This document shows positions 1-45,391 of a stretch of DNA of 45,391 nucleotides, piece after piece (within the stretch, counting starts at the first letter, position 1; each line of letters begins with the position of its first letter). The notes beneath the pieces were generated by a model. It searched no databases and had not been told where the DNA came from. It saw nothing but the letters and a program-made list of their open reading frames with translations. Origin of the DNA: a virus (taxonomy: Duplodnaviria; Heunggongvirae; Uroviricota; Caudoviricetes); the IMG/VR virus record IMGVR_UViG_2778261297_000007, positions 1-45,391 of that record. One strand, 5' to 3'. The position numbers were made by a program, and so were the translations under genes.

Positions 1-34
1 AACGTTCATCGATTATCTTGACGGAGGTGGTTCA

Positions 35-529
35 ATGTCGGTTACTGTAACAGTTGAAAAAGTAGGGGCGGCATTTGCATTGATCAAATGCCACCATAGG
101 CCTGAAGCAGAATATGAATTTACTGGTGAGTTTCTCGGGCTTTCACACGAGCTGAAGTTTGCAGGGAAGAATTTACGAGAACTGAGAGAAACTGGCTGTT
201 CTATTTATGGAATTTATCAGGATGAATACGGCATGACCTTACTTCCTGATCATCCCGGCATTAAACTGGCCGAAATACTAGCGGTATCAAATATAGGACT
301 GAATAAATTTTCGGTTTACATGGGATGTCGCGAGCAAGAGATAGTTGAATTGTTGAACGGTTCAGTTTCACTGACGAAAGCTATGGCACTCCGATTATCG
401 CATGTAGTCGGTGGAAGTTGGTCGAAGTGGATGTTAATTCAAGAGCAGTTTGAATTACAGTTGGCACAACGAGAGATTAAAGAATTAATGATTTTGACTA
501 ATATCGGGGATGAGGTCGTTGGATTATAG
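35..529 (+). CDS. HigA-like HTH (XRE-family) DNA-binding protein with ~60-aa N-terminal extension
   Basis: C-terminal half (HPGIKLAEIL...LTKAMALRLSHVVGGSWSKWMLIQEQFELQLAQ) matches the HigA-type antitoxin HTH pattern; GGAGG RBS 8 nt upstream of ATG. Confidence 0.5.
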   Translation: MSVTVTVEKVGAAFALIKCHHRPEAEYEFTGEFLGLSHELKFAGKNLRELRETGCSIYGIYQDEYGMTLLPDHPGIKLAEILAVSNIGLNKFSVYMGCREQEIVELLNGSVSLTKAMALRLSHVVGGSWSKWMLIQEQFELQLAQREIKELMILTNIGDEVVGL

Positions 530-601
530 TAAAACAACCATCTTTAACTGATGGGTTTGGCCTTTCCATCCATAAGAAAGGCCATTGCTGTAAAAAATAA
601 A

Positions 602-1228
602 TTACCCGCGACTGCAGCCGAAATTACGGTCCCCATCACCGACTATTTTAGTTCTTACTTTGGTCATGTAATCCACCCTGTTCATCAAATCGCTATAAGT
701 CTGCTCAAAGTTGTCCCTTTTACGATTTAGGAGATATTTTCCATTTGATGGGTAATTAACTAGCTTCCCAGAGTCATCTATCGGGATGCCAAGTGCACTG
801 TACCAGGCTGTTGTTATCATTGTACGTAACGTGTTACGCTTTAAGTCATAATCCCCCAAATGATAATAAGCATCCTGATTGAAACACAATATCAGATGGT
901 AATGCCGTTTTCCATTTTTGGTATATTCTCGGACCCATGCGTAACGTAAGGTTGAATGTCGGGTATCAGGCCAGTCTTTTCGTTGAGTTTTAATATGCTT
1001 ATCGTGTTCAAGCTTTGCTTTTAACGCACTGGTAAAGCGAGATATAGCACCAGAGTCAACTCTGGGTTGAAAGAATGGGTTATCCATATTTTCTGTATCA
1101 ATTGGATCATGCAGATCAACACGAAGAATCATTGAGTTAGGATGTTCGTTGAGGGAGTCATCAATAACCTGTTGTATTCTATCCCGATATAGGGATACGT
1201 GTGATCCGAATTCACTATCGTATGTCAT
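602..1228 (-). CDS. Gp2/YfjJ-like family protein (inovirus Gp2-type, island core)
   Basis: 208-aa ORF with HYHLILCF motif; size and position downstream of the DUF3987 gene as in CP4-57-type islands (recalled family resemblance, not searched). Confidence 0.4.
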   Translation of the reverse strand: MTYDSEFGSHVSLYRDRIQQVIDDSLNEHPNSMILRVDLHDPIDTENMDNPFFQPRVDSGAISRFTSALKAKLEHDKHIKTQRKDWPDTRHSTLRYAWVREYTKNGKRHYHLILCFNQDAYYHLGDYDLKRNTLRTMITTAWYSALGIPIDDSGKLVNYPSNGKYLLNRKRDNFEQTYSDLMNRVDYMTKVRTKIVGDGDRNFGCSRG

Positions 1229-1358
1229 ATTGTATCCTATTTATTGATATTGGTGTAGGTAATATATACAATATATATTACCTATCATGATAACAAACTA
1301 TTAGCCGGACTGGGCTCGGTGTTTGTTTTTACTCCTGAATTAAAATCATTTGTTATCA

Positions 1359-2774
1359 TCAAAGCTCGGGGTTTAAACCAGCTATGGTTATCAATGTGGT
1401 TTTGCCTTTCTTTGCCACTAGTATTCTATTTTGAGAGTACAACATACCGAGTAATTCATTTGCTTTACTACGCTTTCTAAATTTATTAGGACCATATTGG
1501 AGAACAGTATTTTTAGTAATGTAAGGTACAACAAGGCGGTTACAATGATTTTTTATCCACCAATAAAGCTCATCCGCCTCCGAGATTGCGGGCGTTAATT
1601 CCTGAGGTTTAGAAAATATGTGGATGTACTCATTAACATACCAGGTAGTTATCTTCACAGCATCTTCGACTGCAGAAAGAGATATATCTCCATCATTGCC
1701 ATTAAAATAATGCAGCAGAGAGGCCACTCTGGCCATATTTTCTGCGACCTTAGATGCATAGTCTCTAAAATCTGATAAGGTGCCGAGTAAGCCCATATCT
1801 GACTCCACCTTGTTATAAAATTCGATCCAGCGATTTTCTGCTTCTACAGAAAATCGCAGGCAAAGACGATCATTTTGATTATCTCTGGCAATACTTTCGT
1901 TAACTATCTCCATCAGTCGTTGATGGAATACCGGCAAATGTTCGCTTGAAACAACGGGGCTGGAGATTCTTCTGGAACCTTGCTTTGAATCAGGCTGGCA
2001 TATGAGACATCGAGCGAAAAAACCGATCCCTTTGGCTGTATCGCCTTTACGTTGCAGATAACCTTTAAACACATCAGGCTGAACCATAAGTGCTAGCGTC
2101 AGTCTGGCATCTCTGATTAATTTCTCTGGCTCACTTTTCCTTTCCACTGAAAATGTTGCGCCATCCCACATTTTGTTGATGAAAGGCAGTTCGTTCAGCG
2201 TGTAACCGTTAAAAATAGTGCCAGCCTCATCAGACATGATACCGATAGATCGCCAATAACCACAGAGGTAATCTTTAATAGCCGCAGGAGTGGCATCATT
2301 AAATATCTGCTTGAACCTGATCGGTGGTTGCTGGTGCGACGCCAACAGCGCTTTAAGTTGTTCATTTGTCGCCAGATGATCTTTGTTACGGCGAATATCT
2401 GATTTGAGTTTTGACATCAGTGCTTTTCTTTCAAAATTAAAAATTTCTTCATCACTTCGCCAGGTATTAAGAGCATGCGTGTACTTATCAAATAATTCTT
2501 CCTCCAGTTGATATAATGGCTTCATCAGCATTTTATCAACCGTACTTTTCCGTTCGCCAGATTCTGCAAGTGTCAGCAAGTAAAGTGATACTGGGCTACG
2601 TAGATTAGTAAGTCGACAAACATCAATCCGGTTCTGACAGGCAAGAGATATTACCCCAAGAGCAGAAGCAGCAATCAAACCTTGAGGGGCCTGCGTATGC
2701 TGTTCCACTTCATAAATTGCATTTCTGATAATCTGAGGGAACGCATTTACAGGAAAAGGATGACCGTTAAACAT
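1359..2774 (-). CDS. DUF3987 (YfjI-like) primase-like island protein
   Basis: 471-aa ORF directly downstream of alpA on the same strand; size and context match YfjI/DUF3987 proteins of P4-integrase islands. Confidence 0.45.
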   Translation of the reverse strand: MFNGHPFPVNAFPQIIRNAIYEVEQHTQAPQGLIAASALGVISLACQNRIDVCRLTNLRSPVSLYLLTLAESGERKSTVDKMLMKPLYQLEEELFDKYTHALNTWRSDEEIFNFERKALMSKLKSDIRRNKDHLATNEQLKALLASHQQPPIRFKQIFNDATPAAIKDYLCGYWRSIGIMSDEAGTIFNGYTLNELPFINKMWDGATFSVERKSEPEKLIRDARLTLALMVQPDVFKGYLQRKGDTAKGIGFFARCLICQPDSKQGSRRISSPVVSSEHLPVFHQRLMEIVNESIARDNQNDRLCLRFSVEAENRWIEFYNKVESDMGLLGTLSDFRDYASKVAENMARVASLLHYFNGNDGDISLSAVEDAVKITTWYVNEYIHIFSKPQELTPAISEADELYWWIKNHCNRLVVPYITKNTVLQYGPNKFRKRSKANELLGMLYSQNRILVAKKGKTTLITIAGLNPEL

Positions 2775-2900
2775 ATAATACCTCTAATACAATTCACGTT
2801 AAAAAATTCTGCGCAAGTTGTTATTCCGCTATTAATAGCAGAAATAGCAGGATGAAATAACTCTAATTACAACATTTTGAATGTATGTTAGGTAATTACT

Positions 2901-3113
2901 TCAAATAAGTTTGCTGCGTTGCGATAGCCATTCATCAATCTCTGATTCAACCCATCCAACAGATTTCACTCCGAGCATTCGCTTTTTGGGGAAGGAAGCG
3001 TCGTAACGCGGTGATTTGGGGTTCAACCAGTCGTAGATTGTTGCCCTTGCCATACCAGTTTTTTGGATTACCGTAGGTAAGCGGAGTATCCTAACGGTTG
3101 ATGGATTGTTCAT
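2901..3113 (-). CDS. alpA: AlpA-family transcriptional regulator
   Basis: 70-aa protein with the characteristic AlpA motif (ILRLPTVIQKTGMARATIYDWL...); located near a P4-type integrase. Confidence 0.8.
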   Translation of the reverse strand: MNNPSTVRILRLPTVIQKTGMARATIYDWLNPKSPRYDASFPKKRMLGVKSVGWVESEIDEWLSQRSKLI

Positions 3114-3238
3114 GCTTGATTGCCTCTCGTTAGTTCATTTTGGTTGTAGAAAGATTAGCGGCAAGCATTAATGCAAAAAATCCGCGTACCAAAAATACAT
3201 TTTTTACAACACTTAACTAATTGATATTTGGTGTTTTT

Positions 3239-3841
3239 ATGTTGACAGCGATTGAGTTTTGCGAAGAAATTAGTCAAAAATCGGTTTGTCTTTCTGGGCA
3301 GATGGTCGAATGTGATTGGGACATATACATTGATATGCTCAGCGAAAGTTATCCTGCGATACTGAAGGAACTAAGCGAAATGCGAGATCAGTTCTGGAAT
3401 TCTGATAAGGTAGGAACACGTGTGGTTTTGTATAGTGCTCCATCTCATGAAGAGTATAAATATTGTACTGGTGACAGAGTGGGTCAATTAATAGAGGAAT
3501 ATGCTGAATTATATGATCCAGTTCAGGAATGCTGGAAAGAGTTAAAGTCACGTATTTTCAGGGGAACATTTTCTCATCTTATTCAGGATCCTTTTTTAAT
3601 TAATGATGTGTTTAAATCACATCTATTTTTTGCCTCGATGTCTTATCAATGGGGAAAATCAGTTATGTCAGAGAATGAGTGTGTTGCTATTAAAGCATTC
3701 ATTAAATCTTCTGAATTATTTGATAGATGTATTGGTATGTCATGGTTTCATGTTTCTGTATGTGCTCAAAAAAATTATCCCATGTTAGAGCTAAAGCCGG
3801 AAAACAAGGTGGGAGCAGTAAAGCGGAAGTATATCGAGTAA
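3239..3841 (+). CDS. Hypothetical cargo protein (unknown function), AT-rich
   Basis: Open frame opposite to int/alpA; ATG at 3239 preferred over TTG at 3221; no recognisable domain; low GC relative to flanks. Confidence 0.4.
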   Translation: MLTAIEFCEEISQKSVCLSGQMVECDWDIYIDMLSESYPAILKELSEMRDQFWNSDKVGTRVVLYSAPSHEEYKYCTGDRVGQLIEEYAELYDPVQECWKELKSRIFRGTFSHLIQDPFLINDVFKSHLFFASMSYQWGKSVMSENECVAIKAFIKSSELFDRCIGMSWFHVSVCAQKNYPMLELKPENKVGAVKRKYIE

Positions 3842-4116
3842 TTCAAGATAAACTTGTTTATTTGATCAATGAATCTGTTCCTGAAGGTGGGTGGAAAAGT
3901 AAAGCAGCTGCGGTAAATGCTCTCATTGATCCTTTGTGGGACTTTATTAAAGAGTCAAATTTTGACATTAATAATGAAAGTAAAAAATATCGTATCGCAA
4001 CAATGAGCCAAGATGCTTTGGAAGATACTATTATTAAAAACTGGTCAAGAAATATTGAAAGTATCAAATTGGCTTTAGATAATACAGTTGCTAGAAAAAA
4101 GAAAGTCACAGGATAA
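3727..4116 (+). CDS. Hypothetical cargo protein 2 (frame -1 relative to upstream ORF; possible frameshifted continuation)
   Basis: ORF in a different frame overlapping 3727-3841 of the upstream ORF with no good independent start after 3841; may be a single gene interrupted by a frameshift or two overlapping genes. Confidence 0.3.
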   Translation: MYWYVMVSCFCMCSKKLSHVRAKAGKQGGSSKAEVYRVIQDKLVYLINESVPEGGWKSKAAAVNALIDPLWDFIKESNFDINNESKKYRIATMSQDALEDTIIKNWSRNIESIKLALDNTVARKKKVTG

Positions 4117-4142
4117 AAGCCCGTATTATTAATAGTTGAATT

Positions 4143-4167
4143 ATCAGCACCCATTATGGGTGCTGAT
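4143..4167. terminator. Bidirectional hairpin between convergent cargo gene and integrase
   Basis: Perfect inverted repeat atcagcaccc-attat-gggtgctgat located between the stop of the + cargo ORF and the stop of the - integrase. Confidence 0.4.
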
Positions 4168-4174
4168 AAAGGAT

Positions 4175-5416
4175 TCATCCCACAAGCCGTATTCCCCTAA
4201 CCCCACTATTAACGATACTGCCGCTATCTGCTGCTTTTACAAAATCAGCCCACCATTGCATCATCGGACGACGTTGCTCAAGATAATCACTGCGGTTATA
4301 AGCGCGACGCACCTCATTTTTGTCTACATGAGCAAGCGCTGCTTCAATGACATCAGGTGGAAATCCTTCCTCATTGAGTGCCGTACTGGCGATAGAACGC
4401 AAGCCGTGTGAAACAAGTACACCTCCTAAGCCAGCACGCTTGAGTGCTGCATTCACTGTTTGGCTATTCATTGGTTGGTTGGGCTTGATACGGCTAGGAA
4501 AGATAAATTCTCGGCCACCACTGAGAGGCTTCATCATTTCCAGAATAGCAAGAGCCCCATCAGATAGTGGAACCGTATGGTCCCGGTTCATCTTCATTCG
4601 AGCTGCAGGAATTTTCCATTCGCTAGCATTGAAATCGATCTCATCCCATCGAGCCTCAGCAGCTTCGGCAGGGCGGGTGATGGTTAGAAGTTGCCACATG
4701 AACAGGCATCGTGTGGACAGGCTGATACTTGCCGTGCGCATAGTCTGCATTAATTGTGGAAGTTGATCCGGGCGGATACTAGGCATGTTTTTCTTCTGCG
4801 GTTTCTCGAATGCTTTCCCGATGTTAACGCTGGGAACAGCATCAATTAGGCCTGTGTTCTGAGCATAAATCATGACTTCGTTAATACGCTGACAAAGGCG
4901 GCGAACAGTCTCTAATGCACCTCTGGCCTGAACCGGCTGCACTGCTTTAACCAGAGTATGAGCCTTAATCTCGGTGACACTGATATCACCGATTGCTGGG
5001 AAAACATCTCTCTCAAGCGAGCGCCAGATATCATCGGCATAGTCCTCTGTTACGCTGGCTTTCTTCACATTCCACCAACGCTCGGCAACTAACAGGAAAG
5101 TGTTGGTTTTAGCCTCTTGAGAATTTCTAACCTGCTCTTTCTGATGTTCCTGAGGATCAATGTCTTTCGCCAATAAAACTCGAGATTCAGCTCTGAGTTT
5201 ACGCGCATCAGAAAGGGAGACAGCAGGGTAGGCTCCGAAGCTTTGCTTGGTTCGCTGTTTTGTCAGAGGTCGATAGTAACGGAATTGCCAGAGCTTACTA
5301 CCACTGGACTTGATTAACAGAGTAAGCCCGTCACCATCATATAGCTGGTAATCGGCATCTTTAGGTTTGGCGGCTTTGATTTCCGTATCGGTTAACGGCT
5401 TGGTTTTTCTTGCCAT
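4175..5416 (-). CDS. int: Tyrosine site-specific integrase, P4-type (IntA/SlpA-like)
   Basis: Begins MARKTKPLTDTEIKAAKPKDADYQLYDGDGL (typical P4-family N-terminus); C-terminal catalytic region with R..H..R..Y-type motifs; adjacent to tmRNA 3'-end repeat. ATG at 5416 preferred over the upstream extension to 5452. Confidence 0.85.
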   Translation of the reverse strand: MARKTKPLTDTEIKAAKPKDADYQLYDGDGLTLLIKSSGSKLWQFRYYRPLTKQRTKQSFGAYPAVSLSDARKLRAESRVLLAKDIDPQEHQKEQVRNSQEAKTNTFLLVAERWWNVKKASVTEDYADDIWRSLERDVFPAIGDISVTEIKAHTLVKAVQPVQARGALETVRRLCQRINEVMIYAQNTGLIDAVPSVNIGKAFEKPQKKNMPSIRPDQLPQLMQTMRTASISLSTRCLFMWQLLTITRPAEAAEARWDEIDFNASEWKIPAARMKMNRDHTVPLSDGALAILEMMKPLSGGREFIFPSRIKPNQPMNSQTVNAALKRAGLGGVLVSHGLRSIASTALNEEGFPPDVIEAALAHVDKNEVRRAYNRSDYLEQRRPMMQWWADFVKAADSGSIVNSGVRGIRLVG

Positions 5417-5437
5417 GGGGAGTCTCCATGCGTTTAG

Positions 5438-5472
5438 GCCCAACGAAAACAATAGAGCTTTTCGTTGGGCCT
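5438..5472. promoter_or_regulatory. 13-bp-stem palindrome upstream of the integrase start
   Basis: ggcccaacgaaaa-caatagagc-ttttcgttgggcc, flanked by further tttaggcc/ggcctaaa symmetry; lies 20-55 bp upstream of the int ATG. Confidence 0.35.
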
Positions 5473-5540
5473 ATCAATGGGCCTAAAAGGTTCGGATTTA
5501 ATTAGTTCTCTTCGGACTTCGCGGGACAAAGTGAGGGCAC

Positions 5541-5572
5541 AAAAAAGCCCGCAGGGCTTGCGCCGTGCGGGC
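5541..5572 (-). terminator. Rho-independent terminator downstream of the tmRNA 3' fragment (minus strand)
   Basis: GC-rich hairpin gcccgca...tgcgggc followed on the minus strand by a T6 run. Confidence 0.5.
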
Positions 5573-5619
5573 TCTTAGGACTTCATCGGATGACTCTGGT
5601 AATCACCGATGGAGAATTT

Positions 5620-5654
5620 TGGTGGAGCTGGCGGGAGTTGAACCCGTGTCCGAA
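5620..5654 (-). repeat. att core: duplicated 3' end of tmRNA (direct repeat of 44332-44366)
   Basis: tggtggagctggcgggagttgaacccgTgtccgaa matches the intact ssrA 3' end at 44332-44366 with one mismatch; similarity stops immediately beyond. Confidence 0.75.
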
Positions 5655-5778
5655 TAATGCTTAACCTATTGAATATTAATGTTTTGTCTTTTTTGAAAGG
5701 CCTCAAGTGCATTTTACGTGCATATCGTGGTCCCTCTAACGTCCTGATTCCGTCCAACATTTTGAAATACTCACGACG

Positions 5779-6951
5779 CTACAGAGCTGCTGAAATGGCG
5801 GTTTTCCCGTCGTATTCAGCCAGGTATTTACCGTAATTGCGGAACAGCATTTCCGGCCCTTTATGCCCCATCTGCCCGGCAAGCCAGAAAAGGTTTACGC
5901 CCTGGCTAATGTGTCTGGTGGCGAATGTGTGGCGGGTCTGGTACGGGTTACGGTATCGAACGCCAGCTTTTTTGAGGGTTGGCACCCATGCTTTTTTTCG
6001 TATTGCGTCGGCGTTCGCCCAGGGCTCTCCCGTTTTAGGGTCGCTGAAAATAAACTCGCTTTTCATGAAAGTGAATTGTTTCTGCGCCTGCAGCGCGGCC
6101 AGCGCCTCGCTGTTTAATTCTACTTTACGGGTACCGGCTTTTGTTTTGGTGCCTTTCAGAACGCCAACAACACTCGCCGCCTGAACGTGAGCTGTTTTAG
6201 CGATATTGTCGAGATCAGGCCAGCGCAACGCACACAGCTCAGAGCTGCGTAAACCTGTATTGAATGCGAAACGGAACAGGTTTTCCCATTCCGGATAACT
6301 GCAGCTCTGGTAAATGGCGCTGATTTCCGCTGGTGTGAACGGATCAACTTCGTAATCGTCACTATTCGGGCTGCTGTCGATCACGTGGTACCGACTCGCG
6401 CTGACAAGGGTTACCGGGTTGATAGTCAGCAGGCCGTCTGTCACCGCTTCATCTATGGCGCTGCGCAGAAACGAGAGGTTATTCCTGATTGTTTTCAGCT
6501 TTGTTTTTCTGCTGGCGATCCAGTTTTTGAGGACCGCAGGGGTCAGTTCCGATACATGCATTTTGTGCAGCGCAGATAGCGCAGACAGGCACTTTTCATA
6601 ACCGCCAATAGTGGACGGCGAAAGGTTGCGGTTCTGGCAGATTTTCAGATACTCGTCCAGGTAGGACTTAATATTTTTGGTTTTCTTCACTACCCCGAAC
6701 AGCTCCAGTTTTTTGGAGGTGGGGAAGTATTTCGCATAATCGAATGTGCCGCCGGCGATCTGATTCTGTATCTCCCCCAGCAGGCGCTCGGCATACTTCA
6801 CGCCGCGCGCGTTTGCTTCCATTCTGGAAAGGGGCTCCCGGCAGAGAACCCCCTTGTAGGTGAATGTGATCACCAGGGTGTCGCCAGTTTTATGCTGGCG
6901 AATGGTTACTCCTCTTGGGAGAGATAATGATCCTTGTTCTTTCTTGCCCAC
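5779..6951 (-). CDS. int: Phage tyrosine integrase
   Basis: 390-aa ORF with C-terminal tyrosine-recombinase region (...RHTFATRHISQGVNLFWLAGQMGHKGPEMLFRNYGKYL); adjacent to att repeat and followed by an excisionase-like gene. Confidence 0.85.
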   Translation of the reverse strand: MGKKEQGSLSLPRGVTIRQHKTGDTLVITFTYKGVLCREPLSRMEANARGVKYAERLLGEIQNQIAGGTFDYAKYFPTSKKLELFGVVKKTKNIKSYLDEYLKICQNRNLSPSTIGGYEKCLSALSALHKMHVSELTPAVLKNWIASRKTKLKTIRNNLSFLRSAIDEAVTDGLLTINPVTLVSASRYHVIDSSPNSDDYEVDPFTPAEISAIYQSCSYPEWENLFRFAFNTGLRSSELCALRWPDLDNIAKTAHVQAASVVGVLKGTKTKAGTRKVELNSEALAALQAQKQFTFMKSEFIFSDPKTGEPWANADAIRKKAWVPTLKKAGVRYRNPYQTRHTFATRHISQGVNLFWLAGQMGHKGPEMLFRNYGKYLAEYDGKTAISAAL

Positions 6952-7115
6952 TTTGAAACCTCCGTTAAGTCTATCCAGCGTTCTTTAACGCCATCGACTT
7001 TTAATACATGGACACCCTCTTTCCATAACCCCCTTTGTATCCGTTTGTTAACGGCTTCAACCGTTTCTCCGGCGTCCCGGCAGTAGGTTGAAAGTGGTAC
7101 GCAATCAAGACTCAT
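6906..7115 (-). CDS. xis: Excisionase-like protein
   Basis: Small basic protein (MSLDCVPLSTYCRDAGETVEAVNKRIQRGLWKEGVHVLKVDGVKERWIDL...) immediately upstream of int and overlapping its start; start chosen at the internal ATG 7115. Confidence 0.6.
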   Translation of the reverse strand: MSLDCVPLSTYCRDAGETVEAVNKRIQRGLWKEGVHVLKVDGVKERWIDLTEVSKWARKNKDHYLSQEE

Positions 7116-7389
7116 GACCGACCTCCCGCCCGAATGCCTGGGCATTTTCCAGTTCATTTGCCGCATAGATAAGTGCGTTGTGGTGCGCTCTAAAACCGCC
7201 ATCAAGTTCGCTGGCCGCTCTCTTGCGCAAAAAATCGATTGCAGCCTGATAGTCTTCACTGGCTGGCAAATCTCCCACGAGCATCAGCATGTTTTCCGGG
7301 TCGACAGGGATGGTGGTGAGCCCCAGCTGCTTGGCCTTCGTTGCCAGACGGGTCCAACGCTTAATAATTTCTGAAACTGGCTTATTCAT
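7105..7389 (-). CDS. Hypothetical early protein
   Basis: 94-aa ORF with RBS; overlaps the xis start by a few nt (operon-like packing). Confidence 0.4.
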   Translation of the reverse strand: MNKPVSEIIKRWTRLATKAKQLGLTTIPVDPENMLMLVGDLPASEDYQAAIDFLRKRAASELDGGFRAHHNALIYAANELENAQAFGREVGHES

Positions 7390-7400
7390 GGAGCGCCTCG

Positions 7401-7496
7401 CTACCTCACCAAAAATTTATATTCAATCAGCGCGCCGATAACGGTGGCCGCCAGTAGCAGGGAAACAATGATGCTGAAAGTGAAGGGCTTCATCAT
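7401..7496 (-). CDS. Small hydrophobic peptide (31 aa, single predicted TM helix)
   Basis: MMKPFTFSIIVSLLLAATVIGALIEYKFLVR with AGGGG RBS; below the ORF-track size cutoff, found by manual translation. Confidence 0.3.
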   Translation of the reverse strand: MMKPFTFSIIVSLLLAATVIGALIEYKFLVR

Positions 7497-7906
7497 TTCA
7501 CCCCTGCTGGTTTGATGGCCTGCAGTGCATCAACCTCTTTAACGAATCGGTCATGCATCGCGTCCCATTTCTCACACCATTTCTCCATTTCTCGCTTGCG
7601 CGCCAGGATGCGACGCAGACGGCGAACACAACGCTGGTGGGCGGCCAGATACTCAGCCTTTGTTTCCCCGTCTCGCCATACTTCCCTGTCATCGCGATCA
7701 ATACGCACCCGCGGGTGACGCTGCGCAAAACCTGAACGCTCAAAAGCCTCGGTGGTCATGAAGAAAGCCAGATAGCGGATCGCCGTATCTCGCGTGAAGC
7801 ATTTTTTGATACGACCGTGGCGTACTGCCACGAACAGTGGGCCAACTGGCGTATCGTGTTTCTGTAATGCCAGGTCAATCATGCTTACGGTGCGCTTATC
7901 GTTCAT
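7493..7906 (-). CDS. Hypothetical early protein
   Basis: 137-aa ORF in the early-left operon; no domain recognised. Confidence 0.4.
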   Translation of the reverse strand: MNDKRTVSMIDLALQKHDTPVGPLFVAVRHGRIKKCFTRDTAIRYLAFFMTTEAFERSGFAQRHPRVRIDRDDREVWRDGETKAEYLAAHQRCVRRLRRILARKREMEKWCEKWDAMHDRFVKEVDALQAIKPAGVK

Positions 7907-8124
7907 TTCCGGTCCTTAACTTTGCTGTATCGTTCGTGACTCATTACTTCCCAGTTCTTTCCGCCATCGCGGGAGAGTAGCCGCCAGCGGTGATTAACCT
8001 TGAGGCTCAAATTACCGGAGCCGTGCATACGGCAGGGGTGAATGCGCCTTGCTCTGAACTGGCTTAAAACGTGTGCTGCTTTGAGGTGAACCCACTCAGG
8101 AATTCGTATCGCTGTAAGTGCCAC
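7903..8124 (-). CDS. Hypothetical protein
   Basis: 73-aa ORF translationally coupled to neighbours. Confidence 0.3.
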   Translation of the reverse strand: MALTAIRIPEWVHLKAAHVLSQFRARRIHPCRMHGSGNLSLKVNHRWRLLSRDGGKNWEVMSHERYSKVKDRK

Positions 8125-8350
8125 CAGCTACCTCCTCAAATCTCAGCTCCATTTCGCGCGCCATTTCGATAAATGTGGCCAGTGAGCAAATGTGCTCGTC
8201 GTCGAACAACCGGCGGTCGCATATCACCCTCCCGTTCTCGATGTGCAGGACTACCCGCCCGGTAAAATCAGGGAGGACATGCAGATCCACGTTCAACACG
8301 GGGCGGGGGATCAGCACACCCTGATAGAGCATTGTTTGTTGGTCAGCCAT
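8096..8350 (-). CDS. Hypothetical protein
   Basis: Start placed at the internal ATG (MADQQTMLYQ...) preceded by a GGAG RBS. Confidence 0.35.
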   Translation of the reverse strand: MADQQTMLYQGVLIPRPVLNVDLHVLPDFTGRVVLHIENGRVICDRRLFDDEHICSLATFIEMAREMELRFEEVAGGTYSDTNS

Positions 8351-8708
8351 TGCCGATCTCCGCATTAACTGGTTTCTGCTTTTTGACGAACTCAACCAGC
8401 TCAGAAATGAGCTCGTCGATTAATTCCTTTCCGCTATTTGTGAGGAATTCACCGCTGCCATTAACATCAACAGAGCTGCTGTAAATCCCCTTAATAGCTT
8501 TTACACCTTCGACATTTCCGTACTCACTGATCGCGAGCCTTTCGAATTTTCGTAATAATCCATCGAGAAGAATCTCTGTTAACTCGACCGTGTTAATACC
8601 GCCTTTATTGAGCTTAATAACAAGGCAGTTACTGCCCGTTTTACGCTGGTGGCGTAATAACGCTGCCTTTAAAATTCGGCGGCGATATGTCTCGATTAAT
8701 TTATCCAT
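8343..8708 (-). CDS. Hypothetical protein (AT-rich)
   Basis: 121-aa ORF; no domain recognised. Confidence 0.4.
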   Translation of the reverse strand: MDKLIETYRRRILKAALLRHQRKTGSNCLVIKLNKGGINTVELTEILLDGLLRKFERLAISEYGNVEGVKAIKGIYSSSVDVNGSGEFLTNSGKELIDELISELVEFVKKQKPVNAEIGNG

Positions 8709-8925
8709 TGCGGCGAACCTCCTCCTCTAAGCTCATAACAATTTCCTCTTCTTTTTCGGTCCAATCATTAATTTCTCCAGCAATGTCATAAACAAGAGAG
8801 CAAATAGTTTTAAGTTGGAAATGGTCCAGTTTGTCGTGATATTCAAATAATGCTTGCGTCAAGCCTGACAACTTCTCCGCTTTGATATTCACTTCCTGAA
8901 TATCCTGTCTTTTTAAAACACCCAT
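8701..8925 (-). CDS. Hypothetical acidic protein
   Basis: 74-aa ORF overlapping the downstream start. Confidence 0.35.
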   Translation of the reverse strand: MGVLKRQDIQEVNIKAEKLSGLTQALFEYHDKLDHFQLKTICSLVYDIAGEINDWTEKEEEIVMSLEEEVRRNG

Positions 8926-9031
8926 AATTAACGACCATATGCTTTTTTAATATAAAGACGAGCGATTACCTCGTAACCGCAGGCTGCATAAAGGCATGCT
9001 GTTCTGTATGCCGTCTTATCCTTGATGAAAG

Positions 9032-9424
9032 TCATACGAAGCGCCTCACAGCCAAAGAAGCGACTACCCGACCGTGAATTTTGATTTCTTTCTGTTCATT
9101 GGTGTTGAGGGTGAAAGTTTCGTAATGATGGTTATCTGAGATGATTTTTAATGAGCCATCAGCTAATGGCTCGATTCTCTTAATGAAAAGGCATGGGCGA
9201 CCAAAAGCATCCATTGTGTAAACATAAATGCCAGAGGTAAGCGCACGTCCACCGCAATCAACGAAAGCCACAACCTCACATGGTTCTATGGTCGGCTGCA
9301 TTGAATCACCTTCCATCCGGCAGCTTTGAACGCGGTTGCCAAAGTCATTAATGTTGTCAGATCCGAACAGCATTTGAGGTGTTTTAACTGGCTGATTAAT
9401 TGCGACGGAATTTTGCATTTTCAT
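9032..9424 (-). CDS. S24 (LexA/UmuD-like) peptidase-domain protein without HTH
   Basis: Contains the GDSM(QPTI) serine motif and a downstream Lys (FIKRIEP) typical of S24 self-cleaving peptidases; only 130 aa, no DNA-binding domain. Confidence 0.55.
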   Translation of the reverse strand: MKMQNSVAINQPVKTPQMLFGSDNINDFGNRVQSCRMEGDSMQPTIEPCEVVAFVDCGGRALTSGIYVYTMDAFGRPCLFIKRIEPLADGSLKIISDNHHYETFTLNTNEQKEIKIHGRVVASLAVRRFV

Positions 9425-9484
9425 TTCCTAAGGGTGAGTTTGTCCCCACCAAGAAAGGTGTTAATTAAATAATGTTAATTAATT

Positions 9485-9916
9485 TTAAATTTTGTCGGCT
9501 TGCTTGCAGATGGTTTCTTGCAAGTCGTCTAATTTTTCATAAACGATAGTTAGTGTACCGATAGCCGACAATTCCGGAGGCATGCAATCCATAGCGTTAG
9601 ATAAAGCCATTCTGCAATTGCCAATATCAGCAGACCATGAGTTAAGTTGATTGGACGTTATAATACTTGTTGGTTCTGTAAATTCACCGCACTGCTCGTT
9701 GCCTGAAATGAGCCACAGAACATCAGAATGAAGAATGTTAGCCAATTGGATTAACTGGTCAGCAAACGGAACTGTTTTTTCCGTTTCCCAGTTGTTAATG
9801 GTTTCGGTTGTTAAACCAAGATGATCAGCCAAAAAATCCTGAGAGAGTCGAAGCGAAGATCTTTGATTTAATATTCTTTTGCCGATGGTTTTGGCTACGG
9901 TGATTTGAGTATTCAT
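9485..9916 (-). CDS. XRE-family HTH transcriptional regulator
   Basis: N-terminal HTH (ILNQRSSLRLSQDFLADHLGLTTETINNWETEK) and first gene after the PL-like promoter/operator. Confidence 0.55.
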   Translation of the reverse strand: MNTQITVAKTIGKRILNQRSSLRLSQDFLADHLGLTTETINNWETEKTVPFADQLIQLANILHSDVLWLISGNEQCGEFTEPTSIITSNQLNSWSADIGNCRMALSNAMDCMPPELSAIGTLTIVYEKLDDLQETICKQADKI

Positions 9917-9948
9917 TTCATTGGCTCCGTTGTTTGCCGATGAATGAA

Positions 9949-9982
9949 CTTTAAGTCACGCAATAACTTATTGCAATAACAA
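9949..9982 (-). promoter_or_regulatory. PL-like promoter with operator repeats (TTGCAATAAC / AATAACTTATT)
   Basis: On the minus strand: TTGCAA -35, 17-bp spacer, TAAAGT -10; overlaps direct repeats GCAATAAC-TTAT-TGCAATAAC that share the AAGTTATT core with the cI-cro operators. Confidence 0.35.
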
Positions 9983-10065
9983 AACTTATTTTTATTTTGC
10001 AATTTGGTTTAATGCATTGATTTTTCTGATTAAATTTTATTGTTTTACTGCATGTATACAGCTAT

Positions 10066-10096
10066 TGATAAAGAAAAAGCCGCTTTTCAGCGGCTT
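10066..10096 (-). terminator. Rho-independent terminator downstream of cI
   Basis: Hairpin aagccgc-ttttca-gcggctt followed on the minus strand by a T-rich run. Confidence 0.45.
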
Positions 10097-10117
10097 CAAA
10101 AGGTGTGGTGTTGAAGG

Positions 10118-10816
10118 TTAGAGCCTATTGTAATTGATTGATTCGTGCATTATGGCTTTACCCATCACGTAAAGGTCATCCTGGTTTTCTTCCGTGATAT
10201 ACCATTTCTCATATGCTGGGTTATCCGATAACACTGCTAGCCTGTTTCCCTGCATCTGGAGTCGTTTTAGGTGAAATGTTTTACCAAAAACAAAGACATA
10301 TACACCATCTGTTAGAAAGTGTCGGACGGAAATGTCAACGAAGACACGATCACCGGAATTGAATGTGCTGGCCATGCTGTCGCCATTGACTGTCATTACT
10401 TTTACGACATCTTCACTACGATTTCCAAAAAGGGATTTTGCGTGTTCAGTAGTGAACTCTATAGCATGTAAAACCTCAACATATTCTGAAAGCATAAACG
10501 TGCCAGGCCCAGCACTCACCGAAAGGTCAAGAACTTCGACCCTGAATATGCCAGCGTTATCCTTTACTTCCCTGTCGGGCATAGTCTCTATCACATACCC
10601 CTGTCTGTGGGGTACATGATTTTTCCCGGTAGAAAGCCATTCAGGGCTTACACCCAGCGCATTCGCAATCTCAACCAGCTTACGTGTTGTGTTGGTTTTG
10701 CCTGCAACAAGGCGCCAGATAGCTGGTTGCGAAACCCCAACTTTCATCGCTAATTCTGCCTGTGTAAGGCCAGCGTCAACCATCGCTTTTTGAAGACGAT
10801 CTGAGAATGTGTTCAT
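10118..10816 (-). CDS. cI: CI-like repressor (HTH + S24 peptidase)
   Basis: N-terminal HTH (LTQAELAMKVGVSQPAIWRL) plus C-terminal S24 domain with GDSM motif and Lys (FHLKRL); divergent from a cro-like gene. Confidence 0.8.
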   Translation of the reverse strand: MNTFSDRLQKAMVDAGLTQAELAMKVGVSQPAIWRLVAGKTNTTRKLVEIANALGVSPEWLSTGKNHVPHRQGYVIETMPDREVKDNAGIFRVEVLDLSVSAGPGTFMLSEYVEVLHAIEFTTEHAKSLFGNRSEDVVKVMTVNGDSMASTFNSGDRVFVDISVRHFLTDGVYVFVFGKTFHLKRLQMQGNRLAVLSDNPAYEKWYITEENQDDLYVMGKAIMHESINYNRL

Positions 10817-10925
10817 ACCAATAAGCCTATACAAAAAGTTATTAAGTGGCAAATACGATAAGTTATTGCATAAAGTTATTCAAGGTTATACTCTTTCCTT
10901 GTGTTCAATAACTTTTGGTATTTTT
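10817..10925. promoter_or_regulatory. Divergent cI/cro promoter-operator region with four AAGTTATT operator half-site repeats
   Basis: aaagttattaag, aagttattgcataaagttattcaagg and inverted caataactttt; candidate -10 TATACT at 10888-10893 for cro. Confidence 0.55.
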
Positions 10926-11153
10926 ATGATCAATCAACATGTCAAGAGAGCTATCGATATTCTCGGCGGACAAGCTGCATTAGCAAGGGCTTGTGGGGTT
11001 ACTCAACCAGCTGTTTTTCGCTGGCTTAATGGTAGCCGGGTTAAGGCTGATCATGTCATGTCCATTGTTAAAGCTACTGGTGGCGAAGTTAAAGCCTACC
11101 AGATCCGCCCAGACCTTCCAGACACATTCCCTCATCCGGGAAATGAGGTGTGA
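10926..11153 (+). CDS. cro: Cro-like HTH regulator
   Basis: 75-aa protein (…GGQAALARACGVTQPAVFRWLNGSR…) divergent from cI. Confidence 0.65.
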   Translation: MINQHVKRAIDILGGQAALARACGVTQPAVFRWLNGSRVKADHVMSIVKATGGEVKAYQIRPDLPDTFPHPGNEV

Positions 11154-11161
11154 GGTGTGAT

Positions 11162-11371
11162 ATGTCGCACTCAATCACTACCGAAAACCAAGTTAAGCCA
11201 TTGGATATCGATTATCGCGATCCGCGCGGTGTGATTGTGCATGTCACCGGCTGGAATCGGGATAAACAGCAGGTGTACTTCACCAGGCAGAATTATCCGC
11301 ATGAATGTATGCAGCCTGTCTGGAAGTTCCAACAATATTTTACGAAGGTCTCGGAGGCGCAAAATGCGTGA
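11162..11371 (+). CDS. Hypothetical protein
   Basis: 69-aa ORF with GAGGTG RBS directly after cro. Confidence 0.4.
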   Translation: MSHSITTENQVKPLDIDYRDPRGVIVHVTGWNRDKQQVYFTRQNYPHECMQPVWKFQQYFTKVSEAQNA

Positions 11372-12386
11372 TTACGGAAAGGTGTCTCCTCACTTCTGGA
11401 TTGGCAGAACAGGCAAAGAGCTGCGTCAGGCTGGGCCAGAGTCTCAGCTTGTGGCGTTGTACCTGCTTACCAGTCCGCACGCCAATATGATCGGTCTTTA
11501 TTACATGCCCCTTGCGTTCCTGTCTCATGAGACTGGATTAACCATGGAAGGGGCTAAGAAGGGGCTTAATAGCGCCATTAAAGCCGGGTTTTGTAAGTAC
11601 GACGAGCATTCAGAGATGGTGTGGGTCATCGAAATGGCAACGCATCAAATCGGCGAGGCACTGAAACCCGGAGACAAGCGCTGTACTGGAGTACAGAACG
11701 AATACAACAAAGTATCGGATAACCTCTTTCTTTCAGAGTTTTACGAGAAATATTCGAAGCAGTTCAATATGACTTGCCCCCGTAGTAGTGAGCTCCAGAT
11801 CCCGGATGTAAATGAAGGGGCTTTAAAGGGGCTTGCAAGCCAAGAGCAGGAACAGGAGCAGGAGAAAGAACAAGATCAAACTACTTTGTCCGATTCGAAT
11901 CGGACCGATGGCGATAAACCTGACGAGTTGAAAGGTCAACCTGCACAGGGGAAACCTGATTCAAAATCTGATGATGCTGAGAGCCCAGATCCAGTCGATG
12001 CCGCTTTCGAAAATATTTTTTGGGGGGCTGGACTGAGGAAGGATGCCAAGGTCAAGGCTAAGTCAGCGTTCAGGACCAAATATCGCGACTGGAAAAAAGC
12101 GAACCGAGGTACGCCTGAGAACTTCGCCGTTATGCTGGCTGAAGATATCAGCCTCCGGGTGAAAACACAGCAAATGGGGTTCGACAAACTCCTGCCAGCG
12201 TCATACCTGAACGGAGAGCGCTGGAACGATGAAAAACCAAATGGAGCTCCTCAGATATCCGCAAGCGCAAACGCCATCGGTGGGACAGGTGCTTCCTGGT
12301 TCGCAAAACCAAGTGACGGTTCGGCTGAGGTATTTATCAGCCAGGCAGCCATTGACCGCATGAAGCGCGGAGCTAACCGCCCATGA
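11364..12386 (+). CDS. Putative replication/replisome-organiser protein with acidic EQ-repeat linker
   Basis: Start at ATG 11364 with GGAGG RBS; precedes the primase-helicase; contains low-complexity QEQEQEQEKEQDQ stretch. Function inferred from position only. Confidence 0.4.
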   Translation: MRDYGKVSPHFWIGRTGKELRQAGPESQLVALYLLTSPHANMIGLYYMPLAFLSHETGLTMEGAKKGLNSAIKAGFCKYDEHSEMVWVIEMATHQIGEALKPGDKRCTGVQNEYNKVSDNLFLSEFYEKYSKQFNMTCPRSSELQIPDVNEGALKGLASQEQEQEQEKEQDQTTLSDSNRTDGDKPDELKGQPAQGKPDSKSDDAESPDPVDAAFENIFWGAGLRKDAKVKAKSAFRTKYRDWKKANRGTPENFAVMLAEDISLRVKTQQMGFDKLLPASYLNGERWNDEKPNGAPQISASANAIGGTGASWFAKPSDGSAEVFISQAAIDRMKRGANRP

Positions 12387-12489
12387 AAAGAATCCTCAAA
12401 CGTCTACTGGTTGCTGGCTATAACCGCGGCTTTTTGCGTGAGGAATTCGTGACTATGTGCTTTATAAAATTCGATTTACGGAGTGTGTG

Positions 12490-14361
12490 ATGACCCCTGC
12501 TGAGTTATCTGAAAAATTGTGGGACAACGCCGAAAGAGTTGCGAAATACCTGCTTCCACGAGGACACCTCGAGGGCAAGGAGTGGTGCGCTGGTAATACC
12601 AATGGTGATGCCGGTAAGAGCCTGAAAATTAATCTCGGTGGTAAGAAGACTTGGGCAGATTTTGCAAGCGGCGACAGCGGAGACCTGCTTGATCTTTGGG
12701 TGCTGGTGCGTAACTGCCAGCTGCACGACGCTATGCGGGAAGCGAAAGAGTTCCTTGGGCTGAAGGACGACGATAACCACTTCGAGGCGAAGAAAAAAAC
12801 CTTCTCACGGCCAACCAAAAAAGGCGTTAAAAAGGCGAGCCATTGCTACGACTACCTCTCTTCCCGTGGCATCACCCGAGAGACAGCTGATCAATTCCGT
12901 GTTTCGGACGCAGTCGTCTGGTACCACGATGAAAACCGCGAAATTCCGGCAGTGGCGTTTCCGTATCTTCGCAACGGTGAGCTTTTGCAGGTAAAGCGAA
13001 TCGGCACTGAACGACCAAATGGCAAAAAGTTGATCATGGCTGAAGCTGATTGCGAGCCATGTCTGTTTGGCTGGCAGGCTATGGACGCGAAAGCTCGCGC
13101 TGTTGTGCTTTGCGAAGGAGAGATTGACTGTATGACCTACTCGCAATTCGGTATCAGTGCTCTATCGGTACCGTTCGGCGGTGGAAAAGGGGCCAAACAG
13201 CAATGGATCGAATACGAGTATCACAACCTCGACCGATTCGAAGAAATTTGGTTAAGCCTCGATAACGATGATGTAGGGCGCGAAGCCGCAAAAGAAATTG
13301 CTCGTCGCCTGGGGGAGCATCGTTGCCGCCTGGTAGAGCTGCCGCACAAAGATATCAATGAATGTCTGACCTCCGGGATGAGCGAGGATGAAATCTGGCA
13401 CTACTTGGGGACCGCTAAATTCTTCGACCCTGATGAACTCTGCTCTGCGGGTGATCTCCTTCAGGAAACACTGGATGCATTCGAGCATCGAGATGTTGGA
13501 TTATTTTCCAGCCCGTGGGATTCGCTGAACAGTAATTTCAAATTCCGCGCCGGAGAGCTGACGCTGGTTAACGGAGTAAACGGCCACGGAAAAACCGAGC
13601 TGGTGGGACATATCGCCGTCAATGCCATGAGCCAGGGAGTCCGGGTATGCATTGCCTCGCTGGAGCTTAAGCCTGGGAAAATGTTGGCTCGTCTTACCCG
13701 GCAAACCATTTGTAGAAAAAACCCAGAACGTACTGAAATCATCATGACTAACGAGTGGTTTTCTGATCGTCTTTGGGTGTTCAAACTCACCGGAACAGCC
13801 AAGGCCGATCGACTGTTGGAAATATTTGCCTATGCCAGACGCCGCTATGGAATCGATCTTTTCGTTATCGACAACTTGGCAAAATGTGGACTCGATGAGG
13901 AGGACTACGGTGGACAAAAAGAATTTATCGATACCCTCTGCGACTTTAAAAACGAGCACAACTGCCATGTTCTGCTGGTAACGCATGCCAGAAAAACAAA
14001 CGAAGCTGCACCAACAGGGAAAATGGATGTTAAAGGCACTGGCGCTTTAACTGACATGCCCGACAACGTTATGGCGGTCTGGCGTAATATCCCGCGCGAA
14101 CTGGCGCAGCGCAAAGCTGAAAGAATGGGGTATGAGAGCCTTGATAAGGACGAACAGACTGCTATCCAAATGCCCGCTTCGATGATCCGCCTGTTGAAAC
14201 AACGTGAAGGGGAAGGCTGGATCGGAGACATAGGGGCTAACTTTGATTCCCGCTCACACCAGTTTATCGAGGGTGATAAAGGGCCCTTCAATTACTTGGC
14301 CGGCAAACAGCAAAGTGAACTTGATATTGAGTGGGAAGCCACCAACGCAACGAGGTATTAA
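12490..14361 (+). CDS. Bifunctional primase/helicase (Toprim primase + RecA/DnaB-like NTPase)
   Basis: Toprim-like acidic motifs (EGEIDCMT, LDNDDVG) in the N-half and a Walker A (GVNGHGKTE) in the C-half. Confidence 0.65.
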   Translation: MTPAELSEKLWDNAERVAKYLLPRGHLEGKEWCAGNTNGDAGKSLKINLGGKKTWADFASGDSGDLLDLWVLVRNCQLHDAMREAKEFLGLKDDDNHFEAKKKTFSRPTKKGVKKASHCYDYLSSRGITRETADQFRVSDAVVWYHDENREIPAVAFPYLRNGELLQVKRIGTERPNGKKLIMAEADCEPCLFGWQAMDAKARAVVLCEGEIDCMTYSQFGISALSVPFGGGKGAKQQWIEYEYHNLDRFEEIWLSLDNDDVGREAAKEIARRLGEHRCRLVELPHKDINECLTSGMSEDEIWHYLGTAKFFDPDELCSAGDLLQETLDAFEHRDVGLFSSPWDSLNSNFKFRAGELTLVNGVNGHGKTELVGHIAVNAMSQGVRVCIASLELKPGKMLARLTRQTICRKNPERTEIIMTNEWFSDRLWVFKLTGTAKADRLLEIFAYARRRYGIDLFVIDNLAKCGLDEEDYGGQKEFIDTLCDFKNEHNCHVLLVTHARKTNEAAPTGKMDVKGTGALTDMPDNVMAVWRNIPRELAQRKAERMGYESLDKDEQTAIQMPASMIRLLKQREGEGWIGDIGANFDSRSHQFIEGDKGPFNYLAGKQQSELDIEWEATNATRY

Positions 14362-14362
14362 A

Positions 14363-14674
14363 ATGGATCGCCTAATTAGAGAAATGTCGTATCTCTTTAC
14401 CAAGCAGCGTTTTATGGAGCTTCAGGAAACGGCAAAAGACATCGCAATCGGTCATAGTGATTTTCCTGAGTGTTTCGGTCTTATTGCTGACGCCATCGCT
14501 GAATTTGTTGAAGACACTCCTGATGATGAGTGGCGAGAGCATGAAAAAATCCTTATGCACTACGTTGCTATGCGTGTTCTGACGCTGTGGGGTAACGGCG
14601 ATAAAGTGACTGATGTCCAGTGGGCGCACCCTGGCTGGTTTGGCACTGCTGAAAAGGGGGAAACCATTCAATGA
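14363..14674 (+). CDS. Hypothetical protein
   Basis: 103-aa ORF with GAGG RBS, translationally coupled to Q. Confidence 0.4.
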   Translation: MDRLIREMSYLFTKQRFMELQETAKDIAIGHSDFPECFGLIADAIAEFVEDTPDDEWREHEKILMHYVAMRVLTLWGNGDKVTDVQWAHPGWFGTAEKGETIQ

Positions 14675-15507
14675 AGTTGGAAGCATCACTAAAACACTTT
14701 AGCCCTCAGGGTGTGCACATCAGCGACGACGTGAAAGGAACCTCTCCGGACCGCCTTACAGGAACAGATGTAATGGCGGCAATTGGCACCACCAGCAGCC
14801 GTGCGCGCTTCGGACTGGCGGCGTTCTTCGGTAAAGCGGGAATCAGCAAAACGGATGAACAGCTCGCAGTTCAGGCGCTGGCGCGATATGCGATGGATGT
14901 CGCACCGAAGAATGTTCGCAAAGCAGCTGGTGGGCAGTTCGGATGGTGCATGCAGATGTTGGCACAATTTGCCTTTGCTGATTATTCACGTTCGGCGGCT
15001 ACAAGCGTGACGTGTCACAGCTGCAGTGGTACCGGACGAACAACCCGCGAACAGATTACCCGCAAGGTTTCGTACCCATGGGGTAAAGCTCCATACTGGG
15101 CCTGCCGCTCTCGTGCTGTTCGACCGTCTGACTGGGAGCAGTGGATGGAGGTAACAGAGGTTGTACCGGCGGTCTGTGATGCTTGCGAAGGCAAGGGAAC
15201 GATCAGCGCCCGTTGTCGTTGCGGCGGTAAAGGCGAGGTTCTAGACCGCAAGGCCACAAGCGAGCGCGGCGCGCCGGTGTTTAAAACCTGCGAGCGCTGC
15301 AGCGGAAATGGATTTTCTGCGGTGCCGTCTACCGCAGCCTATAAAGTGATACTGAAGCGCGTTCCGGATCTGCACGTCAGAACATGGACTCGCAACTGGA
15401 AACCGTTTCTTGAGGCGCTGGTAAGCATTTGTCAGCAGGAGGAGGGAAACGCCGCAAGAGAATTTCAATCTGCAACCAGTTTAGGCGAAGAAGGTGACGA
15501 AATTTAG
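14671..15507 (+). CDS. Q: Antitermination protein Q-like (zinc-finger type)
   Basis: Cys-rich CxxC clusters (CHSCSGTG, CDACEGKG, CERCSGNG); located between the replication and lysis modules as for lambdoid Q. Confidence 0.6.
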   Translation: MKLEASLKHFSPQGVHISDDVKGTSPDRLTGTDVMAAIGTTSSRARFGLAAFFGKAGISKTDEQLAVQALARYAMDVAPKNVRKAAGGQFGWCMQMLAQFAFADYSRSAATSVTCHSCSGTGRTTREQITRKVSYPWGKAPYWACRSRAVRPSDWEQWMEVTEVVPAVCDACEGKGTISARCRCGGKGEVLDRKATSERGAPVFKTCERCSGNGFSAVPSTAAYKVILKRVPDLHVRTWTRNWKPFLEALVSICQQEEGNAAREFQSATSLGEEGDEI

Positions 15508-15596
15508 CATTATTACGACATAAGGCTTGATTTTGTCCGAAGTTGTCGTGTATGCTTCTAATCATGCGGAGTAACGCCTGAAAGATTTCAACAATA

Positions 15597-15618
15597 AGCC
15601 CCTTGCGGGGCTTTTTTA
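15597..15618. terminator. Hairpin terminator between Q and the convergent moron
   Basis: aagcccc-ttgc-ggggctt followed by T6 on the plus strand; overlaps the moron stop codon. Confidence 0.5.
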
Positions 15619-16566
15619 TGGCAGCGAGTTAACGAAAGAACTGAAAAGGGCCTTATCTTTATTGCTAATTGATTTTTTCAAATGTAGTTGATGATTTAAA
15701 GGTTTAAAGTTTTCCTTTGTGAGATATATACATGCTTTCTCAAAACGATCCTGAAGGAATTGAAATCTTTCATTCAGCCTGGAAACTTTTAATCCTAATG
15801 ACATGACCTTCTTCTCAGGAATATCGTCAGGATTGCAATTATTGAGTTCTTCCAGCACAAGGCGAATATCTCTTTCGAAGATTAGCGCTATGTTATAATC
15901 GTTGAGGAGGCATTCAGGATTACGAACAATGCCAATTACTTCGTCGATGAATTGTGGTTTTACATTATCCTCAGCATTTTCATCTTCGTTATCGGAAGGT
16001 TTTTGAGACATAACATTCGACAACTGCATTTCTTCCTTGGTTTTCCTTCTGGGAAGTAAAACTTTTCCATCTCCTAAAGCAGCCATACGTTTCAAAGCTT
16101 GACTCCCGGCTCGGCCAACTACTTTAGAATCTCTTAAATCTAAAATTTTATGTGCGACCCATTCTAATGATGGTTCACTGGCTTCGATTTTGGCTTTTGC
16201 TTGGTAATGGAGAAAAATATTTTTCTTGGCTTCCTTGAGGGCTGTTAGATATCTGTGGAAATTTGCCTTTTTCTCGAGGTCAGTGGCTAGGTTTTCAAAT
16301 GCTATACCGAAGACTTTTGTACCGCAAACGTGACCCAGGTTCGTCTCCAGACCATCCTCAGTAAGAACAAGAAACCCTTTTTTATGGCCTGTTCGACAGC
16401 TCGACTTGCCACACGGGATTTCTTCCGGGAGGTCATCATAATAACCAAAAACATCGGATAATTGTTGATCGGTCAGTTCCAGCCTGGAATGATAGCTTTC
16501 CCGAGCTTGAATTTCTGTCCAGTCATTAATGCGATCAAAGCTATTGCCGTTTTTAATAAAAATCAT
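15616..16566 (-). CDS. Moron: 316-aa protein of unknown function (AT-rich, Cys/His cluster near N-terminus)
   Basis: Long ORF on the opposite strand to the flanking late/regulatory genes, low GC, no recognisable domain; N-terminal PCGKSSCRTGHKKG...GHVCG motif. Confidence 0.55.
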   Translation of the reverse strand: MIFIKNGNSFDRINDWTEIQARESYHSRLELTDQQLSDVFGYYDDLPEEIPCGKSSCRTGHKKGFLVLTEDGLETNLGHVCGTKVFGIAFENLATDLEKKANFHRYLTALKEAKKNIFLHYQAKAKIEASEPSLEWVAHKILDLRDSKVVGRAGSQALKRMAALGDGKVLLPRRKTKEEMQLSNVMSQKPSDNEDENAEDNVKPQFIDEVIGIVRNPECLLNDYNIALIFERDIRLVLEELNNCNPDDIPEKKVMSLGLKVSRLNERFQFLQDRFEKACIYLTKENFKPLNHQLHLKKSISNKDKALFSSFVNSLP

Positions 16567-16690
16567 ATCTTCCCTTGCTCTGGTTAGATTGAAAGCACTG
16601 CCGCTTGATATTTAACCATTTCCCTGATTGTTTTTCATCATAAAACCATATTATTGCAAGGGTAGTTTTACCTATGTATCTTCTTGCTCC

Positions 16691-16767
16691 CGGCCCTTTA
16701 GCTCAGTTGGTTAGAGCGTGCGACTCATAATCGCCCGGTCGCTGGTTCAAGTCCAGCAAGGGCCACC
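16691..16767 (+). tRNA. tRNA-Ile2 (CAU, ileX-like; may score as tRNA-Met)
   Basis: Cloverleaf with anticodon loop CTCATAA; close to the E. coli ileX sequence as recalled; ends in CCA. Confidence 0.7.
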
Positions 16768-16769
16768 AG

Positions 16770-16844
16770 ACCGCCACTAGCTCATCGGGAAGAGCGGCAA
16801 CCCAGGTGTTGTGGTACGGGGTTCGAGGCTCCGGTGGCGGACCA
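16770..16844 (+). tRNA. tRNA-like sequence with anomalous anticodon arm (possible pseudo-tRNA or unusual tRNA)
   Basis: Good 7-bp acceptor stem, D arm and T arm (TTCGAGG loop), CCA end; by hand-folding the anticodon loop is 6 nt (CCAGGT), so the anticodon is unresolved. Confidence 0.4.
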
Positions 16845-16846
16845 CT

Positions 16847-16922
<76 letters not shown>

Positions 16923-16925
16923 TAT

Positions 16926-17000
<75 letters not shown>

Positions 17001-17380
17001 GTTTAAGCTTTTCGGTCTGCGATGATGGGTTCCCCGGAGTGACTGGAAAGCGACCTGGTTTTGAATGGGCGCTGCTTTTTGCAAAATTGCTGTGTGAAAA
17101 TACTGACCTTTGGGTTCAGCGCTCATCCAAAAGCATCACGTGAATTCACCAACGCTCATGTACTCTCCAGGAAACAATAAGTGATTCTGAAAAGTTCCGG
17201 TTAGATATTGCCCCGGTCACCGGATGATTTTATCTTTTGGTTCGTGGTGAATCCTCCTATGCGGCGGGGCGTCCAGTCAAACTTTTTTGTCCAGGTTTGT
17301 TTGCGCGGAACTAGTCGGCTGGGGCTGTTCCACCGGGAGGCACCCGGCGCCACCTCCTTGACGGTATTGTTATTTTTCAT

Positions 17381-17407
17381 GCCTGTTCGTCCGAGCAGGC
17401 TTTTTTT
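17381..17407 (+). terminator. Strong rho-independent terminator (candidate tR'-like)
   Basis: gcctgttcgtccgagcaggc hairpin followed by T7 in the long non-coding stretch between the tRNAs and the holin. Confidence 0.5.
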
Positions 17408-17811
17408 GCCCGCATTATCTTCATTGAAAACTGGCAACTCAGAGAATCATCCAAATTAAAAAAGCAGCAACGAGAGCGATTACTAATACATTCTTCGCTT
17501 TTTCTCTTCTGCTGGCCTTCACAAAAGGATTCACTATCCGGCAGTGGCTACACACAAGTGATTCTGGGTTAATTAACTTTCCGCAGTAGGGACAGGGCTT
17601 GATAATCATTGGTACTAATTAAGTTGTGAGAACGTAGTCTCATTTAACCACATTTATCGAGTTGTTTTACTAATGGTCTAGTTATTTCAGACATATTCAT
17701 CAATTTCAGGCTCACGGGAATCATCCGCTACGTGCTTTGTTGATAAATCCAGCCCGTGAAGCCTGACCCTTTCATCACACACAGCACCCGCTAACTATGC
17801 GAGGTGAGGCT

Positions 17812-18150
17812 ATGAAAATGAATGACAAGAACCCTGAATTCTGGGCTGCGGCTTTGACCGGACTCAAAAATGCGTGGCCCCAGATTCTGGGGGCGTCAAT
17901 GGCCGGACTCATTGCCTATGGTCGTCTGATATATGACGGTGCAACACGAAAAAATAAATGGCTTGAGGGCGTCCTTTGTGGCGCCCTTTCTTTATGCATC
18001 ACCAGCGCGCTTGATGTGGTTGGCCTTCCTGTATCGATATCACCGTTCGTCGGTGGTGTGATTGGATTCGTTGGCGTGGACAAACTGCGCGAGATCGCTA
18101 TCAGCGCACTCAGAAAAAGGGCAGGGGTGAACGATGACAATCAGCAATGA
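17812..18150 (+). CDS. S: Holin, lambda S-like with dual-start motif (MKM)
   Basis: Resembles lambda S in layout: MKM dual start, hydrophobic TM segments, C-terminal KRAGVNDDNQQ; GGTGAGG RBS. Confidence 0.7.
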   Translation: MKMNDKNPEFWAAALTGLKNAWPQILGASMAGLIAYGRLIYDGATRKNKWLEGVLCGALSLCITSALDVVGLPVSISPFVGGVIGFVGVDKLREIAISALRKRAGVNDDNQQ

Positions 18151-18622
18151 ACCGCGCTGGCTGGTGGAAGCCCGTAAATACATGGGGCAGATGGAAATTA
18201 AAGGCCCGCGACACAATCCGTTAATCCTCCAGTTCTGGAAGGACATTAAACGAGGTGGAATTAAAGATGATGAAACGCCCTGGTGTGCAGCCTATGTCGG
18301 ATCCATGCTTGAAAGAGTCGGAATTAGATCAACCCGGTTCGAGTCTGCTAAATCCTACCTGTCCTGGGGCGTCGAACTTAAGGAGCCTGCTTACGGCTGC
18401 ATTGTTGTATTCACACGAGACGGCGGCGGCCATGTCGGATTTGTGGTCGGACAGCAGCAAAATGGTGACCTGATGGTATTGGGTGGTAATCAGTCAGATG
18501 CTATCAATATTCGTGCATTCTCACGTTCCCGCGTGACGGGTTATCGTTGGCCGGTTAACGAGCCGAGGGATAGCCGCATGTTACCGTTGATGAATGGCAC
18601 CAGTTCGGTGAAAGAATCATGA
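18134..18622 (+). CDS. Putative endolysin (Cys/His peptidase-like, TIGR02594-type)
   Basis: Position between holin and Rz; conserved Cys (PWCAAYVG) and His (GGGHVGFVVG) suggestive of a CHAP/NlpC-P60-like fold. Family assignment is from memory. Confidence 0.5.
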   Translation: MTISNEPRWLVEARKYMGQMEIKGPRHNPLILQFWKDIKRGGIKDDETPWCAAYVGSMLERVGIRSTRFESAKSYLSWGVELKEPAYGCIVVFTRDGGGHVGFVVGQQQNGDLMVLGGNQSDAINIRAFSRSRVTGYRWPVNEPRDSRMLPLMNGTSSVKES

Positions 18623-19182
18623 TTGAAGCTCTACTCGCATCACTGAAAACGTCATGGCGCTGGTGGCTGGTAATTATCGCGGTGGTTATTGTCGTTGGCG
18701 CTGTCGCTATTCTCGGTGTTCTGCTGGCACACAGCCAGGCTGACCTGAGCACAGCGCAAAGCGATAAGCGAGTTCTGGAGCATGATAACGCGCTACAGGG
18801 ACGGGTTATCGCGGTGCAGGCTTTCAACTTCAACCGCTTCAATCAGGTGGCTGAGAATGCCAGCCGCCTTAATTCGTTGATCGATGCAGGTACCGAAAAG
18901 ACTGTCATCGAATACCGGGAGATTCTTCGACGTGAAAAAACTTGTGACCTGCCTGTTCCTGCTGATGTCGCTGGTGGGTTGCTCGACTACGCGAACCGTT
19001 TACGTACCGGGGCAATGCACACCGATTCCGGGAGCGCTGACGCAGCCAGTGATAACGCCACTACCGCCAGCACCCTGACATATTGCCAGGCTGTTCTATG
19101 GATTAAGCCGTTGCTGGCTGCTATTGAAAAAGCGAATAACCAACTGGCAGGAATACGCCGGATCGAACAGGAACGGCAATAG
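18619..19182 (+). CDS. Rz: Rz-like i-spanin
   Basis: N-terminal TM helix (WRWWLVIIAVVIVVGAVAILGVLLA), coiled-coil-like body, immediately after endolysin. Confidence 0.6.
   Translation: MIEALLASLKTSWRWWLVIIAVVIVVGAVAILGVLLAHSQADLSTAQSDKRVLEHDNALQGRVIAVQAFNFNRFNQVAENASRLNSLIDAGTEKTVIEYREILRREKTCDLPVPADVAGGLLDYANRLRTGAMHTDSGSADAASDNATTASTLTYCQAVLWIKPLLAAIEKANNQLAGIRRIEQERQ
18932..19078 (+). CDS. Rz1: Rz1-like o-spanin lipoprotein embedded in Rz (+1 frame)
   Basis: GTG start preceded by GGGAG; lipobox LVGC and Pro-rich C-terminus (VITPLPPAP) fully inside Rz. Confidence 0.5.
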   Translation: MKKLVTCLFLLMSLVGCSTTRTVYVPGQCTPIPGALTQPVITPLPPAP

Positions 19183-19308
19183 CATTACAGCAGGCATTCA
19201 CTGAGTGCCTGCGACAAAGCTAAATGGCATCAAGCATGCGATGATGATTGATTAATAATTGAACTATGCATGGTATAATAAGCCCCATTCATTGAAAGGT
19301 TAACCACC

Positions 19309-19473
19309 ATGTCATTTTTCGATTATGCAATGCAGCGTGTTGGGCTTGTAGCCAATATGACTGTCACGTGTCCGATATGTGGACATAAATCCACACACTC
19401 GACCACGAAAGTACGCCAGCAACAGGCGTTACTTTGCCCTAAATGTAAATCGCTGTTTGTCATTCACAGGTAG
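19309..19473 (+). CDS. Small zinc-ribbon protein (54 aa)
   Basis: Two CxxC pairs (CPICGH...CPKCKS); followed by a hairpin and T-run at 19493-19522; below ORF-track cutoff, found by manual translation. Confidence 0.35.
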   Translation: MSFFDYAMQRVGLVANMTVTCPICGHKSTHSTTKVRQQQALLCPKCKSLFVIHR

Positions 19474-19560
19474 TGGGTCGCGATACAAATAACCCCAGGC
19501 CTCGCAATAGCGGGGCTTTTTTATGCGTATCACACATCCACATGTAAAAGGAAAAATACC

Positions 19561-20235
19561 ATGAGTAACAAAATCATTACGCTATCTGGCGCTGCTAATG
19601 AAGTGCTTTATGCGCTGTTTTTCCGTGGCGCGTTGCTGTCTGGTGATCTGCCTTCTAAATCTGGCACAGCCGAATTGCGCGAGCTTGGTTTTGCTGAAAC
19701 CAGACACACAGCAACCGAATACCAGAAAGAAAATCACTTTACCTTTCTGACGTCAGAAGGTCAGAAATTTGCCGTTGAACATCTGGTCAATACGCATTTT
19801 GGTAAGCAGCAATATTGCACTTCGATGACGCTTGGCGTTGAGATTGATACCTCACCATTTGTTGTGAAGAACGGTGAGGTATTCATCAAGGAAGCCAATA
19901 TCGCTGGTGGTTCTATCCGCGCTGCCGAATTAGAAAAGCCTCAGCCGGTGACCAATATCTACAACATCAATTTTGGTGCTCGCAGTGATGAACCGGCACA
20001 GAACCAGGTAACCATCAGCGCCGACAAATTCGAAGTTAACTCTGGCGTCGATACCAATCTCGAAGCGGTGCTTGGTAACTCGCTGAAAAATGCTGCTGAA
20101 TGTGCGGCGCTGGATGTCGCAAAGCAAATGGCAGCAGACAAGAAAGCAATGGATGAATTAACTTCCCATGTCCGCAAGGCCATTATGATGGAATGTTTCC
20201 CCGGTGGCGTTATCTGGCAGCAGTGCCGTCGATAG
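19561..20235 (+). CDS. Hypothetical protein (224 aa)
   Basis: ORF between lysis and packaging modules; no domain recognised. Confidence 0.45.
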   Translation: MSNKIITLSGAANEVLYALFFRGALLSGDLPSKSGTAELRELGFAETRHTATEYQKENHFTFLTSEGQKFAVEHLVNTHFGKQQYCTSMTLGVEIDTSPFVVKNGEVFIKEANIAGGSIRAAELEKPQPVTNIYNINFGARSDEPAQNQVTISADKFEVNSGVDTNLEAVLGNSLKNAAECAALDVAKQMAADKKAMDELTSHVRKAIMMECFPGGVIWQQCRR

Positions 20236-20249
20236 CCTGTGGAGGTCAT

Positions 20250-20483
20250 ATGCGTCTCACTGTATTAGATGACGATCCCGGCAGGAAGATTAATCTCGGT
20301 GTAGAGCGATACGCTGTTTTTCTCGATGGTATTGAAGTTAAACATGTCTTCACTGCTGACGATGAGAAGGGCGAAGTAATCGCTGCTGTTCTCGATGAGC
20401 GTGGTTATATGACGACAGATAACGGTGAAGTGAAGCGGCATACGCTTTACGGTTCCGTGAGGATTGAACCATGCCAGCGTTAA
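20250..20483 (+). CDS. Hypothetical protein (77 aa)
   Basis: Short ORF immediately upstream of and overlapping the HNH endonuclease gene. Confidence 0.4.
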   Translation: MRLTVLDDDPGRKINLGVERYAVFLDGIEVKHVFTADDEKGEVIAAVLDERGYMTTDNGEVKRHTLYGSVRIEPCQR

Positions 20484-20821
20484 TCCCTCGCGCATGTCGC
20501 AAGAGAGGTTGTCCCGGTACGACAACGGATCGCTCTGGCTACTGTCAGCAGCATCGCAATGAGGGCTGGCAGCAGCATCAGCAGGGTAAGAGTCGCCATG
20601 AACGTGGCTACGGCGGCAAGTGGGATATCAAGCGCGCCCGCATCCTGAAGCGTGATAATCATCTGTGTCAGAACTGCCTGCGTAGTGGACGTGCTGTCGC
20701 GGCCACAACCGTTGACCATATCAAGGCTAAGGCACATGGGGGTACCGATGATGATTCGAACCTTGAAAGCCTCTGCTGGCCCTGCCACCGCTCGAAAACA
20801 GGTCGCGAGCGCTTTAAATGA
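20471..20821 (+). CDS. HNH endonuclease (packaging-associated)
   Basis: Zinc-binding CxxC pairs and HNH core (DHIKAKAHGGTDDDSNLESLCWPCHRSKT); sits just upstream of terminase small subunit. Confidence 0.75.
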   Translation: MPALIPRACRKRGCPGTTTDRSGYCQQHRNEGWQQHQQGKSRHERGYGGKWDIKRARILKRDNHLCQNCLRSGRAVAATTVDHIKAKAHGGTDDDSNLESLCWPCHRSKTGRERFK

Positions 20822-20977
20822 TAGTAATTATCATCAACAGGCGTAGAGGGGAGGGGGAGGTCAAATCCCTGTAGCCGAGAGCCCAAAGGACCGCCGCCTA
20901 GCCTTTCTTCACATCGCCGCAGGTTAGAAAACTTTTTTTGGGGTTCCCCAGCCGATGATTAATAGGAGTTTTCGATT

Positions 20978-21451
20978 ATGTCAGGACCGCCGAAAACCCC
21001 TACCCATCTGCGTTTGGTGAGGGGTAACCCATCAAAACGACCGATCAACAATAACGAGCCGAAACCACCTAAAGGGGTCCCCCCAGTTCCCAAGCATTTC
21101 GACAAGCAGGGGAAGTACTGGTTTAAGCGGATGGCTGAAGAGTTGGACGCCATCGGCGTGATCTCCCAGCTTGACGGGCGAGCCCTTGAACTGCTTGTGG
21201 AAGCGTATACCGAATACAGACATCACTGCGACACGCTGGAGATTGAGGGGTATACGTACCGAACTGAAACGCAGACTGGTGACGTCATGATAAAGGCACA
21301 TCCGGCAGCAATTATGAAAGCCGACGCCTGGAAAAGGCTGCGAGCCATGCTTGGTGAGTTCGGAATGACGCCTGCCAGTCGATCGAAAGTAAGTACAAAA
21401 ACTCCGGGCGAAGTTGATCTTATTGCTGAATTTATGAAAGCGAGGGACTAA
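20978..21451 (+). CDS. Terminase small subunit (P27-family-like)
   Basis: 157-aa protein immediately upstream of and coupled to the large terminase. Confidence 0.7.
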   Translation: MSGPPKTPTHLRLVRGNPSKRPINNNEPKPPKGVPPVPKHFDKQGKYWFKRMAEELDAIGVISQLDGRALELLVEAYTEYRHHCDTLEIEGYTYRTETQTGDVMIKAHPAAIMKADAWKRLRAMLGEFGMTPASRSKVSTKTPGEVDLIAEFMKARD

Positions 21452-23208
21452 TGGCTAAAGTTTCCGATGGGATACGTTACGCCGAACGCGTCGTTGCCGG
21501 TGAAGTTATCACTTGTGAATTTGTCCGTCTCGCCTGCCAGCGTTTTCTTGATGATCTGAAGTACGGTGAAGAACGTGGTATCTATTTCAGCGAGCCCCGC
21601 GCACAGCACATCCTCAACTTCTATAAATTCGTGCCTCATGTTAAAGGAGCACTGGCAGGCCAGCCGATTGAGCTGATGGACTGGCATGTTTTCATTCTTA
21701 TCAACATCTTCGGTTTTGTTATCCCCCTGGTAAATGAAGAAACAGGCGAAGTTGTGTTGCGTAATGATGGCAGTGGCCGTCCTGTGATGGTCCGCAGGTT
21801 TCGCACGGCATATAACGAGGTAGCCCGTAAAAACGCCAAGTCGACATTATCCTCTGGCGTTGGTCTCTATATGGCTGGCGCCGATGGTGAGGGCGGGGCA
21901 GAGGTTTATTCCGCAGCGACAACGCGGGATCAGGCTCGCATCGTTTTTGAAGATGCGAAAAACATGGTTAAAAAAGCGAAACCCACACTGGGGCGACTGT
22001 TTGAATTCAATAAACTGGCGATCTACCAGGAGCAGACAGCATCCAAGTTTGAACCGCTTTCTTCTGATGCCAACAATCTGGATGGTCTCAATATCCATTG
22101 TGGCATCGTCGACGAACTTCATGCGCATAAAACCCGTGATGTCTGGGACGTTCTGGAGACTGCAACCGGCGCACGATTGCAGTCCCTTCTGTTTGGCATA
22201 ACGACAGCGGGTTTTAACAAAGAAGGTATTTGTTACGAGCTGCGCGATTATGCCATTAAGGTGCTGCGTGGTTATAACAGCGAAGTGGAAGGCGCGGTAA
22301 AAGACGATACCTTTTTCGCCATCATCTTCACCCTGGATAAGGATGATGATCCGTTTGATGAAACGGTCTGGCAAAAGGCTAACCCTGGGCTTGGTATCTG
22401 TAAGCGCTGGGATGATCTTCGCCGCCTGGCTAAGAAGGCCAAAGAACAGGTTTCCGCCAGGGTTAACTTTTTTACCAAACACATGAATATCTGGGTGACG
22501 GCAGAGTCAGCCTGGATGGACATGATTAAGTGGGAAAACTGTGAGTTTATAGCCCCCCGTCATGAGCTGAAAACCTACCCGATGTGGGCTGGCGTGGATC
22601 TGGCCCACAAGATTGATATTTGCGCAGCAGTAAAACTCTGGCGGGCAGACAACGGCCACGCGCATGCAGACTTTAAATTCTGGTTACCCGAAGGGCGGCT
22701 GGAAAAATGTTCCGCTCAAATGGCGCAGATGTATCGCAAATGGGCCGAGCTTGGAAAGCTGGAACTGACCGATGGTGATGTTATCGATCATGCGCAGATT
22801 AAAGCTGATTTTCTGGAATGGATTAGCGGCGAAAACCTGAAGGAAACCGGGTTTGACCCCTGGAGCGCAACGCAGTTTAGCCTGGCTCTGGCAGAAGAGG
22901 GTGTGCCGCTGGTAGAGGTTCCGCAAACGGTCAGAAACTTTTCTGAGTCAATGAAAGAAGTGGAGTCTCTGGTTTATGGTGGGCGTTTTCATCACAGCAA
23001 TCATCCGGTTATGAACTGGATGATGTCTAACGTCACCGTCAAGCCTGACAAAAACGACAATATCTTTCCGAACAAATCCACGCCAGAAGCGAAAATAGAC
23101 GGGCCTGCCGCCTTGTTTACCGCAATGAGCCGCATGCTTGTAAACGGCGGCGAACAACAGGACAGCCTCTCTGACCATCTGGAAAGTTACGGCGTCCGTT
23201 CATTATAA
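21451..23208 (+). CDS. Terminase large subunit
   Basis: 585-aa ORF with ATPase and nuclease halves; position before the portal gene. Confidence 0.85.
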   Translation: MAKVSDGIRYAERVVAGEVITCEFVRLACQRFLDDLKYGEERGIYFSEPRAQHILNFYKFVPHVKGALAGQPIELMDWHVFILINIFGFVIPLVNEETGEVVLRNDGSGRPVMVRRFRTAYNEVARKNAKSTLSSGVGLYMAGADGEGGAEVYSAATTRDQARIVFEDAKNMVKKAKPTLGRLFEFNKLAIYQEQTASKFEPLSSDANNLDGLNIHCGIVDELHAHKTRDVWDVLETATGARLQSLLFGITTAGFNKEGICYELRDYAIKVLRGYNSEVEGAVKDDTFFAIIFTLDKDDDPFDETVWQKANPGLGICKRWDDLRRLAKKAKEQVSARVNFFTKHMNIWVTAESAWMDMIKWENCEFIAPRHELKTYPMWAGVDLAHKIDICAAVKLWRADNGHAHADFKFWLPEGRLEKCSAQMAQMYRKWAELGKLELTDGDVIDHAQIKADFLEWISGENLKETGFDPWSATQFSLALAEEGVPLVEVPQTVRNFSESMKEVESLVYGGRFHHSNHPVMNWMMSNVTVKPDKNDNIFPNKSTPEAKIDGPAALFTAMSRMLVNGGEQQDSLSDHLESYGVRSL

Positions 23209-23218
23209 AGAGGCAGTT

Positions 23219-23404
23219 ATGATCCTGATGATTCTCGCCCCACTGATCGGGGTGATGGGCGCTATTTTGCTTTCGTTTGGTGTATGGATGATTTATCCGC
23301 CTGGAGGCTTAATCAGTGCGGGTATGCTTTGCCTTATCTGGTCATGGCTGGTTTCCCGCACGCTTTCGCTGGCCGGGAAAACATTGCGAGGAGGGACTGA
23401 CTGA
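23219..23404 (+). CDS. Small membrane protein
   Basis: 61-aa ORF, two hydrophobic segments; between terminase and portal. Confidence 0.3.
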   Translation: MILMILAPLIGVMGAILLSFGVWMIYPPGGLISAGMLCLIWSWLVSRTLSLAGKTLRGGTD

Positions 23405-24633
23405 TGTTTTTCCCCGGAATGTTCAAAAAAAGTGACGCCCCTGTCACTACTCCGGCAGAACTCGCTGAAGCAGTGGGAATGACTTACGACACCTATACAG
23501 GGAAAAGGGTAAGCAGCCAGAAAGCCATGCGGCTTACAGCAGTTTTCGGTTGTATCAGGGTTCTTGCTGAGTCGATGGGTATGCTGCCCTGTAACCTGTA
23601 CAAGATAACCGGAAACAGTAAACAAAAAGCGACTTCTGAAAGGCTGCATAAATTACTGACGATGAAGCCAAATGATTACATGACCCCCCAGGAGTTCTGG
23701 GAGCTGGTCATTGTCTGTCTTTGTCTTCGCGGTAATTTTTACGCCTACAAAGTTAAAGCGCTTGGCGAGGTGGTGGAGCTGCTTCCTATTGACCCCGGGT
23801 GTGTTGAACCAAAGCTTAACAGCCAGTGGCAGCCGGTTTACCAGGTAACATTCCCCGATGGTTCAACAGATGTGCTTGGGCAGGATGATATCTGGCATGT
23901 CAGAACGCTTACCTTTGACGGACTGGTGGGGCTCAACCCTATAGCCTATGCAAGAGAAGCAATATCTCTGGGAATGGCAACAGAGGAACATGGGGCTCGG
24001 TTGTTCTCAAATGGCGCGGTTACCTCCGGCGTACTCCGTACTGAACAAACTCTCACTGATGCTGCTTACGCAAGGCTGAAAAAAGATTTTGAGGATCGTC
24101 ACCTCGGGCTGAGCAACGCGCACCGACCAATGATTCTCGAAATGGGACTGGACTGGAAGTCGATGGCGCTCAATGCGGAAGACAGTCAGTTCCTTGAGAC
24201 CAGAAAATTTCAGCTGGAGGAAATATGCCGCCTGTTCCGGGTGCCGATGCACATGGTGCAGAACACTGACCGCTCTACGTTTAACAATATTGAAAACCTC
24301 GGCATGGGGTTTATCAATTATTCACTCGTTCCGTATATGACCCGCATTGAGCAGCGAATCAACATTGGGCTGGTGAAGGAATCAAAGCAGGGTGTGTACT
24401 ACGCAAAATTCAATGCCGGCGCATTGCTGCGCGGGGATATGAAGTCGCGATTTGAGGCGTATTCAACAGGCATTAACTGGGGGATTTACTCACCAAATGA
24501 CTGCCGGGAACTTGAAGAACTTAACCCACGCGCAGGCGGAGATATTTACCTTACGCCAATGAACATGACGACGAAGCCGTCAGACAGCAGCAAGAACAAA
24601 ACAACCGAGGAGCAACATAATGCCGATGACTAA
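23404..24633 (+). CDS. Portal protein (HK97 family)
   Basis: 409 aa, follows terminase and precedes prohead protease. Confidence 0.85.
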   Translation: MFFPGMFKKSDAPVTTPAELAEAVGMTYDTYTGKRVSSQKAMRLTAVFGCIRVLAESMGMLPCNLYKITGNSKQKATSERLHKLLTMKPNDYMTPQEFWELVIVCLCLRGNFYAYKVKALGEVVELLPIDPGCVEPKLNSQWQPVYQVTFPDGSTDVLGQDDIWHVRTLTFDGLVGLNPIAYAREAISLGMATEEHGARLFSNGAVTSGVLRTEQTLTDAAYARLKKDFEDRHLGLSNAHRPMILEMGLDWKSMALNAEDSQFLETRKFQLEEICRLFRVPMHMVQNTDRSTFNNIENLGMGFINYSLVPYMTRIEQRINIGLVKESKQGVYYAKFNAGALLRGDMKSRFEAYSTGINWGIYSPNDCRELEELNPRAGGDIYLTPMNMTTKPSDSSKNKTTEEQHNADD

Positions 24634-25273
24634 ACAGCGGCTGGATATTCCGCTACAGCTAAAGTCTGTCAGCGACAGCGGGGAGTTTGAAGGCTATGGC
24701 TCTGTTTTTGGCGTAAAGGACAGCTACGATGATGTTGTTGTGCCAGGCGCTTTTTCGGCCTCCCTTCAGGCATGGAAAGAAAAGAATGCTCTCCCTGCAT
24801 TACTCTGGCAGCACCGTATGGATGAACCCATCGGTATTTACACTGAGATGAAAGAAGATGAGGTTGGCCTTTATGTTAAAGGCCGGTTACTCATTGATGA
24901 CGATCCCCTTTCGAAACGCGCACACGCCCACATGAAGGCCGGTTCTTTAACCGGCCTTTCTATTGGTTACATGCTGAAAGACTGGGAGTACGACCGTGTT
25001 AAGGGCGTGTTCCTTCTCAAAGAGATCGACCTGTGGGAAGTCAGTCTCGTAACGTTTCCGTCGAACGATGAAGCGCGGGTAAGTGATGTCAAAAGCGCAT
25101 TTTCCCGCGGAGAAATCCCTTCTCAAAAAAGTATTGAACGAGTCCTGCGCGATGTTGGGCTCTCACGCACCCAGGCTAAAGCATTCATGGCCGGGGGTTA
25201 TGGCTCACTTTCACAGCGTGATGTTGATGAAGTGAGTACCGCACTGGATGCACTGAAAAACATCAAATTTTAA
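24620..25273 (+). CDS. Prohead protease (HK97 family)
   Basis: 217 aa between portal and major capsid genes; sequence resembles HK97-type proteases. Confidence 0.75.
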   Translation: MPMTKQRLDIPLQLKSVSDSGEFEGYGSVFGVKDSYDDVVVPGAFSASLQAWKEKNALPALLWQHRMDEPIGIYTEMKEDEVGLYVKGRLLIDDDPLSKRAHAHMKAGSLTGLSIGYMLKDWEYDRVKGVFLLKEIDLWEVSLVTFPSNDEARVSDVKSAFSRGEIPSQKSIERVLRDVGLSRTQAKAFMAGGYGSLSQRDVDEVSTALDALKNIKF

Positions 25274-25286
25274 TCAGGAGTTAATT

Positions 25287-26495
25287 ATGTCAGTTGACGT
25301 TAAAGACGTAGAGCAGGTCGCGCAGGAACTGCAGGCGAAGTTTGATGCGTTCAAAGAAAAGAACGATAAGCGCCTGGAAGCAGTTGAACAGGAAAAGGGC
25401 AAGCTGGCGGGGGAGGTTGAAACCTTAAACGGCAAGTTGTCTGAACTGGATGAGCTTAAATCCGCGCTGGAAGAGGAACTGAAGCAGGTTAAACGTCCAA
25501 CTGGTGGTTCTCAGAGCAAAGCCGCAAGCGAGCATAAAACCGCTTTCATTGGCTTTATGCGTAAGGGTAAAGATGACGGGCTGCGCGAACTTGAACGCAA
25601 AGCTCTGCAGGTCGGTGTGGATGAAGATGGTGGCTACGCCGTGCCGGAAGAGCTGGATCGCACGATCCTTAATCTTCTGAAAGATGAAGTGGTGATGCGC
25701 CAGGAGGCGACAACCATCACAGTCGGCGGCGCTAACTATAAAAAACTGGTTAATCTCGGCGGTACGGCTTCCGGCTGGGTTGGTGAAACTGATGCCCGCC
25801 CGGAAACCGATGCGTCTAAACTCGGTCAGATTGAGCCGTTCATGGGAGAAATTTACGGTAACCCGCAGGCGACTCAAACCATGCTGGATGATGCCTTTTT
25901 CAACGTCGAAGACTGGATCAACAGCGAACTGGCAATTGAGTTTGCAGAGCAGGAAGAAATCGCCTTTACCAGCGGTAACGGGACGAAGAAGCCGAAAGGT
26001 TTTCTGGCATACGCCTCCACGCTTGATCCGGACAAGACTCGTGCATTTGGTACTCTCCAGCACATTCTCTCTGGAGCTGCGGCAGGCGTAACGGCTGATG
26101 CGATCATCAAACTGGTATACACGCTGCGTAAAGTGCATCGTAATGGCGCTAAGTTCATGATGAACAACAACAGTCTGTTTGCTATCCGAATCCTGAAAGA
26201 TTCAGAAGGCAACTACCTGTGGCGTCCTGGTCTGGAACTGGGTCAGCCTTCCTCTCTGGCCGGGTACGGTGTGGCAGAGAACGAACAGATGCCGGATATC
26301 GCGGCTGATGCTAAAGCAATTGCATTTGGCAATTTCAAGCGTGGTTACACCATTGTTGACCGCATCGGCACCCGCATTCTTCGTGACCCCTACACCAAAA
26401 AACCATTCGTTGGTTTCTACACCACCAAACGCACCGGGGGGATGCTGGTGGATTCTCAGGCCATTAAACTGCTGCAGATCGGCACTGGCGCTTAA
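25287..26495 (+). CDS. Major capsid protein (HK97 fold) with N-terminal coiled-coil delta domain
   Basis: 402 aa; N-terminal ~100 aa is highly charged coiled coil (scaffold-like delta domain). Confidence 0.85.
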   Translation: MSVDVKDVEQVAQELQAKFDAFKEKNDKRLEAVEQEKGKLAGEVETLNGKLSELDELKSALEEELKQVKRPTGGSQSKAASEHKTAFIGFMRKGKDDGLRELERKALQVGVDEDGGYAVPEELDRTILNLLKDEVVMRQEATTITVGGANYKKLVNLGGTASGWVGETDARPETDASKLGQIEPFMGEIYGNPQATQTMLDDAFFNVEDWINSELAIEFAEQEEIAFTSGNGTKKPKGFLAYASTLDPDKTRAFGTLQHILSGAAAGVTADAIIKLVYTLRKVHRNGAKFMMNNNSLFAIRILKDSEGNYLWRPGLELGQPSSLAGYGVAENEQMPDIAADAKAIAFGNFKRGYTIVDRIGTRILRDPYTKKPFVGFYTTKRTGGMLVDSQAIKLLQIGTGA

Positions 26496-26501
26496 TTCTC
26501 T

Positions 26502-26522
26502 GGGGCTTCGGCCCCGATTTTT
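26502..26522 (+). terminator. Hairpin + T-run after the major capsid gene
   Basis: ggggc-ttcg-gcccc followed by gattttt. Confidence 0.45.
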
Positions 26523-26533
26523 CGAGGTGATTT

Positions 26534-26758
26534 ATGCCTGAATTATTGCGTGAACTTAAGTGGTCCCCAGATGGTTGTATTGTCGAATCCATTCCCGCTG
26601 GAGTGTATCCGGACGGTGAGCTACCTGCTCGCGCTGAGGAAATTGCTACCGAACTCGGTATTATCAAATTTGGTGGTGGCGGTGTTCATGTCCCTGCAGA
26701 GCCAGAGCCAGAGCCAGAGCCAGAGCCAGCGGTAACAAAACGCGGGAAAACCAAATGA
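26534..26758 (+). CDS. Hypothetical head protein with (Glu-Pro)5 repeat
   Basis: 74-aa ORF with good codon usage; PAEPEPEPEPEPA encoded by a hexanucleotide tandem repeat. Confidence 0.4.
   Translation: MPELLRELKWSPDGCIVESIPAGVYPDGELPARAEEIATELGIIKFGGGGVHVPAEPEPEPEPEPAVTKRGKTK
26697..26728 (+). repeat. Tandem hexanucleotide repeat (CAGAGC/GAGCCA) x5
   Basis: Directly visible: cagagccagagccagagccagagccagagcca. Confidence 0.9.
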
Positions 26759-27075
26759 AGCCATCCATACAAGAGCTTCGCTACCAATGCCACATCGACA
26801 GTGATGACGATGCCGAAGATGTAATGCTGGAACTGTACCTTAATGCCTCTCTGAAACATGCCGAAAAAATTGTTAATCGCCATCTTTATGATGACGCTGT
26901 TCCGGAAGATGACCCGGATGGACTGGTAATTGATGACGATGTCAAGCTGGCCCTGATGTTGCTTGTATCGCACTGGTATGAGAACAGAGAGCCAGTAAGT
27001 CACGACAGCGTCAATACTATTCCATTCGGTGTTGAGGCGATTCTCAAACAGCACCGCAAAAGACCGGGAACGTAG
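26755..27075 (+). CDS. Head-tail connector protein (gp6-like)
   Basis: 106-aa acidic protein right after the capsid module. Confidence 0.6.
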   Translation: MKPSIQELRYQCHIDSDDDAEDVMLELYLNASLKHAEKIVNRHLYDDAVPEDDPDGLVIDDDVKLALMLLVSHWYENREPVSHDSVNTIPFGVEAILKQHRKRPGT

Positions 27076-27083
27076 GAGGTATT

Positions 27084-27422
27084 ATGCAGGCAGGTCGATT
27101 ACGCCATCGCGTTACTATCCTGAACTTTACTTCTTTTCGTGATACGACAGGCCAGCCGGTTGAAGAGTGGCAGGAGGGAAAGACCATATGGGCGGAAGTA
27201 TTGGGTATCAGCGGCAGGGAGCAGTTGCAATCGGGTGCGGAAACGGCGCAGGCAACGATCCGGGTGTGGGTCCGTTTCCGGCGTGATGTGACTGCTGCGT
27301 CAAGATTAAAGGTGCTCACAGGACCATTTAAAGGCGCGGTACTGAATATCATCGGCCCCCCCATACCAGACAGTAAAGCCACCAGGCTGGAAATACTCTG
27401 TAAAAATGGAGCGGAAAAATGA
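27084..27422 (+). CDS. Head closure / head-tail adaptor protein
   Basis: 112 aa; position and size. Confidence 0.55.
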   Translation: MQAGRLRHRVTILNFTSFRDTTGQPVEEWQEGKTIWAEVLGISGREQLQSGAETAQATIRVWVRFRRDVTAASRLKVLTGPFKGAVLNIIGPPIPDSKATRLEILCKNGAEK

Positions 27423-27868
27423 TTGATATCAGTCTTGATTTTTCTGGCCTTGAAGAGATATCCCGCGATCTGGAATTACTGAGCCGTGCCGAAAACAACA
27501 AGGTTTTGCGTGATGCAACGCGCGCTGGAGCCGAAGTGCTTAAGGAAGAAGTGATCGCCCGCGCTCCCGTGCGTACCGGGAAACTGAAAAAAAACGTGGT
27601 GGTGGTGACCCAAAAAAGCCGTCGCCGCGGGGAAATTTCTTCCGGCGTCCATATTCGTGGTGTTAACCCGCGCACCGGGAACAGCGATAACACAATGAAG
27701 GCGAGTAACCCGAGAAACGCCTTTTACTGGCGATTCGTTGAGCTGGGCACCGCGAACATGCCTGCACATCCGTTTGTGCGACCCGCTTACGATACTCGCG
27801 AGGAAGAGGCCGCCAGCGTCGCCATTGCCAGGATGAATCAGGCTATTGATGAGGTATTGAGCAAGTGA
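27419..27868 (+). CDS. HK97 gp10-like tail-component protein
   Basis: 149 aa; position and size. Confidence 0.55.
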   Translation: MIDISLDFSGLEEISRDLELLSRAENNKVLRDATRAGAEVLKEEVIARAPVRTGKLKKNVVVVTQKSRRRGEISSGVHIRGVNPRTGNSDNTMKASNPRNAFYWRFVELGTANMPAHPFVRPAYDTREEEAASVAIARMNQAIDEVLSK

Positions 27869-28212
27869 ATGAAGATAATATCTACGCCTTGCTTTCTCCC
27901 CTGGCAGAAGGACGGGTATATCCCTATGTTGCGCCATTAGGTAGTGACGGGAAACCGTCGGTCACTCCACCCTGGATTATCTTTTCCATCGTCGATGATG
28001 TTTCCGCTGACGTGATGTGTGGCCAGGCAGAGAGCAGGGTTTCCGTTCAGGTCGATGTGTATGCCACAACGATCACTGAATCACGATCTCTGAGAGATTT
28101 GGCGCTTGCTTCGCTTAAGTCGTTAAACCCTACAGAGGTGGTAAAAATCCCCGGATACGAGCCATATTATCGGCTATACCGTGCCACCCTGGATTTTAAA
28201 GTTACCCCCTGA
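27865..28212 (+). CDS. Tail completion protein (DUF3168-like)
   Basis: 115 aa immediately before the major tail gene. Confidence 0.45.
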   Translation: MNEDNIYALLSPLAEGRVYPYVAPLGSDGKPSVTPPWIIFSIVDDVSADVMCGQAESRVSVQVDVYATTITESRSLRDLALASLKSLNPTEVVKIPGYEPYYRLYRATLDFKVTP

Positions 28213-28230
28213 CAATTAATTCACCCAACG

Positions 28231-28259
28231 AACCCGCCTGATGGCGGGTTTTCTTTTTC
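28231..28259 (+). terminator. Intra-operon hairpin/attenuator upstream of the major tail gene
   Basis: aacccgcc-tgat-ggcgggtt followed by ttttcttttt. Confidence 0.45.
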
Positions 28260-28271
28260 CAGGAGACAGCT

Positions 28272-28715
28272 ATGTCTGCACTTTATGAAAAATCGCAGCT
28301 GACGAAGATCCTTATTTCCTCTGCGCCAGCCACCAAAGAAACGATGGATACCGCAACCTTCCTCGATCTGAGTTGCACCATCAAAGAAATTCAGTTCACT
28401 GGTGGCCAGAAGCAGGATATCGACGTAACAACGCTTTGCTCTACCGAGCAGGAGAACATCAACGGCCTGCCTTCTCCGTCAGAAATCTCTCTGTCCGGAA
28501 ACTTCTATAAGAATCCGGCGCAGGACGCCTTGCGTGAAGCGTATGACAACGATACGACCTACGCTTTCCAGGTTATCTTCCCTTCCGGCAAGGGCTTTAA
28601 GTTCCTGGCTGAAATCCGCCAGCACACCTGGTCTTCAGGTACCAACGGCGTAGTGGCGGCAACGTTCTCCCTGCGTCTGAAAGGTAAGCCTGAAAATATC
28701 GAGTCTGGCTCCTGA
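28272..28715 (+). CDS. Major tail (tube) protein
   Basis: 147 aa with GGAG RBS; followed by chaperone pair and tape measure. Confidence 0.6.
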   Translation: MSALYEKSQLTKILISSAPATKETMDTATFLDLSCTIKEIQFTGGQKQDIDVTTLCSTEQENINGLPSPSEISLSGNFYKNPAQDALREAYDNDTTYAFQVIFPSGKGFKFLAEIRQHTWSSGTNGVVAATFSLRLKGKPENIESGS

Positions 28716-28723
28716 GAGGTCGC

Positions 28724-29107
28724 ATGAAGAATATTAAAAATCTCGCCCTGGCTAAGATGTCGGGTTTTCGTCATAAGACGGTCGCCGTTCCTGAGTGGGA
28801 AGGCGTCAAAGTGGTTCTCCGTGAGCCATCAGGTGAAGCCTGGCTGCGCTGGCAGGAAGTGGTGAAAGCGGGTGCTGATGATGAAAATGTGTCAGTATCG
28901 GAAAAGGCACACCGTAATCTTTGCGCTGACGTGGTGCTCTTCATTGACGTTCTGTGTGACACCGATAAGCAGCCGGTATTCAGCGTAGACGAAGAAGAGC
29001 AGGTGCGTGAAATCTACGGCCCCGTCCATTCACGCCTGCTCAAACAGGCGCTTGACCTGATCAACAACGCGGGCGAAGCGCGGGAAAAGTCTCAACCCCC
29101 GGCGTAA
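28724..29107 (+). CDS. Tail assembly chaperone (G-like)
   Basis: 127-aa acidic protein immediately upstream of a -1-frame ORF and the tape measure. Confidence 0.6.
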   Translation: MKNIKNLALAKMSGFRHKTVAVPEWEGVKVVLREPSGEAWLRWQEVVKAGADDENVSVSEKAHRNLCADVVLFIDVLCDTDKQPVFSVDEEEQVREIYGPVHSRLLKQALDLINNAGEAREKSQPPA

Positions 29108-29115
29108 AGTTTCTG

Positions 29116-29394
29116 ATGTCGCTTGCGCTCCGGATGGGGCGCACGCTCTCAGAGCTTCGGCAGAATATGACGGCAAGCGAGCTTCTGATGTGGATTGAGT
29201 ACGACAGGCAAAGTCCGGTTGGCGATATTCGTGGTGACATTCAGGCCGCCCAGCTCGTCTCTGCCATCTACGGCTCGCAGGGGGCAAAAGTACCGCTGGA
29301 CGATGCGATCCTGCGCTGGGGTGGTGATGAGCAATCAGAACCGAAGGACCCGTTTGCAGGGCTTGAGGCGGCTTTAGAGGCTGCAACAAATTAG
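29116..29394 (+). CDS. Tail assembly chaperone extension (T-like; probable G-T -1 frameshift product)
   Basis: Lies in the -1 frame relative to the G-like gene and that frame is open back to 29077, overlapping the end of G. Confidence 0.45.
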   Translation: MSLALRMGRTLSELRQNMTASELLMWIEYDRQSPVGDIRGDIQAAQLVSAIYGSQGAKVPLDDAILRWGGDEQSEPKDPFAGLEAALEAATN

Positions 29395-29414
29395 GGCGGA
29401 GAACCGCCCATAAT

Positions 29415-29834
29415 TTAATTAAGCTGTGAGAGTATAAAAATTACGAAACCAACAAGAATTATAGCTCCTATAACTTTACCAATATTTTCTGCCACATTTT
29501 CTGTCTGCTGAGCTTGCGCATTCAATTCTGATGTTTTTTCTAAAATGGTACTAGTTATAGCGTTGAACTCTTCAGCAAGGGTATTATAAATAGAGACTTG
29601 AGCCTCTTCAGGTTCGTTCTCGAAAAAATCGTTAATGGCATCATTACTCTCAAGTGTTGCTATATGAACATTTTCCCCAATTGAGGATATGTAGTCAAAA
29701 TAGTCACACTGAGTTTGTGCTAAAGCTCTTATTCTTTTACGAATTGGCTTATACGCAAGTGATCCATCATCCTTTTCCCTGATCTCATAATAATCATCGG
29801 GATTACCGGGGACTTCAAAGTTTAAACTCAACAT
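29415..29834 (-). CDS. Moron: tail-anchored membrane protein of unknown function (AT-rich)
   Basis: Opposite-strand ORF between chaperone and tape measure; ATG at 29834 with GGAG RBS; C-terminal TM helix (IGKVIGAIILVGFVIFILSQLN). Confidence 0.5.
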   Translation of the reverse strand: MLSLNFEVPGNPDDYYEIREKDDGSLAYKPIRKRIRALAQTQCDYFDYISSIGENVHIATLESNDAINDFFENEPEEAQVSIYNTLAEEFNAITSTILEKTSELNAQAQQTENVAENIGKVIGAIILVGFVIFILSQLN

Positions 29835-29923
29835 ATTTATCTCCAGATGCGCGAGAAAAAACGCCAACCCTCAAAGGTTTTAGTGGGAGTGGCTATTCCA
29901 TTTTCCTTATTAAGGTACAAGAG

Positions 29924-32900
29924 ATGGCGGCTCTACGCGAATTAATAATTAAAATCTCTGCGAACTCTCAGTCCTTCCAGACTGAGATAGCTCGCGCCTC
30001 GCGAATGGGGGCGGATTATTACCGAACCATGCAAAATGGTGGCCGACAGGCTGCTGCCGCAGCGCGTGAAAGTGAAAGGGCGCTGTCAGAGCTTACCAAT
30101 GGATTTGCGTCAGCAGGAAAAGCTGCAGCAGCTGCTAGCGCAGCGTTTGCAACTGGGAAAATTGTGCAAATTGCTGATGAGTGGAATTCAGTAAACGCTC
30201 GTCTTAAACAGGCATCATCTTCAGCAGATGATTTTGCTGCCTCTCAGCGCCAGTTAATGGAAATTAGCCAAAGAACAGGTACTGCGTTTTCAGATAACGC
30301 AAACCTTTTTTCACGTGCAGCTGCTTCAATGCGTGAATATGGTTATAGCTCAGATGAAGTTCTGAAGATTACTGAAGCTGTTTCTACTGGCCTCAAACTT
30401 TCTGGGGCTAACACTCAGGAAGCGAGTTCTGTTATTACTCAATTCAGCCAGGCCTTGGCGCAGGGCGTTCTTCGCGGTGAAGAATTTAACGCCGTTAACG
30501 AAGCAGGTGATCGCGTAATCCGTGCTCTTGCAGCCGGAATGGGCGTCGCGAGAAAAGACCTGAAGAGCATGGCTGACCAGGGACAGCTTACGATTGATAA
30601 GGTTGTTCCAGCATTGGTAAGTCAGCTAGATAATCTTCAAAGTGAGTTCAAAAGCTTACCACAAACGGTTTCTGGTTCTTTGCAGAAGGTTACTAACTCA
30701 TTCATGCAATGGGTTGGAGGTATTGATCAGGCTACCGGCGCAACGGCAGGGTTGTCTGGTGGGCTGGATAGTTTAGCTCAAACTCTGGACGCGTTCACTT
30801 CTTCAGCTGTTAGCGGTGCCTTGAACGACGTTGCTGACAATATGTCCACTATCACAACAGTTGCCGGGGCACTTGTTGGCGTTGGGCTAGCTCGATACCT
30901 TAGCGGGGTGGCGACAAGTGCCACGAGTGCAACAGGTGCGCTAATTTCAGCTGCGAAATCAGAGGTTGCGCTTGCTGTCGCACAGGACAAAGCTGCTCTG
31001 TCTGCTGTTGCAGCTTCAAGGGCTGAAGTTTATCGTGCTCAGCAAGCCGTGCAGACCTCGCGTAGCGCAGATGTTCAGGCTGCTCAGCAAGAGAAAATTG
31101 CCGCAGCAGAAGCAAAGGTTACAGCAGCTCAAGCCAGGCTGACTACTGCTCTTGCAACTGGTACCGCTACGGAAAAAGTCAGGGCCAGAACAGCTCTTGA
31201 GCGTGCTCAGGCAAGCCTTGTTGCAGCCAAAAATGCTGATGCTCAGGCCGTTTCTGAAAGGCGCCTTGCTGCTGCTCAGGCTGCCTTAAGTCGTAACCTT
31301 GCAAACCGTGTTTCAGCTCAAAGCAATCTCAATAGCGTTACATCAGTAGGCTCACGCCTTATGGGTGGGGCACTCGGGCTTATTGGTGGCGTGCCCGGGT
31401 TGGTAATGCTTGGGGCCGGTGCCTGGTATGCGATGTACCAAAACCAGGAGCAGGCCCGTCGTTCTGCCCAGGAATACGCCAGTCAAATTGACGAAATTAG
31501 AGAAAAAACATCCCGAATGTCTTTGTCGGAAACAGACGACAATAGGGGGAAAACTGTTGGTGCCCTAGTTGAGCAAAATCGCCTGGTTGATGAGCAATCC
31601 AGAAAAGTTGGTGAGCTGAAAGCTCAAATAGACGATTTGAATGCTTCTCGCGGCAAACCAGGTATTACCAGCGAGAACGATGCAAATATACTGAGAGCGA
31701 TAGCTATTGTTACGGATCAACTTGCTGTTGAAGAGGGAAAATTAAATGACATGCGAGATAAATCTCGCGGCATACAGCAGGCTCTGGAAGAAATTGAACG
31801 GCGTCGTAATGATTTAATTCGCGAACAAGCCTGGCGACAAAATGCGGTATATCAGTCGATGATCATGATGAATGGTCAACATACTGAATTTAACCGCCTG
31901 TTAGGGCTTGGCAATCAACTCCTTATGGTTCGCCAGGGGCTTGCTAATGTTCCGCTCAGACTTCCTCAGGCAGACCTCGACAAAAAGCAAACTGATGCTC
32001 TCGAAAAGAGTCGCCGGGATCTGGAGTTGTCACGCCTGAAGGGTGAGGCCAAAGAGCGCCTGCGTCTGAGTTATGCAGCCGATGACCTGGGGTTAACCAG
32101 TGATCCGCAATTCCAGACAGGCCGTCAGGAGTTGATTGATAACGGTCTTGCTGAATGGCGGAATAATGAGGCCAACAAACCTAAGGCGAAGGGTGGTAAA
32201 ACCGAAGGCGAGAAAACCGAGGATGTGTATAAGCGCCTTATCAAGCAGCAAAAAGAGCAGATTGCCCTGCAAGGCCAGAATACTGAACTGGCGAAGGTTA
32301 AATACCAGGTCAGCCAGGGCGAACTTGCTTCTCTGACAGAAGCCCAGAAAAAGACGGTATTGCAGAATGCTGCGCTGATTGACCAGGTTAAATTACGTGA
32401 GCAACTGCGAAATTACGAAGCCAACCTTGCTGACAGTAACGCCAGCGCCCGCGCAGCCAATGAAGCGCAACTGCTGGGCTACGGGCAGGGCTCCAGGTTC
32501 CGTGAAAGACTTCAGGAGCAGTTCAATCTGCGTAAGGAGTTCGAGCAAAAGAATACCGATCTTCTCCGCCAGCGTCAGGCTGGTGAAATCGACGAGACGT
32601 TCTATCAGCAGGGACTGGCACTTAATAAGCGCTATCTCGAGGAGCGTCTGCGCGACCAGGAGGGATATTACGCAGCTTCTGATGCGCAGCGTGACGACTG
32701 GATGACGGGACTGTCTGAGGGTTATGCGAACTGGGTGGACGAAGCTACTGACTATTCTTCCATGGCCGCTGACGGCATGAAGCAGGCTATGGGGGGCGCG
32801 GTCACCACGATCACCGACATGCTCAATGGCAACGTTGACAGCTGGAAGGACTGGGGCGTCAGCGTACTGAAGATTATCCAGAACGTGCTGGTGAATATGG

Positions 32901-33388
32901 CTGTTGCTAATGGCGTTAGCTCAATTGGTTCACTGTTCAGTTTTGGGGCTTCGTCATCCGCTACCGCCAGCAGCGGTACCGCTATTCAGAATGCTGGGGC
33001 GAACTTCACCTTTAATGCGAAGGGTAATGTTTACGACTCTCCGTCCCTGAGCGCTTTCAGCAATGGCGTTTTCCAGACGCCTCAGCTGTTTGCTTTTGCC
33101 AAAGGCGCAGGGGTTTTTGCCGAGGCAGGACCGGAAGCCATTATGCCACTCACGCGGGCAGCTGACGGTTCGCTTGGCGTTAGGGCAGTTGGTACTCCGC
33201 AGGTCTCTGGCGGCGTGCCTTCAGTTAACTTCGGCGATATCAATATTCAGGGCGGATCTCCACAGGCGTCCAGTCAGGGTACTGCCGGAGCAGCAGGCTG
33301 GCAGCTTAAGGATGCCATCACTGGCGTCATTAATGAACAGGCCAGCATGCCTGGATCGCCTCTGTGGCGTTTAATCAAGGGGGTTTAA
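29924..33388 (+). CDS. Tail tape measure protein
   Basis: 1154 aa, Ala/Gln-rich coiled-coil; canonical position. Confidence 0.85.
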   Translation: MAALRELIIKISANSQSFQTEIARASRMGADYYRTMQNGGRQAAAAARESERALSELTNGFASAGKAAAAASAAFATGKIVQIADEWNSVNARLKQASSSADDFAASQRQLMEISQRTGTAFSDNANLFSRAAASMREYGYSSDEVLKITEAVSTGLKLSGANTQEASSVITQFSQALAQGVLRGEEFNAVNEAGDRVIRALAAGMGVARKDLKSMADQGQLTIDKVVPALVSQLDNLQSEFKSLPQTVSGSLQKVTNSFMQWVGGIDQATGATAGLSGGLDSLAQTLDAFTSSAVSGALNDVADNMSTITTVAGALVGVGLARYLSGVATSATSATGALISAAKSEVALAVAQDKAALSAVAASRAEVYRAQQAVQTSRSADVQAAQQEKIAAAEAKVTAAQARLTTALATGTATEKVRARTALERAQASLVAAKNADAQAVSERRLAAAQAALSRNLANRVSAQSNLNSVTSVGSRLMGGALGLIGGVPGLVMLGAGAWYAMYQNQEQARRSAQEYASQIDEIREKTSRMSLSETDDNRGKTVGALVEQNRLVDEQSRKVGELKAQIDDLNASRGKPGITSENDANILRAIAIVTDQLAVEEGKLNDMRDKSRGIQQALEEIERRRNDLIREQAWRQNAVYQSMIMMNGQHTEFNRLLGLGNQLLMVRQGLANVPLRLPQADLDKKQTDALEKSRRDLELSRLKGEAKERLRLSYAADDLGLTSDPQFQTGRQELIDNGLAEWRNNEANKPKAKGGKTEGEKTEDVYKRLIKQQKEQIALQGQNTELAKVKYQVSQGELASLTEAQKKTVLQNAALIDQVKLREQLRNYEANLADSNASARAANEAQLLGYGQGSRFRERLQEQFNLRKEFEQKNTDLLRQRQAGEIDETFYQQGLALNKRYLEERLRDQEGYYAASDAQRDDWMTGLSEGYANWVDEATDYSSMAADGMKQAMGGAVTTITDMLNGNVDSWKDWGVSVLKIIQNVLVNMAVANGVSSIGSLFSFGASSSATASSGTAIQNAGANFTFNAKGNVYDSPSLSAFSNGVFQTPQLFAFAKGAGVFAEAGPEAIMPLTRAADGSLGVRAVGTPQVSGGVPSVNFGDINIQGGSPQASSQGTAGAAGWQLKDAITGVINEQASMPGSPLWRLIKGV

Positions 33389-33390
33389 CC

Positions 33391-33729
33391 ATGGCAGTCG
33401 AAACCTTCAGCTGGTGCCCAAAGGTTGCCTCTCAGGTTGATACAAATTTTCGTACCCGAAAGGCACAGTTTGGCGATGGCTATGCGCAGGTGGCCGGAGA
33501 CGGTATCAACCCGGTAACACCTCAGTGGAGCGTGAGCTTTACCGGTGACGAGGCTTACATTCAGGCCATTAAAAACTTTCTCAACAGACATGCCGGGTGG
33601 AAGTCATTTATCTGGAAGCCGCCGCTTGAGCCTTCATGTTTATGGCGCGCGGAATCCTTCCAGATATCTACCCACGGCAACAAAAAATACACCCTCAGCA
33701 GCACATTCATACAGGCATACCATCCATGA
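33391..33729 (+). CDS. Minor tail protein M-like
   Basis: 112 aa following tape measure; start at ATG 33391. Confidence 0.65.
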   Translation: MAVETFSWCPKVASQVDTNFRTRKAQFGDGYAQVAGDGINPVTPQWSVSFTGDEAYIQAIKNFLNRHAGWKSFIWKPPLEPSCLWRAESFQISTHGNKKYTLSSTFIQAYHP

Positions 33730-34484
33730 GTATTTCATCTGATGTCCAGAAACTGGAACCGGGTAAGCGCGTCCGCCTGATCGAGGTGGACGGCTCAGCG
33801 TTCGGTGCGGGTATTCTTCGCTTTCACAACGAGACAATCCCGCATACCGAGGCGGAAATCATCGCCGCAGGCGGCGACGAGTCAAAACTTGAGCCGAAGT
33901 CGGTGTGGTGGCAGGGGCAGGAGTATGGCGCGTGGCCGTATGAACTGACCGGCATATCTGTCAGCAGTGACGGGCAGAGTTCACGGCCGTCTCTCACCGT
34001 GGCAAACATCAGCGGCACGATTGGCGCGCTGTGCCGAAGATTTCAGGGGATGGCTAAAGCAAAGGTGATCATCCATGACACCTTTGCACACTACCTGGAC
34101 GCAAGAAATTTTCCTGGCGGGAACCCGACTGCGAATCCCAACGAGGAGCGCAAACAGGTTTATTACATTGACCGTAAATCAGGGTCAGACGATGAAACCG
34201 TAGAGTTTGAGCTTTCCAGTCCAGCCGATCTGCGCGGGCAACTTATTCCGACCCGGCAAATTCAGCCAATGTGCACGTGGTGCATGCGGGGCTGGTACAA
34301 AACCGGGAACGGCTGCACCTACGCCGGGCAAAACGGCTGGTTCGATAAAGACGGCAACCGTGTGGACGATCCTTCACAGGATGTTTGCTCCGGACTGCTG
34401 TCAACGGGCTGCAAACCTCGTTTCGGAGAGAATGAGCAGCTGGATTATGGCGGGTTCCCCGGGGCTTCACTTCTGAGAGGATAA
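33726..34484 (+). CDS. Minor tail protein L-like
   Basis: 252 aa with Cys cluster (CTWCMRGWYKTGNGCTY) as in lambda L-type proteins. Confidence 0.7.
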   Translation: MSISSDVQKLEPGKRVRLIEVDGSAFGAGILRFHNETIPHTEAEIIAAGGDESKLEPKSVWWQGQEYGAWPYELTGISVSSDGQSSRPSLTVANISGTIGALCRRFQGMAKAKVIIHDTFAHYLDARNFPGGNPTANPNEERKQVYYIDRKSGSDDETVEFELSSPADLRGQLIPTRQIQPMCTWCMRGWYKTGNGCTYAGQNGWFDKDGNRVDDPSQDVCSGLLSTGCKPRFGENEQLDYGGFPGASLLRG

Positions 34485-34486
34485 TC

Positions 34487-35197
34487 ATGCGCGACAAAAC
34501 AGTTAGCGCCATTCTGGCGCACGCGGCCGCATCGTGTCCAGACGAATGCTGTGGCGTTGTCATACAGAAGGGGCGAGTAGAGAAATACATCCCTTGCAGA
34601 AATCAGGCTGAATCCCCGACTGAGCAGTTTGAATTGTCTCCTGAAGATTATGCAGCGGCTGAAGAGCAGGGCACAGTAGTTGCTATCGTGCACAGCCATC
34701 CTGGTGACGGCGCGACAACCCAGCCCAGTGAACTCGACATGCTGATGTGCGATGCCACTGAATTGCCCTGGGTAATTGCATCCTGGCCTGAAGGGGATAT
34801 TCGTACCGTCATGCCTCGTGGTGATCGCCCGTTAACTGGTCGCCAGTTTGTGCTCGGTCACGCCGACTGCTGGTCTCTCATCATGGATTACTTCCGTACT
34901 GAGCACGGTATTACGTTACCGAATTACAGCGTGGATCGTCACTGGTGGGAGCAGGGCGAAAACCTCTACATGGACAACTGGTATGAGTGTGGATTCAGGG
35001 AGTTCGACGGGCCTTCCCAGCCAGGTGACATGGTGATCATGCAGGTACAGTCCGCAGTCCCAAACCACGCGGGTATTTTGCTTGAGGGTAATGTGCTCCT
35101 TCACCACATGTATGGCCAGCTAAGTCAGCGCATTCCATACGGTGGCTATTATCGTGACCGTACCATCAAAATTCTGCGCTATAAGGATTTGATGTAA
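34487..35197 (+). CDS. Tail assembly protein K-like (JAMM/NlpC-P60)
   Basis: HSHP motif (JAMM-type) in N-half and Cys/His peptidase-like C-half. Confidence 0.7.
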   Translation: MRDKTVSAILAHAAASCPDECCGVVIQKGRVEKYIPCRNQAESPTEQFELSPEDYAAAEEQGTVVAIVHSHPGDGATTQPSELDMLMCDATELPWVIASWPEGDIRTVMPRGDRPLTGRQFVLGHADCWSLIMDYFRTEHGITLPNYSVDRHWWEQGENLYMDNWYECGFREFDGPSQPGDMVIMQVQSAVPNHAGILLEGNVLLHHMYGQLSQRIPYGGYYRDRTIKILRYKDLM

Positions 35198-35784
35198 TGG
35201 AAAGAAAAACCGTCATTAAACTCAGTGGTTCAATGGCTCAGCGATTTGGCAGGACCCACCGCCGCGCGTTAACGTCTGCCAGTGAGGTATTCAGGGCGCT
35301 ATCTAACACAATTGATGGATTTGATGCCTACCTGCGTGAGACCAGAGCGAAGGGGCTGGACTTTGTCATCTTCCGAAACCAAATAAACATAGGAAAGGAA
35401 GAGTTTGATCTTCTTGGACCTGGCGATGAACTTCGCATTATCCCTGTAATACGCGGCAGTAAAAGGGCGGGCCTCTTTCAAATTGTTACTGCCGCCGCAA
35501 TTGCGGCTTTTACCTGGTGGAACCCAATAGGATGGGCAGCAGGTACACAAATGGCGCTATATGCCGCAGCTGGTTCTATGGCTGTGGGTGGTGTAGTGCA
35601 AATGCTTTCCCCTCAGGTTGCTGGTCTGAGGATGCGACAGGACCCAGATAATAAGCCTTCCTATGCGTTTGGCGGACCCGTCAATACTACGGCATCCGGT
35701 AACCCCGTTCCTTTGCTTTACGGACAGAGGGAAATAGGCGGTGCGATTATCTCAGCCGGGATTTATGCAGAAGATCAGCAATAA
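35197..35784 (+). CDS. Tail assembly protein I-like
   Basis: 195 aa with hydrophobic Ala/Gly-rich C-terminal region; between K and J. Confidence 0.65.
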   Translation: MERKTVIKLSGSMAQRFGRTHRRALTSASEVFRALSNTIDGFDAYLRETRAKGLDFVIFRNQINIGKEEFDLLGPGDELRIIPVIRGSKRAGLFQIVTAAAIAAFTWWNPIGWAAGTQMALYAAAGSMAVGGVVQMLSPQVAGLRMRQDPDNKPSYAFGGPVNTTASGNPVPLLYGQREIGGAIISAGIYAEDQQ

Positions 35785-35802
35785 ACCAAACTACCCATTT
35801 CA

Positions 35803-35828
35803 AGCCACCTGACGGTGGCTTCTTTTAT
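35803..35828 (+). terminator. Hairpin + T-run upstream of J
   Basis: agccacc-tgac-ggtggct followed by tcttttat. Confidence 0.4.
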
Positions 35829-35837
35829 GGACGCGAT

Positions 35838-38800
35838 ATGACGACGACGATCATCAAAGGCCGCGGTAAAGGTGGCAGCAATCAGACCCGAACACCCGTT
35901 GAAGCACCGGACAGCATTCAGTCCATTGCAAGGGCAAAGGTGCTGATTGCGCTTGGAGAGGGTGAGTTCGCTGGCGGGCTTGATGGTAAAAACATTTTTC
36001 TTGGTGACTCATCTTCGTACACGCCTCTTCAGAACGCCGACGGAAGTTATAACTTCAATAATGTGAAATATGAGTTCCGTTCCGGTACTCAGGACCAGGA
36101 CTACATTCAGGGCTTCCCCGGCATTGAAAACGAACTTCAGGTTTCATACGAGCTGAAACAGGCTGTGCCGTACGTGCGCGCGGTATCCAACACGCAGCTC
36201 TCTGCGCTGCGAATTCGCCTGGGATGGCCAACTCTCTTGCTCCAGAAAAACAACGGCGACAAAGTCGGCACCCGCGTCGAGTATGCTATCGATCTGTCGG
36301 TAGATGGCGGGCCGTATGAAACGGTGGTTAACGGTGCTGTCGATGACAAAACCACGTCGCTTTATGAGCGCAGTCACCGCGTTAACCTTCCAAAATCCTC
36401 GACTGGCTGGCAGTTACGGGTTCGCAGAATCACGCCGGATTCCACGAGCGTGAATATCGTGGACACCATGCGCGTTGTAGCTGTAACTGAAATTATTGAC
36501 GCCAAACTTCGCTACGTTAACACAGCGCTGCTGTATGTAGAGTTTGACGCAAAGCAGTTCCCTAATGGCATTCCTCAGGTTGTGTGCAATCCGAAGGGGA
36601 GAATCATCCGTGTACCTGATACCTACGATCCTGAAACCCGCACTTACTCTGGTACATGGGAAGGTGTGTTTAAATGGGCATGGACGGATAACCCAGCCTG
36701 GATTTATTACGACATCATTCTGAACGAGCGTTTCGGGCTGGGGCAAAGAATCGATGCGACTCAGATAGACAAGTGGGAACTTTATCGCATCGCCCAGTAT
36801 TGCGATCAGCTGGTACCAGACGGCAAGGGCGGCAGCGGGACGGAGCCGCGTTTTCGTTGCAACGTTTATATCCAGGACCGTAATGACGCCTGGACCGTAC
36901 TTCGTGATCTGGCGGGTATATTTCGCGGCATGACGTACTGGGGTGACAATAAGATGTATGTCCTGGCTGATATGCCCCGCGATGTGTGGCATATCTATAA
37001 CCACGCCAGCGTAGTTGAGGGTAAATTTACCTTTGCGGACCCGAGTGAAACCACCCGAAACACTGCCGCGCTGGTGAACTGGTCAGACCCTGCCAACCAC
37101 TACAAAGATACGCCTGAGCCTGTTTACGATAGCGATCTGGCCATGCGCTTCGATTATCGTCAGCTCGAAATGACTGCGATCGGCTGCACCAGGCAGTCAG
37201 AGGCAAACCGGCGGGGGCGCTGGGCGCTGCTTACCAACGGTATCGGCGAGGTGGTGACCTTCAGCACAGGCATGGACGTCCCCCCTGTTGGTGAGGTGAT
37301 CGGCGTGGCTGCTAACGAGCTGGCCGGAAGAACTATCGGCGGCAGGGTGAGTGCGGTTAACGGCCGCAACATAACCCTCGATCGCGCTGCTGATGTGAAA
37401 GCCGGTAACAGGCTGTTTTTGAATCTTCCGTCAGGCACAGCTCAGGCCAGAACCGTCCAGGCCGTTAACGGAAACACAGTCACTGTCACCACACCCTACA
37501 GCGAAACGCCGGAGGCTGAATGTAACTGGGGTGTGGACTCTGACGATCTGTTTATAGCGCTTTTCCGTGTTACGGGAACGCGGGACAACAACGACGGTAC
37601 TTTCGAGGTCACCGGGACGACTTACAACCCTGATATCTATTCCGCTGTTGATACCGGCGCAAGACTGGACGAGCGGCCAGTCAGTGTCATTCCGCCAGGG
37701 GTTCAGGCTCCCCCAGGAAATATCGTCGTAGACAGTTACTCTACGGTTAACCAGAACATTGCGATTACCACCATGCGCGTTGCCTGGGATGCTGTTCAGG
37801 GTGCAGTTGCGTACGAGGCGGAATGGCGGCGTGACAGCGGCAACTGGATTAGTGTGCCACGAACGTCTTCTCTCGGCTTTGAAGTGCAGGGTATCTACTC
37901 GGGTCGCTATCTGGTCCGCGTCAGGGCGGTGAACGCCAGCGACGTTTCATCAGTGTTGGCGACATCACCAGAAGTAAATCTTACGGGTAAAGTGGGCAAT
38001 CCACCGAAGCCGGTTGGCTTCATCGCTTCTGAAAATGTGGTTTTCGGCATCGAGCTGAACTGGGGATTCCCGGCGAATACCGACGACACGCTGAAGACGG
38101 AAATTCAGTACAGCCTGACCGGAACCGAGGACGATGCGATGCTGCTGGCCGATGTGCCTTATCCGCAGCGCAAATATCAGCAGATGGGGCTTAAGGCTGG
38201 GCAGATTTTCTGGTACCGCGCGCAGCTGGTGGACCGCAGCGGAAACGAATCAGGGTATACAGACTTTGTGCGCGGGCAGGCCAGCATCGATGTATCCGAT
38301 ATCACCGATGCAATCCTGGAGGATATGAAAGAGTCGGAAACGTTCAAAGACCTGATCGAGAACGCGGTGGACAGCAACGAAAAAATTGCTGGCATGGCTA
38401 ACGATATCAAACAGGCCAACGACGAACTGGAGCAGCAAGCGAAAGATATCGCCAAAAATGCCCAGGACGTCGGGAAGGTTCAGACCAGCGTTAATGAGCT
38501 TTCCAGCACGGTCGGGAATGTTTCGTCTTCACTCAGTCAGCTTGAGCAGACCGTTGCGACGGCTGATACCGCCCTGGGCCAGCGAATCGACAACATCAGC
38601 GTTTCTATGGACGGCATGACGGGCGGGGTGAAGAACTCTGCTATCGCAATTATTCAGGGCAACCTGGCGCAGGTAGCCGCGCGTAAAACGTTGTCTGCAT
38701 CTGTAGCAGGGAACAGCGCTCAGCTGGACCGTCTCGACGAGGTGATCGTCAGTGAGAAGGAAGCCACAGCACGTTCATTGCTGAGCCTGCAGACGGACGT

Positions 38801-39395
38801 CAACGGCAACAAGGCATCCATCAACAGCCTGAATCAGACGCTCTCCGACTATCAGCAGGCCACCGCCACGCAGATAAACGGCATCACGGCGACCGTGAAC
38901 GGGCATACCTCCGCCATCACCACTAACGCTCAGGCTATAGCCAACGTTAATGGCGAACTCAGCGCGATGTATAACATCAAGGTGGGGGTGTCCAGTAACG
39001 GGCAGTATTACGCTGCCGGGATGGGTATTGGGGTTCAAAATACACCCTCCGGCATGCAGTCACAGGTAATCTTCCTGGCAGACCGTTTCGCCGTGACTAC
39101 TATGGTCGGCGGGACTGTAACACTGCCGTTCGTTATCCAGAATGGCCAGGCCATTATCAGGGATACAGTCATTGGCGACGGGACCATAAGCAATGCAAAA
39201 ATTGGCAATTACATCCAGTCGAACAATTATGTTGCCGGCTCTGTTGGCTGGAAACTGGATAAGTCCGGGACGTTTGAGAACTACGGTTCGACAGCTGGGG
39301 AGGGAGCCATGAAGCAGACCAACCAGACAATCAGCGTCAAGGATGGCAACAACGTTCTGAGAGTGCAGGTTGGCCGATTAACGGGGGTGTTCTGA
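35838..39395 (+). CDS. Central tail fibre / host specificity protein J-like
   Basis: 1185 aa; long blocks collinear with lambda J as recalled (…YCDQLVPDGKGGSGTEPRFRCNVY…). Confidence 0.85.
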   Translation: MTTTIIKGRGKGGSNQTRTPVEAPDSIQSIARAKVLIALGEGEFAGGLDGKNIFLGDSSSYTPLQNADGSYNFNNVKYEFRSGTQDQDYIQGFPGIENELQVSYELKQAVPYVRAVSNTQLSALRIRLGWPTLLLQKNNGDKVGTRVEYAIDLSVDGGPYETVVNGAVDDKTTSLYERSHRVNLPKSSTGWQLRVRRITPDSTSVNIVDTMRVVAVTEIIDAKLRYVNTALLYVEFDAKQFPNGIPQVVCNPKGRIIRVPDTYDPETRTYSGTWEGVFKWAWTDNPAWIYYDIILNERFGLGQRIDATQIDKWELYRIAQYCDQLVPDGKGGSGTEPRFRCNVYIQDRNDAWTVLRDLAGIFRGMTYWGDNKMYVLADMPRDVWHIYNHASVVEGKFTFADPSETTRNTAALVNWSDPANHYKDTPEPVYDSDLAMRFDYRQLEMTAIGCTRQSEANRRGRWALLTNGIGEVVTFSTGMDVPPVGEVIGVAANELAGRTIGGRVSAVNGRNITLDRAADVKAGNRLFLNLPSGTAQARTVQAVNGNTVTVTTPYSETPEAECNWGVDSDDLFIALFRVTGTRDNNDGTFEVTGTTYNPDIYSAVDTGARLDERPVSVIPPGVQAPPGNIVVDSYSTVNQNIAITTMRVAWDAVQGAVAYEAEWRRDSGNWISVPRTSSLGFEVQGIYSGRYLVRVRAVNASDVSSVLATSPEVNLTGKVGNPPKPVGFIASENVVFGIELNWGFPANTDDTLKTEIQYSLTGTEDDAMLLADVPYPQRKYQQMGLKAGQIFWYRAQLVDRSGNESGYTDFVRGQASIDVSDITDAILEDMKESETFKDLIENAVDSNEKIAGMANDIKQANDELEQQAKDIAKNAQDVGKVQTSVNELSSTVGNVSSSLSQLEQTVATADTALGQRIDNISVSMDGMTGGVKNSAIAIIQGNLAQVAARKTLSASVAGNSAQLDRLDEVIVSEKEATARSLLSLQTDVNGNKASINSLNQTLSDYQQATATQINGITATVNGHTSAITTNAQAIANVNGELSAMYNIKVGVSSNGQYYAAGMGIGVQNTPSGMQSQVIFLADRFAVTTMVGGTVTLPFVIQNGQAIIRDTVIGDGTISNAKIGNYIQSNNYVAGSVGWKLDKSGTFENYGSTAGEGAMKQTNQTISVKDGNNVLRVQVGRLTGVF

Positions 39396-39396
39396 T

Positions 39397-39699
39397 ATGG
39401 CTTATGGAATACAGACCTGGGATGCTTCGGGAAACCCCAACAACTACGGAATCAAGCCCGTTTCCGTTGTTGGACGTATACAACTTGCCGCCGGACAAAA
39501 CTCCGGCAGCTGGTCTTTCACTGTACCCTCAGGAATGAAGGTCGGTTTTGCGCTCTCACTTGATGAAGGAGGTAACAGCGTAGGGAGGAGCATTGTCGCG
39601 TCAGGGAACACAATAACCGTAACCGCAGCCTCTTCTGTGGGCCTGGGTAATTACCCGGCCTCTAAATGTGAGGTGGTCGTTTTCATGGAGAAAGCATAA
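39397..39699 (+). CDS. Hypothetical protein (paralogous domain shared with next ORF)
   Basis: 100 aa; G(I/L)xxWDASG and SGSW motifs shared with the C-half of the 39699-40373 product. Confidence 0.4.
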   Translation: MAYGIQTWDASGNPNNYGIKPVSVVGRIQLAAGQNSGSWSFTVPSGMKVGFALSLDEGGNSVGRSIVASGNTITVTAASSVGLGNYPASKCEVVVFMEKA

Positions 39700-40373
39700 T
39701 GGCCGAATTTGGCGCGATGATATTAATGGATAACGGGAATCCCTTTGTAACGCCACAATCAACGCCTTTCTGTCTTTACGGGAAGTATACCTTCAATTCA
39801 TCCGCGAATGGCAGTTCTCAGCAGGTTGCTCAAAATATCGCTTTAAACGCTGATTACCCAGTGATGGTTTTTATCAAAACCACCAATACAGCACAGCCCA
39901 CTCCGGTTATGTCTTACAGGAACGGCGGTAATGTGTATGTTGCTGGTGTTAATCCCTACAACCAAAGTTTCACTTTAACGGCGTACGTTTTTGCCATATT
40001 CCCGCAGATATTACCGAAATGGGGTTTGGCAATATGGGATGCGAGCGGAAAGCTTGTGTTAACTAATGAGTCCCGTGTGCTATCAGACCTGCAGACGGTT
40101 GGCACGCCTGGTGCAAACGGCGGGATAAATATTGACCAGACGCTGAGCGGGTCATGGGCCGTTGCACCTGCTCAGTTGGGTCAGACCATCATTGTGAATA
40201 ATTCAACCCAGCCTCCGACTATCTACACGATAAATGCTTATTCTTCATGCAGGTTTGACGGGGCCAATACGAGGATAAACGCAGGGGGGACCTCCACTGG
40301 GGCAGGTTCACCTGGAGGGGGAACGAATACTGGCATTTCATTAACCGCCATAAATACAGCGGCCTATGATTGA
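39699..40373 (+). CDS. Hypothetical protein with duplicated domain
   Basis: 224 aa; C-half (…KWGLAIWDASGKLV…SGSWAV…) is paralogous to the upstream ORF. Confidence 0.4.
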   Translation: MAEFGAMILMDNGNPFVTPQSTPFCLYGKYTFNSSANGSSQQVAQNIALNADYPVMVFIKTTNTAQPTPVMSYRNGGNVYVAGVNPYNQSFTLTAYVFAIFPQILPKWGLAIWDASGKLVLTNESRVLSDLQTVGTPGANGGINIDQTLSGSWAVAPAQLGQTIIVNNSTQPPTIYTINAYSSCRFDGANTRINAGGTSTGAGSPGGGTNTGISLTAINTAAYD

Positions 40374-40484
40374 TTGATCGTTTTTAGCGATCAATAACAT
40401 AATATTGATCTATCCAATCAATTATACCCACCAGAATTGTATTGGTATCGTCTAAGATACTGAATTCCTCTGGATACTATCAAA

Positions 40485-40718
40485 ATGAGAAAACTGATTA
40501 TCTGCATGGCAGGCGCTGTCATGCTTACAGGATGCGCTGGCGTAATTGAGAAACAGGAACCAGTTTGCAGCGGCACTGCAATCGTTGGCGGTCAGGAAAC
40601 TACGGTTCAGATTTACGGTGTGCGTAAACAAAACAACCAGACGCAGTACCGGGCTGGATATCCTTTCAGCTGGCGCTGGGTAAGTGCGAATACATTTACC
40701 GAAACAACCTGCAAATAA
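40485..40718 (+). CDS. Small lipoprotein, possibly Cor-like superinfection exclusion protein
   Basis: Signal peptide with lipobox (MLTGC); 77 aa; located among tail-fibre genes where Cor-type genes occur. Family assignment tentative. Confidence 0.4.
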   Translation: MRKLIICMAGAVMLTGCAGVIEKQEPVCSGTAIVGGQETTVQIYGVRKQNNQTQYRAGYPFSWRWVSANTFTETTCK

Positions 40719-40739
40719 CCCACTACGCTTAAACATAAA

Positions 40740-40762
40740 CCTCGCTCCGGCGGGGTTTTTTT
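40740..40762 (+). terminator. Hairpin + T7 downstream of the lipoprotein gene
   Basis: cctcgc-tccg-gcgggg followed by ttttttt. Confidence 0.45.
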
Positions 40763-40778
40763 ATTGCCTGGAGAAAAT

Positions 40779-41786
40779 ATGCTTTATAACACCGGCACCA
40801 TCGCCATTAATGGAAATACCGCCACCGGGACGGGTACAAACTGGACGGCACCGGCCAGCCAGGTTCGCGCTGGGCAGACAATTATCGTGATGTCTAACCC
40901 GGTGCAGCTGTTCCAGATTTCATCCGTGAACAGCGCCACGTCAATGACGATTACGCCTGCAGCTTCTCCGGCGCTGAGCGGCCAGAAATACGCCATTCTG
41001 GTGTCAGACATTATCTCCGTCGACGGACTGGCCCAGGCAATGTCGCAGCTTATCAAGGAGTATGACGAGAATATTGGTGCGTGGGAGACGTTCGCCACAA
41101 CCTCAGCCAACCAGAACATTACCGTTACGATCAATGGCACCAGTTTATCAATCCCGGCTCTTGGGAAATTACTGCAGAAGGGGAGCAACGGAGCTTTGCC
41201 GGTTAATCAAGGTGGTACCGGCGCAACGAATGCCGCAGACGCTCGCACAAACCTTGGTTTGGGAGAAGGTGCTCCAGCTATTGGCGTTCCGTTCTTCTGG
41301 CCGTCCGCCGCAATGCCAAATACTGTAATCGACAGTTGGTCCAGTATGGTGTTTTTGAAGTTCAACGGCGCGAAATTCTCTGCCACTGATTACCCTGTGC
41401 TGGCGAAAGTGTTTCCGGCGCTAGCATTACCTGACGCACGGGGTGATTTCATTCGTATCTGGGATGATGGGCGCGGGATTGATGTCGGACGTACCCTACT
41501 TTCAGGGCAATCACACACAATTATGGATCATGCACACAATATGGAATTGTGGACGGGGGACGGGCTTGCCGCAGGAAGTGCACGGGAAGGAGTAAACCCA
41601 GGAATACTGGCTACATACGGTGACGGGGGAATAGTTAAAACGGACGAACCCGGTCTTAAGGTGCCTTCCTCACTACGAGCTCTTAGCTCTCGTAGTGTTA
41701 AACGTTATGGTGAAATTAGTGGAAATGTAGATACAGAAACCCGTCCACGAAATATTGCATTTAACTTTCTGGTGAGGGCTAAATAA
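40779..41786 (+). CDS. Side tail fibre protein (constant N-part + invertible C-part)
   Basis: Gly/Thr/Asn-rich fibre-like sequence; the inversion crossover repeat lies inside the gene at 41254-41268. Confidence 0.7.
   Translation: MLYNTGTIAINGNTATGTGTNWTAPASQVRAGQTIIVMSNPVQLFQISSVNSATSMTITPAASPALSGQKYAILVSDIISVDGLAQAMSQLIKEYDENIGAWETFATTSANQNITVTINGTSLSIPALGKLLQKGSNGALPVNQGGTGATNAADARTNLGLGEGAPAIGVPFFWPSAAMPNTVIDSWSSMVFLKFNGAKFSATDYPVLAKVFPALALPDARGDFIRIWDDGRGIDVGRTLLSGQSHTIMDHAHNMELWTGDGLAAGSAREGVNPGILATYGDGGIVKTDEPGLKVPSSLRALSSRSVKRYGEISGNVDTETRPRNIAFNFLVRAK
41254..41268 (+). repeat. Inversion crossover site, left (inverted repeat of 43114-43128)
   Basis: ttggtttgggagaag, exact reverse complement at 43114-43128; embedded in palindromic caaacc-TT-ggtttg resembling gix/hix/cix sites. 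Confidence 0.6.
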
Positions 41787-42379
41787 TGATACCTGTTTTT
41801 GATGAAAATGGGCTGGCTACAGTGCCGGGCGATATGCGTTGTTTTTATTATAATGCAGTAACGTATGAATATACCGGCTGGTCTGATGAATATATTAATA
41901 CTGGCGTAAGTATACCCGCCTGTTCCACTGGTATTGACCCGGGCGAAAACATCCCGGGAAAAGTGGCAGTATTTACGGGTAAGGGATGGAGCCATGAAGA
42001 AGACCATCGCAATGAGACCGTTTACTCAACTGAAAATGGCGCAGCTGTTACAGTGGATTATATCGGTGCCATCAAAGACGGTTATGTCACGCTTTCACCG
42101 TTAACGCCATACGATAAATGGGATGGTGAGAAATGGGTGACGGATACCGAGGCACAGCATAGCGCCGCAGTAGAAGCGGCAGAAGCACAGCGCCAGTCGC
42201 TGATTGATGCTGCAATGGCTTCCATCAGTCTGATTCAACTGAAATTACAGGCTGGGCGGAAGCTGACGCAGCCAGAAAACACCCGACTTAACGCTGTGCT
42301 GGATTACATTGACGCGGTGACGGCAACAGATACCAGCACAGCGCCGGACGTCATCTGGCCTGAACTGCCGGAGGCGTAG
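41786..42379 (+). CDS. Tail fibre assembly protein (Tfa)
   Basis: 197 aa immediately after the fibre gene. Confidence 0.7.
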   Translation: MIPVFDENGLATVPGDMRCFYYNAVTYEYTGWSDEYINTGVSIPACSTGIDPGENIPGKVAVFTGKGWSHEEDHRNETVYSTENGAAVTVDYIGAIKDGYVTLSPLTPYDKWDGEKWVTDTEAQHSAAVEAAEAQRQSLIDAAMASISLIQLKLQAGRKLTQPENTRLNAVLDYIDAVTATDTSTAPDVIWPELPEA

Positions 42380-42794
42380 ACCATTCAATATCTGGCGCAC
42401 CGGAAGTATCGACCAGTTCCAGTGCGTCCAGATAATCCAGCCACAAATTATATTGCGCCAGTTCCTCACCTTTCAGACGACCAATTGATGCTTTACCTGG
42501 CCATTGTTTACTGTTTATGTATTCGTTGGCCTGGTTAATCAATTGCTGCTTTTTAGTTTCGGCTGATGCAATTTGTTCTTCACGTGTTGGTGGAGGAATA
42601 TCTGCCCATGCAGGCAGTCCATCCTCTCCGACACATCTGTATTTTCCTTCTGGTGGTGTATCATAGAAATATTCCCTGAAAATTACTTCGTCTATATCAA
42701 CACCTTTTTCTTCAGGCCATTCACCTTTTTCAACATAAAGAGACTGAAGTTCGTAAGGATATGCCAGGTTGTTTACGTACAGATATTTCATCAT
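42351..42794 (-). CDS. Alternative tail fibre assembly protein (Tfa') in invertible segment
   Basis: 147 aa convergent with tfa; C-terminal region similar to the + strand Tfa (…GAPD(V/I)(I/E)W…). Confidence 0.65.
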   Translation of the reverse strand: MMKYLYVNNLAYPYELQSLYVEKGEWPEEKGVDIDEVIFREYFYDTPPEGKYRCVGEDGLPAWADIPPPTREEQIASAETKKQQLINQANEYINSKQWPGKASIGRLKGEELAQYNLWLDYLDALELVDTSGAPDIEWSTPPAVQAR

Positions 42795-43147
42795 TACCAG
42801 CCCTTAGCGAAAAACGCACCACCTTCAAGACCATAATTGCAGTGAGCTATGAAGCCGGTAGTGCTCCAGTTGGTCGCCCCCCACATATTCCCGCCCCCGA
42901 AACCACCATCGCACACAATTACAATGCCCGGTGTCTGTGTAAATGGAATCGGGAATGAAACATTGGCGGATACAGGCCCGTGTTCACCAGGAAAACTAAT
43001 TCGTCCCCACTGTTCAATTGAACCATCTGGCATTTTTCGCCAGCCTGAACCTGATGCATATGATGACATATCAGGTATCTGATTTTCCCCTGTTCCCACA
43101 TTCCGTTTTGCCGCTTCTCCCAAACCAACCTTTTTTATAACCATCAA
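42794..43147 (-). CDS. Alternative tail-fibre C-terminal segment (expressed as fusion after inversion)
   Basis: Reads through the right crossover repeat encoding VGLGE, the same residues (LGLGE) encoded at the left repeat in the fibre gene; the first 6 codons lie outside the invertible segment. Confidence 0.55.
43114..43128 (-). repeat. Inversion crossover site, right
   Basis: cttctcccaaaccaa = reverse complement of 41254-41268; ~40 bp upstream of the invertase gene. Confidence 0.6.
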
Positions 43148-43170
43148 AAATCTGGTGATGCTTCGCCGTT

Positions 43171-43193
43171 TCTCCTGTTTTCATAACAGGAGA
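43171..43193 (+). promoter_or_regulatory. Perfect 9-bp-stem hairpin sequestering the invertase RBS
   Basis: tctcctgtt-ttcat-aacaggaga; the 3' arm contains the AGGAG Shine-Dalgarno 8 nt before the invertase ATG. Confidence 0.4.
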
Positions 43194-43199
43194 AATCCC

Positions 43200-43754
43200 A
43201 TGATTTACGGTTATGCCCGAGTATCAACAAACCACCAGGACACTGAATTGCAACTAACGGCGCTCAAGTCAGCGGGTTGTGAGAAAATTTTTGAAGAGCA
43301 TGCCAGCGGGAGGAAATCGAATCGGCCGGTTCTAAAACGGCTCATCGCCACTATGCAGCCGGGGGATGAACTGGTGGTCTGGAAGCTGGACAGGATAGGC
43401 CGCAACGTTCTGCATGCGCTGTTGATGTTCCAGCAGTTACAGGAAAAGGGTATCAACTTCCGCAGTATTACCGATGGCGTGGATCTCAAAACAGCCAGCG
43501 GCCGCTATAACTTTCGTAACATCCTTTCCGCAGCACAATATGAATCTGATCTTAATAGCGAACGTACCTTAGCAGGGCTGGCCGTAGCCAGGGCAAAAGG
43601 GCGAGTTGGTGGTCGCAGGCCTAAGTTCACGGATGAGCAATGGGCACAGGCTGGGAGATTAATATTAAACGGCGTGGATAGAAAACAAGTGGCAATAATT
43701 TATGATGTCGCTGTATGCACGCTTTATAAAAAATTTCCGGTGGGACAGGCTTAA
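43200..43754 (+). CDS. Serine recombinase, DNA invertase (Hin/Gin/Pin/Cin family)
   Basis: N-terminal catalytic motif MIYGYARVSTNHQDTELQ (Ser in YARVST) and C-terminal HTH; next to the inverted repeats. Confidence 0.85.
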   Translation: MIYGYARVSTNHQDTELQLTALKSAGCEKIFEEHASGRKSNRPVLKRLIATMQPGDELVVWKLDRIGRNVLHALLMFQQLQEKGINFRSITDGVDLKTASGRYNFRNILSAAQYESDLNSERTLAGLAVARAKGRVGGRRPKFTDEQWAQAGRLILNGVDRKQVAIIYDVAVCTLYKKFPVGQA

Positions 43755-43796
43755 ATGATTGAAGGGCAGCTGCTAGATGGGCTGCCCGTCAAAGTA

Positions 43797-44060
43797 TTAT
43801 CCATTCTGCCGTACAGTTGGAAATTCAGACGTCAGCCACATGTCAGATTCATCAAACATTTCCTCCAGCATACGGTTCAGCTTTTCCCGATCACTTTTGC
43901 TGGCATCACTATTTAAGCCGTTCGCCTGCATCGGCTTCACTTTCACCTCGGCATCAGGGAAAATCTGGTGCACCCGCTTCGTCAGCTCGGCCAGAATAAT
44001 TCCTCTGGCCCCTTCAAGCCCCTCTACATTGCGTTTGTCATAAACCAGTTCAACGAACAT
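43797..44060 (-). CDS. dinI: DinI-family (MsgA-like) protein
   Basis: 87-aa acidic protein with DinI-like architecture; two LexA boxes immediately upstream. Confidence 0.7.
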   Translation of the reverse strand: MFVELVYDKRNVEGLEGARGIILAELTKRVHQIFPDAEVKVKPMQANGLNSDASKSDREKLNRMLEEMFDESDMWLTSEFPTVRQNG

Positions 44061-44077
44061 AAAAGCCTCCGGAAAAC

Positions 44078-44121
44078 CACTGTGATTGTATACAGTATTT
44101 TTACTGTAAAAATAAACAGTG
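44078..44121 (-). promoter_or_regulatory. Two tandem LexA (SOS) boxes upstream of dinI
   Basis: cACTGTgattgtatACAGTA (44078-44097) and TACTGTaaaaataaACAGTg (44102-44121), both CTGT-N8-ACAG. Confidence 0.6.
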
Positions 44122-44176
44122 TCAAGGCGAGCGGGATGCGAAAGGGGGAGGGGATTTTGTTACCCTTAGTTACAAA

Positions 44177-44213
44177 TAGAAAAACCCCAGACCGTGAAAT
44201 CTGGGGTTCTTTT
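44177..44213. terminator. Bidirectional hairpin terminator between ssrA and dinI
   Basis: aacccca-gaccgtgaaatc-tggggtt flanked by A-run upstream and T-run downstream. Confidence 0.45.
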
Positions 44214-44331
44214 AAAGTGCACGTGCATTTCACGTGCATATTTTTGTCTTTTCTCGGTCTGCCTGCTGTCTGGTCAGTGTCCGTAAGTGGCTGTTTTTAT
44301 TGCCGCTGTCCGGTTGCAGTCCTATCAAAAG

Positions 44332-44694
44332 TGGTGGAGCTGGCGGGAGTTGAACCCGCGTCCGAAATTCCTACATCCTCGGTACTACATGCTTAGTCAG
44401 TCTTTACATTCGCTTGCCAGCTGCGGACGGACACGCCACTAACAAACTAGCCTGATTAAGTTTTAACGCTTCAACCCCAGGCAGGGCTTCCACGCGATCT
44501 CTTTTGGGTTTGACCTCTCTTGATCCCCGTCCTAAGAGCGGAGGCTAGGGAGAGAGGGCTCTAAGCAGGTTATTAAGCTGCTAAAGCGTAGTTTTCGTCG
44601 TTTGCGACTATTTTTTGCGGCTTTTTACGAGGCCAACCGCCCCTCGGCATGCACCTTGGGTTTCGCAAATCCCGTCGAATCCAGAATCAGCCCC
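44332..44694 (-). ncRNA. ssrA: tmRNA (SsrA)
   Basis: Reverse complement begins GGGGCTGATTCTGGATTCGACGGGATTTGCGAAACCC and ends ...GGACGCGGGTTCAACTCCCGCCAGCTCCACCA; contains the tag-template region (...AAACGACGAAAACTACGCTTTAGCAGCTTAA). Confidence 0.9.
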
Positions 44695-44908
44695 AATGTG
44701 TAACGGTAAGTATACCAGATTTATGAGCGCCATGACCAGCCTCAATGGCGTTATCATTAAAGATTTAGCACCCATGTAGCCTGATTTTTATTCGATTAAG
44801 CAATGGGATGGCAACATTTGTGTCGGATGTGATAGCCAATAAGATGTTCATTCGCGCCGCCGGAGAGGGAGGCGCGGTGAGGAACTGGTCAATAATTGGA
44901 CTACAGGT

Positions 44909-45391
44909 TTAACGGTGGGCGTTTTTCATGATACGCGCTTTATCCACCTGCCATTCGCGTTCTTTGATGTCTGAACGTTTATCGTGCTGTTTCTTACCTT
45001 TGGCGACGCCGATTTTCACTTTGCACCAGGCATTTTTCCAGTATAGGGAGAGCGCCACTACGGTATAGCCTTCTCGATTGACGCGACCGTACAATGAGTC
45101 CAGTTCGCGCTGGTTGAGAAGTAACTTGCGGGTACGGGTAGGATCGCACACCACATGCGTGGAGGCCACGGCCATTGGCGTGATGTTAGCGCCAAACAGA
45201 AATGCCTCTCCGTCACGCAGAAGGACGTAGCTGTCGCTGATATTGGCTTTTCCTGCGCGCAGGGATTTAACCTCCCAGCCTTGCAGGGCAAGTCCCGCTT
45301 CGAACTCTTCTTCGATAAAGTATTCGTGACGGGCGCGCTTGTTAAGCGCGATGGTCGCTGAACCAAGTTTATGTGCTTTTTTCTTCGTCAT
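44909..45391 (-). CDS. smpB: SsrA-binding protein SmpB
   Basis: 160-aa protein [29 protein letters not shown]... directly upstream of ssrA on the same strand; start codon is the last 3 nt of the window. Confidence 0.9.

Follow-up and report, generated by a model that had tools for sequence, protein, structure and literature searches.

A CP4-57-type island and an LMessi-like prophage in tandem at the 3' end of ssrA

Integrative elements often crowd at the same gene. The Islander survey counts 125 tandems among 3,919 islands, with the tmRNA gene as the most enriched target (PMC4383910), and prophages at ssrA, like tandem prophages at one locus, are routinely reported in E. coli. The stretch of DNA analysed here (the window, 45,391 nt, virus record IMGVR_UViG_2778261297_000007) raises the question of which elements share its single ssrA gene, in which order they arrived and whether one of them could exploit the other. 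A first-pass annotation had proposed that a prophage and a CP4-57/PICI-like island sit in tandem at ssrA, and that the island may be a satellite able to use this prophage or another helper phage.

Both ARAGORN and Rfam find one tmRNA gene in the window, and its 3' end recurs far from it, close to the left edge:

44332-44694, minus strand: intact ssrA (tmRNA) gene, called by ARAGORN and by Rfam (RF00023, 295.8 bits)
44332-44366: ssrA-proximal att core, serving as the functional 3' end of ssrA and carrying the bacterial C at 44359
5620-5654: displaced ssrA 3' fragment, which is the distal prophage att core, with a phage-derived T at 5647
5620-5634: int-proximal att core of the CP4-57-type island, the first 15 nt of the displaced fragment, placed by comparison with K-12 CP4-57 and psaA

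The gene is identical to K-12 ssrA over 363/363 nt, as is the ssrA of strain EC09 (363/363). When we recomputed the repeat described in the first-pass annotation, 34 of the 35 positions agreed between 5620-5654 and 44332-44366, the sole mismatch being T at 5647 versus C at 44359. Patterns of 15 nt and 27 nt taken from the ssrA end occur only twice in the window, where at most ~0.1 occurrences are expected by chance, and the displaced fragment is co-oriented with ssrA, as the Islander definition of a tandem asks for the prophage. The fragment at 5620-5654 has two roles, being at once the distal att of the prophage and the int-proximal att of the island.

Each element carries its own integrase, as in a tandem array, one on either side of the internal repeat:

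4175-5416, minus strand: intA, a CP4-57-type (P4 subfamily) integrase gene, apparently intact, 413 aa
5779-6951, minus strand: prophage tyrosine integrase, 390 aa, with Arm-DNA-bind_2 and Phage_integrase domains
6906-7115, minus strand: prophage excisionase (phrog_2917, E=1e-40)

The start of intA was placed at the ATG at 5416 and not at the TTG at 5452. Its product contains Arm-DNA-bind_3, Phage_int_M and Phage_integrase domains, matches model NF007246 with 922 bits and is 97% identical to IntA of K-12 CP4-57. The prophage integrase is 98.5% identical to Int of phage LMessi, and a BLASTP comparison of the two integrases of the window gave no significant similarity (E=3). Domains and BLASTP therefore agree with the proposal that a P4-type integrase lies left of the internal repeat and an unrelated tyrosine integrase right of it. 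At the place of the excisionase gene, the MS 115-1 annotation has a 69-aa CDS.

The insertion could be reconstructed from both of its presumed parents. On the bacterial side, EC09 is an empty-site twin in which intA directly adjoins ssrA: it differs from window positions 1-5654 at a single base, position 5647, and its ssrA-smpB flank is identical to 44332-45391. EC09 is in effect this locus minus the 38.7-kb insert. More broadly, window positions 1-5654 are 99.8-100% identical to dozens of E. coli chromosomes that have intA directly on ssrA and no prophage, and at least 80% of the island segment is found in ~380 complete E. coli genomes, the best-matching of which also have intA directly beside ssrA. 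On the phage side, the free phage LMessi (PP925823.1) carries the same 35-nt core, in its T variant, beside its int gene, flanked on one side by the sequence of window 44200-44331 and on the other by the sequence from 5655 onwards. The LMessi core is attP, and window 5620-5654 and 44332-44366 are the two recombinant junctions, attL and attR having the composition expected of attP (LMessi) crossed with attB (the EC09 empty site, different at 5647 only). The proposed tandem of a prophage and a CP4-57-like island is thus fully supported by the EC09 empty site and the LMessi attP.

Because the internal copy has the phage T and the ssrA copy the bacterial C, the crossover falls within the last 27 nt of ssrA, a stretch that runs from the second base of the 5' T-stem through the T-loop, the 3' T-stem and the 3' strand of the acceptor to the terminal ACCA. 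Within this bound of at most 27 nt, the phage crossover probably lies in the T-loop segment, by analogy with the tDNA-specific integrases that Williams is said to have described in 2002. Up to the crossover, the ssrA 3' end at 44332-44366 is rebuilt from phage DNA.

We regard it as practically negligible that the internal repeat is a similarity due to chance or duplication and that the prophage is a fixed, degraded remnant. Excision is indeed seen as a potential only, in sequence terms; against this reading, the chance expectation of the repeat pattern is near zero, the junctions exactly match the attP of a sequenced free phage, and all phage modules are present with full-length matches. For the repeat itself, an origin by chance or duplication is already refuted by the LMessi attP and the EC09 comparison. 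The prophage and its arms comprise:

5655-44331: LMessi-like lambdoid siphovirus prophage, 38,677 bp, all modules present (int/xis, S24 CI repressor, primase-helicase, Q, tRNAs, lysis, TerS/TerL, portal, protease, capsid, tape measure, J, invertible tail fibres and DinI)
5707-5725, plus strand: 19-nt motif GTGCATTTTACGTGCATAT, a candidate arm-type Int site, in the phage arm next to int
44223-44252, plus strand: both arm motifs, of 19 nt and 11 nt, for the second time, in the phage arm next to ssrA

Full-length PHROG matches were obtained for the S24-type CI, primase-helicase, Q, lysozyme, TerL, portal, major head protein, tape measure, J and the tail-fibre DNA invertase, and the lysogeny, replication, lysis, packaging, head and tail modules are all complete. 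The prophage is apparently complete and would be expected to excise by Int/Xis recombination between the 35-nt cores. In its arms, the 19-nt motif GTGCATTT(C/T)ACGTGCATAT is present as direct copies at 5707-5725 and 44223-44241, and the 11-nt TTTTGTCTTTT at 5682-5692 is repeated at 44242-44252; both are candidate arm-type sites by their architecture, and the 19-nt motif is kept in the LMessi attP and in UMNK88. The early region of the prophage is 94% identical to LMessi over 9.4 kb, with an identical attP core and identical arms on both sides, whereas its late (structural) region is a mosaic weakly related to LMessi, and it further differs by its invertible tail-fibre module and by the DinI gene at the ssrA end. 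The prophages of MS 115-1 and UMNK88 are related, lambdoid and ssrA-integrating.

Several other features were recorded inside the prophage. Downstream of Q, a tRNA cluster (16692-17000) encodes tRNA-Met/Ile(CAT), tRNA-Thr(TGT) and tRNA-Gly(TCC); ARAGORN also predicts a fourth at 16771-16844, whose two-base anticodon is abnormal; this one falls below the Rfam threshold, is unannotated by RefSeq in MS 115-1 and is probably a decayed tRNA. Between this cluster and the lysis genes, the sRNA STnc100 is matched by Rfam at 17219-17411 on the plus strand (66.5 bits, gathering score 47). The tail-fibre region at 40764-43754 has fibre and assembly ORFs in opposite orientations beside a Gin/Cin/Pin-type invertase gene (43155-43754, phrog_125) and is likely an invertible host-range switch; 41500-43643 has a 100% identical 2.1-kb copy in another prophage elsewhere in the EC09 chromosome. 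The last prophage gene before ssrA encodes a DinI-family protein (43797-44060, minus strand), and upstream of it, in the phage arm, lies a near-consensus sigma-70-like promoter (TTGACA-17-AAAAAT, 44097-44125).

Two intrinsic terminators bear on which element supplied what to the locus:

5541-5572, minus strand: island-borne intrinsic terminator, stem 5572-5546 followed by a T-run
44180-44211, minus strand: phage-borne intrinsic terminator, ~120 nt downstream of the ssrA 3' end

The first of these had been reported beside the internal repeat, and we found it to be real, on the minus strand and with both stem and T-run. It is identical in K-12 and kept in all P4-type ssrA islands that we compared, in every one of which a short spacer separates the ssrA end from a GCCCGC...GCGGGCTTTTTT terminator; the island-free junction has no such GCCCGC...GCGGGCTTTTTT terminator. 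By this distribution the terminator belongs to the island and not to the ancestral chromosome. It serves ssrA in the prophage-free K-12 and EC09, and lies here 38.7 kb away from the gene, downstream of the phage int. LMessi has the same terminator as that at 44180-44211 beside its attP, and ssrA is now terminated by this phage-borne copy.

How far the two elements depend on each other was assessed from the genomes in which the same phage integrase occurs. An identical integrase is found in 389 data blocks, ten representative contexts of which were examined (labelled by L numbers here). Five run straight into ypjA with no island (L008, L010, L011, L012 and L014), and the prophage of UMNK88, with an int 97% identical at the nucleotide level, also lies directly beside ypjA. 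The other five (L007, L009, L013, L015 and L016) have an island with a P4-type integrase beside the displaced fragment, and represent four different islands. The CP4-57-type island is the one found in MS 115-1 (= L007) and in the Logan contig L015 (99.85% identity over window 1-15616). Two others have defence-like cargo: the island of L009 (13010-21173) carries a resolvase gene, two ParB-like genes and radical SAM genes, and that of L013 (12809-16707) carries a UvrD-helicase gene and an OLD-family ATPase gene, a pair that we take to resemble the Gabija defence system. Since the same integrase or prophage lies elsewhere directly beside ypjA or beside four different islands, the recombination that placed the phage at the 3' end of ssrA was site-specific and did not depend on the resident island. 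Among 5,426 complete E. coli genomes, the phage integrase family was found in 127 and both integrases side by side in five, the nearest tandem example being MS 115-1 (96.8% identity across the junction).

By parsimony, the island would have arrived before the prophage. In the reverse order, the prophage would have come first and the island would later have entered the displaced ssrA fragment at the far end of the prophage; this fragment does keep the full 15-nt CP4-57-type core (5620-5634) and is a possible secondary attB. We consider this order highly improbable, as EC09 and dozens of other genomes have the identical island (99.8-100% over 5.65 kb) on ssrA and free of prophage, the island segment departs from EC09 only in the phage-derived base at 5647, and the same island would need to have been acquired independently in the same lineage. 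A further observation concerns genomes with the prophage and no island, and is compatible with loss of an island before or after the phage arrived. In four of the island-free lysogens (L008, L010, L011 and L012, at ~11307-11340), the displaced ssrA fragment is 5 nt short at its acceptor end, with the junction CCCGCCAGC/CAATCATG (CCAGC/CAATCATG) in place of the intact CCCGCCAGCTCCACCA/ATCATG seen in L014 and UMNK88 (for comparison, L006 at 12000-12035). This loss suggests that a P4-type island left imprecisely, be it out of the internal copy or at a time when the phage had yet to arrive and restore ssrA.

We return to the favoured order, island before prophage, and to what the island contains. 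The window covers its first 5.6 kb, in which the following genes lie left of intA:

3221-4116, plus strand: yfjH-like gene, split by a frameshift into 3221-3841 and 3727-4116, both halves matching phrog_19089
2901-3113, minus strand: alpA, AlpA/Vis-family regulator, excisionase-like (PF05930, E=8e-24)
1359-2774, minus strand: yfjI (DUF3987, helicase-like)
602-1228, minus strand: yfjJ (YagK/YfjJ, inovirus Gp2/Rep-like; Pfam YagK_YfjJ_C)
35-529, plus strand: HigA-like HTH protein

The P4-subfamily IntA immediately downstream of the ssrA end, with its conserved trailer and terminator, and the alpA-yfjI-yfjJ core in K-12 order place the island in the CP4-57 family. Locus, gene order (ssrA-intA-yfjH-alpA-yfjI-yfjJ) and orientation are those of K-12 CP4-57, and the ssrA trailer, the terminator and the TAGGCCCA repeats before intA are shared as well. 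The alpA-yfjJ module, however, is only ~78% identical to K-12 at the nucleotide level, and the cargo differs wholly, the EC09 twin having a type I R-M system, flagellin and IS elements where K-12 has abpAB, rnlAB and other genes. The yfjH-like gene is frameshifted in EC09 too, and intact, with 292 aa, in MS 115-1, B379 and L015. The gene for the HigA-like protein directly follows hsdR of a type I R-M system in EC09 and L015, and in the near-identical tandem locus of L015 hsdR and hsdS lie immediately left of the position that matches window base 1.

What would lie beyond the window is judged from EC09 and MS 115-1. Left of the window start, the EC09 island (L003, 4760-20000) continues to ~21 kb in total and is riddled with IS elements; its cargo comprises the type I R-M system, a GNAT fragment, IS3/IS30 debris, a group II intron, a flagellin gene, TnpB and IS1. 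The extra flagellin is of the FliC/FljB family; the idea that EC09 carries the flnA phase-variation island was dropped, as the flnA island sits at pgsA-yecA and has a different integrase (PMC3378880). Right beside the IS1, homology to the K-12 backbone resumes inside ygaQ, and the far end of the island is gone together with ypjA, ypjC, ileY and part of ygaQ. In EC09 the far end and its attR were lost by an IS1-associated deletion.

In K-12, CP4-57 is annotated with an att at the last ~15 nt of ssrA and a damaged distal copy, psaA, which has two 1-nt deletions. We searched for a third ssrA-derived copy with the 27-nt and 15-nt ends and the psaA variant of K-12, mismatches and indels allowed, and found none in the window, EC09, MS 115-1 or B379. 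One additional att-like match, inside gabD, is on the wrong strand and was set aside as chance. The K-12 CP4-57 right junction, BLASTed against the window, EC09, MS 115-1 and B379 loci, gave no match, and there is no psaA-type distal attR in the window or in the EC09 and MS 115-1 islands. The first-pass annotation held that if no att copy or island genes were to be found further left, the left region would be a degraded remnant rather than an intact element. As judged by proxy, the island genes do continue leftwards, in EC09, and the third att copy is absent from EC09 and MS 115-1. Because it has no attR in these proxies, the island is probably unable to excise. It departs from K-12 CP4-57 in two more respects, being split from ssrA by the prophage and having its far end probably deleted. 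Williams is also said to have associated, in 2003, damage to att sites with the CP4-57-type integrase, and both the 5-nt-short fragments and the 1-nt deletions of psaA fit such damage.

Upstream of intA lie repeated sequences that look like sites for a protein:

5435-5485, minus strand: three 8-nt TAGGCCCA sites upstream of intA

The long palindrome noted there by the first reading is real: it is a perfect inverted repeat with 15-bp arms and a 9-nt loop at 5435-5473 (z = -6.8 against shuffled sequences). On the minus strand, TAGGCCCA occurs as direct copies at 5485-5478 and 5473-5466, 12 nt apart, and as an inverted copy 31 nt further on, at 5442-5435, the last two copies forming the ends of the palindrome. 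The sole promoter-like element upstream of intA (-35 at 5477-5472, -10 at 5454-5449) overlaps these sites. In L016, the same 12-nt/31-nt geometry is found with another motif, TTGGTATAC, before an integrase 62% identical to IntA; the same geometry with a different motif at a different integrase argues for integrase-specific protein-binding sites. From this architecture, the TAGGCCCA sites are candidate arm-type sites of IntA and/or an operator. The Int and Vis proteins of P4 take part in autoregulation, and by analogy the sites would serve both recombination and the control of intA. We rejected an RNA terminator or attenuator for intA as the main reading of the palindrome, since no T-run follows it, the only promoter-like element would initiate transcription inside it, and the geometry recurs with the different motif of L016.

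Is the island a satellite of the prophage or of another phage? P4-like satellites and Gram-negative PICIs share with it a P4-type integrase, AlpA and replication-type genes beside a tRNA or tmRNA gene, but they also have a hijacking core or genes for capsid morphogenesis or packaging, and the window island is without either. SatelliteFinder recognises a P4-like core of seven components (int, psu, delta, sid, alpA, epsilon and alpha) and a PICI core of five, Types A and B of the latter needing at least four; sets with int, alpA and primase only are its 'Type C', which the authors excluded as unreliable (PMC10085698). Only int and alpA of the P4-like core are present in the window, where at least five of the seven would be expected of a P4-like satellite, and at most three functions analogous to those of PICIs (int, alpA, YfjI/YfjJ), with no packaging or capsid gene found in the window or in EC09.

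A functional PICI- or P4-like satellite, induced through AlpA by the prophage or another helper, excised, replicated by YfjI/YfjJ and packaged, is accordingly a reading that we rate as very unlikely. The int-alpA-helicase-Rep-like core does look like the part of PICIs and P4 that handles integration, regulation and replication, neither intA nor alpA is disrupted, such a gene set would be classed by SatelliteFinder as a 'Type C' PICI at most (PMC10085698), and non-autonomous Pseudomonas tmRNA islands with int, alpA and Gp2 are moved by a phage (PMC12595487). In L016, moreover, this place next to the phage integrase is taken by a true P4-like satellite. Against these points, psu, delta, sid, epsilon, the alpha primase and any gene for capsid remodelling or terminase redirection are absent from the window and from the EC09 island, the yfjH-like gene is frameshifted, the EC09 and MS 115-1 islands have no attR and are cut by IS1, and 21 kb with many IS elements contrasts with the 10-15 kb format of satellites. 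No DNA is shared by the island and the prophage, and hence no common cos. P4-like elements, as is generally known, need a P2-like helper, and this prophage is a lambdoid siphovirus. The suggestion of a PICI-like satellite exploiting a helper is therefore not supported, there being no hijacking or packaging gene and no DNA shared with the prophage. A non-canonical satellite that moves as one composite with the prophage, through the copy at 44332-44346, is less likely still than the spacer reading considered further below. That the prophage might package the island laterally or in situ was also considered unlikely, the terminase and head genes pointing towards ssrA/smpB and away from the island. 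Most likely, by its gene content and lost end, the island is a fixed and decaying cargo island rather than a satellite.

The L016 locus serves as a positive control for how a satellite looks at this ssrA position. At 11517-21173 (GCA_033757655.1), directly beside the same phage integrase, its P4-like satellite is complete and comprises int, DUF8370, psu, delta, alpA, ash, epsilon and the alpha primase, together with a probable sid.

The nearest parallel outside E. coli is given by the Pseudomonas tmRNA islands, which are also non-autonomous, carry a tyrosine integrase, AlpA, Gp2-like and HTH proteins and restriction/defence cargo, and in which newcomers land between the tmRNA gene and the resident island (PMC12595487). 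They differ in genus, in integrase lineage (IntY) and in having AlpA at the far end; moreover, transfer by a jumbo phage has been demonstrated for them (PMC12595487).

Altogether, it is very probable that two unrelated integrative elements lie in series at the 3' end of ssrA, the island having come first and the LMessi-like prophage second, with the prophage probably excisable and the island fixed cargo. By comparison with other genomes, the CP4-57-family island integrated through its P4-type IntA at the last ~15 nt of ssrA; with it came another ssrA 3' end, a terminator and the repeated sites before intA. An LMessi-like phage with a 35-nt ssrA-like attP core later recombined with ssrA, presumably by means of its own Arm-DNA-bind_2-type integrase, thereby placing the 38.7-kb prophage between ssrA and the island and displacing the ssrA copy and terminator of the latter. 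With the 3' end supplied by the phage the tmRNA stays wild type, and the phage-borne terminator takes the place of the displaced island-borne one.

In known tandem arrays at tDNAs, one intact target gene precedes a series of elements, each with an integrase and a displaced 3' fragment to itself, and integrase subfamilies differ, as they do in the window, in the sub-site of the ssrA 3' end that they use; of the two elements here, both have their integrase and the prophage has its fragment. The locus shows no difference of substance from such arrays and is one more instance of them; the tandem arrangement at ssrA is ordinary and already documented, with no new type of element or mechanism, and public genomes already contain this pair in tandem (MS 115-1, L015 and the five of 5,426 complete genomes).

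What the locus offers is a clean, base-resolved example of how a composite ssrA region can be split into its elements for annotation. It shows that the terminator beside the internal repeat is the island's and not the chromosome's, and that each incoming element brings an ssrA 3' end and a terminator. There is also a slight bearing on physiology. Excision of CP4-57 in K-12 removes U357 and so inactivates tmRNA (PMC10107115). Given an attR, IntA could use either 5620-5634, moving the island alone, or 44332-44346, moving the composite, and its action at the internal copy would leave the functional ssrA untouched, unlike the K-12 excision. An extension of this idea, to which we give only a small chance, is that the prophage acts as a spacer that uncouples the island from tmRNA, so that the excision-linked switch in ribosome rescue is lost, and that an incoming phage of this kind, with its pristine ssrA 3' end, could repair an ssrA damaged when an island was lost; if so, recombination or damage driven by IntA would fall on the dispensable copy at 5620-5634. 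Excision of the island or damage to its att would not inactivate tmRNA here, as it does with CP4-57 in K-12.

Follow-up and report, generated by a model that had tools for sequence, protein, structure and literature searches.

We have found that the stretch from position 7105 to 8925 of the window (the whole DNA analyzed here, 45,391 nucleotides from a virus of the Caudoviricetes) is filled on its minus strand by seven back-to-back ORFs of 74, 121, 84, 73, 137, 31 and 94 aa (mechanical ORF list and sequence). The original prediction had spoken of six to seven packed and partly overlapping ORFs of 31–137 aa, and both the count and the sizes were correct. These genes probably form a mosaic set of optional cassettes within the PL operon of a prophage, switched off during lysogeny and turned on by induction, among which there would be a solitary effector with the RelE/ParE fold. 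The block is real yet it is an ordinary accessory gene set and not an unusual one, its genes being shared by prophages of enterobacteria in their hundreds, Fels-1 of Salmonella LT2 among them.

The surroundings point to a prophage of about 38.7 kb integrated at ssrA, with the block in the middle of its PL operon, and we consider this the likelier arrangement. The left prophage boundary is marked by an att core (5620–5654), 35 nt long, which duplicates the 3' terminus of ssrA and is repeated at 44332–44366 (blastn 97% over 35 nt); the tmRNA gene is found at 44332–44694 and a Rfam tmRNA fragment at 5620–5821. This fragment at att was the only hit of a Rfam scan of positions 5300–11300, in which no antisense or small RNA appeared near o31. 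On the upstream side, a candidate OL/PL region (9957–10003) has operator-like repeats (ATAAGTTATTGCA and relatives), presumably functional, in common with the cI-cro intergenic region (10821–10923), the two being connected by the repeat families I1, I5, I11 and I12 (inverted) and D11 (direct). A terminator-like hairpin is located 3' of cI at 10097–10076. Hairpin and repeats together bear out that this is an early-left operon, and the block does correspond in position to the red/gam/kil/cIII site of lambda. In a crude consensus scan no promoter-like site was detected upstream of o121 or o84; the sole minus-strand hit lay inside o121 (8582–8555), and the total number of hits was below the shuffle expectation. 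An internal promoter active in the lysogen may escape a scan of this kind.

All the genes of the leftward operon are on the minus strand. The first one (9485–9916, 143 aa) codes for a CI-type HTH protein (Pfam HTH_19 and Phage_CI_repr; PHROG 'CII-like regulator' or repressor). It is followed by a S24-only gene with no HTH (9032–9424, 130 aa; Pfam Peptidase_S24 at 7.8e-09, PHROG 6201 'CI-like repressor' at 2e-41, dN/dS 0.08) and by o35 (8928–9035), a basic ORF of 35 aa with a dN/dS of 0.14 and 86 full-length alleles counted, which is annotated in Escherichia phage LMessi and whose start codon shares an ATGA with the S24 stop codon. The block itself comprises o74 (8701–8925, 74 aa, acidic, pI 4.7), o121 (8343–8708, 121 aa), o84 (8096–8350, 84 aa or 99 aa from an upstream TTG, acidic, pI 4.7), the ParE-like gene (7903–8124, 73 aa, very basic, pI 11.5), o137 (7493–7906, 137 aa, basic, pI 10.1), o31 (7401–7496), which codes for a hydrophobic 31-aa peptide (MMKPFTFSIIVSLLLAATVIGALIEYKFLVR, GRAVY 1.45) that is probably a single membrane helix, and o94 (7105–7389, 94 aa). 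Next come the excisionase gene xis (6906–7115, 69 aa from an ATG at 7115, a start read from the sequence; PHROG 2917 'excisionase' at 1e-40) and, as the final gene, the tyrosine integrase int (5779–6951), assigned from the integrase annotation in homologous records and adjoining the att core. From o74 to o31 successive genes overlap by 8, 8, 29, 4 and 4 nt, a gap of 11 nt separates o31 from o94, o94 overlaps xis by 11 nt, and the S24-only gene and o35 are coupled to the upstream end of the block by the same kind of junction. The ParE-like gene starts with a GTG preceded by a GGAGG 6 nt upstream; its start is overlapped by the last 29 nt of o84, and its stop by the start of o137 (ATGA). This layout supports the view that the block is part of one translationally coupled operon of 11 genes that runs from the PL region to xis and int.

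The conservation patterns indicate that the seven ORFs are genuine genes under purifying selection, beyond chance. Every one of them is found intact in other enterobacterial prophages (depending on the ORF, 5 to 167 other sequences have a full-length intact allele) and every one is annotated as a CDS in LMessi, which is 93% identical in nucleotides. The median dN/dS against the window sequence was 0.06 for the ParE-like gene, 0.11 for o121, 0.13 for o137 and 0.15 for o74, and higher for o94 (0.48, from only 4 pairs), o84 (0.50) and o31 (0.59). Six of the seven match PHROGs with E-values from 1e-28 to 1e-67, among them o74 (PHROG 8959, 3e-31), o121 (PHROG 1737, 2.5e-54), o137 (PHROG 1886, 1.3e-66) and o94 (PHROG 36586, 9e-63), all families with no assigned function; o31 and o35 matched no family in Pfam or PHROGs. 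NCBIfam and PADLOC gave no matches among the block ORFs, save for an insignificant PADLOC hit of o74 (E 0.023). Pfam gave nothing for divergent homologs of o84, o121 and o137 or for three replacement cassettes, and in sequence searches of the PDB nothing fell below E 0.05, either with the single sequences of the six ORFs of at least 73 aa or with profiles of the ParE-like and o121 families. Papers on prophage ParE-like toxins or on early-operon anti-defence contained no characterization of these families.

The ORFs had been described as having no recognizable domains, which is not quite right because there is one exception, the ORF at 7903–8124. Its product matches Pfam PF24732 ParE_like over residues 10–68 (E 2.3e-20, 72.8 bits against a cut-off of 24.4 bits) and is a full-length member of the family; all 80 homologs among the matches listed carry the same domain, and NCBI names these homologs 'ParE family toxin-like protein'. 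The AlphaFold model (pLDDT 87.4) has the order beta-alpha-beta-beta-beta-alpha, N-terminal strand included, and shows the helices against a 3–4-stranded antiparallel sheet that typify the RelE/ParE alpha/beta fold. The likeness is at the level of the fold only, with weak Foldseek E-values (0.05 or worse). In fact the product shares just 5–16% identity with solved RelE/ParE toxins, with no similarity detectable by HMMER, and at 73 aa is shorter than RelE, HigB, YoeB, YafQ, ParE and PrpT (about 84–105 aa). The predicted structure would fit an mRNA-cleaving enzyme or a gyrase poison alike and does not discriminate between them. Residues R46, W47, R48, H63, E64 and Y66 are nearly invariant across the family, and the invariance of R46, R48, H63, E64 and Y66 suggests a functional site. 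Full-text literature searches retrieved no experimental characterization of PF24732 or of proteins named 'ParE family toxin-like'.

We have compared 272 loci that carry the ParE-like gene. Upstream of it o121 was found in 271 of them, and o84 was present in 195 and absent from the other 77, in which the ParE-like protein is 96–100% identical to that of the window. On the downstream side o137 appeared in 205 loci, and elsewhere its place is taken by unrelated families, at least nine in number; o84, o137 or both adjoin the ParE-like gene in all but 3 of the 272. In a second sample, 59 distinct loci retrieved with the o121 of Fels-1, the ParE-like gene was missing from 31. Fels-1 itself has o121-o84-o137 and no ParE-like gene. 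Its early-left genes STM0898.3n, STM0898.2n and STM0898.1n, annotated as hypothetical, are homologs of o121 (45%), o84 (72%) and o137 (58–63%), in the same order and on the same repressor side as in the window, and here too further small ORFs come next, and then xis and int; they differ from the window in that the o84 homolog directly abuts the o137 homolog. The o74 cassette is optional and absent from many related loci. Acidic helical proteins resembling o74 occur in tandem arrays in related loci (L339). The o31 gene is found together with o94 and with xis and int of the type present in the window, and o94 co-occurs with this type of integrase and excisionase. The o121 family is small and lineage-restricted, with 36 clusters, none of them informative, in an exhaustive search of 1.84 billion representative proteins, and has no Pfam or PDB match even by profile; the 296 homologs of o137 include none with a name and none with a Pfam domain; and one o84 homolog, of 70 aa, is labelled Bacterial PH-like domain by NCBI, the predicted model of o84 being mostly beta-strand and matching no antitoxin. 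The block would thus seem, with fair probability, a mosaic array of independent and individually dispensable cassettes.

The explanation that we favor would work as follows. The seven genes, from o74 to o94, would belong to a single message, translationally coupled throughout, whose last genes are xis and int. Judging by the operator-like repeats and the gene order, the CI repressor would prevent expression of the entire array during lysogeny, so that its products would appear only upon induction or infection. The most likely role that we can assign to the 73-aa product is that of a solitary host-directed effector of lytic growth, which might slow translation, like RelE, HigB or YoeB, or act on gyrase, like ParE. 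Its harmlessness in the prophage would come from transcriptional repression and not from a dedicated antitoxin. None of the other six products is a recombinase, an annealing protein, an exonuclease or a Gam-like protein, and the phage has no recombination module at this position. Host manipulation, as originally suggested for these genes, is a reasonable inference in the case of the ParE-like gene, with the operon presumably silenced by the repressor and with relatives in phages that have no annotated integrase.

The PL genes of lambda are small and largely non-essential, and some of their products, Kil for one, harm the host. The lambda operon (from N to xis, with cIII, kil, gam, bet, exo and ea) resembles that of the window in being repressor-controlled, leftward and packed with small, mostly non-essential genes ending in xis and int, and the predicted ParE-like effector would likewise be harmful to the host. 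The two differ in that no relationship of sequence or family with the PL genes of lambda was found in the window, in that its operon has no recombination module, and in that it begins with the CI-type HTH and S24-only genes whereas that of lambda begins with N. Small uncharacterized mosaic arrays are common in the early operons of temperate phages and hundreds of prophages sequenced so far already contain this one without annotation, which makes the present finding a routine one. Its value is a short and defined list of candidates for experiment, headed by a ParE-like gene that is strongly conserved, uncharacterized, widespread in enterobacterial phages and apparently devoid of a dedicated antitoxin; for the companion families o121, o84 and o137 the sole known property is their location. 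Should the product prove to shut off the host and to be silenced by the repressor, there would be one more case of a phage using a toxin fold offensively, a modest advance and not one that changes the field.

A broader reading starts from the distribution of the relatives of the ParE-like gene. In the phages Sortsne and KMB41 the ParE_like gene is located beside lysis genes, after an unrelated gene of about 120 aa, and the full annotation of Sortsne lists no integrase; the Sortsne gene upstream of ParE_like is not a relative of o121 (hhalign probability 0.2). Relatives in Serratia and Brenneria adjoin ParB-like genes, those of Proteus and Providencia are found in ICE-like contexts, and relatives in Serratia phages have been called 'HigB-like' on HHpred alone (PMC7556043). 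It is possible, though not likely, that the 73-aa product represents a phage-specific and antitoxin-free branch of RelE/ParE, a miniature effector of host shutoff or inter-phage competition under the sole control of the repressor and of translational coupling to the preceding cassette, whichever that is. As a mobile cassette its gene would have been passed between temperate phages, integrase-less phages and integrative elements of Enterobacterales. As a variant of this, o121, o84 or o137 could be new non-canonical modulators of the 73-aa product.

We have also considered a type II toxin-antitoxin module made up of the ParE-like gene and a neighbor (o121, o84 or o137). It would be active in the lysogen, stabilizing the prophage or acting by abortive infection against other phages, a role in defence instead of anti-defence. 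The putative antitoxin would come first in the gene order and the reading frames overlap, the acidic o84 (pI 4.7) contrasts with the very basic ParE-like product (pI 11.5), a natural o84-ParE fusion protein exists in the databases (P0018), and some relatives were deposited under the names 'mRNA interferase', 'HigB-like' or 'toxin antitoxin system protein'. The near-universality of o121 (271 of 272 loci), the 29-nt overlap with the upstream gene and the rarity of loci that have neither o84 nor o137 (2 of 272) could reflect a real partnership. Yet the pair is not an autonomous autoregulated bicistronic operon: it is embedded in the coupled operon of 11 genes downstream of the operators, overlapping its neighbors on both sides, with no promoter-like site before it in the crude scan. 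Unlike type II RelE/ParE toxins, the ParE-like gene has no recognizable cognate antitoxin or operon of its own. It is instead one gene of an early operon of a phage, and many arrays that are otherwise identical do without it. Besides, no antitoxin or DNA-binding domain was recognized in o121, o84 or o137 (Pfam, NCBIfam and PDB sequences, divergent homologs and profiles included), PADLOC returned no matches, and distant ParE_like genes have wholly different neighbors. The distance-matrix correlations of the ParE-like gene with o121 (r 0.53), o84 (0.46) and o137 (0.41) were similar, as expected from simple linkage, and do not discriminate between partners. Upstream, acidic and overlapping, o84 was dropped as the antitoxin, since most close relatives do without it and keep an identical ParE-like gene; o121 and o137 do not appear to be obligate partners, given that roughly one in two of the Fels-1-side loci keeps the o121-o84-o137 trio and lacks the toxin-like gene, and the adjacency would be explained by a cassette insertion site. 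A conserved 'GGT.SDTNS' tail of the upstream ORFs is not a shared domain and corresponds to the alternative frame of the N-terminus of the ParE-like protein (MALTAIRIPE). The ParE-like gene and its neighbor do not appear to be a classical toxin-antitoxin pair, and we regard a module of this type as unlikely.

The view that at least one of the small ORFs is an early anti-defence protein (anti-restriction, anti-CRISPR or anti-abortive-infection) was that of the original prediction. Early accessory regions are established as the usual home of anti-defence genes (e.g., bioRxiv 10.1101/2023.04.06.535777), and the block shares with anti-CRISPR operons its small phage ORFs of fast turnover between otherwise similar phages and an early expression that is predicted from its place in the operon. 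Furthermore o74 and o84 code for small acidic proteins, with tandem o74-like arrays in related loci, and Klebsiella relatives have a neighboring cassette with a Lar_restr_allev (restriction alleviation) domain. Location and size predict anti-defence weakly, however, and no ORF matches a named anti-defence protein, Acr families included, in the general libraries Pfam, PHROGs and NCBIfam. Neither did any of the seven match replication or known defence families in these libraries or in PADLOC. The proposed search for aca-type HTH genes found none downstream of the block, where xis and int are located as opposed to the aca gene of anti-CRISPR operons, the only HTH gene nearby being the CI-type one that heads the operon. 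An anti-defence role for these ORFs is thus speculation, and quite improbable.

The absence of recombination genes from the block, claimed at the outset, was confirmed by Pfam, PHROGs, NCBIfam and PADLOC, none of which gave a match to any recombination family; for annealing proteins, exonucleases and RecBCD inhibitors the search covered every ORF in 7105–9424 (Pfam, PHROGs, NCBIfam) and the neighboring early genes tested. That divergent exo/bet/gam analogues or replication functions are concealed in the block, invisible to sequence methods, is suggested by its position at the lambda red/gam region and is extremely improbable, given that Pfam and PHROGs readily detect Erf, RecT, Red-beta, Sak, exonuclease and Gam families and matched none, that the products (31–137 aa) are smaller than known annealing proteins or exonucleases, that the cassettes are individually dispensable among relatives and that the replication genes (helicase-loader-like and primase/helicase) sit on the rightward side. 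Regarding the host, E. coli was ruled out, as no complete genome of this species covers 80% or more of the region, and the closest species-level match was Pseudocitrobacter faecalis, with about 97% nucleotide identity.

A prophage of ~38.7 kb lies in the window, inserted at ssrA, the tmRNA gene (44332-44694, minus strand), whose 3'-terminal 35 nt recur with 97% identity at 5620-5654, where Rfam calls a tmRNA fragment. Leftwards from the immunity region we found cI (10118-10819, complete with HTH and S24 peptidase domains), a terminator-like hairpin (10097-10076), a 160-nt spacer with operator-like repeats and an array of 11 genes on the minus strand, the last two being xis (6906-7115) and int (5779-6951). 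The repeats (9957-10003, core ATAAGTTATTGCA) match copies at 10821-10923, between cI and the cro-like gene, and judging from their sequence both sets look like an OL/OR pair, so that the name early-left operon is justified for the array, which would be read from a putative PL promoter. The rightward arm contains cro-like, DUF4222, helicase-loader-like, primase/helicase and Q-like genes, followed by lysis and morphogenesis genes. The gene at the cro position (10932-11153) matched Pfam YdaS_toxin (E 6e-19) and P22_Cro; the word toxin in the first label is probably misleading, because the gene occupies the Cro position, facing cI across the operators. The first two operon genes (9032-9916) resemble a split CI-type repressor additional to the complete cI, i.e., a 143-aa CI-type HTH protein lacking the peptidase domain and a 130-aa protein with an S24 peptidase domain but lacking the HTH, a pair found again in many related phages.

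The operon block at 7105-8925 consists of seven minus-strand ORFs, named here by their length in aa: o74 (8701-8925), o121 (8343-8708), o84 (8096-8350), a 73-aa ParE-like gene (7903-8124), o137 (7493-7906), o31 (7401-7496) and o94 (7105-7389). From o74 to o31 they overlap successively by 8, 8, 29, 4 and 4 nt; an 11-nt gap precedes o94, which overlaps xis by 11 nt. The S24-only gene (9032-9424) and o35 (8928-9035), both upstream of the block, are coupled likewise. The ORF list and the sequence agree with the original prediction's description of the block, and sequence comparison indicates that the seven are real genes. Six of them match PHROG families (E 1e-28 to 1e-67), all are annotated in Escherichia phage LMessi (93% nucleotide identity) and full-length alleles are widely recurrent. 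Median dN/dS values against the window were 0.06 for the ParE-like gene, 0.11 for o121, 0.13 for o137 and 0.15 for o74; those of o94 (0.48), o84 (0.50) and o31 (0.59) are imprecise, coming from few or barely diverged pairs. The genes belong to existing, uncharacterised families that occur commonly in the prophages of Enterobacter, Klebsiella, Citrobacter, Salmonella, Escherichia and relatives.

None of the seven ORFs received a recombination, replication or defence assignment from Pfam, PHROGs, NCBIfam or PADLOC, and PDB sequence searches with the six products of 73 aa or more gave no match. The original prediction of no recognisable domains stands for six of the seven ORFs. The exception is the 73-aa product, a member of Pfam PF24732, ParE_like (72.8 bits, cut-off 24.4), a label for which we found no experimental work in the literature; no solved relative was detected by sequence, even with the family profile. 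Its ORF starts with GTG, 6 bases downstream of GGAGG. The AlphaFold2 model, built from an alignment of 57 homologs, was confident (pLDDT 87.4), with strand 2-5, helix 10-24, strands 39-42, 47-51 and 57-62, and helix 63-71; as the N-terminal strand is predicted, the GTG start giving 73 aa is favoured over an internal one. Foldseek ranked YafQ, YoeB and GraT at the top with weak E values (0.05 or worse) and TM ~0.5. These results support a RelE/ParE fold but no choice between the mRNA-cleaving and gyrase-poisoning subtypes. With a pI of 11.5 the protein is very basic, and R46, W47, R48, H63, E64 and Y66, near-invariant among homologs, are compatible with an active site.

The reading that we consider reasonably probable is that the block is an array of accessory cassettes, optional and mosaic, inside the PL operon, one of them being the ParE-like gene as a solitary RelE/ParE-fold effector. 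CI would keep the array silent, with expression upon induction or infection, and the possibly toxic effector would be harmless in the lysogen through transcriptional repression and not through an antitoxin. Host manipulation, as originally proposed, is a fair inference for one gene. This reading and its rivals are not strictly exclusive.

It is unlikely that the ParE-like gene belongs to a true toxin-antitoxin or defence module. Four IMG/VR scans with divergent family members, plus annotated records, gave 281 distinct loci, of which the 272 non-truncated ones were counted; since IMG/VR loci are not phylogenetically independent, these counts represent arrangements and not independent events. 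In favour of a module, the 900 nt upstream of the ParE-like gene contain an o121 homolog in 271/272 loci, o84 sits between both in 195, o137 follows directly with an ATGA overlap in 205, and only two loci have neither o84 nor o137. However, five context and domain results argue against a dedicated partnership. The 77 loci without o84 keep a ParE-like protein 96-100% identical to that of the window, and o137 is replaced by at least nine unrelated families. The dependence is one-sided: the Salmonella LT2 phage Fels-1 has o121-o84-o137 (STM0898.3n,.2n,.1n) without the ParE-like gene, which was missing from 31 and present in 28 of the 59 distinct loci retrieved with Fels-1 o121. The surroundings of distant ParE_like genes differ greatly: a ParB-like gene in Serratia and Brenneria (the Serratia phage copies were named 'HigB-like' on HHpred evidence alone; PMC7556043), an integrative-element-like context in Pectobacterium, Proteus and Providencia, and lysis genes in phages Sortsne and KMB41, after an unrelated ~120-aa gene (Sortsne's full annotation lists no integrase). 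No antitoxin or DNA-binding domain is recognisable in o121, o84 or o137, a simple consensus scan detected no promoter-like site before the pair, and pairwise-distance correlations of the ParE-like gene with each neighbour were alike (r 0.41-0.53).

In loci without o84 the o121 frame runs on and stops inside the ParE-like start. The common tail '...GTDSDTNS', considered as a shared feature, was discarded, being an alternative frame of the conserved ParE-like N-terminus MALTAIRIPE. A 147-aa natural o84-ParE-like fusion also exists in the database (P0018, three member sequences, on an 805-nt contig); it is obtainable by a single frameshift inside the 29-nt overlap (8096-8124) and could reflect sequencing error, mutation or occasional frameshifting.

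An anti-defence role, anti-CRISPR included, for at least one of the seven ORFs, a candidate function of the original prediction, is rather improbable: no named anti-defence family was matched in Pfam, PHROGs or NCBIfam, no aca-type HTH gene follows the ORFs, and location is all that speaks for it. Hidden recombination functions are very improbable, as the four database searches bear out the predicted lack of such genes.

The most useful outcome is a short list of genes open to testing, with the strongly conserved 73-aa RelE/ParE-fold gene at the top. Among the related loci, L087-L089 (Klebsiella relatives, 4601-5011) carry the same early-left array with a Lar_restr_allev (restriction alleviation) cassette and an ORF6N-domain gene, both absent from the window; therefore at least some cassettes of such arrays carry anti-restriction annotation. 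In L339 (a Pseudescherichia MAG, 2057-3129) and L341 (Rahnella), three to four consecutive small acidic helical o74-like proteins upstream of o121 resemble paralogs arrayed in tandem. The same set of enterobacterial genes, 73-97% identical at the protein level, is present in records under the names Aeromonas phage AsXd-1, Elizabethkingia phage EKP1 and 'Chryseobacterium sp. 18061' (phage records MH178096.1 and OM284015.1, genome locus L347), suggesting host mislabelling or contamination rather than true host range.

A second mobile element occupies positions 1-5654, sharing the ssrA site with the prophage in tandem. Its P4-type integrase (4175-5452) directly adjoins the repeated 3' piece of ssrA; a helicase-like gene (1359-2774), a member of the YagK/YfjJ family (602-1228) and small uncharacterised ORFs come after it. 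The element resembles a satellite or an island neighbouring the prophage, and no defence system was matched in it by PADLOC. ARAGORN called a cluster of four tRNA-like genes (16692-17000) between the Q-like gene and the lysis genes: Met(cat), '???' (irregular anticodon loop), Thr(tgt) and Gly(tcc). Between this cluster and the Q-like antiterminator gene, a 316-aa gene on the opposite, minus strand (15616-16566) had no Pfam or PADLOC match and belongs to PHROG 7003, of unknown function (E 3.5e-118); it is placed and oriented like a typical moron.

Follow-up and report, generated by a model that had tools for sequence, protein, structure and literature searches.

Peptidases of the S24 family, such as LexA, CI and UmuD, are well established as self-cleaving switches. 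Cleavage of another molecule by S24 domains has reportedly been described as well: in the laboratory, the C-terminal fragment of LexA cuts other LexA molecules, and the cleavage of UmuD is intermolecular. To our knowledge, engineered fragments and UmuD dimers are the only known cases of such an enzyme-on-substrate action of the S24 fold. Small free-standing S24 domains without an N-terminal tail are represented by UmuD′ and, reportedly, by the phage-encoded HumD of P1. In ImmR/ImmA (ICEBs1), CapH/CapP and DdrO/IrrE, an HTH repressor is combined with a dedicated metallopeptidase, the two being inherited together. A family of proteins consisting only of an S24 domain is already catalogued as PHROG 6201 (‘CI-like repressor’). 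Full-text searches of the literature yielded no work on phage proteins in which a CI-type S24 domain stands alone, no functional study of PHROG 6201, and none of the phages LMessi, Fostie or CharmingMan.

The locus described here is part of a prophage from an Enterobacter-type host, whose group has Escherichia phage LMessi and Cronobacter phage ENT39118 (Hendrixvirinae) as relatives. The whole stretch of 45,391 nucleotides that was analyzed is referred to as the window. It encodes an XRE HTH protein of 143 aa (HTH-143), followed by a protein with only an S24 domain (S24-only protein); these two genes are also found together in LMessi. The S24-only protein resembles the C-terminal domains of CI- and LexA-type repressors in its S24 fold, its Ser-Lys dyad and its GDSM...KR motifs, and it begins where their cleaved fragment would begin; it is 32% identical to the C-terminal domain of the window’s own CI and 34% identical to an Aeromonas P2-like repressor. 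Unlike these domains, it is encoded by a separate gene that has its own ribosome-binding site, contains neither a DNA-binding domain nor a cleavage site, and is located in the lytic early-left operon instead of the immunity locus. With UmuD′ and HumD it shares the small free-standing format, but it does not belong to the UmuD sequence family, in ENT39118 it is accompanied by a true UmuD-like gene, and no link to umuC was apparent. It is a full-length member of PHROG 6201, yet the name of this family implies a repressor. An XRE HTH gene beside a protease gene, with HTH-143 having a domain-linker-domain layout, is reminiscent of the ImmR/ImmA-type modules; however, the protease is here of the S24 type and the two genes are not inherited together. 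HTH-143 itself is similar in size to DicA/RstR-type repressors, and the models of the DicA subfamily and of RstR both match its N-terminal HTH, whereas the helical hairpin at its C-terminus forms a conserved module of its own which is also found on non-HTH proteins.

Results

The CI-type repressor of the window (Table 1) exhibits a catalytic dyad of Ser147 and Lys184 in an alignment with LexA, UmuD and CI proteins, and its cleavage site is probably Ala102-Gly103. The initial annotation had already described a complete CI (HTH and S24), with the two genes studied here lying downstream of a terminator-like hairpin of cI, at the head of a leftward operon and behind CI-type operator repeats; all of this was found again. 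With up to two mismatches allowed, the operator motif ATAASTTATTGCA occurs in nine copies vs. 2.1 expected copies, a number reached by none of 100 shuffled sequences, and seven of the nine copies are located within 9959–9975 or 10830–10916. In addition, positions 9962–9991 pair with 10851–10880 as a 30-nt inverted repeat (80%). Of the promoter with CI-type operators that had been proposed, the operator repeats hold, whereas a consensus promoter scan gave no site above threshold. The best candidate for this putative promoter, TTGCAA-17 nt-TAAAGT (9976–9948), was picked by eye and matches at 8 of 12 positions. No canonical LexA box was found near 9900–10120; the palindrome CTGTATACATGCAG past the cI terminator was considered and rejected, its spacing being CTG-N8-CAG and not the canonical CTGT-N8-ACAG.

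Table 1. Features of the cI and early-left region in the window.
Feature	Position	Strand	Details
Complete CI-type repressor, 232 aa	10118..10816	(-)	XRE HTH + Peptidase_S24; Pfam HTH_3 4e-10, Peptidase_S24 2e-16; PHROG 4, 6e-56
Intrinsic-terminator-like hairpin	10076..10097	(-)	9-bp stem, then T-run; just past cI stop codon
OL-like operator cluster	9948..10003	(-)	Palindrome GCAATAAGTTATTGC; motif shared with cI/cro intergenic region 10830–10916
HTH-143, XRE HTH protein, 143 aa	9485..9916	(-)	Pfam and PHROG matches
Conserved leader ahead of S24-only gene	9425..9470	(-)	ACACCTTT..GGTGGGG..CTCACCC..AGGAAA; DNA alignment
S24-only protein (PHROG 6201), 130-aa ORF	9032..9424	(-)	Ser41, Lys82; no HTH domain, no Ala-Gly/Cys-Gly site
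Conserved 35-aa ORF	8928..9035	(-)	MTFIKDKTAYRTACLYAACGYEVIARLYIKKAYGR; ATG overlaps S24-only stop codon (ATGA)
Conserved early-left module	7493..8925	(-)	74 aa (PHROG 8959), 121 aa (PHROG 1737), 99 aa (PHROG 340), 73 aa (ParE_like, PHROG 1525), 137 aa (PHROG 1886)

In line with the earlier reading, no N-like antiterminator could be recognized among the early-left ORFs by Pfam and PHROG, a weak negative as N proteins are short and divergent. These ORFs only matched HTH, S24, ParE_like, excisionase-family and unknown-function PHROGs. The same prophage also carries a gene for a DinI-family RecA modulator, which is preceded by a LexA box.

The sole Pfam match of the S24-only ORF is Peptidase_S24 (PF00717; E 7.8e-9, 35.7 bits vs. 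a gathering score of 23.3), and its residues 1–129 cover positions 1–120 of the 121 positions of the PHROG 6201 profile (E 2.3e-41). As a Shine-Dalgarno sequence (AGGAA) directly abuts the first ATG of this ORF and as database homologues have 128 aa, the true start is probably at 9418; the previously given length of 130 aa therefore applies to the ORF, while the protein itself probably has 128 aa. Entries termed ‘S24 family peptidase’ in RefSeq from Enterobacteriaceae prophages form 146 clusters at 90% identity, mostly of 128 aa.

Ser41, which is part of the GDSM motif, and Lys82 align with Ser119/Lys156 of LexA, Ser60/Lys97 of UmuD, Ser149/Lys192 of lambda CI and the dyad of the window’s CI. 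Both columns are invariant across LexA, UmuD, lambda CI and four phage CIs in a MAFFT alignment, so that the catalytic GDSM...K assignment made at the outset survives. Of the LexA, UmuD and lambda CI reference sequences, that of UmuD was checked and found to be 79% identical to phage genes annotated as UmuD. Comparisons with the single LexA, UmuD and lambda CI sequences by hhalign gave no meaningful alignments with the shallow profile, whereas MAFFT with bridging phage CIs worked. The N-terminus of the S24-only protein aligns to the residue just past the cleavage site of CI, LexA and UmuD, and it falls right after the SAG motif of the Aeromonas P2-like repressor and of the window’s CI. Neither Ala-Gly nor Cys-Gly is present in residues 1–40, upstream of Ser41; in self-cleaving S24 proteins, such a site lies some 35–45 residues ahead of the catalytic Ser. 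Since the protein begins right after the position at which CI, LexA and UmuD are cleaved, it would have no self-cleavage site, and its initial description as self-cleaving was not borne out.

Pfam, PHROG and NCBIfam searches yielded no HTH match for the S24-only protein, and the division into an HTH-only and an S24-only gene agrees with the domain content according to Pfam and PHROG. Four in-frame stop codons lie between the S24-only ORF and HTH-143, none of the recovered S24-only homologues is longer than 152 aa, and the close homologues of either gene include no HTH-S24 fusion. The nearest relatives of the S24-only protein are all C-terminal domains of phage repressors, from which it very probably descends, its extent equaling that of the post-cleavage fragment. 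The AlphaFold2 model was mediocre (pLDDT 71, and below 50 at residues 35–41 by the active site) and was only used for the fold class. Its top structural matches, which were weak (Foldseek, E 1e-3 or worse), are the C-terminal domains of LexA, including one chain from a RecA-LexA complex, and of phage 186 CI. Searches of PDB sequences with the family, either as single sequence or as 17-sequence profile, returned nothing useful, and PADLOC gave no match for the protein.

For HTH-143, residues ~8–76 match HTH_19, Phage_CI_repr and HTH_3 (Pfam, E 1e-7 to 5e-6), all above their curated cutoffs (32.0 bits vs. 30.2, 29.5 vs. 22 and 26.9 vs. 23, respectively). Scoring 49 bits where the cutoff is 101, it is not a member of the NCBIfam DicA subfamily, which it only matches in its HTH part (positions 3–71). 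AlphaFold2 and alignment together indicate a five-helix XRE HTH (~3–70), a low-confidence linker (71–87) and a conserved two-helix hairpin (88–142); this model was mediocre as well (pLDDT 67) and was relied on for the fold class alone, with weak Foldseek matches (E 1e-3 or worse) to generic XRE proteins only. PADLOC gave nothing beyond generic HTH matches. The linker contains Cys76-Gly77. This Cys-Gly is kept in nine of 11 aligned full-length sequences and missing from the homologues P0149 and P0128, the former of which nevertheless precedes an S24-only gene.

The S24-only gene exhibited a median dN/dS of 0.084 (median dS 0.52, 1535 pairs). Each of 61 distinct proteins has Ser41 and Lys82. Neither the dyad nor the GDSMxPTI motif changes down to 43% identity, with both residues being present in P0158, P0160 and P0162 (43–60% identical). 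Likewise, the length stays at 125–129 aa down to 43% identity. Intact copies were found in 78 of 80 loci; disrupted ones occur in L047, L048 and phage CharmingMan. By these measures the gene is functional and under strong purifying selection. Across loci whose CIs belong to at least four widely differing types, the protein stays 88–100% identical. Each of the four types is recognized as an S24 repressor, and in three an HTH is detectable by Pfam. One neighboring CI class had seemed to be devoid of an S24 domain because BLAST missed it, but Pfam finds this domain in every CI class tested. The co-resident CI C-terminal domains diverge widely and are just 27–36% identical to the S24-only protein, which does not appear to co-evolve with CI.

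Upstream of the S24-only gene, 80 related IMG/VR loci contain an unrelated non-HTH gene of ~97 aa (43 loci), HTH-143 (33) or another gene (four), HTH-143 thus being absent from 47 of them. The distant members of the S24-only family that were examined (43–62% identity) all have the ~97-aa gene upstream and none has HTH-143. Conversely, the S24-only gene comes next in 42 of 44 loci with full-length HTH-143 homologues and is cleanly absent from the other two (L159 and L160). It is likewise next to diverged HTH-143 homologues (56–83% identity), which reside beside several different CI genes. The 42 co-occurrences may reflect a one-sided dependence or plain linkage. In 12 loci the C-terminal domain of HTH-143 is found on non-HTH proteins, and the S24-only gene is absent from all 12. 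The junction between the alternative upstream genes coincides with the 5′ edge of the conserved leader, for which a hairpin overlapping the Shine-Dalgarno sequence is predicted (-11.8 kcal/mol; weak, z = -1.65). Among 14 species-representative prophages that share this early-left module, only five include the S24-only gene. As it is missing from about two thirds of these prophages, the cassette is dispensable.

A dedicated split-repressor pair, as originally proposed, is not supported by these counts; an antirepressor-like or RecA-related role may apply to the peptidase by itself. It is very probable that the two genes are independent and that a variable slot past pL/OL, occupied by HTH-143 or the ~97-aa gene, is followed by a conserved module that is headed by the optional S24-only cassette. 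HTH-143 would then be one of at least two alternative genes in this slot, and it is most simply regarded as an independent small dimeric XRE regulator of the DicA/RstR style which shares a promoter with the S24-only gene. Two further neighbors were considered as partners or substrates of the S24-only protein and rejected: the 35-aa ORF, which is more widely distributed than the S24-only gene, has no conserved Cys-Gly and also occurs without that gene, and the ~97-aa gene has no conserved Ala-Gly or Cys-Gly and is present without it in 12 of 67 loci.

Discussion

As the S24-only gene is located behind CI operators, it is expected to be silent in the lysogen and to be expressed only upon infection or after derepression. 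Since its product lacks both a DNA-binding domain and a site at which it could cleave itself, it would most likely cut another protein. Among possible substrates, S24-type repressors with their exposed Ala-Gly or Cys-Gly linkers are the most plausible, namely the phage’s own CI, co-resident CIs and host LexA, and cutting these repressors would reinforce lytic commitment without RecA. We tentatively favor this reading of a peptidase which is only made once CI repression is lifted and acts on another protein, most plausibly on the linkers of S24-type repressors, although it is far from assured. Cleavage in trans by S24 domains is slow in vitro, and an early destruction of CI after infection would bias against lysogeny; both count against such a role. 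The invariance of the dyad, moreover, could instead reflect a native cleft shape that is needed for binding, for example of RecA*. The bolder version, a natural stand-alone and RecA-independent phage S24 protease that is present only after derepression and cuts Ala-Gly or Cys-Gly linkers in trans, be it in its own CI, in co-resident CIs, in host LexA or in HTH-143 at Cys76-Gly77, must be regarded as doubtful.

Alternatively, the S24-only protein might act purely by binding, as a non-catalytic mimic of the cleaved C-terminal repressor fragment, either by occupying activated RecA filaments and thereby damping the cleavage of LexA, CI and UmuD, or by forming mixed dimers with the C-terminal domains of LexA or CI. 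Its extent corresponds exactly to that fragment, and the predicted structure has its top neighbors in the C-terminal domains of LexA, among them the chain from the RecA-LexA complex, and of phage 186 CI. The LexA-box-preceded DinI-family gene indicates that tuning of RecA is a theme in this prophage, and a host target, for instance RecA or LexA, would fit the conservation of the protein among heteroimmune phages. A pure binder, however, needs neither the dyad nor the GDSMxPTI motif, which are invariant even at 43% identity. The C-terminal domain of phage 186 CI has lost these residues. Mixed dimers with CI are improbable given how widely the CI C-terminal domains differ. On balance, a decoy function appears unlikely.

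A peptidase acting in trans on a host or phage protein other than a repressor, with an accessory, takeover or anti-defense function, is not likely either. Optional cassettes with a patchy distribution at the start of an early operon are typical of accessory genes, and this is the pattern observed here. The neighbors of the S24-only gene are without known function, and the protein weakly resembles the maturation protease of nickel superoxide dismutase, which is free-standing as well (TIGR02754, E 2e-4). Against this stand the missing PADLOC match, the nearest relatives being without exception phage repressor C-terminal domains, and the lack of any candidate substrate conserved alongside, as the S24-only gene is missing from some loci with the 35-aa ORF and from some with the ~97-aa gene.

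It is quite improbable that HTH-143 and the S24-only protein form a pair of substrate and protease, in which the former would be a repressor cut in trans at Cys76-Gly77. The predicted architecture of HTH-143, with its HTH, flexible linker and helical dimerization hairpin, would suit such a substrate, its linker reads Gln-Cys-Gly as at the UmuD cleavage site, and the S24-only gene follows nearly all full-length and also the diverged HTH-143 homologues. Adjacency alone can explain this co-occurrence, however, and each of the two genes is found without the other. The Cys-Gly is absent from P0149 and P0128 although P0149 precedes an S24-only gene, and a fused HTH-S24 protein is lacking among the close homologues.

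An accessory subunit for the host translesion polymerase V after the manner of UmuD′ or HumD, whose layout of a phage-encoded S24 domain without N-terminal tail is the same, is very improbable: the S24-only protein does not match NCBIfam PRK10276 at E-values up to 0.1, whereas the neighboring CI does, the profile comparison with UmuD gave a probability of 0.3% (hhalign, shallow profile), the identity to UmuD is ~15%, and ENT39118 holds a separate genuine UmuD-like gene in addition to its S24-only homologue. Finally, a functionless, decaying remnant of an old immunity region, for which the ancestry in a repressor C-terminal domain, the dispensability in many relatives and the few disrupted copies could be cited, is strongly disfavored and hardly credible in view of the low dN/dS, the intact copies, the steady length, and the gene’s own Shine-Dalgarno sequence and conserved leader.

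For annotation, these results imply that the label ‘CI-like repressor’ is misleading for the S24-only family, because its members are without a DNA-binding domain; merging the S24-only gene with a neighboring HTH gene into one split repressor would also be wrong. If the S24-only protein is indeed a stand-alone protease that cuts repressor linkers, it would lock in induction or cross-induce neighboring prophages. With an intact and selected active site but no cleavage site of its own, this free-standing S24 domain would offer a natural test case for how the S24 fold is used in the lysis-lysogeny decision of phages, be it as a protease working in trans or as a decoy for RecA/LexA.

Gene order and control region

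The genes considered here (see table) include cI, which encodes the prophage's own repressor (CI), and downstream of it the genes of an XRE HTH protein (HTH-143) and of a free-standing Peptidase_S24 protein (S24-only). Pfam confirmed the XRE HTH domain of HTH-143 and both HTH and S24 domains in CI, which is thus complete. The terminator downstream of cI was detected, as were the cI-type operator repeats proposed upstream of the two genes: ATAASTTATTGCA-like sites cluster at 9959-9975 and 10830-10916 (9 observed vs. 2.1 expected; 9 were reached in 0 of 100 shuffles), and a 30-nt inverted repeat connects both regions. A consensus scan gave no promoter above threshold before HTH-143; TTGCAA-17 nt-TAAAGT (9976-9948), read by eye rather than by a tool, is a candidate. 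The LexA-box-like palindrome just past the cI terminator was rejected as a LexA box, its spacing (CTG-N8-CAG) being 2 nt short.

Features of the HTH-143/S24-only region and of other prophage genes (window positions)
Feature	Position	Strand	Remark
cI	10118-10816	(-)	
Terminator-like hairpin after cI	10097-10076	(-)	
Imperfect palindrome CTGTATACATGCAG	10047-10060	(-)	
AT-rich spacer	down to 9917	(-)	between terminator-like hairpin and HTH-143
HTH-143, 143-aa ORF	9485-9916	(-)	
60-nt spacer	9425-9484	(-)	between HTH-143 and S24-only; four in-frame stop codons
Conserved leader	9425-9470	(-)	
S24-only, 130-aa ORF	9032-9424	(-)	
35-aa ORF	8928-9035	(-)	
Small ORFs, tightly packed	downstream of S24-only	(-)	end at excisionase-family and integrase-like ORFs
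73-aa ORF	7903-8124	(-)	
Excisionase-family ORF	6906-7259	(-)	
Integrase-like ORF	5779-6951	(-)	
Four clustered tRNA genes	16692-17000	(+)	Met, one undetermined, Thr, Gly
Serine invertase gene	43200-43754	(+)	
DinI-family gene	43797-44060	(-)	
CTGT-N8-ACAG sites	44080-44095, 44104-44119		
ssrA (tmRNA gene)	44332-44694	(-)	
SmpB-like ORF	44909-45391		named from its translation

The S24-only protein and its family

Pfam returned Peptidase_S24 alone for S24-only, in agreement with a peptidase domain without a DNA-binding domain, and the protein matches PHROGs family 6201 end to end (121-position profile, label "CI-like repressor"). As a Shine-Dalgarno sequence (AGGAA) directly adjoins the first ATG and database homologues have 128 aa, the true start is probably 9418. 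Residues 28-121 share 32% identity with CI residues 130-222 (BLASTP), GDSM being superposed on GDSM and IKR on LKR. In an alignment of S24-only, two family members and four phage CIs with LexA, UmuD and lambda CI, the Ser/Lys dyad is intact, with Gly39, Ser41, Met42, Lys82 and Asn98 as invariant columns; the UmuD sequence used was checked against phage genes annotated as UmuD, with which it shares 79% identity. S24-only has no residues in the column of the Ala-Gly/Cys-Gly site, and its residue 9 corresponds to residue 85 of an Aeromonas P2-like repressor, a few residues past the SAG motif. By both alignments S24-only is the counterpart of the fragment remaining after repressor cleavage, and they appear to rule out canonical self-cleavage, which the initial annotation had assumed. 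The AlphaFold2 model, of mediocre quality (pLDDT 71), most closely resembles the C-terminal domains of LexA and phage 186 CI.

S24-only is a real gene under selection. A homology search yielded 146 clusters, nearly all of 128 aa, from Enterobacter, Citrobacter, Kluyvera, Salmonella, Escherichia, Lelliottia and Kosakonia. The copies are intact in 78 of 80 IMG/VR loci, for which the median dN/dS is 0.084 at dS 0.52, and Ser41 and Lys82 are invariant among 61 distinct proteins. In an exhaustive profile search, just six clusters (at 50% identity) had E values under 1e-30, further matches being mostly ordinary repressors of 200-250 aa. GDSM and KR are retained in those free-standing members that are farthest from S24-only (43-60% identity). 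The family is already catalogued in PHROGs and RefSeq, and a literature search found no functional work on it.

S24-only as an optional cassette

HTH-143 and S24-only had been taken for a split repressor-like pair. The same two genes occur in Escherichia phage LMessi (91% identity to the prophage over this region), and in phages Fostie and CharmingMan an unrelated ~97-101-aa gene replaces the HTH gene. Across 80 IMG/VR loci, S24-only is preceded by a gene of the ~97-aa type 43 times, by HTH-143 33 times and by something else 4 times. Distant S24-only members (Cronobacter phage ENT39118 and metagenomic contigs L088 and L089) have the ~97-aa type wherever upstream sequence exists, and never HTH-143. 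Searched from the HTH side, S24-only follows full-length HTH-143 in 42 of 44 loci, with L159 and L160 as exceptions; in L159 the order is HTH-143, conserved leader and then directly the 35-aa ORF. S24-only is found in none of 12 loci in which only the C-terminal hairpin of HTH-143 occurs, fused to a non-HTH N-terminus, while the ~97-aa gene lacks a neighbouring S24-only gene in 12 of 67 loci. Among 14 species-representative genomes having the 121-aa early-left gene, five contain S24-only. The switch between the alternative upstream genes coincides with the edge of the conserved leader, ~45-50 nt ahead of the start codon of S24-only. Given these neighbour counts, single-gene loci and the junction position, the two genes are not a unit; S24-only is therefore an optional cassette, preceded by a variable slot that can be filled by HTH-143 or by the ~97-aa gene. 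Every diverged homologue of HTH-143 (56-83% identity) has S24-only next downstream, beside several different CI and replication modules. The asymmetry from HTH-143 to S24-only could reflect linkage or one-sided dependence.

The leader (~45 nt, ACACCTTT..GGTGGGG..CTCACCC..AGGAAA) is conserved and stands before S24-only regardless of the gene upstream. It is predicted to form a hairpin that extends into the Shine-Dalgarno sequence, though this fold is weak (z = -1.65). As the same leader lies immediately 5' of the 35-aa ORF in L159 (2933-2998), S24-only behaves like a cassette that was cleanly gained or lost. The conserved 35-aa ORF (MTFIKDKTAYRTACLYAACGYEVIARLYIKKAYGR) begins with an ATG that shares bases with the stop codon of S24-only (ATGA). 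Neither Pfam nor PHROG gave a match to this ORF, and its protein conservation reaches down to 50% identity. It also occurs in related phages without S24-only and is therefore more widespread than the peptidase. The 73-aa ORF, which all related phages conserve as part of their early-left module, matches the ParE-like toxin domain (PF24732, E 2e-20; PHROG 1525); an antitoxin is not obvious.

HTH-143 and its C-terminal hairpin

In the HTH-143 model the HTH consists of five helices and is followed by a linker modelled with low confidence (71-87) and by a hairpin of two helices (88-111 and 118-142). The hairpin is the best-conserved part, with Cys101 and Cys111 invariant. Structural neighbours of the model are generic XRE domains. 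HTH-143 aligns with the DicA and RstR family models over the HTH alone, with scores under their cutoffs. Proteins identical to HTH-143 occur in Enterobacter hormaechei. The linker contains Gln-Cys-Gly, like the UmuD cleavage site, and this Cys-Gly is present in nine of 11 full-length aligned sequences; it is absent from the homologues P0149 and P0128, of which P0149 nonetheless has an S24-only neighbour.

The hairpin (residues ~85-143, 64-85% identical) was also observed on an unrelated non-HTH N-terminus (proteins P0151-P0154; loci L090-L092 and L166-L177; PHROG 27579 and 6882), in phages without S24-only. This domain swap is reminiscent of the SinR/SinI pair and could, by analogy, make one protein the antagonist of the other.

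Other genes of the prophage

The prophage appears to be integrated beside ssrA, as ssrA and the SmpB-like ORF occupy 44332-45391. The DinI-family gene (Pfam DinI, E 6e-21), preceded by two perfect LexA-box-like sites, is located at the end of the prophage and, by its sequence, probably encodes a RecA modulator under SOS control. The Hin/Gin-type invertase (Resolvase and HTH_7 domains) adjoins ORFs at 42351-43147 and could be an invertible host-range switch, if these are tail-fibre genes. Four tRNA genes are clustered inside the prophage.

Possible function of S24-only

The favoured, still tentative reading is that S24-only would be a protease cutting repressor linkers in trans, because the dyad is kept at all sampled divergences and the fold is able to cleave a separate molecule, for which McDonald et al. 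1999 and Kim and Little 1993 reportedly give precedents. As alternatives, there remain a mimic binding RecA*/LexA and a peptidase with some other substrate. PADLOC found no link of S24-only to known defence systems.

S24-only stays 88-100% identical next to CI repressors of four or more strongly differing types, whose C-terminal domains are 100%, 42% or 37% identical, or undetectable by BLAST. Pfam found an S24 domain in every co-resident CI type tested. S24-only shares just 27-36% identity with each co-resident CI C-terminal domain, and these low identities make it unlikely that it acts as a cognate poison subunit of CI dimers. A UmuD'/HumD identity does not hold up on sequence. In addition, ENT39118 (L084) carries an S24-only homologue (31718-32104, 62% identity) as well as a separate genuine UmuD-like gene (37707-38087, 50% identical to E. 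coli UmuD; record positions). S24-only is better explained by a target that is conserved, or by a motif that is generic, than by the poisoning of cognate CI dimers.

Follow-up and report, generated by a model that had tools for sequence, protein, structure and literature searches.

The interval between the antiterminator gene Q and the lysis genes of lambdoid prophages is a classical slot for lysogenic conversion genes (stx and bor in lambdoid phages), and the cargo carried near Q or elsewhere in such genomes, for example stx in 933W-type phages and bor and lom in lambda, falls under the Hendrix-type moron concept. Phage accessory slots also house anti-defence genes and regulators, while the immunity region is home to prophage exclusion genes such as rexAB of lambda, sieB of P22 and nun of HK022. 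A further described system is BstA, an abortive-infection protein of the Salmonella prophage BTP1 that blocks phage DNA replication, is about 300 aa long, works without a partner, adjoins cI and has an N-terminal DNA-binding domain (bioRxiv 10.1101/2020.07.13.199331). Here we describe a 316-aa prophage gene for which BstA, compared from sequence and genomic context, appears to be the closest functional analogue. Its genomic niche is that of BstA, rexAB, sieB and stx-type cargo, but the only family to which it belongs is PHROG 7003; it is a candidate for a single-gene immunity factor whose protein is unrelated and has no structural match.

The window (the whole stretch of viral DNA analysed here, 45,391 nt) contains a tmRNA gene at 44332–44694, which suggests a lambdoid prophage residing near ssrA. 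Its + strand carries a primase/helicase gene (12457–14361), antiterminator Q (14671–15507; PF03589, E 6e-54; phrog_127), a tRNA array (16692–17000), a second terminator (17381–17400) ahead of the lysis genes, and a holin gene (17797–18150) followed by those for a CHAP endolysin and Rz; a 143-aa ORF on the same strand is also among the flanking genes. The array, which would lie downstream in the late transcript, consists of Met/Ile2-CAT, a decayed tRNA-like copy, Thr-TGT and Gly-TCC (ARAGORN calls four tRNAs in this segment and Rfam confirms three). Between Q and the array, convergent with Q, lies the 316-aa ORF (15616–16566, − strand, ATG start), exactly where the first-pass annotation had placed it and, as that annotation had also stated, on the strand opposite to all of its neighbours. 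The low GC content that had been ascribed to it is equally clear: 39.1%, compared with 55.7% for Q, 52.3% for the lysis genes and 48.9% for the window, with a GC3 of 36% against 55% in Q, and a rank of 52nd lowest among 889 sliding 951-bp windows. The longest ORF on the + strand across the same region is at most 43 codons. Identical DNA is found in E. coli chromosomes, including that of MS 115-1, where the gene is recorded as a hypothetical protein (WP_000576246.1).

This ORF is a real gene under purifying selection. Comparison with four diverged copies (dS 0.05–0.68) gives dN/dS values of 0.071–0.081, which, together with hundreds of homologs, argues that the reading frame did not arise by chance. 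The family is much larger than the phage members of the PHROG suggest: word-seeded searches recovered 31 relatives, from Enterobacterales, and an exhaustive profile search reached 808 representative clusters (50% identity) with E≤1e-3, of which 500 had E≤1e-10, nearly all of them stand-alone proteins of about 300 aa. The relatives occur in Beta- and Gammaproteobacteria and their temperate phages, many in bacterial chromosomes, and a scan of one genome per species added 38 loci in Burkholderiales, Lysobacterales, Pseudomonas, Endozoicomonas, Eikenella and a few MAGs. Within E. coli the gene is rare, the window allele being whole in five of 5426 complete genomes (and truncated in two AW1.7 assemblies) and a 62% allele being present in 22 of the 5426.

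The slot between Q and the tRNAs is variable across related prophages, as the first-pass annotation proposed checking. E. coli D53-1 has the same block downstream of Q (described below) and tRNAs with no gene in the slot, Salmonella phage Fels-1 has STM0904 there, a 130-aa antisense gene that is unrelated (hhalign probability 0.15%), and AW1.7 retains a truncated copy, a 191-aa remnant; frameshifted copies occur in phi467 and at a further locus (L032). The earlier description of a moron thus fits an optional, antisense, compositionally foreign piece of cargo between Q and the tRNA/lysis region, and the gene resembles lambdoid morons in being optional in this interval, in its deviant GC content and in its candidate transcription signals. 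Clean insertion with a target duplication was considered and set aside, since comparison with the empty site shows replacement of a segment and not a bounded insertion. The truncated and frameshifted copies, and the rarity of the gene in E. coli, are what one might expect of inert or decaying passenger DNA with no present function in the host. We nevertheless regard this as highly improbable given a dN/dS of about 0.08, conservation of the promoter-like block upstream, and intact copies that do not differ between E. coli, Enterobacter and Salmonella, the exact protein being present on 522 contigs from these hosts.

The boundaries of the gene are best understood from the late promoter region of the phage. 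Twenty nucleotides downstream of Q, a promoter-like block on the + strand (15527–15566) reads TTGATT, 18 nt, TATGCT and then TCTAATCATG; some 30 nt beyond it an intrinsic terminator hairpin with a T-run (15596–15613, + strand) abuts the stop codon of the 316-aa ORF. A 41-nt core of the block (15528–15568) is 100% identical in D53-1, with diverged flanks and a Q that is 76% identical to that of the window, and the hairpin is present there as well. Five loci whose Q is 64–81% identical keep both elements, the block with the consensus TTGACT...TAT(G/C)(C/A)T and the hairpin with a stem that differs by compensatory changes, and in Fels-1 a block of this kind lies 36 bp downstream of Q. By analogy with PR'/tR' of lambda and the late region of 933W, we infer that the block is a Q-dependent late promoter PR' with its Q-binding/pause region, and that the hairpin is its terminator tR'. 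A late transcript starting at PR' and passing tR' by antitermination would have to cross the 951-nt ORF in the antisense direction before it reached the tRNAs, the terminator at 17381–17400 and the lysis genes.

That placement alters how the signals bracketing the gene should be read. The hairpin at its 3' end is indeed there, as first described, but it is unlikely to be chiefly the gene's own terminator: the terminator scan scored it on the + strand, where its T-run lies, as befits tR', and the gene sits head-on inside the late unit. On the − strand TTATTGTTG comes after the hairpin, which could therefore act as a weaker bidirectional terminator that also serves the − strand gene, although the scan flagged the + strand only. 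Because the hairpin is conserved downstream of Q even in D53-1, which has no gene to terminate, we consider it primarily the tR' of the late operon and at best bidirectional. Separately, a 13-nt long-range inverted repeat surrounds tR' in the window and is not conserved in the other loci. The arrangement departs from that of stx, which shares the Q-to-lysis interval with tRNAs (stx2 lies there in STEC276 and phi467) and is co-directional with, and dependent on, the late transcript, whereas the 316-aa gene faces that transcript and has tR' as its only 3' hairpin.

Upstream, the expectation that the non-coding stretch could hold a promoter is borne out to the extent that its 125 nt (16567–16691) carry a conserved promoter-like element on the − strand (16610–16638), consisting of a −35-like ATGAAA (16638–16633), a 17-nt spacer and an extended −10 sequence, TGgTTAAAT (16618–16610). 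A Shine-Dalgarno-like AAGGGAAG follows at 16569–16576 (− strand), ahead of the ATG at 16566. In an alignment of copies 58–100% identical in protein, these elements and the Shine-Dalgarno-like site are conserved even where the proteins are only 58–67% identical, while the intervening bases vary; the invariant columns in the promoter block are T83, G84, T87, A89, A90, T91, A92 and T93. A strict sigma-70 consensus scan returned no promoter on the − strand. The conservation of the block supports, short of proof, a candidate independent promoter for the gene.

How the gene is placed in other phages was surveyed on 32 viral contigs. Members of subfamily A (58–100% identity, the window copy included in this range) abut and converge on a PF03589-type Q in 28 of the 29 loci that have that flank (the exception is locus L033), and the other flank, with its tRNA sets and lysis genes, is mosaic among loci. 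The identity of the gene is only loosely coupled to that of the adjoining Q, as in pairs of 89% with 73% and 67% with 80%. Members of subfamily B (27–34% identity) always lie between cI-proximal and leftward early genes of Klebsiella-type prophages, to which they are opposed, and a third lineage, in Pseudomonas Hollowayvirus, has a 315-aa homolog in a cI/early-left-type position. Three independent phage lineages thus show the head-on topology. Of 22 non-redundant viral loci, 9 have both adjoining genes on the strand opposite to that of the gene, compared with 10.8% of other genes there (binomial p=2.7e-4; crude ORF calls), a count that is conservative because two loci scored as 'same' are opposed by annotation; in five of the 22 the gene is co-directional with both neighbours. 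Position near cI is shared with BstA, which lies beside cI in an immunity-region cargo slot like subfamily B and the Pseudomonas homologs, but BstA is co-directional with cI whereas the 316-aa gene opposes its neighbours. The subfamily B and Hollowayvirus copies are likewise beside cI/PL, as are the exclusion genes rexAB, sieB and nun, with which the gene would also share expression in the lysogen.

So close an association with the late promoter could mean that the gene is an internal regulator or insulator, in which the protein, or just convergent transcription from its promoter, curbs the leakage of transcripts from PR'/tR' into the genes for tRNAs, toxin and lysis in the lysogen, or tunes the timing of lysis. 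Subfamily A abuts the PR'–tR' region of PF03589-type Q genes in nearly every locus while its other flank is mosaic, the stop codon abuts tR', and the gene lies between Q and stx2 in STEC276 and phi467: the Stx2e prophage of STEC276 has the order Q, gene (antisense), tRNA-Arg, stxA2e/stxB2e and holins, and phi467 has a frameshifted distant copy between Q and stxA. This explanation is distinctly unlikely, however, as the same PR' block does without the gene in D53-1 and is followed by unrelated cargo in Fels-1, other subfamilies are found close to cI, or outside phages in defence islands that have no Q, and a role in transcription alone leaves the strong purifying selection on the protein unexplained. 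The position between Q/PR' and stx2e or stx2f in some STEC prophages does mean that the gene bears on the insulation of toxin and late genes from read-through in lysogens.

The protein itself (36 kDa) is predicted to be a soluble CCHC zinc protein. Both the motif IPCGKSSCRTGHKKG...GHVCG and the acidic stretch SDNEDENAEDN, to which attention had been drawn earlier, are found in its translation. Across 87 diverse relatives Y43, C52, C57, H61, G64, G78, C81 and G82 are invariant, and T75, N76, F86, F90, E179 and N286 are at least 90% conserved; H79 is not kept, being replaced by K, N or other residues in distant members. The pattern C52-x4-C57-x3-H61-x19-C81 (codons 52–81; 16324–16413, − strand), which spans a zinc knuckle, a beta hairpin and the N-terminus of a helix, is most simply read as a putative four-ligand structural zinc site. 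An HNH or beta-beta-alpha-Me nuclease, considered because of the Cys/His cluster on a hairpin–helix unit, is not supported, the profile and fold searches having recognized no conserved catalytic His-Asn-His/Asn triad on a beta-beta-alpha-metal fold. A confident AlphaFold2 model built from 31 sequences (pLDDT 89.6, pTM 0.73) has four parts: a beta-rich N-domain (residues 1–87) whose zinc knuckle leads into a hairpin (64–69, 74–77) and then a helix (79–86); a helical region (88–166); a beta hairpin (168–174, 206–213); and a C-terminal helical bundle (217–313). The strands of the second hairpin are separated by an acidic, variable loop (codons 187–205; 15952–16008, − strand) that is predicted to be disordered, with pLDDT below 50 at residues 192–201. 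The N-domain is the conserved core of the family, with 42% mean pairwise identity compared with 21–23% elsewhere, and the region 88–166 is basic family-wide (median pI 9.7; pI above 8 in 85% of members).

In these respects the protein is again reminiscent of BstA, which is likewise about 300 aa, partner-less, prophage-encoded and patchily distributed across Proteobacteria, and which likewise joins a conserved N-terminal putative nucleic-acid-binding domain to a helical C-terminal part. The two differ in that BstA has a KilA-N domain and the 316-aa protein a CCHC zinc domain in its stead; no KilA-N-like domain was found by Pfam (E≤1), either in the protein or among the 87 relatives. Membership of the BstA family was rejected: the PADLOC BstA model scores BstA of BTP1 at 1.9e-124 and matches neither the 316-aa protein nor the 87 relatives, and the hhalign probability is 0.2%. 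Nor was a direct repeat found around 16540–16620 as the mark of an aba-like repeat-flanked element at the start codon, a comparison of sequence that leaves room for an element of a different kind.

More broadly, the initial failure to recognize a domain was upheld by profile and structure searches, in which the sole family match was the full-length one to phrog_7003 (E 3.5e-118, 395.6 bits; residues 1–315 on profile positions 1–308/309), a family annotated as of unknown function. All 87 relatives match this PHROG and none matches an annotated family. Pfam gave no match at E≤1 for the protein and none among the relatives, and NCBIfam none for the protein, a CsxC match (14 bits against a cutoff of 135) being noise. 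The proposed check against PADLOC defence models likewise drew a blank: PADLOC-DB v2.0.0 returned no families at E≤10 for the 316-aa protein, and scattered single weak matches among the relatives. Searches of the PDB by sequence (single sequence and two profiles) returned coiled-coil-like noise only (ATP synthase subunit b, E 0.04), and Foldseek comparison of the model gave no significant match in the PDB (best E 0.9) or BFVD (best E 0.04, TM 0.15). The protein thus resembles no known defence protein or enzymatic effector in sequence or structure in PADLOC or by Foldseek against the PDB and BFVD; its strings are absent from the DefensePredictor supplementary tables, and we found no publication on the family, nor any that mentions WP_000576246 or phrog_7003.

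The protein also has neither a signal peptide nor a transmembrane segment (maximum 19-residue hydropathy 0.82). Membrane-based exclusion was dismissed on this ground. As to the immunity-region genes, there is no homology to RexAB, SieB or Nun, RexB and SieB have the membrane segments that the 316-aa protein lacks, and the gene is not in the N position occupied by nun. The same two features weigh against a lysogenic conversion factor acting on host physiology or virulence and not directed at phages. Such a role would suit a gene in the classical conversion slot that is found beside stx2e in STEC prophages, but the spread of the family through environmental Burkholderiales, Lysobacterales and Pseudomonas argues against anything specific to animal hosts, and we consider it very unlikely.

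Outside the Q slot, the neighbourhoods of the family show a single-gene unit, since no neighbour is conserved across 35 distant loci. A two-gene system was accordingly rejected, since neither the 144-aa and 329-aa genes that some phages have downstream of it nor the window's 56-aa zinc-ribbon ORF occurs consistently. Genes that do recur near the distant members include S24 repressors (five), HTH_3 proteins (four), integrases (three) and ImmA/IrrE-like peptidases (three). In seven of the 35 distinct distant bacterial loci, a raw count from crude ORF calls, a defence gene, known or candidate, is no more than three ORFs away: a complete Gabija system (L055; GajA 8e-236, GajB 4e-243), GajB (L052), a type IIG RM system (L064), PDC-S06 (L054), a PD-T4-6-like kinase (L048), a CBASS cyclase (L070) and a type III RM methyltransferase (L075). 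This raw count of seven in 35 is a modest association with defence islands, suggestive and not decisive. The first-pass proposal of a defence or abortive-infection factor is thus partly supported, by context, that is by the immunity and cargo slots and by the Gabija, RM, CBASS, PDC-S06 and PD-T4-6-like neighbours, but not by PADLOC.

The same context admits a counter-defence or host-takeover factor that, early in infection, disables an immune system of the host (by binding a nuclease/helicase complex, for instance) or redirects a host process. Anti-defence genes, too, live in phage accessory slots; the lack of a catalytic domain, together with a C-terminal part that is helical and evolves rapidly, fits a binding protein; and two distant homologs lie beside Gabija operons, which could reflect a regulatory or antagonistic link. 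We find this unlikely, however: the orientation against the early-left and late operons means that the gene is not co-expressed with the lytic genes, the chromosomal members adjoin several different defence systems and not one, and the searches by sequence and fold turned up no solved structure that resembles it. Gad1–Gabija complexes are among the structures deposited in the PDB.

The best reading of the gene is in our view a stand-alone, lysogen-expressed anti-phage factor, acting by superinfection immunity or abortive infection, to which we tentatively assign a probability of roughly 45%. On this reading the gene would be transcribed in the lysogen from its own extended −10 promoter, head-on to the Q-dependent late transcript. 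The zinc domain and basic arm may bind phage nucleic acid or a nucleoprotein complex, while the fast-evolving C-terminal helical domain would set specificity. On induction, Q-antiterminated transcription would collide with and silence the gene, so that lytic growth of the phage itself is spared. A bolder version, which we hold to be doubtful, is that PHROG 7003 is a structurally new, stand-alone antiviral family whose zinc domain and basic arm recognize replicating or transcribing phage nucleic acid, and which temperate phages mount head-on in their own antiterminated operons (the late operon after PR'–tR', or the early-left operon) so as to have lytic transcription turn it off, as self-immunity by transcription collision.

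Were the gene antiviral, the family would supply a single-gene immune protein that is widespread and of a fold not seen before, comprising at least 808 clusters in Beta- and Gammaproteobacteria and their temperate phages, and its head-on placement in antiterminated operons would be a simple self-immunity switch, unlike the aba DNA element of BstA. Should such collision self-immunity operate, it would have the side effect that, in Stx2e and Stx2f prophages, Q and the toxin genes are separated by a transcription unit running the other way. If the gene is not antiviral, PHROG 7003, with its conserved motif, confidently modelled structure and clear genetics, would still count among the 'dark' phage families that are better defined.

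The slot immediately after tR', the putative late-operon terminator that abuts the stop codon of the antisense 316-aa gene, is not reserved for this gene family. In Salmonella phage Fels-1 (L110), the unrelated antisense gene STM0904 (130 aa; 3120-3512, minus strand) occupies the same position, directly after the conserved PR'-like block, which shows the post-tR' slot to be a site used by head-on cargo in general. Around the terminator, a perfect 13-nt inverted repeat (window 15579-15591, TGAAAGATTTCAA, and 15760-15772, TTGAAATCTTTCA) encloses tR' together with the final 50 codons of the 316-aa ORF; such a repeat is not expected by chance within 1.2 kb, and it is not conserved across the diverged loci compared.

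The region that separates the tRNA array from the holin gene contains an Rfam match to the sRNA STnc100 (17219-17411, plus strand; 66.5 bits, gathering score 47), which ends in a plus-strand terminator (17381-17400). Within the array, ARAGORN reports a tRNA (16771-16844, plus strand) whose anticodon is abnormal in having two bases; it has no match to the Rfam tRNA model at E<=0.1 and is absent from the NCBI annotation. The equivalent place in locus L018 holds a tRNA-Leu, and the element in the window is probably a decayed tRNA. A second antisense ORF (17439-17609, minus strand; 56 aa), of lower GC content (41.5%), encodes a protein whose zinc ribbon (DUF2116/Zn_ribbon_3) precedes a hydrophobic stretch at the C-terminus. 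This ORF was considered as a partner of the 316-aa gene and rejected as such, being instead separate cargo, because it accompanies that gene in only some loci (L014, L015, L034) and is missing from others. Close to the window end, a tmRNA (ssrA) gene (44332-44694, minus strand; tag ANDENYALAA) indicates that the prophage probably sits in, or neighbours, the ssrA integration hotspot.

Among distant homologs, two directly adjoin Gabija operons of differing GajB subtype (L052, 5349-8900; L055, 4098-8894), one being co-directional and downstream of gajB and the other divergent from gajA; this adjacency may reflect either island co-location or a functional link. In the genome of Pseudomonas agarici LMG 2112, a distant family member is present four times, each time on a separate contig of ~9.5-11 kb (L078-L081), which points to a mobile element or prophage that exists in several copies.

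Family genes also lie between Q and Shiga toxin genes. In the Stx2e prophage of E. coli STEC276 (L087, NZ_CP091022.1, 3301-6896), Q is followed by an antisense family gene and then by tRNA-Arg/stxA2e/stxB2e. In phage phi467 (L045, 2278-5866) Q and stxA/stxB flank a frameshifted distant copy. In both, the Q-dependent transcript that drives the toxin must traverse the family gene head-on.

Follow-up and report, generated by a model that had tools for sequence, protein, structure and literature searches.

The segment between the lysis and packaging genes of this lambdoid prophage (the window, i.e. the whole stretch of DNA analysed, comprises 45,391 nucleotides; a tmRNA gene adjoins at 44332-44694) raises the question whether the three consecutive open reading frames located there form a single block, as described in a first-pass annotation, and which roles could be assigned to their products. 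The frames, encoding proteins of 54, 224 and 77 amino acids, were recovered on the plus strand, and their site was confirmed to be preceded by holin, CHAP-domain endolysin and Rz genes and followed by HNH and terminase genes (Table 1). The exact sequences of all three proteins are already present in NCBI and other collections, and each of them has hundreds of homologues; in consequence, they are considered as real genes and not as chance open reading frames. The proteins are labeled in the databases as "YnfU family zinc-binding protein" (54 aa), "Fur-regulated protein" or "phage tail tip fiber protein" (224 aa) and "hypothetical protein" (77 aa); all three are catalogued publicly and, as the first-pass annotation had supposed, without a known function. 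No homology to a conserved accessory protein of lysis or packaging was found, so that the finding named in the first-pass annotation as its refutation did not occur.

As judged from sequence comparison, the region consists of three separately shuffled, already catalogued accessory cassettes of prophages that lie outside the lysis and packaging machinery. At a rough probability of 0.55, the three cassettes represent independent accessory genes: a ynfU moron of the lysogen, a late conflict gene encoding the 224-aa protein and a late accessory gene encoding the 77-aa protein.

Table 1. Features between and around the lysis and packaging genes (coordinates refer to the window).
Feature	Coordinates	Strand	Remarks
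Holin	17797-18150		upstream of the three-gene region
CHAP-domain endolysin	18134-18622		upstream of the three-gene region
Rz-like spanin	18619-19182		upstream of the three-gene region
Hairpin GCAGGCATTCACTGAGTGCCTGC	19190-19212	+	directly 3' of the Rz stop; recurring mosaic boundary sequence
Sigma-70-like promoter (putative)	19252-19279	+	TTAATA, 16-nt spacer, TATAAT, extended -10 TG
54-aa YnfU-family zinc-ribbon gene	19309-19473	+	
Intrinsic terminator	19497-19522	+	9-bp G+C-rich stem, AATA loop, T-run
224-aa gene	19561-20235	+	phi80 orf66 / N15 gp59 / 'Fur-regulated protein' family
77-aa acidic protein gene	20250-20483	+	13-nt stop overlap with the HNH start
HNH endonuclease	20471-20821	+	PF01844 (E 3.8e-15), phrog_144; first gene of the HK97-type packaging module
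Fur-box-like palindrome TTAAATGATAGTAATTATCATCAAC	20814-20838	.	beside cos
P27-type small terminase	20978-21451		downstream packaging module
Large terminase	21451-23208		downstream packaging module

The mosaic structure became evident from a megablast search with positions 19100-20900: the segment was resolved into three abutting pieces that were each matched in different records, and no single record spanned the entire stretch. The first piece (19191-19526) was 96% identical to Citrobacter phage Chris1, the second (19539-20235) showed 88-90% identity to phi80 and a prophage of E. coli Nissle, and the third (20234-20900) was 95% identical to a prophage of E. coli SZQ1. In a blastn comparison with all fetched related loci, homology repeatedly broke off at 19182 or 19247, 19472, 19521-19535 and 19539-19545. 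The hairpin that follows the Rz gene is a stable one (RNA folding energy of -16.8 kcal/mol, z = -4.5), and the surrounding segment 19180-19221 is conserved to 93-95% across loci that differ in their downstream content.

Among the loci of the 224-aa family, 73 had sufficient flanking sequence for synteny counts: the 77-aa gene was the adjacent downstream neighbor in 27 of them, a lambda-type Nu1 terminase gene followed within 500 nt in 22, ynfU was located upstream in 16, and the TaiEcA/AtiEcA pair was positioned immediately upstream in 11. Viewed from the 77-aa gene, a gene of the 224-aa family ended about 15-20 nt upstream in 43 of 77 loci and was absent from this position in the rest; the HNH gene either overlapped the stop codon of the 77-aa gene or was situated 2-2.8 kb further on, behind other cargo. 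Taken over 160 related loci, homology breakpoints and synteny describe three independently assorting modules, and the single three-gene block of the first-pass annotation has to be given up; an annotation that presents the genes in the manner of an operon is not warranted. Its description of the site as a variable slot for accessory genes in lambdoid phages holds, with the qualification that the 224-aa gene behaves as a conserved anchor with which the late region ends on its right-hand side. The locus is a case of routine prophage mosaicism that alters the annotation, not the biology. In lambdoid prophages, the slot between lysis and packaging genes is known as a hot spot at which morons as well as defence and counter-defence genes are found: Tai defence genes are located 'predominantly upstream of the packaging module', and AtiEcA is encoded there by a counter-defence gene on the late strand (PMC11364771); in one of the related loci (L132), the slot is occupied by an Acb2/Tad1-hairpin protein.

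The 54-aa protein, formerly described as an unnamed zinc ribbon, belongs to a named family. It matched the NCBIfam model NF038384 with an E value of 7.5e-21 (73.5 bits, cut-off 36) and the Pfam family PF23499 with 35.9 bits (cut-off 27), and its two CPxC knuckles (C21-P-I-C24 and C43-P-K-C46) as well as its length fit YnfU proteins of about 50-56 aa. The same two knuckles have been described for YnfU of E. coli K-12 (10.1101/511675), to which the 54-aa protein is 39% identical over the core. On these grounds the protein is a member of the YnfU family with predicted zinc binding, and the gene should be named ynfU.

The hairpin and T-run noted downstream of this gene proved to be a canonical intrinsic terminator (9-bp stem with six G-C pairs, followed by a T-run). 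Upstream of the gene, a promoter-like site (19252-19279) has 10 of 12 consensus matches and the TG of an extended -10 element, a quality of site that is not commoner here than in shuffled sequence. This promoter-like site had been overlooked in the first-pass annotation. Homology of the ynfU cassette has its left breakpoint at 19182 or 19247 and its right breakpoint at 19472 or 19521-19535; in one class of loci it starts at 19247 and ends at 19521-19535, so that the limits of the cassette coincide with promoter and terminator. In Chris1, the same cassette (unannotated) precedes a lambda-type packaging module in a context without the 224-aa gene.

Morons are promoter-gene-terminator inserts of lambdoid phages, as defined for HK97 and HK022. 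The ynfU cassette possesses a terminator of its own and has been gained and lost as a unit, as shown by the breakpoints at its ends, its presence in the 16 loci counted above and its occurrence in another context in Chris1; by its predicted elements, the segment 19247-19535 is a classic moron with a putative sigma-70-like promoter. The cassette, self-contained by these predicted elements, travels as a unit between phages. In the lysogen, the putative sigma-70 promoter of the cassette would drive ynfU, as might be the case for the abundant K-12 homologue. [quoted passage not shown] The basic zinc ribbon of 54 aa would act by binding a host or phage macromolecule.

For the 224-aa protein, the assumed lack of recognizable domains was not borne out. 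The protein belongs to phrog_17079 as a full-length member (E 2.9e-125) and is 75% identical over 100% of its length to phi80 orf66 (ORF x171.28), which is annotated as "similar to N15 gp59". It further contains a match to PF09327 (Phage_Tail_Tip) of 30 bits (cut-off 22), an incomplete one that covers profile positions 70-107, i.e. 38 of 139; relatives of the protein reach 34-37 bits with this profile, and the longer ones carry larger pieces of the domain. An alignment with the J protein encoded by the phage itself pairs residues of about 63-134 with positions 1051-1122 of J (pair E value 2e-4, 27% identity). In a profile search against solved structures, the family gave only a weak match to an F2-pyocin tail fibre (E 0.17).

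Structure prediction with AlphaFold was based on an alignment of 150 sequences including 50%-cluster representatives (mean pLDDT 77.9); a model from 58 close homologues (pLDDT 41.7) was not used. The larger alignment fixed the N- and C-terminal parts of the model, not the middle: residues 84-160, into which the PF09327 match falls, are of low confidence (pLDDT about 50), and residues 161-212 are predicted as one long helix (pLDDT >90) that is followed by a conserved PGG motif. The N-terminal domain (about aa 5-80) is modeled as a winged-helix fold resembling MarR; searches of the 224-aa protein against Pfam and NCBIfam gave no MarR hit. With a pI of 6.4 (whole protein 5.6) the N-domain is not basic, which argues against a role in DNA binding and renders such a role doubtful.

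The family is a narrow one: clustering at 50% identity gives 131 clusters in a set of 1.84 billion representatives. Its domains are heavily shuffled, in that the first 85 residues are found by themselves or joined to different C-termini, and different N-termini are found in front of the C-terminal part. Virulent phages (about 157 kb) of Salmonella, Klebsiella and E. coli, as well as Erwinia jumbo phages, encode homologues of the N-domain in the form of small hypothetical proteins. Within the family, the N-domain has a mean identity of 91.5% compared with 72-75% for the remainder of the proteins. The extensive shuffling together with the conservation of the N-domain gives the family, as far as sequences can tell, an arms-race-like appearance.

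The stretch from the ynfU terminator to the start of the 224-aa gene contained no promoter-like site. Since the gene has no promoter of its own and is located behind this terminator, and since the Q antiterminator is encoded in the window (14671-15507), its expression is probably late and Q-dependent: synthesis of the 224-aa protein would require read-through by Q-modified RNA polymerase in the late phase of the lytic cycle. The anatomy of the locus suggests late-only expression of the 77-aa gene as well. The sole experimental data on the 224-aa family come from the Tai study (PMC11364771), in which phi80 deleted for orf62-orf66 was built, plated and found viable; among the single deletions of orf62, 64, 65 and 66, a drop in titre was reported only for orf64 (atiEcA). 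The viability of phi80 without orf62-66 means that the family is dispensable for lysis, packaging and tail assembly under laboratory conditions. With respect to function, the 224-aa protein may be an oligomerising adaptor made up of a conserved head of the winged-helix type, a variable stretch derived from the tip of J and a long helix; the variable stretch would have been copied from the C-terminal tip domain of this central tail fibre. Presumably, the protein is not a morphogenetic, lysis or packaging protein and could be an accessory factor in conflicts, interacting with J or with factors by which J is recognized. The family thus described comprises conserved, dispensable, domain-shuffled late genes beside cos in many enterobacterial prophages, and neither "Fur-regulated" nor "tail tip fibre protein" is an appropriate name for its members.

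The start of the 77-aa protein was assigned to an internal ATG of a 96-aa open reading frame, which is preceded by GGAGG and agrees with the length of the homologues (75-78 aa). The protein is acidic (pI 5.0) and has 258 homologues in prophages of Enterobacterales (Citrobacter, Enterobacter, Klebsiella, Salmonella, E. coli). It matched phrog_3540 (E 1.9e-9) and phrog_24619 (E 2e-8), both of unknown function, and gave no match in Pfam, NCBIfam or PADLOC; the profile search of its family against solved structures resulted in a non-significant TRAP match (E 0.56), and neither this match nor that of the 224-aa family to the pyocin fibre was counted toward a function. The stop/start overlap of 13 nt suggests translational coupling to the HNH gene, i.e. 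translation of the 77-aa gene would be coupled to that of HNH by the overlap; the pairing is not obligatory, as the 77-aa gene is also found without an adjacent HNH gene. The 77-aa protein is likely to be a small late accessory protein that is often paired with the 224-aa family. Homology to AtiEcA, a protein of the same size and place, was considered and rejected (hhalign probability 1.1%; the proteins belong to phrog_20632 versus phrog_3540 and phrog_24619). Likewise, there was no similarity to the 77-aa open reading frame that precedes HNH in HK97.

Among the other explanations, iron regulation of the genes, as expressed by the database name 'Fur-regulated protein', is regarded as very improbable. 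Strong Fur boxes do exist in these prophages: the best match to the 19-bp Fur consensus in the whole window (15/19) is located at 20820-20838 just after the HNH stop, the same palindrome directly follows the stop codon of the 224-family gene in phi80-type phages, immediately 5' of cosQ, and a third cos type again has it just left of cos. The Fur sites listed for E. coli K-12 include strong ones upstream of both genes homologous to the Nu1 small terminase gene, nohA and nohB, the cluster at nohB ranking third in strength with 25.3 bits; the nohA site, the counterpart of the present box, was bound by Fur in gel shift and had been cloned by in vivo Fur selection (PMC2189734). The scan upstream of ynfU and of the 224-aa gene, however, gave no match better than 12/19, and lambda has a perfect TGATAATCATTATCA at the corresponding cos-proximal place but no homologue of the 224-aa or the 77-aa protein at its right end. 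As the only strong Fur box is cos-proximal and downstream, the name most probably records a neighboring box rather than the regulation of the gene; it is historical and not family-defining. The same proximity to cos could point to packaging accessory factors, the winged helix of the 224-aa protein binding cos DNA and the 77-aa protein working with HNH and terminase. The gene of the 224-aa family is indeed the last or second-last before cos beside three packaging types, the modeled MarR-like fold would be compatible with a DNA ligand, and the stop codon of the 77-aa gene overlaps the HNH start. Yet three unrelated terminase systems would hardly be served by one and the same protein, both proteins are absent from lambda and HK97, the N-domain lacks a basic character, and HNH is often found only at the distance from the 77-aa gene given above or is missing from the fetched flank. 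Given, in addition, the viable phi80 deletion and the absence of a reported titre drop for the orf66 single mutant (PMC11364771), this explanation is considered unlikely, although a role in packaging that is redundant under laboratory conditions could also account for the constant location next to cos.

A further proposal would assign the 224-aa gene, the 77-aa gene or both to lysogen-expressed defence or exclusion against other phages, in accordance with the character of the slot as a defence hot spot and with possible read-through from the putative ynfU promoter. It has little probability: both genes are without a promoter of their own, behind a terminator and on the late strand, PADLOC models gave no meaningful match to any of the three proteins, and the deletion of taiEcA alone abolished the interference of phi80 with HK106 (PMC11364771). 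More specific is the proposal that proteins of the phi80-orf66 type, including the 224-aa protein, are late decoys of the J tip that titrate Tai-type inhibitors of tail assembly or sensors of the J C-terminus; a scaffold of winged helix and coiled coil would display the J mimic, and the targets would be carried by rival prophages or satellites. Escape mutations from Tai map to the C-terminal region of J, the very region to which the PF09327 segments of the family align, so that the family carries a fragment of the tail-fibre domain targeted by this defence; moreover, its gene directly follows taiEcA/atiEcA in the 11 loci mentioned, has the same late orientation as AtiEcA, and the Tai authors leave open whether anti-Tai factors act against non-cognate Tai. 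On the other hand, loss of orf64 alone caused autoimmunity of phi80, so orf66 does not neutralise TaiEcA (PMC11364771), the identity to the J protein of the phage itself is only 27%, and the middle segment is poorly modeled. The decoy proposal is accordingly held to be improbable at present; if the overlap between the J fragment and Tai were more than coincidence, it would point to a decoy-type counter-defence. Three independent accessory genes, a moron of the lysogen and two late genes, remain the preferred interpretation of the locus.

Compared with known systems, the 54-aa protein resembles YnfU from the cryptic Qin prophage of E. coli K-12 by its curated HMM family, its size, its CPxC pair and its location on a prophage. 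The K-12 gene is positioned between Q and holin antisense to the late operon, whereas the present one follows Rz, is encoded on the late strand and has a terminator and a putative promoter of its own; the K-12 copy thus occupies a different moron slot. As in the morons of lambdoid phages, all three parts are present in the ynfU cassette (the promoter being predicted), the homology limits match them, and the neighborhoods vary.

The domains of the 224-aa protein are reminiscent of several protein types. Relative to winged helices of the MarR/PadR type, the helix equivalent to H2 is reduced in the model to a conserved GDLPSKSG loop, a match to the sequence families is lacking, and the N-domain is not basic. 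The motif G-x-V-F-I-x-x-A-x-I-x-x-G-x-I of the tail-tip domain (PF09327) is common to J and the 224-aa protein; in contrast to J, the latter has only a fragment of this domain, to which a winged helix and a long helix are joined, with the rest of J absent, and its gene is located far from the tail genes. The F2-pyocin tail fibre matched weakly in the profile search (PDB 25vf) belongs to the same comparison.

The closest counterparts of the 224-aa protein are phi80 orf66, N15 gp59 and phiKO2 gp59, which belong to the same family and share the position of the last gene before cos. The common form of the phi80-orf66 family has 242 aa, 18 of which are missing from the 224-aa copy, and in the phi80-type relatives the gene is followed by a lambda-type cos and Nu1, in contrast to the 77-aa gene and the HK97-type HNH/P27 module in the present prophage. 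The window contains no homologue of TaiEcA, for which tblastn gave no match better than E 4.8, and none of AtiEcA. AtiEcA of phi80 (76 aa) is nevertheless comparable to the 77-aa protein in being a late product encoded just before the packaging region (PMC11364771), the sequences of the two being unrelated; and the TaiEcA/AtiEcA pair occupies the same hot spot and, in phi80-like prophages, directly adjoins the gene of the 224-aa family.

The position of a strong Fur-box palindrome was constant among the compared loci: it lies just left of cos, in lambda-type phages immediately 5' of cosQ, and it adjoins at least three packaging types. The palindrome scores 15-16/19, the copy of lambda (L165) being perfect (TGATAATCATTATCA); for its positions in the window and in the related loci L013 and L022 see the table. 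No paper that connects the Fur-box palindrome with cosQ was found in the literature. Upstream of nohA and nohB, the Nu1-homologue genes of E. coli K-12, strong Fur sites have been catalogued; Fur binding is known for the nohA site (PMC2189734).

Features in the window and in related loci
Feature	Coordinates	Strand	Position and remarks
315-aa ORF	15616-16566	minus	antisense to late operon, between Q and tRNA cluster
tRNA cluster, four genes	16692-17000		between Q and lysis genes
55-aa zinc-ribbon ORF	17439-17609	minus	antisense, between tRNA cluster and holin
Hairpin without T-run	19190-19212		very stable (z = -4.5), directly past Rz stop
Fur-box palindrome	20814-20838		match to 19-position consensus
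Fur-box palindrome, L165 (lambda)	3050-3070		match to 19-position consensus
Fur-box palindrome, L013 and L022			directly past 224-family stop codon; match to 19-position consensus
Tail fibre gene region through DNA invertase	40764-43754
Tail-fibre-assembly gene 1	41786-42379	plus
Tail-fibre-assembly gene 2	42351-42794	minus
DNA invertase	43155-43754
TaiEcA/AtiEcA pair, L015 and L016	~1.3 kb upstream of 224-family gene	minus (TaiEcA)
Slot around 77-aa gene, L132	2801-3085, 3190-3435, 3746-5203		related prophage

At the Rz end of the accessory region, the segment 19180-19221, which includes the hairpin, is 93-95% conserved among loci whose downstream genes differ; in this it resembles a mosaic boundary sequence. 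In some of the related prophages (loci L015 and L016), the pair formed by the phi80 tail assembly inhibitor TaiEcA and its antidote AtiEcA is inserted exactly between ynfU and the 224-family gene. Homology to ynfU stops there at the ynfU stop codon; the ynfU terminator was therefore replaced in these two loci. According to the alignment with its relatives, the 224-aa protein of the window (19561-20235) is devoid of 18 residues (AAQKAIDELDQRI... region) that are found in the common 242-aa form, phi80 orf66 included, and correspond to a short helical stretch right before the J-like segment.

The profile of the 77-aa family (window 20250-20483) matched TRAP, the trp RNA-binding attenuation protein of 75 aa, weakly and not significantly (E 0.56); the match was collinear (residues 29-73 onto 29-73). 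In L132, three proteins are encoded in the slot around the 77-aa gene: one with an Acb2/Tad1-hairpin domain, a DUF2560 protein, and one of 485 aa that weakly matches glycosyltransferase-2; the Acb2/Tad1-hairpin-domain family comprises anti-CBASS and anti-Thoeris sponge proteins.

Further to the right in the window, the tail fibre gene precedes a pair of oppositely oriented tail-fibre-assembly genes and the DNA invertase, an arrangement that looks like an invertible host-range switch.

Between Q and holin, the 315-aa antisense ORF had phrog_7003 (function unknown) as its sole match and none in Pfam or PADLOC; it is a candidate for a moron expressed in the lysogen. The adjacent tRNA genes are those for Met, a tRNA of unassigned anticodon, Thr and Gly. 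The 55-aa zinc-ribbon ORF encodes a DUF2116-like protein with a C-terminal hydrophobic helix; it does not belong to the YnfU family. In Qin of E. coli K-12, ynfU itself occupies the same kind of slot in the same orientation as this ORF.

What the first reader, a model, noticed from the sequence alone, without database searches (positions are those of the whole stretch)
29395..29923. Antisense tail-anchored membrane protein inserted between tail chaperone (G/T) and tape-measure genes
Seen in sequence: a 139-aa ORF (29415-29834) on the minus strand, strongly AT-rich relative to the flanking tail genes, with GGAG RBS and a single C-terminal TM helix. Established knowledge: the G/T-to-tape-measure junction is normally tightly packed and same-stranded, so an opposite-strand insert is a typical moron. 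Inference: candidate superinfection-exclusion or abortive-infection membrane protein.
Basis: partly seen in the sequence, partly recalled or inferred. Interest (0 to 1): 0.6.

Follow-up and report, generated by a model that had tools for sequence, protein, structure and literature searches.

The report
Antisense membrane-protein moron beside tape-measure gene
A real, conserved gene for a small membrane-anchored protein of unknown family sits backwards in the HK97-type prophage slot where phages keep swappable genes that block rival phages, so it is a good but untested candidate for a new phage-exclusion protein.

Summary
A 139-aa minus-strand gene (29415-29834) with a GGAG ribosome-binding site, 35% GC and one C-terminal membrane helix fills the gap between tail chaperone gene T and the tape-measure gene. 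It is under strong purifying selection (dN/dS about 0.05).

This is the slot where HK97 carries gene 15, the original "moron" and a proven superinfection-exclusion gene. In 79 relatives with a T protein at least 96% identical, the slot is never empty. It holds eight unrelated AT-rich cassettes, all encoding envelope proteins, including gp15/YebO and Cor, both known exclusion proteins. The 139-aa gene occurs in 12 of the 79 and is the only antisense cassette.

The protein belongs to an unnamed family of 76 clusters. Members have an acidic helical head, a long stalk helix and a C-terminal anchor. There is no Pfam, PHROG, PADLOC or structural match. Distant members also lie just upstream of tape-measure genes in other phage types, or downstream of mnt, where P22 keeps sieA.

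The best reading is a prophage-expressed inner-membrane exclusion protein acting on tape-measure-dependent DNA entry (about 45%). Function, expression and topology are untested.

The parts
29415..29834 (-). Gene for a 139-aa tail-anchored membrane protein with an acidic helical head, a stalk helix and a C-terminal TM helix. It belongs to an unnamed family.
   Evidence: ORF and sequence. 12 close homologues, and 76 clusters at E<1e-3 in an exhaustive profile search. dN/dS 0.05. AF2 model pLDDT 92. No Pfam, PHROG, NCBIfam or PADLOC family.
29421..29483 (-). Codons for the C-terminal transmembrane segment (residues about 118-138). Only one residue follows it.
   Evidence: Hydropathy scan. In the family, 81 of 92 sequences have their TM segment at the extreme C-terminus, with a 0-5 residue tail that never contains D or E. 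AF2 models a continuous helix 76-138.
29841..29844 (-). GGAG ribosome-binding site, 6 nt upstream of the ATG at 29834.
   Evidence: Read directly from the sequence. GGAG or GAG is conserved at this position in relatives while the rest of the leader diverges.
29835..29923 (.). 89-bp intergenic region between the divergent starts of the 139-aa gene and the tape-measure gene. It holds both ribosome-binding sites and presumably the moron's promoter, which was not identified.
   Evidence: 41.6% GC. No promoter-like site at the scan's threshold. No significant RNA structure, z 0.17. The sequence diverges between subgroups except at the two ribosome-binding sites and starts.
29380..29424 (.). Hairpin with core GGGCGG-TTCT-CCGCCC at 29394-29409, flanked by complementary A/T tracts. 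Likely intrinsic terminator for the 139-aa gene, possibly bidirectional. It overlaps the stop codons of T and of the 139-aa gene.
   Evidence: Terminator scan hit on the minus strand. RNA fold -18.8 kcal/mol, z -4.55, with 0 of 200 shuffles as stable. The stem is conserved with loop changes in relatives L004 and L021-L041.
29116..29394 (+). Left border: tail assembly protein T, the frameshift extension of chaperone G (28724-29107).
   Evidence: PF06223 E 3e-20 and PF06222 E 6e-59. 96% identical to HK97 gp14. The mosaic junction with relatives falls at its stop codon.
29924..33388 (+). Right border: tape-measure protein (1154 aa). It diverges in step with the 139-aa gene.
   Evidence: PF20155, PF06120 and PF09718. 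Nucleotide identity to L021 falls from 93-99% in TTP/G/T to 75-86% across the moron, and stays at 81-93% in the tape-measure gene.

Best explanation
The segment is a moron cassette in the HK97-type T|tape-measure slot. It has its own ribosome-binding site and terminator and is transcribed against the late tail operon.

It encodes a tail-anchored inner-membrane protein. A compact, strongly acidic head (a beta-hairpin plus helices) sits on a long stalk helix that continues into a single C-terminal membrane helix. The head most likely faces the cytoplasm.

The most likely function is superinfection exclusion. Made in the lysogen, the protein would sit in the inner membrane and stop incoming siphoviruses from completing tape-measure-dependent DNA entry, as HK97 gp15 does from the same slot.

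Shown: the gene, its selection, its architecture, its accessory status, the nature of the slot and the family's genomic contexts.
Inferred: expression in the lysogen, membrane topology, and the exclusion activity and its target.
For: 1. It is a real, selected gene.
2. It occupies the same slot as HK97 gene 15, a moron whose product is an inner-membrane exclusion protein. [quoted passage not shown]
3. In 79 relatives with near-identical T, the slot always holds one of eight unrelated AT-rich cassettes, and every product is an envelope protein:
   - this gene;
   - gp15/YebO (PF13974);
   - a 2-TM zinc-ribbon protein;
   - a secreted Cys-rich protein;
   - four lipoproteins, one of which is Cor, a known exclusion protein (phrog_1119, E 2e-30).

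4. Family members at 23-44% identity are again found directly 5' of tape-measure genes in other tail-module types, in either orientation.
5. In pKOR-0e8e the homologue starts 4 nt after a true mnt gene (PF11423), divergent from arc-ant. This matches P22's mnt-orf59a-sieA layout, and Mnt is a lysogeny-maintenance function.
6. The gene co-diverges with the tape-measure gene, not with G/T.
7. One four-domain member lies on a plasmid-like contig with Rep3 and NikA-like genes. This fits a membrane function that serves mobile elements in general.
Against: - There is no experimental or transcript evidence.
- No sigma-70-like promoter was found upstream.
- There is no sequence or fold similarity to any known exclusion protein. 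hhalign probability is below 1% against gp15 and against P22 SieA, and PADLOC gives no hit.
- If the head is cytoplasmic, it cannot meet the tape-measure protein in the periplasm. It could act only on what reaches or crosses the inner membrane. A cytoplasmic head is what tail anchoring and the 2x and 4x tandem-domain variants suggest.
- Guilt by location is weak evidence, and morons have many functions.
- Some members sit in other accessory slots: after Q, and next to a gpI-like gene.
Confidence: 0.45

Rival explanations
1. A cytoplasm-facing defence that acts after entry. The acidic head, held at the membrane, would bind an invading phage's tape-measure protein or chaperone and block tail assembly, as Tab and Tai do. 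Alternatively, binding would trigger membrane damage and abortive infection. In the HK97-like lineage, the antisense orientation would let late transcription shut the gene off, so the prophage's own tails assemble.
For: - Tail-anchor architecture and the tandem 2x and 4x head variants favour a cytoplasmic head.
- Tight linkage and co-divergence with the tape-measure gene is what a blocker needing a resistant self-allele would show.
- Tab is a moron product whose specificity maps to the tape-measure protein (PMC10884400).
- Tai systems occur in prophages of enterobacteria (PMC11364771).
Against: - The other seven cassettes in the slot are lipoproteins, secreted proteins or membrane proteins. 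Several cannot reach cytoplasmic assembly intermediates, so the slot's theme points to entry.
- No adjacent counter-defence gene is present.
- Distant members are co-oriented with the tail operon, so the antisense shut-off is not general.
- No sequence comparison to Tab or Tai was run.
Confidence: 0.2
2. A lysogenic-conversion gene unrelated to phage defence. The membrane-anchored protein would change host physiology, for example stress tolerance, transport or envelope properties, to the benefit of the lysogen.
For: - Morons have diverse functions (PMC3594210).
- No defence-family match was found.
- Members also occur in the Q-to-lysis moron slot and on a plasmid-like contig.
- From my own knowledge, not tested here: the helical-head-plus-C-terminal-anchor layout resembles host stress proteins such as ElaB and YqjD.
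Against: The repeated placement beside tape-measure genes in several unrelated tail modules, and the company of known exclusion genes in the same slot, are not explained by this reading.
Confidence: 0.15
3. A function in the phage's own lytic cycle, for example helping tape-measure handling, tail assembly at the membrane or lysis timing.
For: - The gene is adjacent to tape-measure genes in many phages.
- It is co-oriented with them in several lineages, with short gaps of 62-100 bp.
- It co-diverges with the tape-measure gene.
Against: - It is antisense to the late operon in all of the roughly 35 close relatives.
- It is dispensable: 67 of 79 near-identical tail modules lack it.
- It is found in the mnt operon and after Q in other phages.
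Confidence: 0.08
4. Not a gene: a chance ORF in an AT-rich spacer.
For: No promoter was detected, and no database family exists.
Against: - dN/dS is 0.05 with saturated synonymous sites.
- 76 related clusters have conserved R32, R36, D65 and E89.
- AF2 gives pLDDT 92.
Confidence: 0.01

Closest known systems
HK97 gp15 (YebO family), the original moron and a superinfection-exclusion protein
   Same: Identical genomic slot, from the T stop codon to the tape-measure start codon. Both are AT-rich (33% against 35% GC), both are small single-pass inner-membrane proteins, and both are followed by their own terminator (PMC3594210).
   Different: No homology: hhalign probability 0.9%, and no PF13974 hit. 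139 aa against 62 aa. The TM helix is at the C-terminus rather than the N-terminus. It lies on the opposite strand. gp15 accompanies the 70-72% tape-measure N-terminal type, and this gene the 96-100% type.
P22 SieA
   Same: SieA is a prophage-expressed inner-membrane protein that blocks DNA injection. A homologue of the window protein lies downstream of mnt next to arc-ant, the position sieA has in P22 (PMC10883804).
   Different: SieA has three TM segments and no detectable similarity (hhalign probability 0.65%). Its targets are podovirus ejection proteins, not a tape-measure protein.
Cor (phi80, N15, HK022, T1), an exclusion lipoprotein
   Same: An alternative cassette in the very same slot among near-identical tail modules.
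   Different: Cor is a 78-aa lipoprotein acting on the outer-membrane receptor FhuA (PMC3594210). It is unrelated in sequence, is exported, and lies on the sense strand.
Tab (JBD26) and Tai (PICI and prophage) tail-assembly inhibitors
   Same: Small moron-encoded or satellite-encoded proteins that defend by targeting tail components. Tab's specificity maps to the tape-measure protein.
   Different: They are described as acting on cytoplasmic assembly, come with a partner counter-defence gene, and sit at other loci (between the terminase genes, or near the packaging module). No membrane anchor is reported in the parts I read. No sequence comparison to them was run.
Bacterial tail-anchored proteins such as ElaB, YqjD and YgaM (from my own knowledge, not tested)
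   Same: A helical cytoplasmic head plus a single C-terminal anchor ending in basic residues. 46 of 81 family members end in K or R.
   Different: No Pfam DUF883 hit. Those are chromosomal stress proteins, not mobile-element cargo.

Membership tests
Moron (sensu Juhala, Hendrix; Cumby 2012) | Extra DNA between two genes that are adjacent, or differently filled, in related phages. | tested here: met
   Only 12 of 79 loci with T at least 96% identical carry it. The others carry seven different cassettes between the same two genes. No relative with a truly empty slot was seen.
Moron (sensu Juhala, Hendrix; Cumby 2012) | Base composition unlike the surrounding genes. | tested here: met
   35.5% GC against 58% for T and 52% for the tape-measure gene.
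Moron (sensu Juhala, Hendrix; Cumby 2012) | Own terminator. | tested here: met
   GC hairpin followed by a T-rich tail just after the stop codon, z -4.55, conserved in relatives.
Moron (sensu Juhala, Hendrix; Cumby 2012) | Own promoter. | tested here: inconclusive
   No site reaching 9 of 12 consensus matches in the 89-bp upstream region or in the start of the tape-measure gene. The antisense orientation means it cannot use the late promoter, so some promoter must exist if the gene is expressed.
Moron (sensu Juhala, Hendrix; Cumby 2012) | Expressed from the repressed prophage. | not testable with these tools
   No transcript data are available. There is indirect support only: a homologue lies 4 nt downstream of mnt.
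HK97 gp15 / YebO family (PF13974) | Sequence similarity to YebO or gp15, with an N-terminal TM helix. | tested here: not met
   No PF13974 hit. hhalign probability 0.9%. The TM helix is C-terminal.
P22 SieA family | Three TM segments and the cytoplasmic FxRYPxEAxxFNK motif (PMC10883804). | tested here: not met
   One TM segment. hhalign probability 0.65%. The family's EPxEA motif resembles the SieA motif only superficially.
Superinfection-exclusion proteins (functional class) | Prophage-expressed protein that blocks adsorption or DNA entry of incoming phage. | not testable with these tools
   Needs plating, adsorption and DNA-entry assays.
Tail-anchored membrane protein (architectural class) | Single TM segment within about 30 residues of the C-terminus and no signal peptide. 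| tested here: met
   TM at residues 118-138 of 139. The N-terminus is polar and acidic with no hydrophobic leader. The actual orientation in the membrane was not determined.
Known anti-phage defence systems (PADLOC-DB 2.0) | Match to a defence-protein profile. | tested here: not met
   0 families at E up to 1. The library dates from 2023 and so predates Tab and Tai.

The most novel reading that the evidence does not exclude
The 139-aa protein is the first noticed member of a widespread, unnamed family of acidic tail-anchored membrane proteins. The family is carried by enterobacterial siphovirus prophages, and at least once by a plasmid. It is physically coupled to tape-measure genes across several unrelated tail modules and would constitute a new tape-measure-directed exclusion or defence mechanism. 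The T|tape-measure junction of HK97-like phages would then be a dedicated, rapidly shuffled exclusion-cassette locus, of which gp15 was only the first example.
Probability: 0.35. Interest if true: 0.65.

Novelty: new variant of a known kind. Interest (0 to 1): 0.45.

Why it matters
Only a handful of inner-membrane proteins are known to stop phage DNA entry, among them gp15, SieA, Imm and Sie2009, and none is understood mechanistically.

This gene offers a new, well-folded candidate family (AF2 pLDDT 92) with a clear genetic handle. It has natural alleles linked to particular tape-measure types. It also has natural controls: near-identical tail modules that carry other cassettes instead.

The survey also shows that the classic HK97 gene-15 site is a cassette locus. 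At least eight envelope-protein genes, including Cor and gp15, replace one another there. That gives a simple positional rule for finding new exclusion genes in prophages.

If the function is instead post-entry, it would link membrane anchoring to tape-measure-directed defence, which would be new.

Tried and rejected
Approaches that gave nothing useful:
- Pfam, PHROGs, NCBIfam and PADLOC on the protein and on 27 diverse relatives gave nothing above threshold.
- A profile search of PDB sequences gave nothing below E 0.4.
- Profile comparison with gp15 and with P22 SieA showed no relation.
- The promoter scan and my own reading of the upstream alignment found no convincing or conserved -35/-10 pair. 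The 5' region has no significant RNA structure. Rfam finds nothing in or near the segment.
- The Cumby 2012 J Bacteriol paper (PMC3430355) is not held, so gp15 facts come from PMC3594210 and PMC10883804.
- A related-loci scan with the diverse alignment failed for lack of a conserved stretch.

Ideas considered and dropped:
- Weak matches of residues about 70-130 to tape-measure profiles (phrog_28 E 0.068; TIGR01760 E 0.013; BLASTP to the neighbouring tape-measure protein E 0.032). I judged these to be helical and hydrophobic composition, not homology.
- Using the positive-inside rule to fix topology. The basic C-terminal residue in 46 of 81 members would suggest the head faces out. But post-translational insertion of a C-terminal anchor, and the 450-residue four-domain variant, argue for head-in. 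I left this unresolved.
- Assuming the window is E. coli ECONIH5. It is identical only around the tail-shaft genes and differs elsewhere.

Full report
**1. What is in the sequence**

The interval 29395-29923 is exactly the gap between the stop codon of tail assembly gene T (29116-29394, PF06223) and the start codon of the tape-measure gene (29924-33388; PF20155, PF06120, PF09718). Chaperone G (28724-29107, PF06222) and the tail tube gene lie upstream.

On the minus strand there is an ORF at 29415-29834, with ATG at 29834 and GGAG six bases upstream. The mechanical ORF list extends it to a TTG at 29867. All homologues start at MLSLNFEVPG, and the DNA upstream of that ATG is not conserved, so 139 aa is the product.

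The ORF is 35.5% GC, against 58% for T and 52% for the tape-measure gene.

Just after its stop codon lies a GC hairpin, GGGCGG-TTCT-CCGCCC (29394-29409). It is extended by complementary A/T tracts and followed by TAATTTGTTG. Its fold energy is -18.8 kcal/mol with z -4.55, and the stem is kept in relatives. The A-tract and T-tract arms would suit a bidirectional terminator. In a lambdoid late operon, read-through by Q-modified polymerase is expected (established knowledge).

No promoter-like site reaching the scan's threshold lies upstream, and the 89-bp leader has no significant structure.

**2. It is a real gene**

There are twelve close homologues in the protein collection and 30 IMG/VR loci at 34-100% identity.

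Against the nearest divergent allele (L021), pS is 0.64 and pN is 0.07, giving dN/dS 0.05. Against the other alleles, synonymous sites are saturated while pN stays at 0.13-0.22.

**3. The protein**

With a 60-sequence alignment, AlphaFold gives pLDDT 92 and pTM 0.71. The model has these elements:
- a beta-hairpin at residues 16-30;
- helices at 32-51 and 56-70;
- one continuous helix at 76-138, whose last 21 residues are the only hydrophobic segment.

The head is strongly acidic, with 22 D+E against 8 K+R. Every one of 60 family members has a net negative head, with a median charge of -8.

An exhaustive profile search finds 76 clusters at E<1e-3, mostly 115-150 aa. R32, R36, D65 and E89 are invariant and G53 nearly so. 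In the set of sequences collected, 81 of 92 have the membrane segment at the extreme C-terminus. The tail after it is 0-5 residues long, often ends in K or R, and never contains D or E. Some members have two or four tandem heads before the single anchor.

I could not fix the topology. Post-translational insertion of a C-terminal anchor and the 450-residue four-head variant favour a cytoplasmic head. The charge pattern around the anchor would allow the opposite orientation.

**4. The slot**

HK97 carries gene 15 at this same place, annotated as a moron product. It is the element for which the word moron was coined. [quoted passage not shown]

I fetched 80 IMG/VR loci whose T protein is 96-100% identical to the window's; 79 could be classified. 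The T-to-tape-measure gap is never empty (288-1630 bp). It holds one of eight unrelated cassettes of 32-44% GC:

| Cassette | Loci |
|---|---|
| This gene (the only cassette on the minus strand) | 12 |
| 111-aa protein with two TM segments and a zinc ribbon (PF13248) | 21 |
| gp15/YebO (PF13974) | 9 |
| ~100-aa secreted Cys-rich protein | 12 |
| 113-aa lipoprotein (lipobox ISAC) | 8 |
| 121-aa lipoprotein (lipobox IAGC) | 9 |
| ~113-aa lipoprotein (lipobox VTGC) | 2 |
| 78-aa lipoprotein (lipobox LSGC) | 6 |

The 78-aa lipoprotein is Cor (phrog_1119, E 2e-30), and one of its six copies is interrupted by an inserted transposase gene.

Complete E. coli genomes show the same pattern. Two of 5426 carry this gene (ECONIH5 and ES5). 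Others with the same G/T genes carry the zinc-ribbon or the YebO cassette.

So the gene is accessory. Its neighbours-by-substitution are all envelope proteins, and two of them are proven exclusion proteins.

**5. Linkage to the tape-measure gene**

In all close relatives the gene is antisense between T and the tape-measure gene. Between the window and L021, nucleotide identity behaves as follows:
- 93-99% through the tail tube, G and T genes;
- a drop at the T stop codon to 75-86% across the moron;
- 81-93% on into the tape-measure gene.

In a second group (L003, L034-38), G and T are only 53-61% identical at the protein level, while the moron (78-83%) and the tape-measure N-terminus (80%) stay close. 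The recombination joint is therefore at T|moron, and the moron travels with the tape-measure gene.

**6. Distant relatives**

Members at 23-44% identity sit in these contexts:
- Directly upstream of, and co-oriented with, tape-measure genes in phages with a different chaperone (DUF6246) and capsid type (L044-48).
- Between an arc-ant module and the tape-measure gene.
- After a block of KilA-N, repressor and antirepressor genes, separated from the tape-measure gene by a lipoprotein gene.
- As a two-head form 67 bp before a 1342-aa tape-measure gene.

In K. oxytoca pKOR-0e8e, the homologue starts 4 nt after a true mnt gene (PF03869 plus PF11423). It is divergent from arc-ant and antisense to the tail genes. 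This mirrors P22, where mnt, orf59a and sieA lie on the same side of arc-ant.

Other members lie after antiterminator Q ahead of the lysis genes, next to a gpI-like gene, and, for a four-head form, on a contig with Rep3 and NikA-like plasmid genes. The family is thus mobile cargo with a marked preference for the 5' side of tape-measure genes. All tape-measure genes seen beside it that carry a Pfam annotation have the PF20155 domain. That domain is common, so I give this little weight.

**7. Interpretation**

The best reading (about 45%) is a prophage-expressed inner-membrane exclusion protein that interferes with tape-measure-dependent DNA entry, by analogy with gp15. It rests on:
- the envelope theme of the slot;
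- the presence of two proven exclusion families among the slot's alternatives;
- the mnt-operon context;
- the linkage to the tape-measure gene.

The main rival (about 20%) is a post-entry defence in which a cytoplasmic head binds tape-measure protein or chaperone, like Tab or Tai, or triggers abortive infection. It explains the linkage well, because a blocker must travel with a resistant self-allele. It also gives the antisense orientation a purpose. But it does not fit the exported nature of the sister cassettes, and no counter-defence partner is present.

Lysogenic conversion unrelated to phages (about 15%) and a role in the phage's own lytic cycle (about 8%) remain possible. A chance ORF is excluded.

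**8. Novelty**

The kind of element is well known: a moron encoding a small membrane protein in the HK97 gene-15 slot. The protein family is unnamed and unrelated to gp15, SieA or Cor. Literature searches found nothing on it. The antisense orientation is unique among the cassettes seen. I rate it a new variant of a known kind, of moderate interest.

**9. Source of the window**

The 1.9 kb around the gene is 100% identical to E. coli ECONIH5. The window is not collinear with that prophage elsewhere. It has a tRNA cluster, an STnc100 sRNA, lambda-type tail-tip genes, and a tmRNA gene at its right end. It is therefore a mosaic relative in another genome.

Noticed in passing
window 29395-29923, compared with loci L054-L133: The T|tape-measure gap of HK97-like prophages behaves as a cassette locus. 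At least eight unrelated AT-rich genes for envelope proteins, including Cor and gp15/YebO, replace one another between near-identical flanks, and the slot was never empty in the 79 relatives that could be classified.
   Followed up: yes
L098 (IMG/VR 2872117924_000003), slot of 1630 bp: The Cor cassette in this slot is interrupted by a 322-aa minus-strand ORF that looks like a transposase. This is an insertion sequence landing in an exclusion gene. I did not run a family search on the ORF.
   Followed up: partly
window 28272-28715 (+): The tail tube protein is only 147 aa, against about 234 aa in HK97. It lacks the C-terminal part, and RefSeq marks the identical gene in ECONIH5 and others as a pseudogene that is missing its C-terminus. 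The short form is conserved at 93-100% identity in many relatives, so it is probably a natural domain-less variant and not a broken gene.
   Followed up: partly
window 16692-16997 and 17219-17411 (+): Three tRNA genes and an STnc100 sRNA match lie in the region upstream of the lysis genes. That is another classic accessory region of lambdoid prophages.
   Followed up: no
window 44332-44694 (-): A full-length tmRNA gene (296 bits) lies at the right end, with smpB-like sequence beyond it, so the prophage appears to sit at the ssrA attachment site. The window is not collinear with ECONIH5 there, although it is identical to ECONIH5 around the tail-shaft genes.
   Followed up: partly
L008 (Klebsiella phage 2 LV-2017, KY271396) 3902-4219 (+): An unannotated 105-aa ORF whose last 70 or so residues match the family (stalk plus anchor) but whose N-terminus is unrelated. 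It is a truncated or rearranged copy in an isolated phage genome.
   Followed up: partly
L134 (Logan SRR27257406 contig) 603-2030: A 475-aa family member with four tandem heads and one C-terminal anchor lies on a contig with Rep3 replication and NikA-like genes. The family therefore also occurs on plasmids.
   Followed up: partly
window protein residues ~70-130; tape-measure protein residues 515-549: There are weak, repeated similarities of the stalk and anchor to tape-measure profiles (phrog_28 E 0.068, TIGR01760 E 0.013) and to the neighbouring tape-measure protein (BLASTP E 0.032). This is probably composition, but mimicry of a tape-measure segment is not excluded.
   Followed up: partly
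L007 (pKOR-0e8e) 5478-6144 and L017 6494-6874: Further small envelope-protein genes lie in the chaperone-to-tape-measure interval of other phage types, next to the family member. They encode a 106-aa N-terminal-TM protein, a 112-aa secreted protein and a 126-aa lipoprotein.
   Followed up: no
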